A DNA stretch of 44,717 nucleotides, taken from an uncultured Dictyobacter sp. (lineage in GTDB: Bacteria; Chloroflexota; Ktedonobacteria; Ktedonobacterales; Ktedonobacteraceae). The stretch spans positions 231-44,947 of the forward strand of contig CAXTXB010000003.1 in the NCBI GenBank assembly GCA_964247965.1, given 5' to 3'. The translations under genes and the position numbers were made by a program. Below, piece by piece: positions 1 to 44,717 of the stretch. The notes below the pieces were generated by a model. It did no database searches. It saw nothing but the letters and a program-made list of their open reading frames with translations, and was not told the origin of the DNA. Position 1 is the stretch's first letter; every line of letters starts with the position of its first letter.

Positions 1-106
1 AAATCTCTAAAGAGAGAGATGTTGAATATTCAAGCCTTCAAGCCTTTGGCGGTGAAAATAATGTCTTCCTCGCGCTCTACAAGCGGTGTTATAGGAATTC
101 GTGCTC

Positions 107-167
107 TCGCCAGAGTGCATCAGTTAGGTCGCCAGAGTGCATCAGTTAGGTCGCCAGAGTGCATCAG
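107..167. repeat. 22-bp tandem repeat, iteron-like (TCGCCAGAGTGCATCAGTTAGG x2.8)
   Basis: Exact copies start at 107, 129 and 151 (third partial); 22-bp period is typical of plasmid iterons; lies next to the Rep-like gene. Confidence 0.75.
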
Positions 168-194
168 AGCTCGGAGGCCGATTCTAGACAACAA

Positions 195-220
195 AAAAAC
201 CGGTTGCCGGGCCGGTTTTT
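195..220. terminator. Bidirectional intrinsic terminator-like hairpin
   Basis: AAAAACCGG...CCGGTTTTT inverted repeat downstream of the minus-strand Rep-like gene. Confidence 0.55.
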
Positions 221-254
221 GCTACACGCTAGGTCAAATGTGCTCCCTTGACTG

Positions 255-280
255 ATTAAGTACCTAATTAAGTACTTAAT
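255..280. promoter_or_regulatory. TAAGTAC(C/T)TA double palindrome, copy 1
   Basis: ATTAAGTACCTAATTAAGTACTTAAT; related sites at 39670 and 42747. Confidence 0.6.
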
Positions 281-446
281 TGCGGGAAACTCGCTACAGA
301 AGAGAGTTTGTCAGGTGTCGCGTGATGGTGGAAAGTGCCAAGTATATAGAATGAGAGCATAAAAAGCGCTCATTTGGGCATGAGGAGATAAGTATTCCTG
401 GGAATATTGCCGAGGGTTAATCGATTGTGCGGGGATCGCCGCCAGG

Positions 447-1574
447 TCACTCTCGTTGGACGAGCTGCGCCTCGTAGGTTTCAATCGTCCGTCTGTAAAA
501 GGCAATCATTGCCTCGGCCTTCTTCAGTGCACCAGGATCGGCAACAATGCGGCCGCTCCTATGATCGTCCAGTAGGGCCAGATGGGGCTGGATGGCCTCA
601 ATGGCAGCATTGTACTGGGCAAGGTCCACCGTGCGCGGCATCCTGGCACGGTTGGCATGGATCAGAAGGCGAACACGATCTCCCGGAGTCGTCGGCGTCG
701 GAGGTGGGGCAGGCTGATTGTAGTCGAGGGCAGCCGGCACGATGGTGGCCACCGTTTCCTCTTCCGCCGCCGCCAGCTCCTCTTTGACGGGTTCGTCGGA
801 GTCTTCATCAAACTGTGCACCGTCGCTACCCTGGTACTCATCGAAGTCGAAGCTATGATCTTCCAGCCAAGTCACTTCATCTTCTTGTGCTGATGCTGAT
901 GCCTGTGCCTGGCCAGCCTTGATATTTTTCCGCTCCACCCAGTAGCGATTGTGGCGCTGACGATAGAGCGCTTTGATCTGCTCGACCTGCTCATCGGAAA
1001 TGGCGAGCTGCTGCGTGAGAAAGTTCCAGCCAGGAATTTTGTAGCCGCTCCTGGTTTGATACTTCGGATTCACACACTCATCAGGTGCGATGAAGCCAAC
1101 AACGAGGAGCCAATGCACCGTTTCGCGGACGACCTTCTCACTATAGCAGGTGTCGCGGGAGATGGTCTTGAGGCTCGGAAAGATGTTGTTTCCGCTGCGA
1201 CTGGCATATTTAGCGAGTGCGCGAAAGATCTCGGAGATGCGAACCGGCAGCGGCAGCATCCGGATCGCGTCGGCGATGGGTGTGCGGATGGAGTCGATGC
1301 GAGGTTTGTCTTCGTTTGGCAAACGGTTGATGCGGTAGTGACCGCGCACGCGTTGAACCGAGAGAATCGAGATTTCTTCCAGCTCCTCCAGCTCGCGAAG
1401 CACACGCATGATCGTATGTGGGCACGCCTGGGCAACGGTGCACAACTCTGGAATGGAGCGATTTACTTCGCCGTTCTCATTCGACAAGCTAGCCAGGGCC
1501 ATGAGAACCCGCTTCTGTACAGGTGTCTCCAGGTGGCGCTGCCGCACGTCTGTTTGTATCGCATGGTTGATCAT
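447..1574 (-). CDS. Putative plasmid replication initiator with two HTH_36-like winged-helix domains
   Basis: Two repeats of the KxVLxALA...(FP)SxxxIxxxxxxSxxxVxxxLxxL pattern; flanked by iteron-like repeats on both sides. Confidence 0.65.
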   Translation of the reverse strand: MINHAIQTDVRQRHLETPVQKRVLMALASLSNENGEVNRSIPELCTVAQACPHTIMRVLRELEELEEISILSVQRVRGHYRINRLPNEDKPRIDSIRTPIADAIRMLPLPVRISEIFRALAKYASRSGNNIFPSLKTISRDTCYSEKVVRETVHWLLVVGFIAPDECVNPKYQTRSGYKIPGWNFLTQQLAISDEQVEQIKALYRQRHNRYWVERKNIKAGQAQASASAQEDEVTWLEDHSFDFDEYQGSDGAQFDEDSDEPVKEELAAAEEETVATIVPAALDYNQPAPPPTPTTPGDRVRLLIHANRARMPRTVDLAQYNAAIEAIQPHLALLDDHRSGRIVADPGALKKAEAMIAFYRRTIETYEAQLVQRE

Positions 1575-1659
1575 ACTGCAACCTCCTTAGAGGAAAGTGC
1601 AGTAGTCCATAGCTGAATGTTCATAAGGGCAAGTCTAACATTTAGACCTGGGAGCAAGG

Positions 1660-1730
1660 CGGGAAGAACACGGGAAGAACACGGGAAGAGCGCGGGAAGA
1701 GCGCGGAAAAAGACGGAAAAAGACGGCAAA
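1660..1730. repeat. 10-11-bp tandem repeats (CGGGAAGAACA / CGGGAAGAGCG / CGGAAAAAGA)
   Basis: About six drifting copies with helical-turn period, just upstream of rep. Confidence 0.8.
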
Positions 1731-1855
1731 GATGAGTTTTGTTTACATCTATAATGAAAAGGAATATATAGTGATGCTGACCAGGCGACTCTCCATACAT
1801 ATATTGATACCATGAGAGCAACCGTAGCATTTTGGCGAACGGAACGACCTGAAAT

Positions 1856-1939
1856 GACCTGGAAGGAAACCTGTAAAAAGGAAAGCGACCTGGAAGGAAA
1901 CCTGTAAAAAGGAAAGCGACCTGGAAGGAAACCTGTAAA
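1856..1939. repeat. 31-bp tandem repeat GACCTGGAAGGAAACCTGTAAAAAGGAAAGC x2.7
   Basis: Copies start at 1856, 1887 and 1918. Confidence 0.85.
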
Positions 1940-1975
1940 GATATCTGAAAAAGACACGGCAGAGGCACTGCTGTA

Positions 1976-2009
1976 CTGTACTGGTAGGAATATACTCCTA
2001 CCAGTACAG
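1976..2009. repeat. 14-bp perfect inverted repeat with 6-nt loop
   Basis: CTGTACTGGTAGGA-atatac-TCCTACCAGTACAG. Confidence 0.8.
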
Positions 2010-2658
2010 GATTGATCCGATACTCTAAGGATTCTATGATTAGGGATATATGAGCACCGCGCAGCCTGTGAAGCCGCTCGGTACTTCCTTGTTTCATACT
2101 TCTGAGTGAATTGCACACAGTACGATATACATGTTATAATTTGCACTATACGATTCCTTAATTAGGAGGGGGCTCCCTCCTGAAATGAGTGCCCTTCGGG
2201 GCATTGATTTACATTAAGGGAGAACTGGTCGAAACAACCTTGGCGGGGAGAGTCGACCAATTCAAGGGTTTCGGTTGCATAACCTGATAGGGTATTTGCA
2301 GCCGATCGTTTTTTGTTTGCGACCGGATGCTTGGCGAGAGCACGGTCGCTAGTAGAATCAAGGGGGCTATTCCCGATGTGGCAGTTGGGGATGCCCTCTT
2401 TTTCATCACTACACATCCTACTACACTCCTCCCTGGTTTGCCAAGTGCGCTTGCGGCATTTCTGATCATTTCCGATTTGTTCCCCACTTTCCGTTAAATA
2501 GATCAAGTGTCGTTGATCATGTGCGATCTGCCTGGATACTCTATAAAGTTATGCCTGGATACAGAAACATAATTGGCCGCATTTACCAAATTCGTTCCAT
2601 CTTGCCTTGATTAGATCTTTTGTCCTATTTGTAGACTATCCCTCATTTGGCTACTACA

Positions 2659-2687
2659 TTGCATTGATATTTTCTATCGTGTATACT
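2659..2687 (+). promoter_or_regulatory. sigma70-like promoter
   Basis: TTGCAT-17 bp-TATACT. Confidence 0.55.
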
Positions 2688-2693
2688 TATGAA

Positions 2694-2856
2694 AGAGACA
2701 GGGATTCTTGAACTACTTCGTTGCCAACAAAGTAGCTTTGGTTTCCTCTCTAGACTGCTTTGCTGCCAACAAAACAGTTCGTAGAGGTGATCGTTTGTAT
2801 AAGTATAAAAATGAAATTAGAGAGAAGCGCGCTTAGTGAGAGAAGCGCGTTTTTTC
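2694..2856 (+). ncRNA. Candidate ~160-nt small RNA with twin UGCCAAC hairpins
   Basis: Promoter upstream; hairpins at 2713-2735 and 2754-2778 share TGCCAACAAA; terminator at 2825-2855; no sizeable ORF. Confidence 0.5.
2825..2855 (+). terminator. Intrinsic terminator
   Basis: AAGCGCGCTT...AAGCGCGTTTTTT stem plus U-tract. Confidence 0.6.
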
Positions 2857-3028
2857 ATGCCTTGGTGGGTCCATAGCCCCTCCTTTCTCCTTTAATCTTA
2901 CACCTTTTGCCATTGATAATCACTCCTCTTATCCTTTAGTACTGTTCTGCAGCATTTAAAATAATCTCTCTTGGCTCTCCTTCATAATGTCTCCCTTCCT
3001 ATCATGTCTATCACTATTTGTATCACTT

Positions 3029-3979
3029 TCAGTGGCGTTTCTTGGTAGCCTCGATGCGCTGCTTAAACCATTCGCACACCGCAGGGTATTGATTCGCTTG
3101 GATCTCTTCGTACCGGGGAGCCTGGAACGCCTGGGCAAGTTCCCAGTAAATCGTCTGATAAGGTATGCCGCTAAGATCCATTAGCCGCTTGACCATACCA
3201 CGTATGCTCGTTTGCTGCTCATTGTTCACCTTCTCAGGACCTAACCGCTCTAGGACTTCCGGTATAAGTTGTACAATCGCCTCCCTCGCTTCAATGCGGG
3301 ACTCCTGATCCTTAATGCGTTCCTCTACTTCCATTCGCCATGCTTGGGCATGCAAGTCGGCCTGCTGCCGGTGCCATACTGACATAAGCTCATGGTAAGT
3401 CGCCCGCTCACGGGTGCTGGCTTGCGGTCCTGGCTCATCGACTGGTGTAAGGATTGTGCCGTACAATCCAGGTGTCTCTGCTATCGTGGTTGAAGTGGTC
3501 GCTTCTATCACCTGTGGCTCTGTAGCGGGTGCTGGCAGTGCGCGTGGTTGCTGAGCCCATGAGTAAAGCACGTCTACCGCTTCGCGCTGGTAGCGTAATA
3601 CCTCAACTTGCATCTCTGAACGTACTCGTTTGTGATCAATGCCGGTTAACCAATACGGAACCGATCGCAAAATAAGCACTTGTACGCGCTGAAATCCCCC
3701 GTCCGTTTCAATTCGCACATTCCCTATCAGATCGTCTACAATCGGTGCAGTGCGCTGTATCCTGCGTACTTGAGCAGCTCGATCAAGCTGCATATTGTCG
3801 CATAAGCTACGAATCACTACGGCGGGTCGGTCGTCTGGTAGCCGTACTACGATGATAGGCCGCTCGTAAAACATAATGACACGTTGCTCTACAGGTATAA
3901 TCTCCCCTGCCTCTGTACTTGGTTGGTACTCCTCTGCGTCTTCCATATTTGGCCTCTTCCACAAAGGGGGTGCCATCAT
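3029..3979 (-). CDS. Phage antirepressor-like protein (P22_AR_N-like N-terminus, ORF6C-like C-terminus)
   Basis: FYERPIIVVRLPDDRPAVVIRSLCDNMQLD...QVRRI N-domain; C-terminal IYWELAQAFQAPRYEEI...YPAVCEW. Confidence 0.75.
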   Translation of the reverse strand: MMAPPLWKRPNMEDAEEYQPSTEAGEIIPVEQRVIMFYERPIIVVRLPDDRPAVVIRSLCDNMQLDRAAQVRRIQRTAPIVDDLIGNVRIETDGGFQRVQVLILRSVPYWLTGIDHKRVRSEMQVEVLRYQREAVDVLYSWAQQPRALPAPATEPQVIEATTSTTIAETPGLYGTILTPVDEPGPQASTRERATYHELMSVWHRQQADLHAQAWRMEVEERIKDQESRIEAREAIVQLIPEVLERLGPEKVNNEQQTSIRGMVKRLMDLSGIPYQTIYWELAQAFQAPRYEEIQANQYPAVCEWFKQRIEATKKRH

Positions 3980-4256
3980 AGCACCCCCCTTAAACTCTTC
4001 TATTTGACAAAGTTTGCTCTGCGGTAGAAATAACTACTATTTGCCCCTCTACCACAACCGGCGTAGCACGAAGTTCCCGTATCTGCTGCCCGGCTCTATA
4101 AGCAGTTGTAAGCGCCATTGTGCAGATTTGCTCTAGAGCTGCTATGGTTGCAGAGCACTGCACATTTAAACAATAAGTAAGGCATTGGCAATTGCTTGAC
4201 CGTCGACCTATACAACCCCCTTTTTGTAAGGTAGTCGAGGGCTTCGCCTACAGTCA

Positions 4257-5105
4257 TTATTTCCAGTGAGATGACCCGTCTATAGTTGCTTGCTGATGCG
4301 CTTCTCTCCACCGATTCAATGCTGCTTTATATTGCATAACGAAGGGTATACCCGATTCCTCGACTTCTATAACGAAAGTCCTTCTTTCTGGTGTAAGCGC
4401 TGCAATCTCAGTAAATCCTGCATGTCTCATAAGTCTCACGCCGTCTGGCATGTTACTTCTAGCAGCTATGGTTCTAATATTGATACCTTTCTTGCCCATT
4501 TCCAAGATTATTTCCATCAGGCCGTTTACTAATCTTGCTCCATATGAACGCTTGTCAGCTACGTTGAAAATTGGCCTAACGCCTATCGCGTGAAGATACA
4601 AATCGATATCTTTTGGAGTATCGAAATCTACTATGTCATCTACGTCTATCTGTACTGGTATCGTTTGATTGAGGACTTTTTCTAGTCCCCCTAAAGTCAA
4701 TGGCATTACTGCAAGATAACCGATTATTTGCTGTGTGTCTGCATCTTGTAGGAGATGATAGGTGTCAGGATTTTTAGCAAGTATCTTCATGCGGTCTTTT
4801 ACTGTGGTTCTTCCAACCCCAAAGAGTTCTTGACTTATTTCTTGACATTCCCTCATTTCGTCTTCGGTTGTTACTCGCATGAATTTCGTCGATTGCTTTT
4901 TTCTGTGCAATAAGAACGCTTCTAATTCCCTGGCTAATTGGTCCACTTCATTACGTCGGTACACTCCTTGTTTCCTACCCGGTGGAATGATGCGCTCTAA
5001 CGTTCCATTGGTGACATAGTTGTACAGCGAACCATCAGTAATTCCGAGAATCTCTTTGGTTTGTGCTGCTGTGTAGTAATCTGTGAGCTTCCCCTTGCTA
5101 GGCAT
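4257..5105 (-). CDS. MerR/excisionase-type HTH regulator fused to a GNAT-like domain
   Basis: N-terminal YYTAAQTKEILGITDGSLYNYV...GVYRRNEV; C-terminal LYLHAIGVRP...G.RLMRHAGF GNAT-like pattern; divergent from the main operon. Confidence 0.7.
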   Translation of the reverse strand: MPSKGKLTDYYTAAQTKEILGITDGSLYNYVTNGTLERIIPPGRKQGVYRRNEVDQLARELEAFLLHRKKQSTKFMRVTTEDEMRECQEISQELFGVGRTTVKDRMKILAKNPDTYHLLQDADTQQIIGYLAVMPLTLGGLEKVLNQTIPVQIDVDDIVDFDTPKDIDLYLHAIGVRPIFNVADKRSYGARLVNGLMEIILEMGKKGINIRTIAARSNMPDGVRLMRHAGFTEIAALTPERRTFVIEVEESGIPFVMQYKAALNRWREAHQQATIDGSSHWK

Positions 5106-5140
5106 AACGGCTTCCTCCTTTCAGTGATTCAATTATAAAC

Positions 5141-5250
5141 AAAGTTTGGTAACTTTGCAAGTTTGCCCTATTTGTCCTGTACCCTTGACAGTATGATTTT
5201 TATTTAGGTATACTCAGATCATAAGTTATAAAACTTTGATAACTTTGCAA
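5141..5250 (+). promoter_or_regulatory. Promoter of the rightward accessory operon with flanking operator-like repeats
   Basis: TTGACA(5185)-18 bp-TATACT(5209); TAACTTTGCAA at 5150-5160 and 5240-5250. Confidence 0.65.
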
Positions 5251-5576
5251 ATGTAAAAATACTTTGTAAGTTATTGCTATCGGATTGAAAAGAGGGGTGT
5301 TTATCGAGTAACGAATGCAGGCGACGAAGCGGCGCATACTGGTGATGGATGTCACGAAAGTTGAAGCAATGCGACGTGACGGCTCGACGGCAAGAGCAAC
5401 AGGCGTGGGTGCAGCTCCGGGGGAGCAAGGCCCGAAAGACGGTTCGATCCCGATCTCGCTGAATTTTAAAAGGGAGGTGTACTATGTGACACTTTTTTTG
5501 AACGTTGAAGCAAGATAACTGAAGAATAAGCGGCTCGTCGTATGCGAGTCGCTCTTTCTTTCCTTTGGAGGACTCT

Positions 5577-6014
5577 ATGGTTCAAGTTTTTATTCTGGCG
5601 AGTCGTGCCGATGAACGATACGCCACAGATTTCTGGATACACCTTGCTATGGCCCGACGTTCGATGTCCGGAGTGCAGTGGGTCAAGCCGTTCTACGTGG
5701 AAGATATGCTCTCAACGAATGCAGTCGTGCCTGTCATACCACAACCTTATGTTGTGGTCGGCTGTCTTTCCAACACATTTCTCTCAGAAGTTTTAGATCA
5801 GCCTGCTCTACGTGAAATGATCGTACAAGCAGTTCGGCCCATACCACTTGTGATTGGGTCGTGTGAGTGGAACCGGTACCCTTCTCCATTTGCAGGAAAA
5901 ATGCCTCTTGTCTCTCAGACTATAAACGAGCAGAAGTCCAGGGATGCTGTCTTTTCTCGCGCTGTTGGTCGCTTGAGAGAGGTTCTTCTCACTATTATAG
6001 AGGTGGGAGAATAA
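5577..6014 (+). CDS. Divergent TIR-like protein
   Basis: VFILASRADERYA...VVVGCLSNTFLS...PIPLVIGSCEW...PF aligns by eye with the next TIR; GGAGG RBS before ATG 5577. Confidence 0.6.
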   Translation: MVQVFILASRADERYATDFWIHLAMARRSMSGVQWVKPFYVEDMLSTNAVVPVIPQPYVVVGCLSNTFLSEVLDQPALREMIVQAVRPIPLVIGSCEWNRYPSPFAGKMPLVSQTINEQKSRDAVFSRAVGRLREVLLTIIEVGE

Positions 6015-6015
6015 G

Positions 6016-6456
6016 GTGATAGTCTACATAAGTTATGCACAAGAAGATAATGCGTATGGAAACCGTTTTAAGATGATCTGCAAGCCAATAGAAGGACAGA
6101 TAGGATTCAGCACATGGAGCATGCAGGACAGTCTCCCTGGAGCCTTGTGGCAGCGTGGGATGGCAGATCACCTGAGACAAGCATTCCTGTTTGTTCCTCT
6201 CGTAAGCAGCGACTGGCTTGCATCAGATAGGTGTCAGGCAGAATTGTCTGCGGCATTACAGCTCCAGCAACGAGGGCAGTTGAGAATAGCTTCTGTCTTA
6301 CTCCGACCGTCAATGTGGGACTACTCACCGTTGCCCTCTTTCCCGGCTTTACCCTCAAATGGAAAAGAGATTACACGCTGGCCGAATCAAGATACTGCAT
6401 GGGTGAATGTACAATCTGACCTCATCAAGATAGTAAAGAGTTGTCAGATCAGTTAG
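6016..6456 (+). CDS. TIR domain protein (TIR_2-like)
   Basis: VYISYAQED, PGALW, LVSSDWLASDRCQAEL (catalytic-type Glu), VLLRPSMW, LPSNGK.IT.W.NQDTAW. Confidence 0.9.
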   Translation: MIVYISYAQEDNAYGNRFKMICKPIEGQIGFSTWSMQDSLPGALWQRGMADHLRQAFLFVPLVSSDWLASDRCQAELSAALQLQQRGQLRIASVLLRPSMWDYSPLPSFPALPSNGKEITRWPNQDTAWVNVQSDLIKIVKSCQIS

Positions 6457-6472
6457 TAGAGGCAAACTGAAT

Positions 6473-6503
6473 GGCGGCTCCCACCTACGAGCCGCTTTTC
6501 TTT
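6473..6503 (+). terminator. Intrinsic terminator after the TIR pair
   Basis: GGCGGCTC...GAGCCGCT followed by TTTCTTT. Confidence 0.55.
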
Positions 6504-6616
6504 CCCCTTTACTTGATATTATTGGCCTGGAGGTGGAATTGAGGTAAACTAGTCTCAACTCTGGAAGGCTACCAGATTGAGATGAAATAGACAAGAAAGG
6601 CGGATGAGCAAAATCG

Positions 6617-7159
6617 ATGGAATTTGAAGAATACAATGGTTGGAAAAATTATCCTACCTGGGATATTTATACGCAGGTGACCTCGTATGAAGACTCGTAC
6701 CACTCTTTTGAGCAGGCAGCGGGTCGCAACCGAGTGAAAGAAACCATTGAGGACAATCTGAAGCTTGGAATGAAACGAGGATGGCAGCACGAAGCGATCA
6801 AAGGAATTGTGAGTGACTGGTGCATGTCTGGTGTTCGCCATGTCGATTGGTCCTGGCTGCACAATACGCTCGTGGGTGAGAAGGAGATACCACGGAAGCC
6901 GGATGAATTGACGACGGAAGCGCTCCACTTTCTTCGAAGCTACCCACAATGGCGAGAGATCCTCAAGGGTGTATCGTACATGAGTGAAGGTGACGAACGA
7001 CTACGGGATTGGGCAGAGAACCAGTTGTTGACCTGGATTGAATCAACAGATGCCAGAAGATATGACACCTCTACAAATAAATTTGCCCGCAAGATTATCG
7101 ACCTGTACTCGTCAGTTGTGGACTGGACGGAGCTCACAAGTGCGCTGAGGGGGGAATAA
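6617..7159 (+). CDS. Phage/plasmid-type protein with YNGWxNYxTW motif (DUF7249-like)
   Basis: EYNGWKNYPTW start; VDW motif occurs twice (internal duplication). Confidence 0.6.
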   Translation: MEFEEYNGWKNYPTWDIYTQVTSYEDSYHSFEQAAGRNRVKETIEDNLKLGMKRGWQHEAIKGIVSDWCMSGVRHVDWSWLHNTLVGEKEIPRKPDELTTEALHFLRSYPQWREILKGVSYMSEGDERLRDWAENQLLTWIESTDARRYDTSTNKFARKIIDLYSSVVDWTELTSALRGE

Positions 7160-7164
7160 AAGCG

Positions 7165-7380
7165 ATGGAAGACAATTGGGAAACGCAAGAGGTTATCAAC
7201 TGGCTGACGAACGATGAAGGTGCATATTACGATTGCGGTGATGAATCGGCAGATTTCATCGAGGACTACGTACGAAAAGGAAATGCGCCACAAGGGCTCT
7301 ATGAGTCCTTTGATCGGCCTCCTCAGTCCTCTTTTGACAGCGTGAATTGGGAGAGTGTAGCGGAGAGCTTAGAGGACTAA
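7165..7380 (+). CDS. Small acidic protein of the same NxETW...WLxNDE...VNW family
   Basis: NWETQEVINWLTNDEGAY...VNWESVAESL; strongly acidic. Confidence 0.65.
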   Translation: MEDNWETQEVINWLTNDEGAYYDCGDESADFIEDYVRKGNAPQGLYESFDRPPQSSFDSVNWESVAESLED

Positions 7381-7468
7381 AGCGGAGCTGACAACGGCAT
7401 AATTGAAAAAAGGAACGTTTGGTGGCTCGTTAGCAGGCGAGCCACCATTTTTGTGAAAGGCAGTCACT

Positions 7469-7903
7469 ATGACCGACTACGTCATTATGTACCAGACAGA
7501 CCGTGTCAATGGGCCTGGAACCACTAGCTATGCGAATATTGTGCAGAACGCACCCTCCCGTGACGCGGTTCTTCGCATGTTTCGTACTCTTATGAATGGC
7601 CCATCCTCTGAGATCTGGGAATGTCGAGAAGCGACAACGCATGACCGGTATCCTTGTGTCCCTTATAGTGAGTGGCAGGACGGCCACTTCTTCTGTACCC
7701 AATGCAAGAATGAGATCACTCCGGATATGCCCTATCACGTGATTCACGACCAAGAGATCTGTGATCCGTGTCTCCAGCGACTCGTTGCCCACAAGCATCA
7801 ACTTGTGCATGACTTGGGCTGCCATATCTGTGGCAAACGTGCCACCCAGTACAGTCCAGCATGGTCTCTGCTGACGTGCGATACTCACCAGCTCGTATCA
7901 TAG
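7469..7903 (+). CDS. Zn-finger protein, paralogue of 21246-21494
   Basis: CTQC..ITPDMPYHV..CDPC, CHIC..CDTH. Confidence 0.7.
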   Translation: MTDYVIMYQTDRVNGPGTTSYANIVQNAPSRDAVLRMFRTLMNGPSSEIWECREATTHDRYPCVPYSEWQDGHFFCTQCKNEITPDMPYHVIHDQEICDPCLQRLVAHKHQLVHDLGCHICGKRATQYSPAWSLLTCDTHQLVS

Positions 7904-7951
7904 GTGATCTGCCTCTCATGTGCTGTGAGATCCCATCATCCTCTTTTCACT

Positions 7952-9163
7952 TTATTCATTCGTCAGAAGATGGTGCCCATCGACGTTCACGATTTCCAGT
8001 TCTTCTGGATGATCGTAGCGAGCAATCAATTGCTCTGCCCGTGTCATCACATGATCGAACGTCATGATTTCTATAGAATGAAGAGAGGCACCTAATCGAC
8101 GAAAGTATTCCTGTTGAAAGGTGTTCCATTCATGAGAACGCCCAATGACAATGCGAACTCGTGGTCGGACAAAGAGGACCGCACGTTCTTGCAGACGGCT
8201 TTGTGTGTAAATAGTATCTGCTCTTCGTTCCACGGCTCGCAGATACTTTGCTGCTTGCGCCAGTACTTTTGAAACTTCCTGTGAGAAGTAGTAGGTTTTA
8301 TGGCTCGGATCATGCTGAAGGACAGGTGCCTCTGGCGTTTTGAGTTCAAGGATATCGATAAACCCATCAGAGGTTTGCAATGCCATGTCGATGGTTGTAT
8401 CTGTATCGATATCACGAAGATTATTGATGCGCTGAACGTATTCTGTGCCGAAGACCCAGGAGTGGGCCTCAAACCACTTTTGATAGACGTGTTCAGTAAC
8501 GGTTCGACCTTTCCCATTTCCCTTCACCTGGTGGACGTTCCCTTCAACCATGTCTCGAAGCTCTTGCAACTCAGCTTTGTATTTTGTTTGGAGAGCCGCA
8601 GCAGCGAGATGTTTCAGGGTTGCCAGCTGGAGCTGACCATTCGCGTACAAACCTGCGAGTTGATGAGAAAGAGCAACGTCACTGAGGATGTTCGCGAAGG
8701 TTTGACGCTGAGACTCTGTCAAGTTCTCAAAGATTTCCTCAGGAGAAAAGGAAATACTGGGCTCCTCTTCCTTGGCGAGAAGAACTTTTGCCTGATGAAT
8801 ATAGGCGAGAAATGTTTCAAGGTCTGCATGATCTAAGCGAACTGCTCCTAATCGTTGAAAGTGTGAAGGTACTTCGTCAAGTCGTCTCCACTGTTCAATG
8901 TAGACATACACTCCTTTCGGTAGCTCATCATTCATATGTCGATGGATCGTCACTGCTTGCGCGATCTTGACAATATCGCGTCCTTGCTTGAGCCAACAAG
9001 AAGCTAAGTATTTGAGATTCTTTCGCCGAAATGGCTCATCTGGTGACTTCTCTTCGTTTCGACGAATACCGCGAGCGATCTGTTCTTCCGTTTTGATCGT
9101 CTTTTCACCCTCTTCAAAAAGATGGAGAAAGTTTCCTCCCTGCCCTTGTTGATCATTGAGCAT
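7952..9163 (-). CDS. sduA: Shedu anti-phage nuclease (DUF4263)
   Basis: EHVYQKWFEAHSWVFG, DMAL...DILELKTP, VLAQAAKY, RPRVRIVIGRS, IEIMTFD. Confidence 0.88.
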   Translation of the reverse strand: MLNDQQGQGGNFLHLFEEGEKTIKTEEQIARGIRRNEEKSPDEPFRRKNLKYLASCWLKQGRDIVKIAQAVTIHRHMNDELPKGVYVYIEQWRRLDEVPSHFQRLGAVRLDHADLETFLAYIHQAKVLLAKEEEPSISFSPEEIFENLTESQRQTFANILSDVALSHQLAGLYANGQLQLATLKHLAAAALQTKYKAELQELRDMVEGNVHQVKGNGKGRTVTEHVYQKWFEAHSWVFGTEYVQRINNLRDIDTDTTIDMALQTSDGFIDILELKTPEAPVLQHDPSHKTYYFSQEVSKVLAQAAKYLRAVERRADTIYTQSRLQERAVLFVRPRVRIVIGRSHEWNTFQQEYFRRLGASLHSIEIMTFDHVMTRAEQLIARYDHPEELEIVNVDGHHLLTNE

Positions 9164-9482
9164 CGTTTTCCCTATCTATAAGCAGGTAAGCAGTTATTTG
9201 TAGCTAAAAGTACTGATACATGCTTTAAGAGTATTGTGATTTCCAGCAATTTGTCAAGGAACAGATGTTTTAGATTCTCACTTTGCAACTGCTTCGCCTT
9301 CTTTCTTTCCTTCAATTCCGCCAATTCGTGAAAAGTTGGTGGAATCGAGTGAGATGAAAGTGTAGCGCGTTCTCATAGTTTGTTCTTAAAAGTTTCTCTT
9401 TGCTGGTCAGGCTTTGCTGTTCGGTGGTGCTTACGGCGAACCTTGCCAGCCAAAGTGAAGAGCAAAGGGGGAAGAAACATAG

Positions 9483-9677
9483 ATGGAGTACAGAATTTAC
9501 CTGTCATTTGAAGCCTGGAAACAGATGGTAGAGCGCAGGCCCACGAACTTGCGTGGCGGGTGCAAGACTCCGAGTCGGGAGTCGGAGGGCACATGCATTA
9601 CTACAGCGATTGATCAAGATGTAAAAAATTGGCTTTGCGCCAATGGTGTACGAGTCGAGCTGATAGCAGAGCAGTAA
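9483..9677 (+). CDS. Hypothetical protein
   Basis: RBS and operon-like spacing to the next gene. Confidence 0.5.
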   Translation: MEYRIYLSFEAWKQMVERRPTNLRGGCKTPSRESEGTCITTAIDQDVKNWLCANGVRVELIAEQ

Positions 9678-9689
9678 GAGGAGAACACT

Positions 9690-10034
9690 ATGGCGATCGA
9701 GGAATCGGTTCTCGTGGGACAGCAAGGCTGCCAATTTGCTGCTACAGATCGTGAAGCGTTGGCGGCGATGTGCCGGGAGCGAGCTGGCCAGGCGGAGGAG
9801 AAGTCGGCGGAGTGGTATGCGTTCGGGACTGCTGGAGCTTTTCTCAGTGGGACCGGATCAATCGAGTGGGTACGTAGCGAGCTACAGAAGGCGCGGGAAG
9901 AGTGCCTGTTTTACGCTCAGCGAGACAGCAACGCGCCAGATGCCCAATACGGGACCTATGGTGCCTACATGAGGGCCAAGGCGATGATTTACCAACATCT
10001 TCTTTTTGCTTTACCACGTAGTGCATGCCTGTAG
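9690..10034 (+). CDS. Hypothetical protein
   Basis: GAGGAG RBS; in operon. Confidence 0.6.
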   Translation: MAIEESVLVGQQGCQFAATDREALAAMCRERAGQAEEKSAEWYAFGTAGAFLSGTGSIEWVRSELQKAREECLFYAQRDSNAPDAQYGTYGAYMRAKAMIYQHLLFALPRSACL

Positions 10035-10246
10035 TTCATGAATGCATGAAACTGAAAAAGGAGAAAAACATTAGCCAGATTGCAGGATACACGTATGATG
10101 CAGCAGCTTATCATCCTGAGTGCTTACCGGAAGATGTTGATCCTAACGGGGAAGAGGTCGGAGTCGTTTTCAATTGGGATGAAGCTGCATGTGAATTGAC
10201 GTGCGATGTGTGCTTTGAGCCTCTTCTTGAGTGTGATTTCAATTAG
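10025..10246 (+). CDS. Small acidic Zn-binding protein
   Basis: GYTYDAAAYHPEC...CDVC; start uncertain. Confidence 0.5.
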   Translation: MPVVHECMKLKKEKNISQIAGYTYDAAAYHPECLPEDVDPNGEEVGVVFNWDEAACELTCDVCFEPLLECDFN

Positions 10247-10254
10247 TACGAGGA

Positions 10255-10521
10255 GTGGGAAACATGCCGATCGCAGAAGCGATTATGGAGAGGGGACCTG
10301 GCGGGCAGGATGCAGTGAACGATGACGGGTCCCCTTTTTGCTGTCGTTGTAAGGAAGATTTCCCCGTAGTGCGTGAACCCGCCACATGGCAAATGGGAAA
10401 GATGCGGTTACTTGCGATGGCTCCGGAGACGATTCGTCGGCAATTCCGTGACTGGCTCACACATCCAACTGGAAAACATTTGTGTGGAAATTGCTACTTT
10501 GACCTGACTGATGAAGATTGA
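10255..10521 (+). CDS. Small Zn-finger protein
   Basis: CCRC...CGNC. Confidence 0.6.
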   Translation: MGNMPIAEAIMERGPGGQDAVNDDGSPFCCRCKEDFPVVREPATWQMGKMRLLAMAPETIRRQFRDWLTHPTGKHLCGNCYFDLTDED

Positions 10522-10562
10522 TGGTGCGCTCCACTCGCTTTCTTGAAAGGAGGACTAGAACG

Positions 10563-11000
10563 ATGAAAGTATTCAAGGGTGAGCAGCTGGTGACGGTGAC
10601 AGCGGATGTGGTTGTGACTGTTAGAGAAAGAAAAGCTCGTCGCGTTTCTCAAGATCATGTTTTGCTGATCCAGCGCCGGAGGCAACCGTACCAGGGCATG
10701 TGGGCATTGCCAGGCGGCAAGCTCAATCCTGGTGAGTCGATTGAGGGCTGCGCGTTGCGGGAGCTGACTGAAGAGACAGGCATCTGCGGGGAGTTGTTGT
10801 CCAGCTTGATCGGGGTCTATAGCGATCCAGGGCGCGATCCTCGTGGTCAGTTCATTTCAATAGCGTATCGTATGGCGTTGCCTACTTTTCCTTTAATCGT
10901 CGCTGGTGATGACGCAGCGGATGTTGCATGGTTCCCCCTTCATGGCCTGCCAGCTCTGGCTTTTGATCACCTCGATATTATTCAGCATGCTTTTGTGTAG
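10563..11000 (+). CDS. Nudix hydrolase (ADP-ribose pyrophosphatase-like)
   Basis: WALPGG...GESIEGCALRELTEETG Nudix box, RDPRG, AGDDA, LAFDH; AGGAGG RBS before ATG 10563. Confidence 0.92.
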   Translation: MKVFKGEQLVTVTADVVVTVRERKARRVSQDHVLLIQRRRQPYQGMWALPGGKLNPGESIEGCALRELTEETGICGELLSSLIGVYSDPGRDPRGQFISIAYRMALPTFPLIVAGDDAADVAWFPLHGLPALAFDHLDIIQHAFV

Positions 11001-11013
11001 TGGAGACGAAGCA

Positions 11014-11211
11014 ATGAATCAGAACCTATCGACACACGAGCAGCATTTAGACACATTGCGTCAACAAAACGCCCCTCATGACCTGATTCAAGCATATGAG
11101 CAGTGGATCGAAGCTGGTCGACATCTTGCTTGGCCAGGCGATGAGCAAAGATGGCGTCAACAAGGTCAGAGCCTTTTAGAGCGTGTATTGAACGAGTTGA
11201 AAAGGATTTGA
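11014..11211 (+). CDS. Hypothetical protein
   Basis: GGAG RBS; tight packing. Confidence 0.5.
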   Translation: MNQNLSTHEQHLDTLRQQNAPHDLIQAYEQWIEAGRHLAWPGDEQRWRQQGQSLLERVLNELKRI

Positions 11212-11213
11212 AC

Positions 11214-11510
11214 ATGAAATGGATTCTATGGAGTGCAGCAGTGCTGCGACGGATCATCTCCTTACTGGTAATCATTCGATTCTTCCAGCGAGCGCGTTAC
11301 CACATCATCTTCATTGATCAAGGCAGGCGTGTCCAAAGGCGCGTTGCCATCTTCTTCCCTGGCGATGAAATTCGCATTGGCTCCCTCTGGGAAACCCCTT
11401 ATGGTCACCTGTACGCGATCGTTGATAACATCCCCTATGCAATTGATGCCAGCAAGGATCGGCCTGAAGTGCTGGTGCTCGATGGCATGGTTGTTGCTCA
11501 AGGTTTGTAG
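11214..11510 (+). CDS. Hypothetical protein with N-terminal hydrophobic segment
   Basis: MKWILW start right after the previous stop. Confidence 0.5.
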   Translation: MKWILWSAAVLRRIISLLVIIRFFQRARYHIIFIDQGRRVQRRVAIFFPGDEIRIGSLWETPYGHLYAIVDNIPYAIDASKDRPEVLVLDGMVVAQGL

Positions 11511-11538
11511 CGTATGCATGCGGAAAGGATAAAAGGCA

Positions 11539-11865
11539 ATGTCAACATGCGTGCTTATTGATCGAGAGACGGTGAAAGCGCAACAGCTTCAACTTGTTGT
11601 GACGGGTTTGGCGGAGCGTCGAGCGGGAAATATGGAGACAACGCTCAATGCGCTTGGGGTTATAGGAAGTTATGTGCAGAGCGGGGGACCGCAGAGAAGG
11701 AAGTATGAGGTGTACGTTTCCGCATACGCGAATGTGGAGATGGTTAAGAAGTATCTCGAGCGGGAGGGCCTCTATTCTTCTTCTCCTCCAATTTGGATTG
11801 ACGGCACTATCGGTGAGGACGAAACGATCACCGATGAAGACCGCCTTCCTGATGAGGAGGGCTAG
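11539..11865 (+). CDS. Hypothetical protein
   Basis: RBS; operon packing. Confidence 0.6.
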   Translation: MSTCVLIDRETVKAQQLQLVVTGLAERRAGNMETTLNALGVIGSYVQSGGPQRRKYEVYVSAYANVEMVKKYLEREGLYSSSPPIWIDGTIGEDETITDEDRLPDEEG

Positions 11866-11867
11866 GG

Positions 11868-12467
11868 ATGAGCACGACGGAACGATTTCTCGCGCATGTT
11901 CGTCAAGGCAACTTTCGCGGAGGCCAAGTCATGCTCGGCTTTCTGTCGAAGCCGACAGTTCGCCCCGATCAGTGGATCGATGATGCCTCTGAAGAGACGA
12001 GGCGGGGCCTTCCAACCGGCTTTGAAACGGTAGAGAGAGCACAAGAATACTTGTGTTGCGCTCATGCGCAGCGCATTGCTCCATCGCACGATCCGGATTG
12101 CCAGGATGATTTTAGTGGCATGTACCAACTGGATGCACTCACCATTTCAGCCTGGCGACAACTGGATCACATCAAGCATGATCCCTCTATTATTCTTATC
12201 CATCGCACATTTCACGTGGAGGTACACGGCGTTCATATAGAGGTTGAGATGACGCTTGACCCGCTTCATGACCGCCAAACATGGGAAGCGTATTCCTCTA
12301 CCCCATTGCGGTTGAGTAACATCAATGGTGATGACGATGGATACGACATTGACCGGAATGAGCACGGGTACTACACCTCATGCGCTACTTTTCCTCTGGA
12401 TGATGTACCCCTTATTGACGTAGATCCGGAGTTGGATGGCATTGAACCGGAGGTGATAGAGCAATGA
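11868..12467 (+). CDS. Hypothetical acidic protein; C-half resembles 22752-23069
   Basis: FHVEVHGVHIEVEM...QTWE vs FTVEIEGYTVNIKI...QSWE. Confidence 0.6.
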   Translation: MSTTERFLAHVRQGNFRGGQVMLGFLSKPTVRPDQWIDDASEETRRGLPTGFETVERAQEYLCCAHAQRIAPSHDPDCQDDFSGMYQLDALTISAWRQLDHIKHDPSIILIHRTFHVEVHGVHIEVEMTLDPLHDRQTWEAYSSTPLRLSNINGDDDGYDIDRNEHGYYTSCATFPLDDVPLIDVDPELDGIEPEVIEQ

Positions 12468-12685
12468 AAGAGCCAGATGCTCGGATTATCGAGCAAGAAG
12501 CGCGCCAGGATTGCGAGATTGAAGTGTCTGTAGTGACGGGAATACCTGGCCGCCGTGCCACGGGCTTTGGGGTGAAACTTACTCACAAAAGATATAATCG
12601 CACGATCCTCCTTGGATCTGCGCGCCAATGGCAGGGGCTGAAGGATGCCTGGTCAACTTTGGGCGAACGAGAGGTACAAAGATGA
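12464..12685 (+). CDS. Hypothetical protein
   Basis: ATGA overlaps with both neighbours. Confidence 0.55.
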   Translation: MKEPDARIIEQEARQDCEIEVSVVTGIPGRRATGFGVKLTHKRYNRTILLGSARQWQGLKDAWSTLGEREVQR

Positions 12686-13008
12686 GTCGGCAGCAACGCT
12701 CATGGGAAGAGCAAGCACGCTGGATCAAGGAGCAACTTCCACATATGCGCTTCACCCTCAATGAGCGATACAACTCGATCTGCACGGTCTGGTTCGACGA
12801 CGATCCCGACGGCGAGAAAGTGATGCGAATGGGCGAAATTCTGGAGAACCTCTTTGGAGCCTATCTTACTGGCCCCTTTTCCAATGTCGCATTGATGGGA
12901 CCAACACATCAGAGCTTTGGCTTTCGGACATGGGACCTCATCGCTCATGCCAATCGGGTTCTCCCCTTGCCGGCTGAATTGTGGCCGGGTGGCCCAATCT
13001 ACATATAA
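12682..13008 (+). CDS. Hypothetical protein
   Basis: ATGA coupling; GAGG RBS. Confidence 0.55.
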   Translation: MSRQQRSWEEQARWIKEQLPHMRFTLNERYNSICTVWFDDDPDGEKVMRMGEILENLFGAYLTGPFSNVALMGPTHQSFGFRTWDLIAHANRVLPLPAELWPGGPIYI

Positions 13009-13089
13009 ATGGACTTTTCGTGCGGCTTATGGAGTGCATTCTGCTTACCATAAAACGGCTGAACAGCGTATCAAAGGAAAAAGCAAACG

Positions 13090-14238
13090 GTGAAGATTAC
13101 GTGCACACAACAGGAGCTTCGAACTGCTCTTTCAACCGTTGGGCATGCAGTATCAGGGAGACCTACTCTTCCCGTACTGGCCAACATTCTTCTTAAAGCG
13201 GATCGTGGTCGCCTGGAACTGGCGGCGACCAATTTAGAGATTGGCATTAACTGTCGAATTGACGGTGCCGATATCAGCGAGGGTGGAGCGACAACGGTAC
13301 CGGCGAAGACATTTACTGATCTGGTTGCAAGTCTTCGACCAGGACCAGTAGAGCTCTCCCTTGATGAGGCAGCGCAGAGTTTGTCCGTCAAGGGCGCGGG
13401 TTGTAACGCGACAATTAGAGGATTAATCGATCCTACTGAGTTCCCTCAGCTCCCCAACTCCGAGGGCGGTGATGTGCTCACCCTCAATAGCAAGTTGTTG
13501 AAAGAGATGATAGCTCAAACGGCGATCGCAACGGCTGACGATGACTCGCGCCCTGTTCTCACTGGAATTGTTATTGACCTGGAGGATGAATGTTTGACGT
13601 TCGCCGGCGCTGATGCCTTTCGTCTGGCGCTTCGAAAAGCTGATGTTCCCTCTGGCCTGATCGACTATCTTGCTCCGATCATTGTTCCCGCAAAGACACT
13701 CCGCGAGCTGGCACGTATCCTATCGGGAGACGACGAGGTGCAAATGGTCGTGATGTCGAATCGGAGCCAGGTGCTTTTCCATACTGCCCGCGTTGATCTA
13801 GTCTCTCGACTGATCGAAGGGGCAATCCCCAACATTAAGGCAGCCGTGCCAAAGGAATACATCACGCGTGCTGTTGTGGGTACTGATGACTTCGAGATAG
13901 CAGTGAAGGCTATTACCCCATTCGCTCGCGAGGACTCCAATATTGCGCGCATCAAGATCGCTCCTCGCGATGATGGGGATGGGACGCTGACACTGGAGTC
14001 ATCAGCGGCCGACGTGGGCAGCAATATCACCACGATTCCTGCTGCCGTTCAAGGCCCTGGTTTAGACATCATCTTCAACTCCAAGTATCTCATCGATGTC
14101 CTCGCGATCATGGACATGGAGAAAGTCGCCCTGGAAGTTACTTCTCCAGGTCGGCCAGGCGTCATCAAACCGATTTGTCCTCCAGCAGTCACCCTCGATT
14201 ACACCTACATCATCATGCCAATGAGCACGAATCGCTAG
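13090..14238 (+). CDS. dnaN: DNA polymerase III beta sliding clamp (element-encoded)
   Basis: RPTLPVLANILL, LAATNLEIGI, DDSRPVLTGI, ADAFRLA, LVSRLIEG, IFNSKYLIDVL, YIIMPM; 382 aa. Confidence 0.96.
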   Translation: MKITCTQQELRTALSTVGHAVSGRPTLPVLANILLKADRGRLELAATNLEIGINCRIDGADISEGGATTVPAKTFTDLVASLRPGPVELSLDEAAQSLSVKGAGCNATIRGLIDPTEFPQLPNSEGGDVLTLNSKLLKEMIAQTAIATADDDSRPVLTGIVIDLEDECLTFAGADAFRLALRKADVPSGLIDYLAPIIVPAKTLRELARILSGDDEVQMVVMSNRSQVLFHTARVDLVSRLIEGAIPNIKAAVPKEYITRAVVGTDDFEIAVKAITPFAREDSNIARIKIAPRDDGDGTLTLESSAADVGSNITTIPAAVQGPGLDIIFNSKYLIDVLAIMDMEKVALEVTSPGRPGVIKPICPPAVTLDYTYIIMPMSTNR

Positions 14239-14301
14239 GAAAGGGCAAACGCTGACGAGTAGTGAGACTGGCTTACTGGATAGCCAGCTTGGAGAAGAAG
14301 A

Positions 14302-14643
14302 TTGAACGATAAGGCATACATTGCAGAGATTAAAAGAACCTACGCAGGTTCAGATGATCCACAAGAGAAGCTGACCCTCGCCGCACTTGGGCTGACGGGC
14401 GAGTCTGGTGAAGTTGCGGATCATGTGAAAAAGGCATTGTTTCAGGGGCACGATATTGACCCTGCACATGTCGCGAAAGAACTGGGTGACATTCTCTGGT
14501 ATATGGGGTTGGCCTGCGACGCGATCGGCTATTCCCTCGATGATGTCATGCAGATGAACGTTGCGAAGCTGCGCAGGCGTTATCCCAATGGGTTCGATCC
14601 TGAGCGGAGTGTCCATCGCCATCAATACGAAGGGCAGGAATAA
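14302..14643 (+). CDS. MazG-like nucleoside triphosphate pyrophosphohydrolase
   Basis: LGLTGESGEVADHVKK...KELGDILWY...NVAKLRRRYPNGF. Confidence 0.92.
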   Translation: MNDKAYIAEIKRTYAGSDDPQEKLTLAALGLTGESGEVADHVKKALFQGHDIDPAHVAKELGDILWYMGLACDAIGYSLDDVMQMNVAKLRRRYPNGFDPERSVHRHQYEGQE

Positions 14644-14654
14644 GTAAGGAGGAA

Positions 14655-14837
14655 TTGCGAACGGTGAAAGTAGCAGTTGAGATCGATGTCACTTTCGATC
14701 AGTTTAAGGAAGCATTGAAGCGGGCCGACATGCCGATGACGCCGGAAAATGTCCGGAAGCTCAATGAGCGGTTGCAACGGATCGCCAGGACGGCTGCTCT
14801 ACAAGCGCTAGCAGATTGGCAAGGCCAGGCGCGATAA
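14655..14837 (+). CDS. Hypothetical protein
   Basis: AAGGAGG RBS before TTG start. Confidence 0.5.
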   Translation: MRTVKVAVEIDVTFDQFKEALKRADMPMTPENVRKLNERLQRIARTAALQALADWQGQAR

Positions 14838-14967
14838 GGAGGATGTGCGAATGATGAATGATTTGGAACGAACACTGTACTTTCTTGGCTTTATTGCAGT
14901 CATCGCCATCGGTTTGTGGCTCGGCTACTGGGTCGTGCATCTTGCATTGCACGTAGGAGGCTAGCGA

Positions 14968-15276
14968 GTGATGAACACCTATCGATGTGAAACAAAGACT
15001 CAATGGGTCCTCTTCACAAGCGTTAGTGGCTTCTACTTTGGCGATGTCCCCTTTGGAATCGCGCATGGCCTCGTTGAGCATCGCTCCTGTGCCTTCCTGG
15101 CTGCTGGCGCGGGCGTTGCGCACATGAAGATGTGCCTGAACACGCATCAAGCGGTTGAATGTGTGATTGACGAGGTAACGAAGACAGACCACGAGCGGGC
15201 GCAGCTTGGATATGAGCCGGAAACCTTCTACCTGTTTCGAGCTGCATTCCCACCACAAGAATCTACGTTCATTTAG
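14968..15276 (+). CDS. Hypothetical protein
   Basis: AGGAGG RBS. Confidence 0.55.
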   Translation: MMNTYRCETKTQWVLFTSVSGFYFGDVPFGIAHGLVEHRSCAFLAAGAGVAHMKMCLNTHQAVECVIDEVTKTDHERAQLGYEPETFYLFRAAFPPQESTFI

Positions 15277-15438
15277 CTCATCTCTGAGGAGTAAAAAGCA
15301 TGGTTACGACGATCGTTTTAGGGTTCCTGTTGTTTTGGGCAGTTCTTATAGGCGTCGCATGGTATTGCGTCAAGCACGTTAGAAGGAGACGGCAGAAGGG
15401 GCCAGCCATTTTCTACTTGCAAGAGAGGAAGAACGTCG

Positions 15439-16017
15439 ATGAAACACATTCTCTCATTTAGCACAATCGCCCACGCCGTCTCAGAGAAAACATTTCTACA
15501 ACGCTACTTTTCTCTCTCTGATAATACTATCTCCATCATTCAAGCACTTCATGGACCAGAGACAGACATCCTTTTCTCAACACAGAATGAACTCACAAAC
15601 ATCCAGCGTGAGTGTGTCCTTCACTTGACTCGACCTACGCAGGCTCGCTTCAATATGCGCGAGTTGAGTGTACGAATCATTCCAGGCGAATATGCTCAGG
15701 GGCTGTTCTGGTTTCTGGATGATTCTAAGGGCGCGGGAGCTGTCATCATCAATGGCTATGAATATGGAGCCTTTGAAGGCGCATGTGAAGTTGCCCTGGC
15801 TGAGAACGAAGTCGATCGGTATCGCGCTGACTGTGCTGGCCGGAATTGGGATGATGTCGTTTGGGAATTGGTCAATGAGGCAATTGAGCAAATAAGAGGC
15901 ACTGGCCGGCAGATCAGTGAAGAGAACGTTGGTGACTGGTTAGCGAAAAATGGGCATTTCCTTTTGCCCGAGGAGATTACGAACTCCTACATCCAGATAA
16001 GGAGGATCAGACGATGA
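15439..16017 (+). CDS. Hypothetical protein
   Basis: RBS; 192-aa ORF in operon. Confidence 0.6.
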   Translation: MKHILSFSTIAHAVSEKTFLQRYFSLSDNTISIIQALHGPETDILFSTQNELTNIQRECVLHLTRPTQARFNMRELSVRIIPGEYAQGLFWFLDDSKGAGAVIINGYEYGAFEGACEVALAENEVDRYRADCAGRNWDDVVWELVNEAIEQIRGTGRQISEENVGDWLAKNGHFLLPEEITNSYIQIRRIRR

Positions 16018-16199
16018 TCATGGAGCCACAGGTGCTGGATCGGTCAGCCTCTCAGGAGGTAGAGCCACGTATAGCACATCCACGCTGCAAACGGTGTGGT
16101 TCGAAGCTCTTCTTCACGCAGCGGTTTGCTCTCTCGCGCTGCCCTCGTTGTGATGGTGGCGGCCGCTTGATTGGATCGGGGGAGGTTGCTCGACCATGA
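16014..16199 (+). CDS. Zn-ribbon microprotein
   Basis: CKRC...CPRC; ATGA coupling. Confidence 0.55.
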   Translation: MIMEPQVLDRSASQEVEPRIAHPRCKRCGSKLFFTQRFALSRCPRCDGGGRLIGSGEVARP

Positions 16200-16399
16200 A
16201 ATGTCCTGGTCATGCTTGGGAGCGGCTCTATGATGAGCGCGACTACCGTAAGTGTAAAATCTGTCGTCTTCTCCAGCGCCGGATTTATGGAAACTGGCAG
16301 CTTGTACCATCTTTGGCAACCAAGCCACGAAGTGCGGGAACGTGGCGCGGCGAGCTTGCTGGAGTCAATACTGGCAGTGCAAATGACCTGAATTTGTAG
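16196..16399 (+). CDS. Small Cys/His protein
   Basis: CPGHAW...CKIC; ATGA coupling. Confidence 0.5.
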   Translation: MKCPGHAWERLYDERDYRKCKICRLLQRRIYGNWQLVPSLATKPRSAGTWRGELAGVNTGSANDLNL

Positions 16400-16464
16400 T
16401 TGAAGCATGCGCCAGGCGGTGCGGGAAACATCACCTGGCGCGGTCATGAAAGGTTTAAGGTCTC

Positions 16465-17070
16465 ATGACATCACATCCTATCACACGTGGCAGCTCCTCA
16501 TCTGAAAAGGAGATCACGACAGACGATTTGATCGTTTCTCTTCTCCCTCGTATCCGTGCGATCGCAACACGATTCTCGCAGAGCGGAGTGGATGCTGACG
16601 ATCTGGTTGGTATCGCGATGCTGAAGCTTGTTCAGAAGGCGCAGTATGTTCTTGCAATGCCTCTTGGGCAGGCGGAAGCATATCTCTGTATGGCAGCACG
16701 CAATGCGATGATTGATGCTGTGCGTATGGCTCTTCGTCGGCCATCTATTAGCCTTGATGCCCAGCGAGGAACGCTTGATGAAGAGCGGGGGACGCTGGCA
16801 GAGAGTCTTTGCGATCGCGACGATCCGTTCTTACCTCTTCTTGATGCTGAAATTGTTGAGTCGATCCTTGTTGGTCTGTCTCGACCATCCTATCGCGAGA
16901 TCGTCGAACGGCGCTGTGGTCTGGGTGGTTACGGTCCTCAGTCACAATCCTATGCTGAAATTGCAGAGGCAATGCGTCTGGCTCCCTCGACGGCGAGAAA
17001 GAACGGTTGTCGTGCTTTCGCTGAGTTGCGTGCCCTTCTTCAACATCAGGAATTGGAGATCTCGGCGTGA
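16465..17070 (+). CDS. Sigma-70 family RNA polymerase sigma factor (regions 2 and 4)
   Basis: IRAIATRF...DADDLVGIAMLKL...ARNAMIDAVR, ISLD, SYAEIAEAMRL...RAFAELR. Confidence 0.85.
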   Translation: MTSHPITRGSSSSEKEITTDDLIVSLLPRIRAIATRFSQSGVDADDLVGIAMLKLVQKAQYVLAMPLGQAEAYLCMAARNAMIDAVRMALRRPSISLDAQRGTLDEERGTLAESLCDRDDPFLPLLDAEIVESILVGLSRPSYREIVERRCGLGGYGPQSQSYAEIAEAMRLAPSTARKNGCRAFAELRALLQHQELEISA

Positions 17071-17279
17071 TGAACCATCCTCAACAGGCAAAACTTCCAT
17101 GTGGATGTGCTGGAGCTTGGAATGATGATCTGAAGCAGTACGTGGCGGATCATTCTTGTGTCGAAGCAGCAGTGCTGAGGGCGAAGCGGCTCACGGTGAA
17201 ACGTCGGATGGCTGAAGAGTCGGCTCGGATGCTCCGTGCTCAGCTCAACGGCGATCGCACCTTTCGATTGCTGAAGTGA
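17067..17279 (+). CDS. Hypothetical protein
   Basis: Coupled to the sigma gene; PCGC motif. Confidence 0.5.
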   Translation: MMNHPQQAKLPCGCAGAWNDDLKQYVADHSCVEAAVLRAKRLTVKRRMAEESARMLRAQLNGDRTFRLLK

Positions 17280-17288
17280 GGTGCTGAT

Positions 17289-17567
17289 GTGGACCGATTG
17301 AAGCAAGGGAAGCTGATGCGAGGCTATGAGATCCGTGCCAGGCGAGCTGGCGAGTTCGGACAGGTCCATCGCCACGGATGGGCGGCACCTGACGAGCTCC
17401 CAATTGAGTGGGAGCAGATCAAAGCGGAGCCAGGCATTATCTACGCTGAAATTTTTTATGCGACACAACGAGCACGGCGGCCAGGAAAGCGGCGGATCAT
17501 CGAGAGCTGGTCGCCGCAAGAGCAAGAGAAGCAAGGAGGACAATGGGATATACAGGAGCATGTGTGA
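17289..17567 (+). CDS. Hypothetical protein
   Basis: GAGGTG RBS. Confidence 0.5.
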   Translation: MDRLKQGKLMRGYEIRARRAGEFGQVHRHGWAAPDELPIEWEQIKAEPGIIYAEIFYATQRARRPGKRRIIESWSPQEQEKQGGQWDIQEHV

Positions 17568-17746
17568 ATTGTTATGGCTATGCAAACTGCCTGTGCAGCG
17601 TCTGTCAAAAGGCACTGTGCTATGACTGCAATCTTACGCTCAATACGCAGAGAGAGGATGCTCAATTGAATGATGGAAAGTGCTGGACGTGTCGTGAAGA
17701 GGCGGCCGGCACTTATATCGGCGAGGAGATCGACGAAGAAAGCTGA
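17543..17746 (+). CDS. Cys-rich double Zn-finger microprotein
   Basis: CVNC..CSVC..LCYDC..CWTC. Confidence 0.6.
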   Translation: MGYTGACVNCYGYANCLCSVCQKALCYDCNLTLNTQREDAQLNDGKCWTCREEAAGTYIGEEIDEES

Positions 17747-17754
17747 GGGATGGA

Positions 17755-18594
17755 ATGCCTGGAAAGACAAGTATCGAATGGACGGACGATTCATGGAATC
17801 CCGTTACTGGTTGCACGCAGGTATCACCTGGCTGTGATCATTGCTATGCGATGGTCCTCCATAACCATCGACATGAGATCTATAGCAAGAATGATGGATG
17901 CTGGACGCTTGGTGGGAAGCCAATGCCTCCCCAATACGCCAAGCCATTTTCGGAAATACAATTGTTTTCCAACCGACTCGATGCGCCACTTCATTGGCGT
18001 AAGCCTCGAAAGATATTCGTCAATAGTATGTCTGATCTGTTCCACAAAGATATACCTCTAGAGTTTATCATCCAGGTCTTCAGAACGATGAATGCCGCAC
18101 ACTGGCATACGTTCCAGGTGCTGACGAAACGTCCAAGTCGTGTAGCACTTCACGCTCATGAGCTGCCCTGGTCGAGCAATATTCTCCTCGGCACCTCGAT
18201 CGAAGATAACGCACAGGTTTGGCGTGCTGATAAGTTGCGCCAGGTCCACCAGAATCTTTTGATGGTCCATCAGAAGAGCGAAGCGCCTATCCTTCCCCGC
18301 CTGTTTATCAGTGCAGAGCCACTCCTTGGAGAACTGACTCATCTTCACCTTGAGAGCATTGCCTGGCTTATTGCCGGTGCTGAATCCGGAGATGGAGCTC
18401 GACGAATGGATGAAGACTGGGTGCGTTTTCTACGTGATCGATGCGTGGACGATGGGGTGGCCTTCTTCTATAAGCAAAATGCTACGTCTGGTGGTCACAA
18501 AATTCCAACACCAAAGCTTGATGGTCGTATCTGGACGCAGTTTCCTGTGATGGAAACCTTCGAATTCGAGACTCAAAAGGTGGTGCAGCAATGA
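17755..18594 (+). CDS. DUF5131 / phage Gp37-Gp68 family protein
   Basis: TSIEWTDDSWNPVTGCTQVSPGCDHCYA, IFVNSMSDLFH, HTFQVLTKRP, SAEPLL, AGAESG, FFYKQ. Confidence 0.93.
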   Translation: MPGKTSIEWTDDSWNPVTGCTQVSPGCDHCYAMVLHNHRHEIYSKNDGCWTLGGKPMPPQYAKPFSEIQLFSNRLDAPLHWRKPRKIFVNSMSDLFHKDIPLEFIIQVFRTMNAAHWHTFQVLTKRPSRVALHAHELPWSSNILLGTSIEDNAQVWRADKLRQVHQNLLMVHQKSEAPILPRLFISAEPLLGELTHLHLESIAWLIAGAESGDGARRMDEDWVRFLRDRCVDDGVAFFYKQNATSGGHKIPTPKLDGRIWTQFPVMETFEFETQKVVQQ

Positions 18595-18824
18595 CGCATG
18601 TTCATGGGTGGCAGGCAACAATCGCGATAGGCTGGCGTCAGTGTGCCGAATGCGGGTTGGTTGAGCGGCGTATGGATGGGCAGTGGCAAGAGGTGTCGCA
18701 GACAGCGGAAGAGATGGATTGGTATGGGTCGGAGTACGCGATACTGAATCAGAGCCATTCACCAAGCTATGTAGATGATCGGAAAGTGGAGCACGATCTA
18801 CCAGGATATTGGAGTCGGCCATGA
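18591..18824 (+). CDS. Small His/Cys protein
   Basis: HVHGW...CAEC; ATGA coupling. Confidence 0.5.
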   Translation: MTHVHGWQATIAIGWRQCAECGLVERRMDGQWQEVSQTAEEMDWYGSEYAILNQSHSPSYVDDRKVEHDLPGYWSRP

Positions 18825-19036
18825 AAATGTGCACGCACGGACCGGACTTTGAGCAGTATTGCCATGACTGCGAGACAGAATACTGCTGTGCTTGTCAAGA
18901 AATGATTCATGCAGCAACGTGTGCCATTCGAGCACTGCGGATAAAGCGCATAACTCCAGGTGTGACTGCATGCTCTGAAGGCGCTGTTCAGCAGAATGAT
19001 GGAGGGAGGAAAGAGAGAACAGAATGCCAGTTTTAA
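18821..19036 (+). CDS. Cys-rich microprotein
   Basis: CTH..CHDC..CCAC..H..C; ATGA coupling. Confidence 0.45.
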   Translation: MKMCTHGPDFEQYCHDCETEYCCACQEMIHAATCAIRALRIKRITPGVTACSEGAVQQNDGGRKERTECQF

Positions 19037-19168
19037 TAAGGATTTGTGGGAAATGTTATGCAGCTCTTTGGCGCTGTACGGTGTGTCGCCAGCATTTTTG
19101 TCTGTGGTGCGAAGCTACAAAGCACGTTGAGGAGTGCATCTCGAAACATGAGGAAGGGAGAAAGTGAG

Positions 19169-19375
19169 ATGGCAAAATTCCATATCTTCGCACAACGCGA
19201 AGTCGAGGAGATCGATCTGGTGAAGCGCGTCATCGATGGTGATGAGGATCTGGCGGATCAAGAGATCATGAACCTTGAGGACGAAGGGTATGAGATCTCA
19301 GATGTCCATGTCTATTATTCAGAGATAGTACAGCAGCAAACGACCCCGATGCGTCACCATCGAGGTCGCAAGTAG
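19169..19375 (+). CDS. Small acidic hypothetical protein
   Basis: MAKFHIF start with AAGGGAG RBS. Confidence 0.5.
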   Translation: MAKFHIFAQREVEEIDLVKRVIDGDEDLADQEIMNLEDEGYEISDVHVYYSEIVQQQTTPMRHHRGRK

Positions 19376-19450
19376 TGTTCGTAGCTCAGGTGAGATACAA
19401 ACGTGTCAACACCTCATTGTACCTCGCCTGGGCACTGGAAGGAAAGTGGT

Positions 19451-19630
19451 ATGGCACGTGATTACGTCCAGGAAGTAACAGGCAACCTTGAGCAGTGGCT
19501 CAAGGGGGACATCAGTGGAGAGGCATATGAGGCTGAGCGTGAGCGGATTGCGTCAACACTAGCTGATGGTTCAGTCATCGGCCAGGACGAGGAGGTGCGA
19601 GAACGAGAGGGACACTCTGTTGGTGTCTAG
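19451..19630 (+). CDS. Small acidic hypothetical protein
   Basis: MARDY start with AAGGA RBS. Confidence 0.45.
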   Translation: MARDYVQEVTGNLEQWLKGDISGEAYEAERERIASTLADGSVIGQDEEVREREGHSVGV

Positions 19631-19837
19631 GGGGGTAACAGCTTTGTTTGTTGCTCGTTGGTCACATCTGCACAACGAATGTCGTTGAGGTACATGGCAG
19701 ACGTACATGCGTACTGTTGCATCGAGATCTGGCTGAGGATTGAAACAGACAAGAGAGTGTGAAGCTATGGATGTCCGAAGTGCGCGAATTATGGTTTCTA
19801 TCGTTTTTCATTCATGAAAAGGAAAGAGAGAAGAAGT

Positions 19838-21103
19838 ATGGCAGATCAAGAAAAAACAAAGAAAAAAGGGGCAGGCTTGAATGTCGTCATTGCGCAAACC
19901 CATCGCCTTGGCGGCCAGTTAACAAGCCTGCAGATGACTTCAGGCAATCTGCTTGCTGTTGGGCTGAGTGCTTGCCAAATTACAGGAGGCGTCACCTGGC
20001 TTCTCGTGCTTGGGAAGATGGCCTGGTACGTGATCCCGTTTATTGGCATCTTGACGATGGGCCTGGCCATCGTGATTGAGCGTTTGAGTCTTGGTGGTCT
20101 CTCGATTGTGCGAGGAGCGTCTCGTCAGCTGAATGAACTCGAAGAGCAACATCACATGATGCTCTTGCATGAGAATCGTTCCGCAACAGAAATTGAGACG
20201 TATGAGTACAATCGCCGAAGTAAGAAGCTCAAAAAGAGCCGAGCCTGGTCTATTCCGATCATCATCCTCGGTGTCATTATTAGTGGATGCCTAGGCGATG
20301 TCATGTGGCATGAGGTGTTCGCCTCGACGGGTCCGGTCGTCTCCGTTCTTCTAAGCCTCTGCTGCGCCGTTCCCATTAGCCTCACGTTTGTTTTCTCCGA
20401 AATCTATAAGGATCTGAGCGACGATACGCTCAAAGAAACGATTTCGGACGATAGCATTCAGCAGGCCGTTCTCGAAGGAGCGGAGCGCGATATCCAGGTT
20501 TCCCTTGCGATGGAAGCATTCACGAATGTTCGGAGTGATCCAAAGAAGCATGCGGAAGCTATTGCGAAGATAGAAGGCGGACTGCTTCAACGATTAGAAG
20601 CATTCGCCACTCGTGCCTCACTCTCCGAGACGGAGCAAGCGGCAGTCGCTGGAGCGCCAGCGAATTCGATTCCTTTACCACAAGAAGCCGAGACAAAGCA
20701 AGTGGAGCGGGCGGAACGCAACCGGTGGAAGTCGAATAGCGAGAAATTCTTCATCTTCATGGACGCGAATTCAAAGGCGACTCTGGTGCAGATCATGACT
20801 GCATTCGGTGTCCAGCGGACGACCGCAAGCGAATGGCGGGCGAGATATCAAAACGCTATGCGGATGCAAGCTGGAGCTCAAACGGGACAACAGACAGGCC
20901 AGGGCGAAACGCAACCTGATCTGAATGAAGAGCGTCAAACTCCGGCCGAACTTCGATCGGAGCTGGATGAAGATTTCGACGCAGATCAGGAACCGACGAC
21001 TGATCATCTAGCAGATCCGACCGAAGATGATGAAGATCTTCTTTCTGAGTCCGGAGATGACGAGCAAGACAAGACCGTCGAAGGGGAATTCGTTGAAGTG
21101 TAG
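19838..21103 (+). CDS. Multi-pass membrane protein with C-terminal HTH and acidic tail (DUF2637/Spd-like architecture)
   Basis: About four hydrophobic segments, coiled coil, ATLVQIMTAFGVQRTTASEWR HTH-like motif. Confidence 0.65.
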   Translation: MADQEKTKKKGAGLNVVIAQTHRLGGQLTSLQMTSGNLLAVGLSACQITGGVTWLLVLGKMAWYVIPFIGILTMGLAIVIERLSLGGLSIVRGASRQLNELEEQHHMMLLHENRSATEIETYEYNRRSKKLKKSRAWSIPIIILGVIISGCLGDVMWHEVFASTGPVVSVLLSLCCAVPISLTFVFSEIYKDLSDDTLKETISDDSIQQAVLEGAERDIQVSLAMEAFTNVRSDPKKHAEAIAKIEGGLLQRLEAFATRASLSETEQAAVAGAPANSIPLPQEAETKQVERAERNRWKSNSEKFFIFMDANSKATLVQIMTAFGVQRTTASEWRARYQNAMRMQAGAQTGQQTGQGETQPDLNEERQTPAELRSELDEDFDADQEPTTDHLADPTEDDEDLLSESGDDEQDKTVEGEFVEV

Positions 21104-21115
21104 GAATAACGCACA

Positions 21116-21224
21116 CGGAGTGCTTGCTTGCTTCGTTTTGCATGCAGAAATTGAGCTTGAAAGGTGTCAAACGGAGTGTTTGCTTGCTTCGACCGAAGAA
21201 AAAGCGGAGTGCTTGCTTGCTTTG
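21116..21224. repeat. Three copies of CGGAGTGYTTGCTTGCTTYG
   Basis: Copies start at 21116, 21172 and 21205. Confidence 0.85.
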
Positions 21225-21245
21225 GTCGAAGGTTGATCAGGGAAT

Positions 21246-21494
21246 GTGGAGCGAGAAATGGAGCTATTCCAATGCAGCGAATGTGGCAAAGATATCACTC
21301 CGGATATGCCCTATCACGTCGTGGACGGAGCGAAGCTCTGCAATATGGATGTGAAACGGCTGTTGGCCGCAAAGAGCTCACTCCTGCGAACTGTCGGCTG
21401 TCGGACGGATGGATGCTGGAGCCCTGCGACGGAGTTCGATAGCCAGAGGCTTCTATTCACCTGTGAGAGGCATAAGGAAGGAGGTATTCGGTGA
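21246..21494 (+). CDS. Zn-finger protein, paralogue of 7469-7903
   Basis: CSEC..ITPDMPYHV; 26-bp nucleotide identity with 7715-7740. Confidence 0.7.
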   Translation: MEREMELFQCSECGKDITPDMPYHVVDGAKLCNMDVKRLLAAKSSLLRTVGCRTDGCWSPATEFDSQRLLFTCERHKEGGIR

Positions 21495-21694
21495 AGGTAT
21501 TCGGTTGGAAGCTTGGAAGGCAACCGGAGCCGTGTGAGTATACGTTTGTTTCTGATGCGCGTTGTCAGAAGCGGCCGGCGAAGTCCGTTTGTGTCGCTTG
21601 TCATGTCCGTTTGTGTTCGGGTTGCACATACATGAAGACGCTTGGAAGTCGTAAGGAGCCGTATTGTTTGCATTGTTTTCTATGGTACGCGTAG
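21491..21694 (+). CDS. B-box/AN1-like Zn-finger microprotein
   Basis: C..C..CVAC...LCSGC...YCLHC. Confidence 0.6.
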   Translation: MKVFGWKLGRQPEPCEYTFVSDARCQKRPAKSVCVACHVRLCSGCTYMKTLGSRKEPYCLHCFLWYA

Positions 21695-21797
21695 GAGTTC
21701 GGCTAGTCAGCGATTTCAGCGTTGGCTAGCCTCGACCAACATTCGGGGAGGTCTTCGAACATGGATATGATACGACATTTGGGCAAGGGAGGGCAGA

Positions 21798-22547
21798 ATG
21801 GGCGCTGAGATTCTTCAGTGGGTGATAGGCGTTGTGGCAACGGGGTCCGTTGTCGCTGGCACAATAAAAACGATGATGACGCCATCGAACACGAATGGTG
21901 AAGGTGTTTCGCTTCCGTATCCGATCTCTTGTTCATTTTGTTCGGCTGGTGCGATTGGTCATGATGATCGTGGGCGTTGCGTATGCGAACGACATAGTGT
22001 TCGTATCGTTGAGGCGAACACGCCAGAAGCGAAACAGCCGAAGATGATCCCACAGCCACAACGACAAGCACGTCGTCTTCCCGCTCAATCAACTCGCACT
22101 GCACAGATGGTTGTTGATCCGCACGATGCAGAGACACTGAGAGAGCGACCACATCAGGTATTACAGCAAACGCAGAAGGGATACTCTTCACAAGACCTAC
22201 TGACAGAGCTGGCAGAGGAATATGGGGAAGGGTACGTCGATGAGGGTGAGTACGAGGGAGAGCTTTGCGTCCATGAATCTATTCCAGGTGACTGTCAGGC
22301 TTGCTATGACGAGGAAGAGCAGCGTCGACGAGAACTTGCACGTACGCAACGACAGAGACAGCGGGTCGTGGAGTCACGTCAACAGGTACGGCAGCCGCAG
22401 CGAGTACAACAGGGTTGGCAAGAGCAACGTCCAGTGCAATCACAGCGTCCCCAACAACGTCCAGCGCAACCTCGACGCTCTGCGCCACAGGATGAAGGGC
22501 GTGCCAATCATAGTGCGAAGCTGGTTCCACAACGAAGGAGGGACTAA
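21798..22547 (+). CDS. Membrane-anchored protein with Zn-finger and Q/R-rich tail
   Basis: N-terminal TM, CSFC..CERH, low-complexity C-terminus. Confidence 0.6.
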   Translation: MGAEILQWVIGVVATGSVVAGTIKTMMTPSNTNGEGVSLPYPISCSFCSAGAIGHDDRGRCVCERHSVRIVEANTPEAKQPKMIPQPQRQARRLPAQSTRTAQMVVDPHDAETLRERPHQVLQQTQKGYSSQDLLTELAEEYGEGYVDEGEYEGELCVHESIPGDCQACYDEEEQRRRELARTQRQRQRVVESRQQVRQPQRVQQGWQEQRPVQSQRPQQRPAQPRRSAPQDEGRANHSAKLVPQRRRD

Positions 22548-22548
22548 C

Positions 22549-22755
22549 ATGAACATCTTTAATTCTCTCAAGCATTTTGTTGGCGAGGTGTTAGTTGATG
22601 CATACATCTTGGAAGCTATTCAGGACCTTGAGGCTTCAGAGCGTGAGGCTTCTGTGGAGGCTATACAATCGTGGATTCTGAACGCACATGACGTGAACAT
22701 GCCGATTGGCGCTATTAAGCGATATATCGCAAAGAAAGAGCAGGAGAAGCTATGA
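22549..22755 (+). CDS. Small helical hypothetical protein
   Basis: AAGGAGG RBS. Confidence 0.55.
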   Translation: MNIFNSLKHFVGEVLVDAYILEAIQDLEASEREASVEAIQSWILNAHDVNMPIGAIKRYIAKKEQEKL

Positions 22756-23069
22756 GCGAACAGGCAAAACAATCATTCATTCAGGAATTTACTGTTGAGA
22801 TCGAGGGATATACCGTCAACATCAAAATCAAGAACGATTTTAAACGGTGTCTTCAGTCCTGGGAGTTGCGTTCTCAGCAGTGCCCGATAGCAGTTTATGA
22901 AGAGGTTATGGAGGACGAGGATACCTACACAGTAGGTCGTGATGGGGTTTGGTTTGTTACGCGTGCTCGATTCTCTTTCGCACACAATCCTGTGTGTCCG
23001 ACGATTGAAGTCGAGAGCGAAGAGGGCCGGGAGGATCGCTTAGAGCGTGAGTTGCAGGGGGAGGAGTAA
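22752..23069 (+). CDS. Hypothetical acidic protein
   Basis: ATGA coupling; resembles the C-half of 11868-12467. Confidence 0.6.
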   Translation: MSEQAKQSFIQEFTVEIEGYTVNIKIKNDFKRCLQSWELRSQQCPIAVYEEVMEDEDTYTVGRDGVWFVTRARFSFAHNPVCPTIEVESEEGREDRLERELQGEE

Positions 23070-23370
23070 TGCATCTTGATATTCCTTCGTTCTACCTGTT
23101 TCTAGCTATTCTATGCCCTACATTTGCTATTGTGTTTGGTGTCGCTACGCGCAAGATGAGCAATAATCGTCGTCCCTGGACTGAGAAATATTATTCCGAC
23201 AAAAAGTAGGCTGGTATGAAACGTACGGAGAGCGGGTATATACCGCTCAACGCCTGTAGGGAATGTGGCGGGCGGGCAACCTACCCGCTTGTGAATTGTT
23301 GCTTGAGATGTGCCGAGCGCCTGGCGCGAAGAATCCGGCGCTGGCGCAAAATTTACGGCTCGGAGCAGAT

Positions 23371-23643
23371 ATGAGAGAAAGAAAATACTTCACATTCGGA
23401 GAGGTGCGTGAGCTGGTGGCGTGGGCGAAAGAGAATGAGCATGCGCCTCGCCTTCCAAATACGACGCACCCGACGATAAAGGCGCAGTATCTCTTGCAGG
23501 CTGGACTTTGTGATTATGACTTTGATATCAATTATGATCCGTTTGCACAAGCGTATATGGCAGTTTTTGATGGTTCTGGCGTGCAAGAGGTTGCGGAAAA
23601 TGTGTATCGTATTCTGTACGGTGGATCATCCAGAGGGAGATAG
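23371..23643 (+). CDS. Hypothetical protein, paralogue of 25888-26343
   Basis: MRERKYF...LLQAGLCDYDFD.NYDPFAQAYMAVF shared. Confidence 0.7.
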   Translation: MRERKYFTFGEVRELVAWAKENEHAPRLPNTTHPTIKAQYLLQAGLCDYDFDINYDPFAQAYMAVFDGSGVQEVAENVYRILYGGSSRGR

Positions 23644-23753
23644 AGAGTTATGAAGTGTGGTCATACTGAAAACATGGCTATTCGGAATAATGCGTGGAAT
23701 TTATCCTCTCATGAACGCTGAGGCAGAAGGCTTACAATGGGGAGAAGCAGCCA

Positions 23754-24344
23754 GTGAATACATTGTTTGATCTACAAGGTGCACCGCTTGACACTTCAAA
23801 TGAGTGGTATACGCCAGCTCAATATGTTGAGGCTGCGCGTGAGGTGATGGGAGAAATTGAGCTGGACCCGGCAAGTTGTGCTGCCGCTAACCAAGTTATT
23901 AAAGCACCTCGCTACTACACGCAAGAGCAAAACGGTCTTGTGCAGAGTTGGGCATGCTGCAGCATGTGGCTTAACCCGCCCTTTGGAAGCACGAATGGAA
24001 AAAGCAATATGGCGATGTGGACAGCGAAGCTCATAGAAGAGTATGGCGTTGGCAGAGTGAAACAGGCAATTCTTCTTTGCATGGCAAATACGGAAGCATC
24101 ATGGTTCGAGCCACTTTGGAGCTATCCCATTTGTTTTCCTTGTCCTCGTGTTCTCTTTCATCGTCCAGGCGGGAAAATGGATCACCATATTCAAGGAACC
24201 TGTTTTGTGTACTTTGGAGCAGAGACACAAACATTTGTAACAGCATTCAAGAAATTTGGTCCGGTTGTCACTCCTGATGGCGTTCATCGAACCGCCTTCC
24301 CTGCATCGCAATTGTCACTTTTAACGATGGAGACAGCATCATGA
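23754..24344 (+). CDS. Phage-type DNA N6-adenine methyltransferase (Dam-like), IS passenger
   Basis: NEWYTP, IELDPAS, NGL..SW, WLNPPF, TEASWF, RVLF. Confidence 0.88.
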   Translation: MNTLFDLQGAPLDTSNEWYTPAQYVEAAREVMGEIELDPASCAAANQVIKAPRYYTQEQNGLVQSWACCSMWLNPPFGSTNGKSNMAMWTAKLIEEYGVGRVKQAILLCMANTEASWFEPLWSYPICFPCPRVLFHRPGGKMDHHIQGTCFVYFGAETQTFVTAFKKFGPVVTPDGVHRTAFPASQLSLLTMETAS

Positions 24345-25543
24345 TGGTGGCTTCCGTAGGGAGGGCGAGTGATTCGCTGCAGCCCGCCGGTCTGCAAGAC
24401 TTTTGCCCTCAACACATCGAAACTGTAGCCTCTTCCCATGCGCTGAGTCAGCTTCATCATTCCGTTGAGGCTTTCCGTGTAGCCAGCAGTAAAACGATAG
24501 TTAAAGTAGTTAAAGATGGCGTCTCCATAGGTTTCGATGGTCAACGTAAAGGGGATGAATGCATCAGTCACATCGGGCGTGATTTGTGCGAACCATGCAA
24601 AGTAGCGTTGCAAAGCATCTTCTTCTGTCAATGCTTCATAAATGGCGTAAAAGCCTTCTTTGAGACGATAGGCGGTCTCCAAACGTGGGAAGTTCTTGAG
24701 CCACACCTCAAGGATCAAAGTTTCTCGCTCATTGAGGTCATGAGGACGCTTGAGCAAAAGAAATCGGTCATGCATCAAGGTTTTCCGCTCTTTGTCAGTC
24801 AGACTCTTTCGTATCTGCTTGCGAACCGTTTCCAAGCAGCCGGAAAGCAGCTTCAGGACGTGGAATTTATCTACGACCAATGTTGCATGGGGCAAGGCCA
24901 GATGGACGGCGCTATGGTACGACGCCCACATATCAGTACAGACAACCTGAATATGCTCTTTCATAGTATCGGGCAAGTTTTGCAAGTAGGCGAGAACGGT
25001 TGGTTTCTGTCTATCTCGAAGCAGATCAATGATGTGTCGGTGCTCAACGTCAGTGATGACGCAACGGTATTGATTGAGCAGATACAGCTCGTCAATCCCG
25101 ATGCAGATAGTCTTCACGCTAGTAGCGATGTCGAGATGCTTGATAGACTCGTGAAAGATGAGCCGGACAAGCTTCTCATCAATGCCGATGTCGTAGGCGA
25201 TACTCGTAAATGTTCTTCTCAGTGCCTCTTGAGCGATGTAAAGCACCAAGCGATTTGTCATCATATGATGCTCGTTCATCTCCGAGAGTGGTTCAAAAAA
25301 GGTTTTGTAACAGTCTCGGCAGCGGTACCGTTTTCTGATGACCAGGATGCCCGCTCTTTTTCCTCGAATTGGACTATCCATAAAGAGTTGCCGCTTGATC
25401 TCATGACGATAGAGTCTGAAGCTGGCACAATGTGGGCAGCACAAAGTAGCCGGTTCGTGCTCGGCTATGATGTGGCAGTCGTGTTCGTGCTCAGTAACGG
25501 ACAGGATACGCCAATGGGACCAGCCAAGAATATTCAAAGGCAA
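24284..25543 (-). CDS. ISL3 family transposase
   Basis: CPHC..RYRCRDC zinc finger, IGIDE, VCTDM, VVDKFHV, TESLNG..K..R.GRGYSF. Confidence 0.95.
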   Translation of the reverse strand: MPLNILGWSHWRILSVTEHEHDCHIIAEHEPATLCCPHCASFRLYRHEIKRQLFMDSPIRGKRAGILVIRKRYRCRDCYKTFFEPLSEMNEHHMMTNRLVLYIAQEALRRTFTSIAYDIGIDEKLVRLIFHESIKHLDIATSVKTICIGIDELYLLNQYRCVITDVEHRHIIDLLRDRQKPTVLAYLQNLPDTMKEHIQVVCTDMWASYHSAVHLALPHATLVVDKFHVLKLLSGCLETVRKQIRKSLTDKERKTLMHDRFLLLKRPHDLNERETLILEVWLKNFPRLETAYRLKEGFYAIYEALTEEDALQRYFAWFAQITPDVTDAFIPFTLTIETYGDAIFNYFNYRFTAGYTESLNGMMKLTQRMGRGYSFDVLRAKVLQTGGLQRITRPPYGSHHHDAVSIVKSDNCDAGKAVR

Positions 25544-25887
25544 CTCTCACCGTTCAGATTATTACCCAAGAAATTCTATGTAAGGGGCGTAAATGTGGTA
25601 GCAAGGGAGGGACGATTACTACGGGTGCATTCCACGCACTTTTCCGATTTTACACTGTTGTCCACTGTAGTGCGTTTCCACGTAGTTTTCCGAATAGCCG
25701 AAAACATTTGGGTTTGCCCTGTTGAGGCCGTGAACGCATGCGAGTTGTGTAGACGGAAGCTTTGCAGGAATCACACGAATCTTGATACATTGCATCACTG
25801 GTATCTGTGCAAAGAATGTTACATTACAAGCCTAAAATTCCAGGAAAGGATGTATAAGGTTGAGCTAGAGAGATTGAAGGGGATGCA

Positions 25888-26343
25888 ATGAGGGAAAGAA
25901 AGTACTTCTCACTCGAAGAGGTGTACAATCTCGTTTTGTGGGCAAAAAATAACGAATATGCGCCGCGTGTATCAGATAGTACGCACCCCACAATATACGC
26001 GCAGTTCTTGTTGCAGGCTGGCCTCTGTGATTATGACTTTGATGTCAATTATGATCCATTTGCGCAGGCATATATGGCAGTGTTTGCCGGTGCCAGCGTG
26101 CGTGACGTTGCGAAAAATGTATATTGTGTGATGTATGCAAGGAAGAAGATTAGTCCTTATGCGGTAAGGATCGAGCCCTGGTATCCTTGCAAAACGTGTG
26201 ATCAGACGTCTAGGTGGCGTGTGAACACAGTGGGTATTGACGGCGAGGGCGTTGATTTATGTGAAAGACATGTTGCTGAGGTGCTAAGGCAGCCTGGAAA
26301 TGAGCGGCTGCTTGAGCAGGCGAGGCTGAAGGTGACGAAATGA
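25888..26343 (+). CDS. Paralogue of 23371-23643 with an added C-terminal Zn-finger
   Basis: Shared N-domain plus CKTC...LCERH. Confidence 0.7.
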   Translation: MRERKYFSLEEVYNLVLWAKNNEYAPRVSDSTHPTIYAQFLLQAGLCDYDFDVNYDPFAQAYMAVFAGASVRDVAKNVYCVMYARKKISPYAVRIEPWYPCKTCDQTSRWRVNTVGIDGEGVDLCERHVAEVLRQPGNERLLEQARLKVTK

Positions 26344-26443
26344 ATGGTAGGACTTCACTATTGTAGATCATGCCTTTTCGCTCTAGAGAAGCATAAGGAC
26401 TCGTGGTAGCAGGAAGGCTAGATGAGAAAGTTGGGGCAATGAA

Positions 26444-26755
26444 TTGAAAGTACAATCGCTAGAGGAGTGCCTTGTTGATCCTGAACTTGTGCAGCATGTG
26501 TCTGTATTAAGTCCTCAAGAGAGGATGGTCTATTACTACCTCAGCATTCCCGTCAGATATACAGAATTTACGATGGACGAGCTCAAGCAGCATATCGCTC
26601 ACCTCTCAATGAAGTCGCGGCAAGTTTGTGTGTTGTGGAAGATATCTACCTTGTTTCCTGGTATTTATCCTTGTCACTGCGACCGCGACGGCCACTTCTG
26701 GACGTACAGTACTCCAGCTCTATTCAAGTTTGTAAAGTATGTTTTCCCATATTAG
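26444..26755 (+). CDS. Hypothetical protein
   Basis: 103-aa ORF in operon direction. Confidence 0.45.
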   Translation: MKVQSLEECLVDPELVQHVSVLSPQERMVYYYLSIPVRYTEFTMDELKQHIAHLSMKSRQVCVLWKISTLFPGIYPCHCDRDGHFWTYSTPALFKFVKYVFPY

Positions 26756-26955
26756 TGGGGAGTAAGTGATAGTTATGAGCGGCCAAGTTTGCTTTGCAGA
26801 ACTTGCAGACTTGGCCGATAAAATGTCCGTATTGTGGCCGTGGCGATCAGGCGCTTACTATGCAAGTTGTACATGAGTCTAGTATGCGGAGAACTGTCTG
26901 GCGCACGCATTGCTGTACAAGATTGTTAAGTGATTCATAGAGGGAGGAAAAGGCT

Positions 26956-27693
26956 GTGAACGTACAAGACGTCATAAACATTGCTGGAATTTTCTTTGGG
27001 GGGATAGGCGTTGTGGGCATCGTGATCTGGGTGATCATGGTTGTCCGGAGCTATCTTCGTCACTATGCTGGAACACTGTCTTTGGAGGATATGGCTTTTG
27101 CTGGGAATGGATGGGCGACGACGATGGCCTTCGTCGCGGCTTTTTTTGTCTTTTCGTCTGACAAAGTATATCCTCATCTCAATGCTCAGATCGTTACCCT
27201 CTTCTCCGTCACCGCTGGCCTGGTTCTTCTCATTCTTTGGATTGTCACGATCTATCTCTACCTCCAGGCAATGCGCCCAACCTATGTCTACTTGCTTCCC
27301 CATGATGCGGAGAAAGTGCGACAAATCAATTGTGAACAAGGCATTGTGACGGTTGCCAATAGCTATCCTGATGTCTTCCTTGATGACGCTCTTTTAGGTA
27401 TCTTTGCCCGTTCAGTGCAAGTTATCGTGCGCTCACAATTCTACTCCAGTAAGAGAAAAAAAGGGGCAAGGGAGCTGACGAACAGCTTTGAGGTCTTTTG
27501 TAACCTGGCTGCCGAGGGCTTTGAGTGTGGATATAGTGATTTTCTTGCAGCGTGCCAGGCAGCTCCTGATCATCTGGAGGCAACTCGTGCTCTCTTACTC
27601 CAGTGGCCGAAAACGAAGGAATCAGAACAACTGCAAAGCGAATTAGCGAAGCGTTACCTGGAGAAGAGAGACGACAACGATGAGACGATATGA
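26956..27693 (+). CDS. Membrane protein (three N-terminal TM segments)
   Basis: GGGAGG RBS; hydrophobic stretches. Confidence 0.65.
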   Translation: MNVQDVINIAGIFFGGIGVVGIVIWVIMVVRSYLRHYAGTLSLEDMAFAGNGWATTMAFVAAFFVFSSDKVYPHLNAQIVTLFSVTAGLVLLILWIVTIYLYLQAMRPTYVYLLPHDAEKVRQINCEQGIVTVANSYPDVFLDDALLGIFARSVQVIVRSQFYSSKRKKGARELTNSFEVFCNLAAEGFECGYSDFLAACQAAPDHLEATRALLLQWPKTKESEQLQSELAKRYLEKRDDNDETI

Positions 27694-27796
27694 TCGCTCT
27701 AGAGGAACTGTAGATGGTCATACCTGTTAGTATACAGTAGTATAATTTGTGCAGGTATGTGTGAGCGTACCTGCATTCATTTTTTGAGGGGATGTT

Positions 27797-29311
27797 ATGA
27801 GTGATGAGGGACAAACTCCAGTATTAAAGCGTCGCTATCGATCGATGCCAGAGCGCAAAGCAGCCTTTGTGGATGTGCAACGCGGGATATTTTTGTATGA
27901 AGATGGCCTCACAAAATTCGAGTACGATACAGCACTCTCCCTGGCGTCGATTCTGGACCTGATTGCAGAAGGCGCGTGGGATCGACGGGGACCTGAAATT
28001 ATCTATATTATTGGCTGTTGGAATGCAGCGAGTACACCGGCGCGGGAGTGGTTTGAAGCATCCACAGGCTGGGAGCGTACGTCATATCATCGAAATCCAA
28101 TTATTGCTCTTTATAGGAACGGCTCAAAGCACGTGACTCTGTATGGATCAGCCCAATGGTTTGGTCAATGCGGTGAAATTGAGTTGGTTCAAGCTGCCTA
28201 TGTGCGTTTGCGTGTTCTCTTGCGTGAGAGTTTCGGCCAGGAAGTCAATCTCATGGGTACACCTGCTAGGACTGGACTTGATCTTATCGAACGGAGTTTG
28301 CCGACGGATCGAGACAAAAGATCATATGAGTGGCCAGTACTACCGAGGGAGATCCGGGAGGTCATCGAACACAACATTGGGCAGGGACGGATGGAGATGC
28401 TTCGCCAGATACCAGAGATGCCGAAGGCAGAGAAGCTCTATATCGAGGATGCCATCTGGATGTACAGCGCGTGCTGTCGGCGACTTCCATCTGGGCCTGT
28501 GCAGCATGATACGGTTGACGAATTTGCCGGGTATCGTGTTGGGTTTTATCGAATCGAATTTCAGGTCCCGTCAGGTTGGCATCACATCGGGTTGATCCCA
28601 ACCTGGAATCCTAAGGAGAAACGGAGTATCTGGCCCAGTCGGCCCAGTACCTATTGGTACACTGGCTATGTGTGTGCAGAGGAGCTGCGTATCGCGCTTG
28701 AGCCGCCTGAAGGTCTTCCTGCGTGGCCTGTGCGAATCAAGGAGCGCTGGCTCTTTGAGAGCGGTGATAGTCTGGCACAAGATCCTTTGAGAAATTGGAT
28801 TGAGAAGCTCCGTGCATTGCGTGAGAGTTGCACTGAGACGGTGGAGGGTGAACTGCTGGCACCGCTTCTGCGTAGTGCGATCCGTTCCATTTGCATCAAA
28901 GCAATTGGTAGCCTGCACAGAAAAGGTAGATATCAGGTTGTAGAGACGCCGATCTCTCGGTTGGCTGATATCCCAGAGGACGCTGAAGTTGTCTTTCGCT
29001 CTGGTACTCATGTGCGATGGCGCAAGCCGATCTCTCTCGATGCTTCTATGGCGCATTTCGCGCATCCGGAGTGGAGCGCATACATTTGGGGACGAGCACG
29101 TGCACGCTTGGCAAAGGCTGCGCTCTCTCTTCCTCGCGAAACGCTCATTGCTTTACGAAGCGATGCAATTGCAGTAACGTTTGATCCTGGATGGCGCGGA
29201 TCAAAGCCTGGTGAGTTTAGGCTGAAGCGGATTATTGACCTGGACGGCCGGTCACTGCCGAAAACAACGCAGGACTATCTGAATCTCCTTCAAGATCCTG
29301 AAGAGGAGTAG
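27797..29311 (+). CDS. Tap-like (telomere-associated protein type) family-B DNA polymerase-like protein
   Basis: TPARTGLDL; motif A-like IEDAIWMYSAC (D218); PLRNWIEKL; motif B-like IRSICIKAIGSL; HPEWSAYIWGRARARL; motif C-like RSDAI (D456); PGEFRLK. Order and spacing match Tap/PolB palm motifs as recalled. Confidence 0.65.
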   Translation: MSDEGQTPVLKRRYRSMPERKAAFVDVQRGIFLYEDGLTKFEYDTALSLASILDLIAEGAWDRRGPEIIYIIGCWNAASTPAREWFEASTGWERTSYHRNPIIALYRNGSKHVTLYGSAQWFGQCGEIELVQAAYVRLRVLLRESFGQEVNLMGTPARTGLDLIERSLPTDRDKRSYEWPVLPREIREVIEHNIGQGRMEMLRQIPEMPKAEKLYIEDAIWMYSACCRRLPSGPVQHDTVDEFAGYRVGFYRIEFQVPSGWHHIGLIPTWNPKEKRSIWPSRPSTYWYTGYVCAEELRIALEPPEGLPAWPVRIKERWLFESGDSLAQDPLRNWIEKLRALRESCTETVEGELLAPLLRSAIRSICIKAIGSLHRKGRYQVVETPISRLADIPEDAEVVFRSGTHVRWRKPISLDASMAHFAHPEWSAYIWGRARARLAKAALSLPRETLIALRSDAIAVTFDPGWRGSKPGEFRLKRIIDLDGRSLPKTTQDYLNLLQDPEEE

Positions 29312-29316
29312 CTGCA

Positions 29317-30330
29317 ATGGGTTTTTTTGATCGAGTTCGTAATCTCGTCATCGGGCGAGGATTTCGCGATACGCCCGTATCACCACCAGAGCCTGCACCA
29401 GAACCACAACGCCAGCCAGAACCGGAACGACGTGGAATTCTTGACCGGTTGCGCGATCGTGTTACTGGTGCAGATCGGCAACGTGAGGAACAGGAGCGTC
29501 AGGCGCAAGAGGTAGAGCGTCTGCGCGAAGAGGCCCGGCAGGAACAAGAACGACAACGCCAAGAAATTCAGCGTCAGCAGGAGGAGCTGGCTCGACAACG
29601 TGAAGAGATCCGCCAGGAACAAGAGCGGCTGCGCCAGGAACGTGAACAGCTCCAGCGCGCGGAGCAGGAACGCCGAGAAGCTGAAAGACAAGAGCAGGAA
29701 CGTGAACGCCAGGAGCAGGAACGGCAGCGGGTTGAGCAAGAGCGCCAGGCACAAGAACGACAACGGCAAGAGCAAGAGCAGCGCGATCGTGAACAATGGC
29801 AGAAAGAGGTAGGGATTGACCGCGAGGTGACTGGCGGTAAAGTAGCTGGGGTAAGTTGGACAATTTATACGGTGCGTACGCCAGAGGAACTCATGGAGAG
29901 ATTACGCGATGCCACTGATGCTGGCAAGCGCGTGGGTCTGAGCGTCCATGATAAAAATGGATGGCAGCAACTGTATGTCAACCAGGGTCGTGGTCAGGCT
30001 ATTGATCCACGAACAGGGATGCTTATTGGTGGAGGGTCTGGTATGAGTGCGAGCGAGTTGCGAGATCGGCTCGAAAAATATGGAGTACCTGGCGGGGAGC
30101 CTTTGCCTTCTAGTGATAGAACCGTGACCGGTATTGGTGATTTCCCTTCTAGCGATGGTGACATTGATTTAGGCGAAGGAGGTGTGCTTGACGGTCCAGA
30201 GTGGGATTACGATGATGCAGATGATGGCGGCGACTATGATGTCGATGAGAGTGAGGGGGCTGATGAAGACAACGAATACGCTGGCTACGATGGCGCGAGT
30301 GTCAATGGCTATCAGCTCGTTGTCTATTAG
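29317..30330 (+). CDS. Polymerase partner, candidate terminal/primer protein
   Basis: 5 bp after the polymerase stop; MGFFDRVRNL and GILDRLRDRV amphipathic motifs, ~110-aa Q/E/R coiled coil, acidic Tyr-rich C-terminus; function inferred. Confidence 0.55.
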   Translation: MGFFDRVRNLVIGRGFRDTPVSPPEPAPEPQRQPEPERRGILDRLRDRVTGADRQREEQERQAQEVERLREEARQEQERQRQEIQRQQEELARQREEIRQEQERLRQEREQLQRAEQERREAERQEQERERQEQERQRVEQERQAQERQRQEQEQRDREQWQKEVGIDREVTGGKVAGVSWTIYTVRTPEELMERLRDATDAGKRVGLSVHDKNGWQQLYVNQGRGQAIDPRTGMLIGGGSGMSASELRDRLEKYGVPGGEPLPSSDRTVTGIGDFPSSDGDIDLGEGGVLDGPEWDYDDADDGGDYDVDESEGADEDNEYAGYDGASVNGYQLVVY

Positions 30331-30351
30331 GGAAAGGAAGAAGAGGAAGCT

Positions 30352-30726
30352 ATGATTGATCTTATGGAACTCCAACTCCAGGCCAGGGCGCGAGGCTATC
30401 AGGTGCGCATGGTCGAGGTACGCCAGATCTCCACTAAGGGATACATACGAACGTTCGTCATTGAGGGCGGTGGGCCGCATAGCAACCCAGCAGTGTCAAA
30501 GTATGCCGATTTCACACATTTCGAGTATAGCCCGGAAGGTTGTTGGGCAGCAAGAGCCTGGCTGCACACGCGTGGCGCTTTTAAATGTGATCATTACGGC
30601 TGTGCAGAGACAGAGCTTCTTCAGGATGTCACACCTCCAGGGTATCCAGACGGGGAGGTTGTTTATACGTGTGAGGAGCATTTTGCGCTTATAAGGCGCG
30701 AGTTATGGCAAGATGGGTATAGATAG
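30352..30726 (+). CDS. Hypothetical protein with C-terminal Zn-finger
   Basis: CDHYGC...TCEEH. Confidence 0.6.
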   Translation: MIDLMELQLQARARGYQVRMVEVRQISTKGYIRTFVIEGGGPHSNPAVSKYADFTHFEYSPEGCWAARAWLHTRGAFKCDHYGCAETELLQDVTPPGYPDGEVVYTCEEHFALIRRELWQDGYR

Positions 30727-30735
30727 GAGTCGAAG

Positions 30736-31320
30736 ATGGAGATGGAGATTAAAGCGCGGCGGTGGTTAGCCGTTTGGTTCCAGTGTCCAGAATGTGGAGC
30801 GCAATCAGGAAATCCTATGTTGACACCGACGAAGAAGCATCGTGAGCGTGTATATGAGTGTTCTTCGTACACTCATCGTGAGCGACGGGTGCCTATGCAG
30901 CTTGTTGAGCGACGGTACTACACAACGTTTGCAATCGAGACTAGTATTAGCTTTACCACTATAGCTGGTACGCTTGAGCGGATTGGGCCATTTAGGGTCT
31001 GCAACATTGTGTATCCGGATATTCGCGCATTCCGTAAATGGGTAGAAAAGCGTCGGGCGGAACTGGCGGAGCAATCGCGTCAGTATATGGAACATATGCG
31101 GATACAGCAGGAAGAAAGTGAGGCTAGGCGCAAGCGGGAACGTGAAGAGGCGGTATTACTTAAGGAAGCTGAGGCTGTAGTGTATCGACGCTCACATGCG
31201 GTAGAGATGGCGGCGGAGCAGGTGGCGCGTGCTGCACGGCCGAAGGAGTCAAGGCCGGAAGATAGTTTCGTTTTCCCTGATAATGGGTGGCTGGATGATC
31301 TCGACGATCATCCCTTCTAA
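30736..31320 (+). CDS. Zn-ribbon/coiled-coil protein ending in an SSB-Ct-like tail
   Basis: CPEC...C...H; C-terminus LDDLDDHPF. Confidence 0.65.
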   Translation: MEMEIKARRWLAVWFQCPECGAQSGNPMLTPTKKHRERVYECSSYTHRERRVPMQLVERRYYTTFAIETSISFTTIAGTLERIGPFRVCNIVYPDIRAFRKWVEKRRAELAEQSRQYMEHMRIQQEESEARRKREREEAVLLKEAEAVVYRRSHAVEMAAEQVARAARPKESRPEDSFVFPDNGWLDDLDDHPF

Positions 31321-31340
31321 CGACGAACCCTGGTGGGGTT

Positions 31341-31373
31341 GCCCTGGTTGGTAAGTGCCAGCTAGGGCTTTTT
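31341..31373 (+). terminator. Intrinsic terminator closing the accessory operon
   Basis: GCCCTGGTTGGT...GCCAGCTAGGGC-TTTTT. Confidence 0.7.
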
Positions 31374-31794
31374 GCGCTATTTGATTTCTAACATTTTTTA
31401 GAACAAAGGTAAGTTTTTGAGGTGAACTAAAAATTGATAGGCTATAATCTTGTCCGATAACTTAAAACGCGTTATACTAACGGGGGCAAACAAAAACCAT
31501 TCGCAAGAAAACGCATTTGCTGGCAGGCTTGGTGTTTCTTGAAAATGGCTCTTTGTCCACAACAGGTAGTTGCAAACAGGTGTCGCTGTTCAAAACCAGT
31601 GACATCACTATGTATTTATATAGTAGTGTCAACGGTTTATAACTTATCACAGTTGCATATTATTGTCAACAGTAGAAGCAATGCTCGTTGGCTTGTAGAG
31701 CCAATGGAAGTGCTATTGAGCAGTAACGTCCACAATGCATATGCGACATCTGTCTGCAACAGTTTTATACTAGTTTTTTAGAGGAGGCTGTTGT

Positions 31795-31956
31795 ATGCCA
31801 CATGTTCGAGTGACAAGGTTTTCGCATAACACACGTTTCTCAGTTCTTGTTCCAAATGAGCAGAGTGCAAAGCTAAAGGTGATCAAGCGAGTTGTTCGAA
31901 CAACGAAAAAGCAAAGGAATATTGTTCAGTTGACTCTTCCATTTGTGAAGAACTAG
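31795..31956 (+). CDS. 53-aa basic microprotein with C-terminal clamp-binding-like motif QLTLPF (absent from ORF track)
   Basis: AGAGGAGG RBS; MPHVRVTRFSHNTRFSVLVPNEQSAKLKVIKRVVRTTKKQRNIVQLTLPFVKN. Confidence 0.55.
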   Translation: MPHVRVTRFSHNTRFSVLVPNEQSAKLKVIKRVVRTTKKQRNIVQLTLPFVKN

Positions 31957-32036
31957 TCATCCAAGTATTCATCGTGAGAGCTAATCTCCTCAAATGAATT
32001 GGCTCTCGATGGAGTAACAGACCTTTGGTGGGAGTG

Positions 32037-32068
32037 GCCTGGCTAGCAAATGCTGGCCAGGCTTTTTT
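32037..32068 (+). terminator. Intrinsic terminator
   Basis: GCCTGGCTAGCA-aa-TGCTGGCCAGGC-TTTTTT. Confidence 0.75.
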
Positions 32069-32073
32069 AATGC

Positions 32074-32310
32074 CTTTTTAGAGTGAAACCATTTTACCTT
32101 TATACATGTTTAGACTTATACAATTTTAGAGGAAAACAATTTTACCGTTTTACCCTTCTACTATTTTACTATAAAACCATTTTAGAGTTATAAAGCTATA
32201 ACGGTGTTAAGGTATTAATTTTTACATTTTTAGAGTGAAACCATTTTGCTGCTTTACCATTTTACAATTCTACTGCTAAACCTTTTTAGAACCTTGCCAT
32301 TTTAGGAGAA
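32074..32310. repeat. Centromere-like (parS/parC) AT-rich repeat array upstream of parA
   Basis: Many TTTTA(C/G) and AAACC units; TTTTAGAGTGAAACCATTTT exact at 32076 and 32228. Confidence 0.65.
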
Positions 32311-32374
32311 TACCTTTATACTCTTCTAGAAGAGTATCGTTTTGCTCGATTGATCTGTAACGGAGAAAAGACAG

Positions 32375-33148
32375 ATGCGAACGTATTGTCTAACGTCTAT
32401 AAAGGGTGGGGTCACTAAAACAACTTCTACAGTTAACCTTGGTCATGGACTGGCTCAAACTGGTCGCCGGGTACTCATTATTGACGCCGATCATCAATGC
32501 AATTCGACGCTTGCATTGCTTAAAACTGTTCAAGAGGACACAGCCGGAACCTTTTACGATGTGATGATGAATCGGCGGCCTGTCCGAGAAGTTATCCAGC
32601 GTACACCATTTGAGAACCTCGATATTGTGCAGGGGTCTATGTGGCTCTCAAACGCGAATACCCAACTTGCAAGCCAATTTGGTCGAGAGACGATTTTGAA
32701 GACTGCTCTACAGGGTGTAACTGGCTATCATTATATCTTGATTGATACCCCTCCTAACACGGAGCTTATTACCGTCAATTGTTGGGTAGCTTCTGACCAA
32801 CTTGTTATTCCACTAACTCCATCATGGTTTGCCATGTTTGGTATACGCATCCTGGAGATCCAGCTGGCAGATATTCAGAGGCAGACGGGCCGGGAATACG
32901 AGATATTTGGAGTGATCATCGCCATGGATGATCATACGAATAAAAGTGAGAGACGATCAGCTGAGATTCGCGAATACTTTGGAGAGAAGGTCTTTGGGAC
33001 CGCAATTCCGAAAAATGTAAAGGTTGAAATGGCAACGGATGAGGCGGCAGCAATTTATGACTATGCGCCTGGAAGCACTGGAGCGAATGCATATGCAAAT
33101 TTAGTAACAGAGTTTATTCAGCGAAGCGAGGGCGCATATGCCTACTAA
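32375..33148 (+). CDS. parA: ParA/Soj partition ATPase
   Basis: Deviant Walker A KGGVTKTT, IIDADHQCN, YILIDTPP, IPKNVKV. Confidence 0.95.
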   Translation: MRTYCLTSIKGGVTKTTSTVNLGHGLAQTGRRVLIIDADHQCNSTLALLKTVQEDTAGTFYDVMMNRRPVREVIQRTPFENLDIVQGSMWLSNANTQLASQFGRETILKTALQGVTGYHYILIDTPPNTELITVNCWVASDQLVIPLTPSWFAMFGIRILEIQLADIQRQTGREYEIFGVIIAMDDHTNKSERRSAEIREYFGEKVFGTAIPKNVKVEMATDEAAAIYDYAPGSTGANAYANLVTEFIQRSEGAYAY

Positions 33149-33503
33149 GAACAAAACCGAGAATCCTTTGTTGTCCAAGAACATTCCACCTGCACCATCT
33201 ACAGCGCCATCTGTCGAAACAAAAGAAGAATTGGAAAACAGCGATATGGTGGGAGAAGAGCAAAAAGGTAAAACAGTAGAAAGGCAAACCGTTTTACCGT
33301 CTTTAAGCCTAAATGAAGTCGAGGAAAAGGCGACAATTGAGTTGAGTTTGTATTTACGTCCAAGTCAGGATGATAAGATAGAAGATTTGCGTCGTGCGTA
33401 TAAAAAACTGACTCATAAAAAAATAACTGCAAATGAACTCATGCGGCGCTTAATAGATCGTGCAACGATTGATGATATTTTAATGCCAAGCAAGCAGGAG
33501 TGA
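33138..33503 (+). CDS. Small ParA partner (ParG-like, C-terminal RHH-like)
   Basis: Overlaps parA; disordered N-terminus; ELSLYLRPSQDDKIEDL...ITANELMRRLID. Confidence 0.7.
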   Translation: MPTKNKTENPLLSKNIPPAPSTAPSVETKEELENSDMVGEEQKGKTVERQTVLPSLSLNEVEEKATIELSLYLRPSQDDKIEDLRRAYKKLTHKKITANELMRRLIDRATIDDILMPSKQE

Positions 33504-33504
33504 G

Positions 33505-33810
33505 ATGACTACTCTACAAGAATGGCTTGGCCGTCTCAAAAAATATGATCCCGATGACTGGGGAAATCTTGATGAGCTCCGTACCTCATTTGCTCAAGAA
33601 GAATTGGATACAGACCTGGAGGCTGAAATCGTCTTTCGAACACACATCGGCCAGGTCGATCGCGTGAGTATTCTGTTGCTCGATCCTGATGATAACGTCG
33701 TCGTTGACTTGGGCTATAGCCCAAGTCAGATCGATATGGTGGTCCTAACTGAGTTTCTTCGAGATGCGGTGTTTCCAGGCGAGGCGGACTCAGATAGTGC
33801 TTCTTTGTAG
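33505..33810 (+). CDS. Acidic hypothetical protein
   Basis: Coupled to the par operon. Confidence 0.55.
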   Translation: MTTLQEWLGRLKKYDPDDWGNLDELRTSFAQEELDTDLEAEIVFRTHIGQVDRVSILLLDPDDNVVVDLGYSPSQIDMVVLTEFLRDAVFPGEADSDSASL

Positions 33811-33835
33811 TGCGGCAGGGAATTGTAATCTGCCA

Positions 33836-34189
33836 CTAATCTTTTTTCCGCCTCTCAATTTCATCAAGCACTGCTTGATGAGTTGCCTCGACTGTCTCTT
33901 CCTTCTCTGACTCTATTCGTTCGGGCTCGCTTGCATACAGAGCCGCATGCAAGATCTGAGCCTCCAACCAATCAGGGCATTTCATGATACGGCACCATTT
34001 TAAGAGCACATCGCGATCTATCTTCGGGTGTTCGTCTTTCATAATTCTACTGATATACGAGCTGGATCTGAGCCCAGCTCGTCGCGCAAGCTCTGACTGT
34101 GACATATTTGCCAGTCGCAATGCGTCATCCAAATATTTTCCTAACACAGATAATCTCTCTCTGCTTACTGCTGGTCCGGGATGCTTCAC
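33836..34189 (-). CDS. XRE-family HTH regulator
   Basis: LRLANMSQSELARRAGLRSSSYISRIMK. Confidence 0.85.
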   Translation of the reverse strand: MKHPGPAVSRERLSVLGKYLDDALRLANMSQSELARRAGLRSSSYISRIMKDEHPKIDRDVLLKWCRIMKCPDWLEAQILHAALYASEPERIESEKEETVEATHQAVLDEIERRKKD

Positions 34190-34388
34190 ACACTCTCTCC
34201 TTAGAGTATACCATTATCTTTGACTTGACAAGTACAAGATAATCCGTATACACTGCATTTATGATCATGTGTATTATCGCATAGATAGTTTCCTATAAAG
34301 GAGTTTTCGGGTGGAAGCGCTCTGTCCGCATGAACCAAGCAATAGATTGATTGTTCTCTATCGTCTTTTTTAGCGGAAAGGATCAAAG

Positions 34389-34718
34389 ATGAACCAGGAT
34401 CTCTCTCAACGACTGACGCGAGACCAACTTGCTGCAAAAAACATGTGGAGTAATTTCCCGACTTCGGTGCAAGAGAAACTTTTTCAGCACTATTGTACCT
34501 TCACTCACGGTGAGAATTGGAGGCAAGCTGAGTTCGATGTGCAGAACGCGACAACTATTCTGTATTGGGTCGTGCAGGAGGTACAGGAAAGACAGTTGAA
34601 CGGTCTGTATGAGGATCACACGATGCATTTTACCAGTGAGTCTGCTCAGGATGTGCAACGTATTGTTGAGGAGTTCAAACAGTTACGACAAACCGATGGA
34701 CACGAGGAAGGAGCATGA
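34389..34718 (+). CDS. Hypothetical protein, first of a divergent operon
   Basis: AAGGA RBS; TTGACA promoter at 34225. Confidence 0.55.
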   Translation: MNQDLSQRLTRDQLAAKNMWSNFPTSVQEKLFQHYCTFTHGENWRQAEFDVQNATTILYWVVQEVQERQLNGLYEDHTMHFTSESAQDVQRIVEEFKQLRQTDGHEEGA

Positions 34719-34721
34719 GGA

Positions 34722-35255
34722 ATGTACCCAGAAAGGAATGGTCATGCACATCGAACTATTCTGCCAGCAGGGGTGCTTTCTGAGAGTAGTGAAGAGATTA
34801 TCCACTTCCCGCTAAAAGGACTCTTGGGGGCAGATCAGAGTCTCGCACTGAATAGCGCACTTGGTACGATTTCCCTTCTTGCCAATGGAGATGAGAGACC
34901 AGTGCTTGTGATGGAGCAGCAACTGACCACTTCAGAAATGGGAGCCTTCCTTCCTCTCTTGGAGGAGTATCCGTACTATGCTCCCTATGAGACGCTGCTC
35001 GCAAGTTTTCTGACTGGGAAAGCGTCTGAGCTCGCGATCGCGAGATGTCGAAGGCAGTTGCAGGAAGCAAAGCAGTATGATGAAGAGAACGAGGAGAAAG
35101 GGCAGACGGGTGCGACGGCTTGGGATCAGGAGATGCGGCCATTGCGCAATGTGTTGTCCCGCGTTCGTCCGAAGATCCGTCGTCTTGGCCTCGATGTCAC
35201 TTCGATATTGGAGACGGGCTATCTCCTTAAAGTGTACAGCCCTCGTAGGAGGTGA
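34722..35255 (+). CDS. OmpR-type winged-helix protein without receiver domain
   Basis: QQLTTSEM..LPLLEEYPYYAPYETLLASF...LRNVLSRVRPKI...ETGY. Confidence 0.7.
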   Translation: MYPERNGHAHRTILPAGVLSESSEEIIHFPLKGLLGADQSLALNSALGTISLLANGDERPVLVMEQQLTTSEMGAFLPLLEEYPYYAPYETLLASFLTGKASELAIARCRRQLQEAKQYDEENEEKGQTGATAWDQEMRPLRNVLSRVRPKIRRLGLDVTSILETGYLLKVYSPRRR

Positions 35256-35794
35256 TCGTATGTCTCATTTTGATGATCCGTTTTTGGTGGATGTGTACGA
35301 TGCTCCGTCATCGTAAGGCGAGCGTGCAGGTGCCCAAAGGATTAGGAGTGCTGGAAGAGAACCCAGTTGCTTATTTTTCTCTGGATGGTCTGCTTCCCTC
35401 CAACACAATCTTTGCGTTGTATGGACCCCATGGTACTCTTTCGCTGCTTGAGAGCCGAGATGGTCAAGCGTCTATCCTCAACGAACAGCAATTCACCACG
35501 ATAGAGTTGAGTGTCTTGTTGCCCCTCCTTGTGTTCTATCCTGACTATGCGCCGTATGAGGTGCTTTTTGCCAGTTTCTATCAAGGATCAGTGCAAGAAC
35601 GGATCGTGGCGAAAAGTAAGAGGTATTTGGAAGCCATTGCATCGCGAGAAGAATGGGCGCAAGAAATGAGGCGACTTCGAGACACAGTGCAGCACCTTCG
35701 TGAGAAGCTTGCCGTCTTTGATCTCCACATTTCGACGATTCGTGATCAGGGCTATGGTTTCATTTCTGTGCTTGATCCAATCCAATCAGACTAA
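35252..35794 (+). CDS. Tandem paralogue of the winged-helix protein (start uncertain)
   Basis: QQFTTIEL..LPLLVFYPDYAPYEVLFASF...LRDTVQHLREKL...DQGY. Confidence 0.65.
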   Translation: MIVCLILMIRFWWMCTMLRHRKASVQVPKGLGVLEENPVAYFSLDGLLPSNTIFALYGPHGTLSLLESRDGQASILNEQQFTTIELSVLLPLLVFYPDYAPYEVLFASFYQGSVQERIVAKSKRYLEAIASREEWAQEMRRLRDTVQHLREKLAVFDLHISTIRDQGYGFISVLDPIQSD

Positions 35795-35838
35795 AGAGAC
35801 CCACCAGGCCAGAACAGAGCATGGTGGGTCTCTTTTTT
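35793..35838 (+). terminator. Intrinsic terminator
   Basis: AAAGAGACCCACCA...TGGTGGGTCTCTTTTTT. Confidence 0.75.
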
Positions 35839-36250
35839 GTATCTGTATGCGTAGGGTAGGTTGCATGTGAGATCCTTCCCGCTTCACCCTTTATGTTGTG
35901 TCTCTCCTTTCCGGCGCGAGTGTATCACTCCTCCTTCTGTTGTTGCAAGTGATCCTGATATTGCGTCTGATGGGTGAGAGCCTGCGCAGAGTTCTCTCTT
36001 CTTGGTCCCGCCTCTCTTCTTCCTCCTGGAAGATGTCCGACCGCGTGGCCACGCAGTGAGAGATGAAAGACGCTGGCTTGTCAAAAGCAAGCTGAGAACG
36101 TGTTTGGCTTCATCATTAACAGTTTCTTCCACCGTGTCTTTCGTCGTCATCTCTTGCTTCATCGCCCTCAACAGGTGGTTTTCGTCAGCAGCGATGGTAG
36201 CCTTTTCCATCCTTGTGTCGGAAGGATGTGATAATGCTGAGATCATCTTG

Positions 36251-36668
36251 GAAGAACGCCCAACACAGTATCACTTGAAGTCAGAAATACTCCTGGCTTC
36301 GATAGGTGTTCCTGCCTCATAGCCCCTCTACATGAATGAAAACGTACATCGGTCGTTCTTCGACTTCAAGTGAGGTAGCTCTCGTACCTCTCGTATCGTG
36401 TTGTGATGCACATTCTCTCCTGACGAGAAGCTCTCTTTTGCCTCTCGGCTCACATGCCCGGAAGCGGAGGGATGCGAGTGAGACCGCAAAAAGAGAGGTC
36501 GATGAGAAAAGAAACCTATCGAAGCTTTCCTATCTCTATCCTTGCTTCACAGTGTACCTAAGAGTATGGTCTTTTTATGGCTCCCACATCATAGAAAGCG
36601 ATCGGCGTCGTTCTCTTAAAACTATGAGGAGACCTCCATAGTTTCATGGGTGTCAGCCTGGTCGGCTG
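36251..36668. ncRNA. Candidate structured non-coding region
   Basis: Two perfect 12-bp long-range inverted repeats plus several hairpins; no convincing ORF. Confidence 0.35.
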
Positions 36669-36865
36669 GGTAGTCTTCTTGCGTATTCTACTGCAAAAAT
36701 GTGGTAGCAACTAGCTTGCGTTTATCGCCCTCTCACCTCGCCTGCGTCTCTAAGAAACCGGTCATGGCATCCTCCTATCTTGCGATGGCAAGCATGCAGA
36801 TTGTTGGGAAGATCAGATATAGTCAAGAGTAAGTAACACTGAAAGTAACACTGATAGGAGAACTT

Positions 36866-37153
36866 TTGAAATGTTTGAAGTACAGGAGGAATGCTATGTT
36901 TTCTAGCAGAATGCGTACTCAAGGAATGAATTTTGACCTGGAGACCGATGAAGAGGTAAGCCGAGCGAAGGCTCTTATGGAGAAAAATCCTCACAAGTAC
37001 GAAGTATCATCCCTGCGGCGCGATGGAAGTGAGTCACCGAAGCCTCGCCTGTATTATATGGCGAATCCAGGCGAGGGAAAATCAATCCATGAGTGGGTCA
37101 GGTCAGGCGAAGGAGAAGAGCCATTTAGTGATATTGATCTAAAGAGGCTTTGA
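36866..37153 (+). CDS. Hypothetical protein
   Basis: AGGAGG RBS near 36885; true start probably internal to this ORF. Confidence 0.5.
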   Translation: MKCLKYRRNAMFSSRMRTQGMNFDLETDEEVSRAKALMEKNPHKYEVSSLRRDGSESPKPRLYYMANPGEGKSIHEWVRSGEGEEPFSDIDLKRL

Positions 37154-37195
37154 GAACAAGAAAAGTAAATACTACTGATTGGAGGTATTTTCTCT

Positions 37196-37786
37196 ATGAC
37201 CTGTATTGCGGGGCTCGTTGATCCGGAAAGCAACTGTGTTTACATTGGGGGGGATAGTGCATCGACCAATGATAGTGGCTTACAAACGATTCTGGCTGGC
37301 CGTAAAGTCTTTTTTATTGGGAAAGGGGAGAATAGGATGCTTCTGGGTTGCACCACATCATGTCGAATGATGCAATTGTTGCAGTACGAGTTACAGCTTC
37401 CGACGTATGAGCAAGGCATGGAGGTAGAAGAGTACCTCGTGACCAAATTTGTCAATGCGGTGCGAGAATGCCTAAAGACCGGCGGGTTTGCACAGAAAGA
37501 GGATGAAAAGGAGACTGGCGGCAATTTCCTTATCGGCTATCGAGGGAGGCTCTTTGAGGTACAAGATGATTATCAAGTTTCTGAGCCGATAAACGGCTAC
37601 GAGGCTGTGGGCAGCGGAGCAAAGTTCGCCCTCGGGTCAGTGTATGCGACACCCCATCTTCTACCAGAGCAGCGCATCAGACTTGCCCTGGAAGCATCCG
37701 CGTATCACAATGCCTATGTTCGACCGCCATTTCTCATCAAAAGGCTCGAACCTGTCGAGGCACGAGAGGCCGTCCTTTCCGCATAA
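37196..37786 (+). CDS. Phage-type Ntn-hydrolase (HslV/proteasome-beta-like)
   Basis: MTCIAG (Thr2 nucleophile position), VYIGGDSA, KVF, AVGSGAKFALGS, ALEAS...VRPPF. Confidence 0.78.
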   Translation: MTCIAGLVDPESNCVYIGGDSASTNDSGLQTILAGRKVFFIGKGENRMLLGCTTSCRMMQLLQYELQLPTYEQGMEVEEYLVTKFVNAVRECLKTGGFAQKEDEKETGGNFLIGYRGRLFEVQDDYQVSEPINGYEAVGSGAKFALGSVYATPHLLPEQRIRLALEASAYHNAYVRPPFLIKRLEPVEAREAVLSA

Positions 37787-37860
37787 ACGTTCATACATAC
37801 GAACAATTCTCCCGATGGGATTGATGCAAAGGATGCAGTACACGATAGGAGCAAACTATC

Positions 37861-38604
37861 ATGGACAAAGATGAGCAAGAATGGGTCGAAATGAATAGAG
37901 CATTTTCTAGAGATCAGGCCGCAGCCGACGAAGAGTACAGGACCAAAAAAAATGCAGCGTATGATCTCTTGTTTCAGCAAATTGAAGGAGCGAGTCCAGA
38001 GCAGAAACAGATCTACCATGAGCAGTATCGGCAGGTAGCGGATGCCCTGTTACAAACATGTATTGAACGAGGTAGGGCAATTATCGACGCTTACTTCCGT
38101 CACAAGAATGAGCTCGAGGAAAGAGTTCGAAATACACCGAACGATATCATTTCTCCATTCTGGCGCCTTCGTGTGACAGATATTACGGAAGAAGCTCCTC
38201 CTCATGTAAAGAGGCTTTTTCAATCGCTTGACAACGTGCAAGAGATCTATAGTCCAGAAACACTGTATGAATATTTTCGTTTTTTTCTGAATAATCTAAA
38301 GGAGGTGGAGCAGGCAAGTCCAGTCGAAGTGGAGGTTATCCGAGTCACACGTGAGGAATCGGCATTCCATCTGAAGGGATATGAACAAGAAGATCGCGCG
38401 GTCTATCACGTTGATTTTCGGCTTGAGCAACGCAATCTTATCGGCCATGACCACGTTCAAAACGAGATTATCGGAGTGTGGGTCAGCATTGGAGGGCACT
38501 TTGTGCATCGAGTGACGGAGTGGTCGCCCTTCTCTCGACCACTTCGGCAGAAGCCGGATCGCATCCATCGACCGATCCCAAAGGAATTCACCGACGGACA
38601 ATAA
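37861..38604 (+). CDS. Hypothetical protein
   Basis: AGGAG RBS; 247 aa. Confidence 0.6.
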   Translation: MDKDEQEWVEMNRAFSRDQAAADEEYRTKKNAAYDLLFQQIEGASPEQKQIYHEQYRQVADALLQTCIERGRAIIDAYFRHKNELEERVRNTPNDIISPFWRLRVTDITEEAPPHVKRLFQSLDNVQEIYSPETLYEYFRFFLNNLKEVEQASPVEVEVIRVTREESAFHLKGYEQEDRAVYHVDFRLEQRNLIGHDHVQNEIIGVWVSIGGHFVHRVTEWSPFSRPLRQKPDRIHRPIPKEFTDGQ

Positions 38605-38643
38605 GGGCGAGTCGTTCTAAAGCAAGATGAAAAGAGGACTGGA

Positions 38644-39012
38644 ATGCCGTTTTTGCTTGAAATTCCAGACGTGTATGGAAACGTCAATTTGACCAGCTTT
38701 CGGCCAGGTGTTCCATTAAAGCCCGTGGATCGTCTCCGCAATTATTGTTGGGTCCTTGAAGGGACTCTCCTTGAAGACAAGCGAATTGCAATACGCGGGC
38801 CGGAAGAGGCACAAGCCTTTGACTTTTCTCCTGTGTATTGGAACGGCTATTTTGAAGTGATGGGACCGGTGAGAGTGATATCATTCAAAGCATATGTGCA
38901 GCTCTACGAAGCATATCGGAGACAGAGAGAGCTAGTGCCTTTTCGCTGGCATCCGAGCGTCTATAAAAACATTCAGGATCTTGATGAAGATGACGCACAG
39001 AAGAAAAGATAA
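38644..39012 (+). CDS. Hypothetical protein
   Basis: GAGG RBS. Confidence 0.55.
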   Translation: MPFLLEIPDVYGNVNLTSFRPGVPLKPVDRLRNYCWVLEGTLLEDKRIAIRGPEEAQAFDFSPVYWNGYFEVMGPVRVISFKAYVQLYEAYRRQRELVPFRWHPSVYKNIQDLDEDDAQKKR

Positions 39013-39015
39013 GAC

Positions 39016-39402
39016 ATGGAAGAGGTCTCTGATCGCTTTTTTGATGAGGAGAAAAGACTGATGGAACATTTATTTTATCGCTATCCTTTTGATGCGTTTC
39101 ACAAAGTCTCGATTCATGAGATTGGGCCTGGATCGAAACTTCGTCAAGATAGAGATAGCCCAAACGGTTTGTGCGGTGCCATTCCTATTGAAGAAGTAAC
39201 CCCGGTTCGCGATGGGTTTATGGTTACATCCCGAGTAGTACCAGGGATGTATACAGCAAGCTCAAAACAGAATGACATTTACGTGAGATGGGATGGAGCA
39301 ACTCCTCACATCACTCTTACCCAGTACTACCCACCGGACTTTGTTGTCTTTGTACTTATAAAAGAGCATGAACAAAGTGTCATGAAGGCAAGCGATGAAT
39401 GA
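39016..39402 (+). CDS. Hypothetical protein
   Basis: Tight packing with the previous ORF. Confidence 0.55.
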   Translation: MEEVSDRFFDEEKRLMEHLFYRYPFDAFHKVSIHEIGPGSKLRQDRDSPNGLCGAIPIEEVTPVRDGFMVTSRVVPGMYTASSKQNDIYVRWDGATPHITLTQYYPPDFVVFVLIKEHEQSVMKASDE

Positions 39403-39669
39403 GCACGCTTCTGAAAGTCCATTCATGTTTTTCTCTAAGTATTTCATGCAAGCTTGTTCAAAATCATCTATACTAAGGTGGGAACGGTGGAAGGGAAGAG
39501 GGGTAGGATATTCTTTCGGGACTGGATCGAAGGAAGCATCTTCTACTTCAATTCAAAGAGAATGCAAAAGCTGATGACCTTAGAATGCCATCAGCTTTTG
39601 TTTCTATCATCCTTAAGTATAATCTTACAGCCAATCTTTTGTAAATTGGCCTTGTTCAATAGCTGATTA

Positions 39670-39699
39670 CCATTAGGTACTTAATTAAGTACCTAATGG
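39670..39699. promoter_or_regulatory. 30-bp perfect palindrome (copy 2)
   Basis: CCATTAGGTACTTAA|TTAAGTACCTAATGG. Confidence 0.75.
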
Positions 39700-39773
39700 C
39701 TTGCAACCTGGCGCGCAGTGGCCGCCGTTGTGAACGGTGGAATTGCCAAGTAAATCATCGTTTCCGTATATAT

Positions 39774-41249
39774 TTACAGCTCGTCGGGCTCATCGTCGTC
39801 CGGATCGGGCGGCGGAATCGGGCGCGGCGGTTGTGGTGCTGGTGCTGCTGGCTTCGACTTTGGAGTTGCTGGCGTTGGTTGCGCTGGCTGTGCCTGTGGA
39901 TCGGGCGCGATCGTCTTCTTGGGTCGTGGCTTTGATGGTTTCGTTGCGGGCTTTGTTGCCGTTGCAGTTCCCCCAGCTCCACTTGACTGCGCGGCCTGGC
40001 TCTGAGTTTTTGCCTGCTGCTGGGCAAGTCGGCGCTGCGCTTCTACCTCGGAGATCTGGCGTTGCACTTCCTCTTGCTGGCGGATCTCACGCCACGCATC
40101 TTGTATTTGATCCTGTGTGACGGGCACTTGGACGGTTTGCGCTTGTTGTGAGTGGCCGGAATAGATCCAAAATGCCTGGCCTGTTGTTTGACGCAGAACC
40201 GCGTCAACGGGTACTTTCCAGTCGCGCCCCATGCGTACGTGCTGGCGGATCATGCCTTCTTCATCCTCAGCGTATGAGGTGTCGATCTTCAACTTCTTGC
40301 CAGCGCGCTTGGTGATCTCGAAGGGATCGCTGCAGCGATGCACGATATAGGTTGAGCAGGCGTCAAGAATCCGGTTGGCATATTCTGGTGGTCCCAGTCC
40401 AGCATAGCCTTGTGCCGATATGACGAGACATCCGCCAAAACTGCGGGCTTGCTCAAAGAGCATACTGGTCTCCTCGCGGGAGCGCAGCGCGTTCAACTCG
40501 TCAACGATAAAGAGAGTCACAACGCCAGGGCGGCGGCGCTCGGAGACATAATGCATGAAGTCGTGAATGAGAAATCGGCCTAAGCGCGGAGCCTCGTTGC
40601 GCAGCGCGAAGCCGCGCACACGTAGATACACGGCATCCGCGTCCACGTAGTCGAGCGTGCCATCGAGCTGACCGGCCATAGCGTCGAAAAACACGTTATA
40701 GCGCATTTCAACTTGTTTGAGAAGATCCTTATCAAGATTGTGCACGCGCTGGAGCTGCAATCGGTCATTCGCGTAGATTGCTTTCAGTCGATTGAGCCGT
40801 AAGTTTGCTAAGAAGTGATCGCTACTCCTGGGTGTCGTTGGAGCGGCAAGCGCCAGGCCAACGGCATTCGCGGCCACGTCGCCGTAGTAGGGCGACTCTG
40901 CGTAGTCAATCACGGAGAGAAGCCGGTTCTTCATCTCGGTGGCTGTTCCTTGCCAGCCATTATAGTAGATCGATGGAAAGACCTTGATGTTGTGCGCGCC
41001 AGCCGCCTGCATGGTGGCAACGAATCGCGCTGCATTGTCCTGGCCTTCTTCATCGTCGCGTTTCTTTTCGCCCTTCGCGTCTAGATAGATGACTTGCAGG
41101 TTGTGGACTTTGCGTCCGCCGTAGCCGATTCTTTGCAACGTTTCAGTCTTGCCGGTGCCTGATTGACCGGCTGCAACGGCATGAAGGTGTAGTGCTTCAA
41201 GCGGCCAGGTGAAGAGCTTCCCGCGCTGCGTCCATCGTAAATCCCCCAT
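39774..41249 (-). CDS. VirD4/TraD-like type IV coupling protein, ATPase part
   Basis: Walker A GQSGTGKT, YLDAKG, Walker B FIVDE, QARSFG...SAQ, IVHR. Confidence 0.85.
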   Translation of the reverse strand: MGDLRWTQRGKLFTWPLEALHLHAVAAGQSGTGKTETLQRIGYGGRKVHNLQVIYLDAKGEKKRDDEEGQDNAARFVATMQAAGAHNIKVFPSIYYNGWQGTATEMKNRLLSVIDYAESPYYGDVAANAVGLALAAPTTPRSSDHFLANLRLNRLKAIYANDRLQLQRVHNLDKDLLKQVEMRYNVFFDAMAGQLDGTLDYVDADAVYLRVRGFALRNEAPRLGRFLIHDFMHYVSERRRPGVVTLFIVDELNALRSREETSMLFEQARSFGGCLVISAQGYAGLGPPEYANRILDACSTYIVHRCSDPFEITKRAGKKLKIDTSYAEDEEGMIRQHVRMGRDWKVPVDAVLRQTTGQAFWIYSGHSQQAQTVQVPVTQDQIQDAWREIRQQEEVQRQISEVEAQRRLAQQQAKTQSQAAQSSGAGGTATATKPATKPSKPRPKKTIAPDPQAQPAQPTPATPKSKPAAPAPQPPRPIPPPDPDDDEPDEL

Positions 41250-41255
41250 ATAGTG

Positions 41256-41834
41256 TTACTCCTGTTCTCGATCATCGATGGCGATCCCGATCACCATGCT
41301 ACCGCCTGCTGCATCAGGCACGTGTTCAGGGCGTCGTGCTTGTCGCCTGGCGCGTTGCCCTCGACGGTCGATTCTACGCAGTCGGTGCTGTTCCTCTTGC
41401 TCCAACTGGCGTTTCGTCTGCCCTGGTTGCCTCTGTGCGTTGGTTTCTTGAAGCCATGCAACGAATCCGGCAGCCGGTAATGTTCGTAGCCAGATAGGCC
41501 ACGTCTCAGGCCAGAGACGGTGGAGCGGCAGAAGTCGAACATCGAAATTTGCATGTAGGAATGCAAGGTAGTAGTCGCTCCACTCCTTGATAAGCATCCG
41601 TTCTAAGCCGTGTGTGTAAAAGTAGAAAATGAGTCCAGCACCGGCAAAGGTCAGCGCAAACCACAAGTACCACGTCCAGGAAGTGCGGGGAGTGAGCCGC
41701 CAAACCAGTAACCCAACGACAACGCAGGGAAGGCCGGTGATGATGACGAGAGCTGCTCCTACGCAAAGGGTGATGCCCCATTCGATGCCGCCGCCGTTGT
41801 TAGAGTTGTGCTGGGATCTACGGGAGATAGTCAT
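41256..41834 (-). CDS. Membrane protein, probable detached N-terminal anchor of the coupling protein
   Basis: Two to three TM segments; lies between relaxase and ATPase genes. Confidence 0.65.
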   Translation of the reverse strand: MTISRRSQHNSNNGGGIEWGITLCVGAALVIITGLPCVVVGLLVWRLTPRTSWTWYLWFALTFAGAGLIFYFYTHGLERMLIKEWSDYYLAFLHANFDVRLLPLHRLWPETWPIWLRTLPAAGFVAWLQETNAQRQPGQTKRQLEQEEQHRLRRIDRRGQRARRQARRPEHVPDAAGGSMVIGIAIDDREQE

Positions 41835-42543
41835 GGCCGTAGTCCTCCAAATTGTAAATCTTGAACGGCTTGCGCATGTCGGGCATGAAGTCTTCCAGCC
41901 GTTTCTCGACCTGGCGGCGCGTTGCTGGGGTAGTGAAGTACCAGACTGACTTATAAGTGAGTGCCAGCTCGCGCAGATCATCTTCCAGCTCGTCCTCGGT
42001 CTTTGCATTGCACTCGACCTCGATCGCGGTGATCTTGCCGTTTTCGGCGTTCGTGAGGATCGCGTCGGCTGCGTGCGGTTTGGTCTCGCCCTTCTCTCGT
42101 TGCCCTTGTTCTCTCAGGATCTCGCGTTCTGATTGCCAGGGGTCTTTAGGGCGTTTCGCCTCGATCGAGAGGCGCACCTGGTTAATATAGAAGAGGTGTG
42201 GGATATGGGTGCCTGATGGCGCGCCGCTATAATTGAATTTTAGGTCACATTCTCGGAGCCCAGCGCGGGTGAGCCAGATCCATGTTCTATCGCGGTGGCG
42301 AATGCCGTCCTTCTCGATGAGCCCCAACGCCAGCCACTTGCGGATCAGCTCATACGTGCGGTCGAGGGAGATGAAGTCTACATCCTCGCGCAACTTTTTG
42401 CGGTCGGCATCCGGGGTATAGCGGTAGAGGAGTCGCTGTAGTTGATCAATGCGGATCGCATATTGTAGGCCGATCCACAGCAGGCAGAGCCGATCTCGCG
42501 GTGTGAGATGATAAGTCTTAGGTGAGCCGTCAGATATAAGCAT
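41818..42543 (-). CDS. Replication-relaxation (Replic_Relax) family putative relaxase
   Basis: LTPRD..L..I...QLQRL, WLTRAG, H...INQVR, WQSERE, ADA, AIEVE...KT; AAGGAGG RBS before ATG 42543. Confidence 0.8.
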   Translation of the reverse strand: MLISDGSPKTYHLTPRDRLCLLWIGLQYAIRIDQLQRLLYRYTPDADRKKLREDVDFISLDRTYELIRKWLALGLIEKDGIRHRDRTWIWLTRAGLRECDLKFNYSGAPSGTHIPHLFYINQVRLSIEAKRPKDPWQSEREILREQGQREKGETKPHAADAILTNAENGKITAIEVECNAKTEDELEDDLRELALTYKSVWYFTTPATRRQVEKRLEDFMPDMRKPFKIYNLEDYGHDYLP

Positions 42544-42746
42544 GTTCCTCCTTGTGTCGTAGTGCTTCAAATTATAGAATTTTTGCTCAAGATGATTTTA
42601 GCAGATCAGTCAAGCGACCGGCTATACTGGCATTCTTACGCGCTTGATGCAATGCGGAAATGATGGATGTTGTTGATTTACTTGGCAATTTGCAGGGCAG
42701 GGGATTGAGTCGGTGAGCAGGCTTCTAAGGCTGATGCAGTGCATTG

Positions 42747-42772
42747 TAAGTACTTAATTAGGTACTTAATGG
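42747..42772. promoter_or_regulatory. TAAGTACTTA double palindrome, copy 3 (candidate oriT-region site)
   Basis: TAAGTACTTAATTAGGTACTTAATGG; reverse complement matches 255-278 over 24 bp. Confidence 0.6.
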
Positions 42773-42878
42773 TAAAAGATAGGTGTTATACAATCCGCTC
42801 CTATATATAGAGCTGTGCGCAGCGTGGCCGTATCGGGTAAAATGAGAGTGGAGATTGTGCCAGGAGAGAGGATCGGCT

Positions 42879-43202
42879 ATGACGAAGGTGAGGCTACGCG
42901 GCGAGGTGTACATCTTGCAGCCGCCGCGCAATGATGAGGACCGCCGAAAGTTGCGGTGGATCTCAGAATGCTATCCAGTCGAAGCGGTGCGCCAGGAAGC
43001 GGCGATGCTGCTGCAATCGATCCGTTGCACCGCGAAGCCTGGCGGGAAGTTATGCAGGGCTTCAGCTCGCAGTCGGTGTTATCATTGTGAGCGTGCGATA
43101 TGCGGGCGACATCGAGTAAAGGTGCGGTCGGACCTGGGTGGAAGTTATCACGTTTGCCTGCTTTGTCGCTGGCAAGTCGTGCCACATCTCGATAGAGCAT
43201 AG
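42879..43202 (+). CDS. Zn-finger protein
   Basis: C..C..CYHC...ICGRH...VCLLC; GAGG RBS. Confidence 0.55.
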   Translation: MTKVRLRGEVYILQPPRNDEDRRKLRWISECYPVEAVRQEAAMLLQSIRCTAKPGGKLCRASARSRCYHCERAICGRHRVKVRSDLGGSYHVCLLCRWQVVPHLDRA

Positions 43203-43466
43203 GTGGCGTTCTAGGTTGTGTACGGTTGTCCTTATCAGTCACGAGCGGGGAACCCTAGTTGTACAAAAAATGTACGGTTTCCCCTAGAGACTCCCACCGC
43301 GCAGCAAGCCACGCGACTACCACCTCCACACCGCCGCCGCTTCCGCATAAGCCTCCTCGAAACCAGTATACCTGATTTTGCGCCAAAATGCCTGGCGTCC
43401 AAGCAGACGAGTTTTTACACAAGGTGCGAATTGAAGCCAAAAGTTGCTCATTTATCTAACTACTTT

Positions 43467-44447
43467 TTACTTATCATCTGGCGTAGCCGTCGCCATGTTA
43501 TGAAGGACTACAAGTGCTGCGCGTGCATCCTCTAACGCCCGGTGTCCACCGTCGAGCGGTTGCCATCGGTAGCTATGCCAGTAGTCAGACCAGTCGCCGC
43601 AAAATTGCGCGTACCAGAGCTTTAAACAGGCCCATTTTTGCATCAGCTCTGGCAACTGATAACGATGCGCTGCGCGATCCATGACGGAGCTATCGAAATC
43701 GGCTCCGTATGCGAGTAGGAGAGAGCGCCCAGCTAATGCTGCTTGCAGATCCGGCCAGAGATATGGCAACACTGGTGCGTTCGCTAATTCTTCATCACTA
43801 ATTCCATGTACAGCTCGTGCTCCGGACTCGACGGCCACAGGTGGATTGACAAGAGAGTGAAATAGCGTGGAGCCGTTCGGCGCTATAACTGCGATCTCCA
43901 CCGGATAGCCGGTTAACGACGTAGTTTCTGTATCGAGAATGGCCCAATCATCGCGGGTCATGATCTGGCGCGCCCATTCTATAGCCTCTAATCGGTCCCC
44001 ATAGATCCTAGTTTCTCGTGCTATATCCCTTTTGCACTCTTTGCAGAGGCCCGGCCATGCAAAATAATAGCGCAGCGCCGTCAAGCTAGACGGTTTATAG
44101 CCGCAGTGTTCACACTTCCATTTCTCATGCTGACATTGACGAGCGTGTTCAAGCGCCTGGAGTTGACGATCTGTACAAATTCGGCGTGGTTTGGCTTGGC
44201 GTTCATCGTAGAGCCAACACCATTCATCCTTGCAGATAATGCAGCCGTCAGGTTGAGCGCGATCGCGTGGTTTGAGATGCTTAGAGCGGAGCTGGCTATA
44301 GGTTTGTAGATGTGCAGGCGCTTGTTGCCAAGCGTAGTATGTGACACCTGGGCATGGTTTAGAAGGCTCTTGCTTCCAAATATCAGAGCATATAGTGCAT
44401 TGATATGGGTAACGTTCGCCTTTTCGATAAACTAAGTTATGTTTCAT
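43467..44447 (-). CDS. DEDDh 3'-5' exonuclease (DnaQ-like) with N-terminal Zn-finger domains
   Basis: ILDTETT, VEIAVI, VHGISDE, AYGADFD, HRALEDA; N-terminal CTIC, CEHC...CKEC. Confidence 0.9.
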   Translation of the reverse strand: MKHNLVYRKGERYPYQCTICSDIWKQEPSKPCPGVTYYAWQQAPAHLQTYSQLRSKHLKPRDRAQPDGCIICKDEWCWLYDERQAKPRRICTDRQLQALEHARQCQHEKWKCEHCGYKPSSLTALRYYFAWPGLCKECKRDIARETRIYGDRLEAIEWARQIMTRDDWAILDTETTSLTGYPVEIAVIAPNGSTLFHSLVNPPVAVESGARAVHGISDEELANAPVLPYLWPDLQAALAGRSLLLAYGADFDSSVMDRAAHRYQLPELMQKWACLKLWYAQFCGDWSDYWHSYRWQPLDGGHRALEDARAALVVLHNMATATPDDK

Positions 44448-44487
44448 ATTTACTCCTTTTGATCTAAATAACGCTTATGCAATAATA

Positions 44488-44557
44488 AATATATAGCACA
44501 TATCTGGGGGAGTTGTCAAGAGGTTGATAAAAATATTACCATTGTGTTGGTAATATT
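44488..44557 (-). promoter_or_regulatory. Exonuclease promoter with an upstream 11-bp inverted repeat
   Basis: Minus-strand TTGACA at 44519-44514; AAATATTACCA-6 nt-TGGTAATATTT at 44531-44557. Confidence 0.5.
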
Positions 44558-44717
44558 TAAGCATACAAGCAGTGATAAAGTATTTCCTTAGTGTAGGCTA
44601 TTCCTATAGTCGGGGATGGAAGAGGAAAGCGAGAGCAGATGACGGAGGTCCAGGTCTGGCCGCGATGGTGGGCGAGTGCGTGTGTGGGTGATGATCGTGT
44701 TGGGGTCGCCTGTGAGG

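Follow-up and report, generated by a model that had tools for sequence, protein, structure and literature searches.

A distant Tac/Tpc-like gene pair, likely for end capping, on a probably linear plasmid of Ktedonobacterales

Introduction

The descriptions of protein-capped bacterial chromosomes and plasmids that we found in the literature are confined to Actinobacteria. The telomere overhangs of Streptomyces are palindromic. In the SCP1 system, Tpc is nucleotidylated by Tac, whose in vitro product is no more than a short oligomer, and both proteins are essential for SCP1 replication (PMC4513846); pSCO2 is likewise reported to carry tac/tpc along with SCP1-type telomeres (PMC8743542). The Tap and Tac systems have been stated to share no homology (PMC4513846, bioRxiv 10.1101/2024.11.13.623437), and the second of these reports calls the enzymes B-family. 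Adjacent polymerase-like and terminal-protein genes at non-archetypal telomeres also describe GtpB/GtpA of Streptomyces griseus and the candidates TmpA/TmpB (bioRxiv 10.1101/2025.10.14.682034), which are likened to the present pair by description only. On linear plasmids of Micrococcus, terminal-protein genes were not found (PMC11707576).

Genomes of Ktedonobacteria include linear chromosomes and megaplasmid-like replicons, one of them with terminal repeats (PMC13289182, PMC6497799), and the main texts of these two papers do not contain the terms telomere, terminal protein, Tap or Tpg. We found no published description of a Tac/Tpc-type pair in Chloroflexota, although preprint supplements may list further Tac/Tpc hosts. 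The gene pair described here comes from a host outside Actinobacteria, as the initial annotation had supposed, namely a member of Chloroflexota. It comprises distant relatives of Tac and Tpc that are likely to cap the ends of a 45-kb, probably linear plasmid in a Ktedonobacterales bacterium.

Results and Discussion

The gene pair

The window, meaning the whole 44,717 nt stretch analysed, covers nearly all of contig C3 of the draft genome G000. The features of the locus are as follows.

27797..29311, + strand: polymerase ORF, 504 aa; apparent Tac-family protein-primed DNA polymerase with a predicted phi29 fold; catalytic D218 and D456
29317..30330, + strand: partner ORF, 337 aa; candidate terminal protein
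27741..27746, + strand: TATAAT hexamer without a recognisable -35; putative promoter
27749..27776, + strand: hairpin of 12 pairs (z -3.8) with a T run after the stem; terminator-like

Both ORFs, the 5-bp gap between them and all of the motifs first reported are present. The polymerase motifs start at residues 217 (EDAIWMY, containing D218), 363 (RSICIKAIGSL) and 423 (HPEWSAYIWGRARARL) and, in the C-terminal part, at 454 (RSD, containing D456) and 472 (GEFRLK). The two aspartates singled out in the initial annotation are Asp in 192/192 aligned relatives, and since G371 (192), R363 (191), Y223 (187) and R435 (182) are also kept across this set, the motifs go beyond chance. The earlier view that the polymerase has no N-terminal HTH was right, and it holds for the partner too, there being no Pfam HTH match in either.

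The pair had also been credited with its own TATAAT and a leader hairpin. The hexamer is indeed at 27741, but the -35 position reads TCATAC, and a promoter scan that listed 8 sites did not include it. Because a T run comes after the hairpin, which a scan classed as terminator-like, it may mark the end of the upstream gene (26956-27693) instead of a leader; it is the likely terminator of that gene, or else an operator.

Predicted fold of the polymerase

With the AF2 model of the 504-aa protein (pLDDT 89.3), phi29 polymerase filled the top 9 Foldseek rows (E 6.8e-14, against 6.4e-5 for the next family), and the VIA structural match to phi29 polymerase had a Z of 20.5 and an rmsd of 4.8 with 417 aligned (next non-phi29 Z 11.8), beginning at model residue 19 (phi29 residue 5) and ending at phi29 residue 537. 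The comparison of an AlphaFold-type model with phi29 that had been proposed at the outset thus predicts a PolB fold, specifically one of the phi29 protein-primed type with two catalytic Asp. The likeness to phi29 polymerase (pPolB, PF03175) runs from the exonuclease domain to the palm, whereas sequence identity is 12%, Kx3NSxYG is reduced to R-x7-G, and YxDTDS to RSD. Pfam, NCBIfam and PHROGs hold no family for the polymerase, a PDB sequence search found nothing, and the PF03175 cut-off was passed by 4/30 relatives tested.

Two parts of the phi29 enzyme appear to be lost or reduced. The initial annotation saw no recognisable proofreading exonuclease; an exonuclease-type N-terminal fold is in fact predicted, but its catalytic acids are missing. 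In the alignment of 192 relatives, no column in residues 1-190 exceeds 74% D/E at which any of the four exonuclease carboxylates might be placed, and D26 is Asp in 91/192. The tail after the motif C Asp has a median length of 51 aa among relatives and a maximum of 86 residues; the phi29 polymerisation domain spans D458 to 572 (PMC4974454). The thumb, which closes the processivity ring, is accordingly modelled as mostly absent. Where phi29 has TPR2, between fingers and palm, a beta-hairpin (E379-411) is retained in the model, and by position this would be the TPR2 equivalent.

Relationship to Tac and Tap

The Streptomyces plasmid protein P0333 shares 28% identity with the window polymerase (E 1e-46), and downstream of its gene lies one whose product belongs to the 90% cluster of Tpc. 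The pSCO2 gene matches at E 3e-21, and the A1 profile matched 10/10 plasmid proteins (E 4e-69 to 2e-96). A polymerase-partner pair is present on pSCO2, where the tac/tpc locus tags were assigned in the present analysis, and a search with one downstream partner led to the cluster of CAC36648.1, which is Tpc. By comparison with P0333 and pSCO2, rather than with the Tac sequence itself (CAC36646.1), the polymerase appears to belong to the Tac family. The pair is not a new system, as first suggested, since genes of this polymerase family precede those of SCP1 Tpc relatives.

Like Tac/Tpc of SCP1 (also found on pSCO2, pFRL3 and in Kitasatospora), the window pair has a polymerase of this family with the partner directly downstream, and its replicon has a homopolymer run at the 5' end; the partner C-terminal domain is likely related to Tpc through a weak profile link. 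It differs in its Chloroflexota host, in forming a clade of its own (101 sequences; support 0.999 with a midpoint root), in lacking the 150-250-aa N-terminal extension of the polymerase, and in a partner with a coiled coil and acidic insert where Tpc has an HTH and a bipartite NLS.

The original comparison was with tap-tpg, and part of it stands. One Tap sequence aligned by hhalign to the 192-sequence polymerase profile at 92% probability (E 6.6e-7, 246 columns) with both Asp aligned, scoring 58.8 against at most 20.75 in 20 shuffles, while a smaller, 33-sequence profile gave only 15%. By BLAST the window polymerase has no match to Tap, and neither window protein matched the Tap/Tpg models NF047542 and NF047541 at E<=0.1, for which pSV2 proteins as positive controls score 1093 and 295 bits. 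The pair thus shares with Tap/Tpg of Streptomyces chromosomes the gene order, presumably the reaction (going by the literature) and a remote homology of the polymerase core, but it has no N-terminal HTH, a partner unrelated to the 185-aa Tpg, and no palindrome I; the nearest characterised system is Tac/Tpc of SCP1. By profile, Tap and the Tac family are linked here, and the family is given a predicted phi29 fold, in contrast to the published statements that the two systems are not homologous.

The partner protein

Four regions can be distinguished in the 337-aa partner.

Residues 1-42: basic N-terminus
Residues 43-165: Q/E/R-rich, coiled-coil-like stretch
Residues about 166-257, plus the C-terminal strand 332-337: conserved alpha/beta domain
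Residues 258-330: acidic insert, 24 D/E of 73

The coiled coil is restricted to the subfamily of the window protein. Searches of Pfam, NCBIfam and PHROGs with the partner gave weak coiled-coil-type or chance matches only, and an ESM Atlas search gave no usable match. For a model of residues 164-337 (pLDDT 73.5), Foldseek returned nothing at E<=0.001, and its best Z in structural comparison was 5.4, which is no proof of a new fold. The predicted alpha/beta domain differs from the four-helix priming domain of the phi29 terminal protein. Candidates for the priming residue are S244 (S/T/Y in 67% of 42 rows), T188, Y184/T185, Y332 and Y337, none of which is an invariant S/T/Y in the partner alignment.

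Direct comparison of the partner with Tpc gave no match, and profile-profile probabilities were modest (12%, 35% and 70%). A partner-domain profile built without Streptomyces rows matched 30/121 Tpc-family proteins at E<=0.01 (Tpc itself 0.006) and 0/7,141 decoys. In the reverse direction, a Tpc profile found the partners of G004, G141, G071 and G102 (E 9e-9 to 0.007, against 1.3 for the best decoy), the window partner not being among the matches at E<=5. The N-terminal regions of the partners of G104, G102, G141 and G071 resemble that of the pSCO2 partner. From these profile matches, the C-terminal domain of the partner, and that domain only, is likely a remote homologue of Tpc through a weak link. 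The proposal of a new terminal-protein class on a linear plasmid holds for the plasmid, which is most likely linear, but it probably does not hold in full for the class of the partner. The unlikeness of the partner to Tpg was borne out (E 0.75 for the partner domain against two Tpg sequences, and no match to the Tpg model).

Ends and cargo of the plasmid

The ends of C3 form an imperfect 119-bp inverted repeat (79% identity, E 2e-12). Its left arm, C3:14-129, lies just left of the window and begins CCCCACGCG. The left end of C3 starts CCCC, and the first 13 nt are missing at the right end. The arm and the other plasmid features discussed below are:

44601..44717 (G000:C3:44831-44947), - strand: right arm of the terminal inverted repeat, 79% over 119 bp versus C3:14-129
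447..1574, - strand: HTH_36/replication-initiator-like protein; possible Rep acting at an internal origin; 59% identity to a gene close to the left end of the related contig L003
13090..14238, + strand: beta clamp of DNA polymerase III, encoded on the plasmid; three Pfam domains
32375..33148, + strand: partition ATPase of the ParA type; a 121-aa candidate partner comes after it
39774..41249, - strand: coupling ATPase resembling TrwB/TraD (Pfam E 2.5e-7); 73% identity to a gene of the related contig L002
43467..44447, - strand: DEDDh (RNase_T family) exonuclease adjoining the right end; putative telomere role

Inverted end-to-end matches of some kind occur in 13/736 contigs of the draft, and only C24 exceeds C3 in this respect; as C24 is palindromic over its whole length, it was discarded as a second repeat-ended element. 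Elsewhere in G000 the C3 end sequence is absent, and outside G000 the 169 genomes of the class gave short, weak matches only; none of the conclusions draws on G122 from that set. Shuffled sequences fold as well as the plasmid ends do (z +0.25 and -0.20). The left end has one or two 4-bp stems and the right end none, and CCCGCGG palindrome I was not found in them; recognition of a palindromic overhang found no support for this plasmid. SCP1-class telomeres have 4-6 G at the 5' end and hairpins with 4-nt loops, whereas C3 starts CCCC, has no strong hairpins, and its terminal repeats are imperfect. No iteron array was found near the candidate Rep gene. Judged from the assembly, which is the sole source for its topology, C3 is probably a whole linear plasmid of ~45 kb.

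The plasmid also carries Shedu SduA and TIR defence genes. With the coupling ATPase, this cargo fits an alternative in which the pair makes protein-linked DNA for conjugation or defence, the coiled coil and acidic insert piloting the strand to the ATPase; a model of end-first transfer exists for such plasmids (PMC11707576), and the coiled coil is peculiar to the window subfamily. We consider this reading very improbable, given that relatives lie inside chromosomal terminal repeats and that Tac/Tpc, to which the pair is akin, are essential for SCP1 replication (PMC4513846). The defence or anti-defence purpose once envisaged found no support; inverted ends and relatives in terminal repeats speak for a telomere context instead. 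A role in transfer could be additional to end maintenance and not an alternative to it. Phage origin was discarded as well: neither a set of 50,697 phage records nor two viral-contig scans gave a match, and the 45 ORFs scanned include no virion gene.

Relatives and their telomeric position

A survey of gene neighborhoods, as had been recommended, found the linkage conserved: the partner domain lies directly behind the polymerase in 38/48 distinct polymerase relatives with room downstream. One relative with complete ends, L006, is 7,872 bp long, has perfect 45-bp inverted ends starting CCCCCAGGCGG, and encodes a 50% identical polymerase and a partner; contig G032:C44 terminates with the same 11 bases. 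In the Ktedonobacterales genome G104, four copies of the pair lie inside a 10,897-bp repeat present at all four ends. G141:C3 starts GGGGC and carries the pair 3.7-6.7 kb inside, oriented outward, and G102 shows G runs at four ends, together with a single intact copy at an internal position. The ends of these three genomes start with at least 4 G, yet fold like shuffles. Megabase replicons carry the same polymerase family. Relatives of the pair therefore likely prime and cap linear chromosome ends in a second bacterial phylum, and since the pair lies inside the terminal repeats of one genome, end maintenance in that phylum is directly testable. A candidate end-maintenance machinery of Ktedonobacteria is now named.

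Terminal signatures are sparse in the wider set: a C or G run starts only 2/52 locus ends, and matching ends were seen in 0/8 polymerase-positive draft contigs. In favor of the telomere reading, inverted ends were seen in 0/10 contigs from polymerase-negative genomes. A search of plasmid records with the polymerase matched 55, the best 40 of which are all actinobacterial, and 12 records examined for topology are labelled linear (10) or circular (2).

These two circular labels, and several relatives that sit within large contigs without matching ends, bear on whether C3 might be circular or integrated, its inverted ends being an assembly break at an imperfect palindrome (fused telomeres, for example) and the pair a leftover or acting in trans. 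The left 220 bp of C3 are joined across a scaffold gap of 10 N, and other contigs of the draft have inverted end matches too. Nevertheless, the end sequence is unique within G000, the C-run start is common to C3, L006 and G032:C44, and both genes are intact and conserved, leaving this reading distinctly improbable.

A model for end maintenance

On the preferred reading, that of a linear plasmid with capped ends, the plasmid would, by analogy with Tac/Tpc, be copied from an internal origin by its Rep, the host replisome and its own beta clamp, leaving 3' single-stranded overhangs. The 504-aa enzyme would bind the 337-aa partner and, through D218/D456, link a first nucleotide to a Ser, Thr or Tyr of the partner's C-terminal domain. 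We infer this nucleotide to be dCMP, placed opposite a 3' G run, because the left end starts CCCC. With no proofreading acids and little of a thumb, the enzyme would be of low processivity and add only a short oligomer, to be handed off to the host polymerase, which the plasmid beta clamp may serve during extension; the partner would remain on each 5' end.

A purely end-initiated scheme, where the pair primes both ends and whole strands are made by strand displacement with no need of an internal origin, is unlikely but has points in its favor. In L006, whose ends are complete, the gene immediately before the pair encodes an AAA_25/DnaB-like helicase, and none of the 6 ORFs scanned was recognised as a Rep. 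In two Streptomyces plasmids dnaB lies upstream, and fusions to primase or D5 helicase domains occur in some relatives. The C3 ends are not palindromic, and the model retains the hairpin assigned by position to TPR2. Variants would join this enzyme to a helicase, or pass synthesis to host Pol III on the plasmid clamp. Opposed to these are the mostly absent thumb and missing proofreading acids, the short in vitro product of Tac (PMC4513846), the Rep-like and ParA genes in the window, and the service of the same family on megabase replicons.

On a further and rather improbable reading, the C-run elements (the C3 plasmid, L006 and G032:C44) would be the missing link that joins phi29-style replication to that of Streptomyces. 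A protein-primed oligomer at a non-palindromic end would then be the origin, handed to a helicase and clamp-loaded host polymerase, and the HTH-less, coiled-coil terminal protein would be a new architecture that in addition tethers ends for partition or transfer. If so, the Tap, Tac and phi29 polymerases would be one lineage, and the protein-capped chromosomes of two phyla would derive from such plasmids.

The compact 504-aa enzyme, free of an N-terminal extension, and the 7.9-kb L006 are convenient models. The pLMV7 partner did not group with the partner family, and the pLMV7 pair offers, from the same polymerase family, candidates for the linear plasmids of Micrococcus. In the ESM Atlas, look-alike clusters with mostly virus-labelled members were also seen.

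Gene pair and predicted polymerase fold

Both ORFs reported in the initial annotation, the 5 bp gap between them and all of the quoted motifs were confirmed at the following positions:

27797-29311, + strand, polymerase ORF, 504 aa (ORF call)
29317-30330, + strand, partner ORF, 337 aa, 5 bp after the polymerase (ORF call)
27741, + strand, hexamer TATAAT, without a -35 element
27749-27776, + strand, hairpin (z -3.8), then a T run

The TATAAT and leader hairpin assigned to the pair as its own signals both exist, but the hexamer lacks a -35, and the hairpin is more simply read as the terminator of the upstream gene because a T run comes after it. Searches of Pfam, NCBIfam and PHROGs gave no meaningful match for either protein.

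A word-index search retrieved 33 polymerase relatives (26-72% identity), ten of which carry a precomputed mark for PF03175 (organellar and viral PolB). An exhaustive search found 580 cluster representatives at E<=0.001; in some of the 150 matches listed, the polymerase is joined to a primase or D5 helicase domain. In six relatives of 920-1540 aa (P0120, P0168, P0175, P0132, P0137 and P0170) the polymerase lies behind a D5-type primase-helicase, Toprim or DUF3854 domain. The AlphaFold2 model (pLDDT 89.3, pTM 0.88) has phi29 DNA polymerase as its top match (E 6.8e-14; next family 6.4e-5), with model residues 19-504 lying on phi29 residues 5-537 (417 residues aligned, Z 20.5, rmsd 4.8); the best non-phi29 row reached Z 11.8. 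The window motifs appear to correspond to those given for phi29 polymerase in an excerpt of PMC4974454 (Dx2SLYP, Kx3NSxYG, Tx2GR and YxDTDS), by order and not by residue-level superposition.

Both catalytic-motif candidates of the initial annotation, D218 and D456, proved invariant in all 192 members of an alignment of relatives (hits of at least 440 aa, 10 actinobacterial plasmid proteins and the Ktedonobacterales copies), in which R363 is conserved in 191 and G371 in 192. The supposed lack of a proofreading exonuclease is half right: the N-terminal 190 residues keep an exonuclease fold in the model, but without the conserved carboxylates. The tail after the motif C Asp has a median of 51 residues versus about 115 in phi29. 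The phi29-type fold, the invariant Asp residues, the missing carboxylates and the short tail together suggest a protein-primed polymerase that is active but of low processivity and does not proofread.

In the ESM Atlas, a pair of look-alike clusters (about 500 aa) consists mostly of virus-labelled members, while searches of phages and viral contigs with the polymerase found nothing; the clusters are either linear plasmids with a wrong label or phages that employ this polymerase family.

Relationship to Tac and Tap

In tblastn searches the polymerase matched 55 plasmid records, all 40 of the rows listed being actinobacterial, and no phage record. Among 12 hand-chosen plasmid records, 10 are labelled linear and two circular. 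The matches include pSCO2, whose record begins GGGGGG and which, according to an excerpt of PMC8743542, has SCP1-type telomeres and tac/tpc but not tap/tpg. The gene 3' of the pFRL3 polymerase match, used as a query, led to 259-aa proteins with an ARVRRR motif, as quoted for Tpc (PMC2425503), and their cluster includes CAC36648.1, the accession of Tpc (bioRxiv 10.1101/2025.10.14.682034). Another member of Tpc's 90% cluster sits downstream of the relative P0333, with a transposase between, and P0333 is 28% identical to the window polymerase over 526 columns (E 1e-46). Because of this adjacency we infer strongly that the window polymerase belongs to the Tac family, an assignment made via linkage to Tpc relatives rather than Tac's own sequence.

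The initial annotation had proposed a PolB/Tap fold. The phi29-type fold was indeed predicted, but Tap gave no BLAST match, and its model NF047542 did not match the window polymerase (the pSV2 control scores 1093 bits). Tap is instead a remote profile homologue: the 192-sequence profile and pSV2 Tap align across 246 columns (92%, E 6.6e-7), the two Asp residues falling in register, and score 58.8 against at most 20.75 for shuffles. By these comparisons, Tap is a more distant relative than the Tac-family proteins. In a midpoint-rooted FastTree tree, the window polymerase belongs to a clade of 101 sequences (support 0.999), and the Streptomyces proteins group separately with the copies of three Ktedonobacteria genomes (G102, G104 and G141), with weak support (0.73).

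The partner protein

The partner begins with a basic N-terminus, followed by a Q/E/R-rich stretch (43-165) and an alpha/beta domain, and also carries an acidic insert and a C-terminal strand; structure searches with its model found no match to a known fold. When profiles were built iteratively from the C-terminal half, 45 of the 60 proteins encoded downstream were recovered, and among some 3,200 ORFs no decoy scored better than E 0.15. The domain lies directly behind 38 of the 48 distinct polymerases with room downstream, a count that shows family coherence and is no independent test, since partners of this sort had gone into the profile.

The partner is unlike Tpg, as had been claimed (profile comparison, E 0.75), and has no direct match to Tpc. 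With the Streptomyces rows left out, a partner profile recovered 30 of 121 Tpc-family proteins (E<=0.01) but no decoy out of 7,141. In the reverse direction, the Tpc profile reached the partners of G004, G141, G071 and G102, whereas the window partner was not among its hits; profile-profile probabilities were 12-70%. The link to Tpc is weak but specific. The pSCO2 partner matches the HTH-bearing partners of G104, G102, G141 and G071 (E 4e-11 to 2e-6), which by sequence seem to bridge the Tpc-like and window forms; unlike Tpc, the window partner has a coiled-coil-type stretch in place of the HTH.

The 45 kb element and its ends

The window covers 231-44947 of contig C3 in draft genome G000. The ends of C3 are inverted copies, 79% identical over 119 bp (E 2e-12). 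The left copy begins CCCCACGCG; the right one is short of the first 13 nt, and a loss of 12-13 terminal bases is common in assemblies of such telomeres (bioRxiv 10.1101/2025.10.14.682034). A metagenome contig, L006 (Ga0070739_10012461; 7,872 bp), has perfect 45-bp inverted ends starting CCCCCAGGCGG and encodes an AAA_25 helicase, a 50% identical polymerase and a partner, and contig C44 of G032, a genome of the same order as G000, ends with the same 11 bases. These ends give independent support to the end-repeat reading of C3. Counted against a linear form are a 10-N scaffold gap in C3 and some inverted end match in 13 of the 736 contigs of G000; a C- or G-run starts only two of 52 locus ends, most other fragments being uninformative, and none of eight polymerase-positive draft contigs had matching ends. 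We consider a circular or integrated element improbable.

C3 shares genes with L002, L003, L005, L006 and L009, and no virion gene occurs among the ORFs scanned. It encodes a Rep-like protein, ParA, a beta clamp, a TrwB/TraD-like ATPase and a DEDDh exonuclease. Applied to this pair, a Tac/Tpc-type scheme would have dCMP as the first nucleotide, and our analysis favours such end-capping as the probable mode for the element. Replication initiated at the ends is unlikely, and a transfer or defence role for the pair is very improbable. Other features of the window are:

6016-6456, + strand, TIR_2 protein
7952-9163, - strand, Shedu SduA nuclease (Pfam E 2e-20)
10518-11000, NUDIX hydrolase
13090-14238, beta clamp, plasmid-borne
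16465-17070, sigma-70-type factor
23754-24344, Dam-type methylase
24284-25543, - strand, ORF 80% identical over 192 aa to G000 contig C220
31320-32375, AT-rich (62%) gap 5' of parA that contains a direct repeat (19 bp or longer) plus two terminator-like hairpins
37196-37786, HslV-like peptidase
43467-44447, - strand, DEDDh exonuclease, Cys-rich at its N-terminus, situated 270 bp from the right end

Since the TIR region is 70-78% identical to contig C29 of G000, the plasmid and the chromosome may exchange defence cargo. The DEDDh exonuclease, a relative of which lies near the pair in L022, could supply the proofreading or end trimming absent from the polymerase. The 24284-25543 ORF probably represents an insertion sequence that interrupts a gene found intact in L003, and a 516-aa + strand ORF is probably its shadow. 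The AT-rich gap is a candidate centromere or origin. L006, whose ends carry two hairpins, is apparently a complete linear element, the smallest of its kind found; its other genes are two for HTH proteins, one for a membrane protein and one of 253 aa that is 34% like window 41818-42570. In G000, the 24,742-bp contig C24 is a perfect palindrome end to end, either an assembly artefact or a hairpin-ended element.

Chromosome ends in Ktedonobacteria

Of the 169 genomes in the class, 17 contain a polymerase match. In G104 there are four copies, each lying about 3 kb from an end and directed outward. All four sit within a 10,897-bp repeat that is present in identical form at every end of this genome's two replicons, which start GGGGGC. 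G102 combines four G-run ends with a single intact copy at an internal position; in G141, contig C3 starts GGGGC and has the pair nearby. None of ten contigs from polymerase-negative genomes had inverted ends. The ends of G104, G102 and G141 did not fold beyond shuffles (z -0.64 to +0.71; pSCO2 -1.85, L006 -1.3 and -1.5) and bear short direct repeats rather than hairpins, so end recognition may differ from that in Streptomyces.

The type of system is already known. An excerpt of one preprint describes these enzymes as B-family and the three pairs as sharing no homology (10.1101/2024.11.13.623437). Literature searches covering mainly open-access papers gave no title or abstract that names a Chloroflexota terminal-protein system, and the main texts of PMC13289182 and PMC6497799, which report linear replicons in Ktedonobacteria, contain no occurrence of telomere, terminal protein, Tap or Tpg. 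New here are the second phylum, including chromosome ends, a distinct clade whose ends start with C runs, a coiled-coil partner that lacks the HTH, and the homology measured between Tap and the Tac family.

The G-run telomeres of G104 C1/C2 (L078-L081), G102 (L084, L093, L166 and L167) and G141 C3 (L085) are 50-70 nt long, have repeated GCTGTCGC without strong hairpins, and are common to chromosome and second replicon; as far as the literature was searched, they are an undescribed class. Broken or split polymerase copies occur at G105:C1:125-1053, G038:C2:278065-279609, G005:C226 and G030:C819, one of them at the extreme end of a contig as large as a chromosome.
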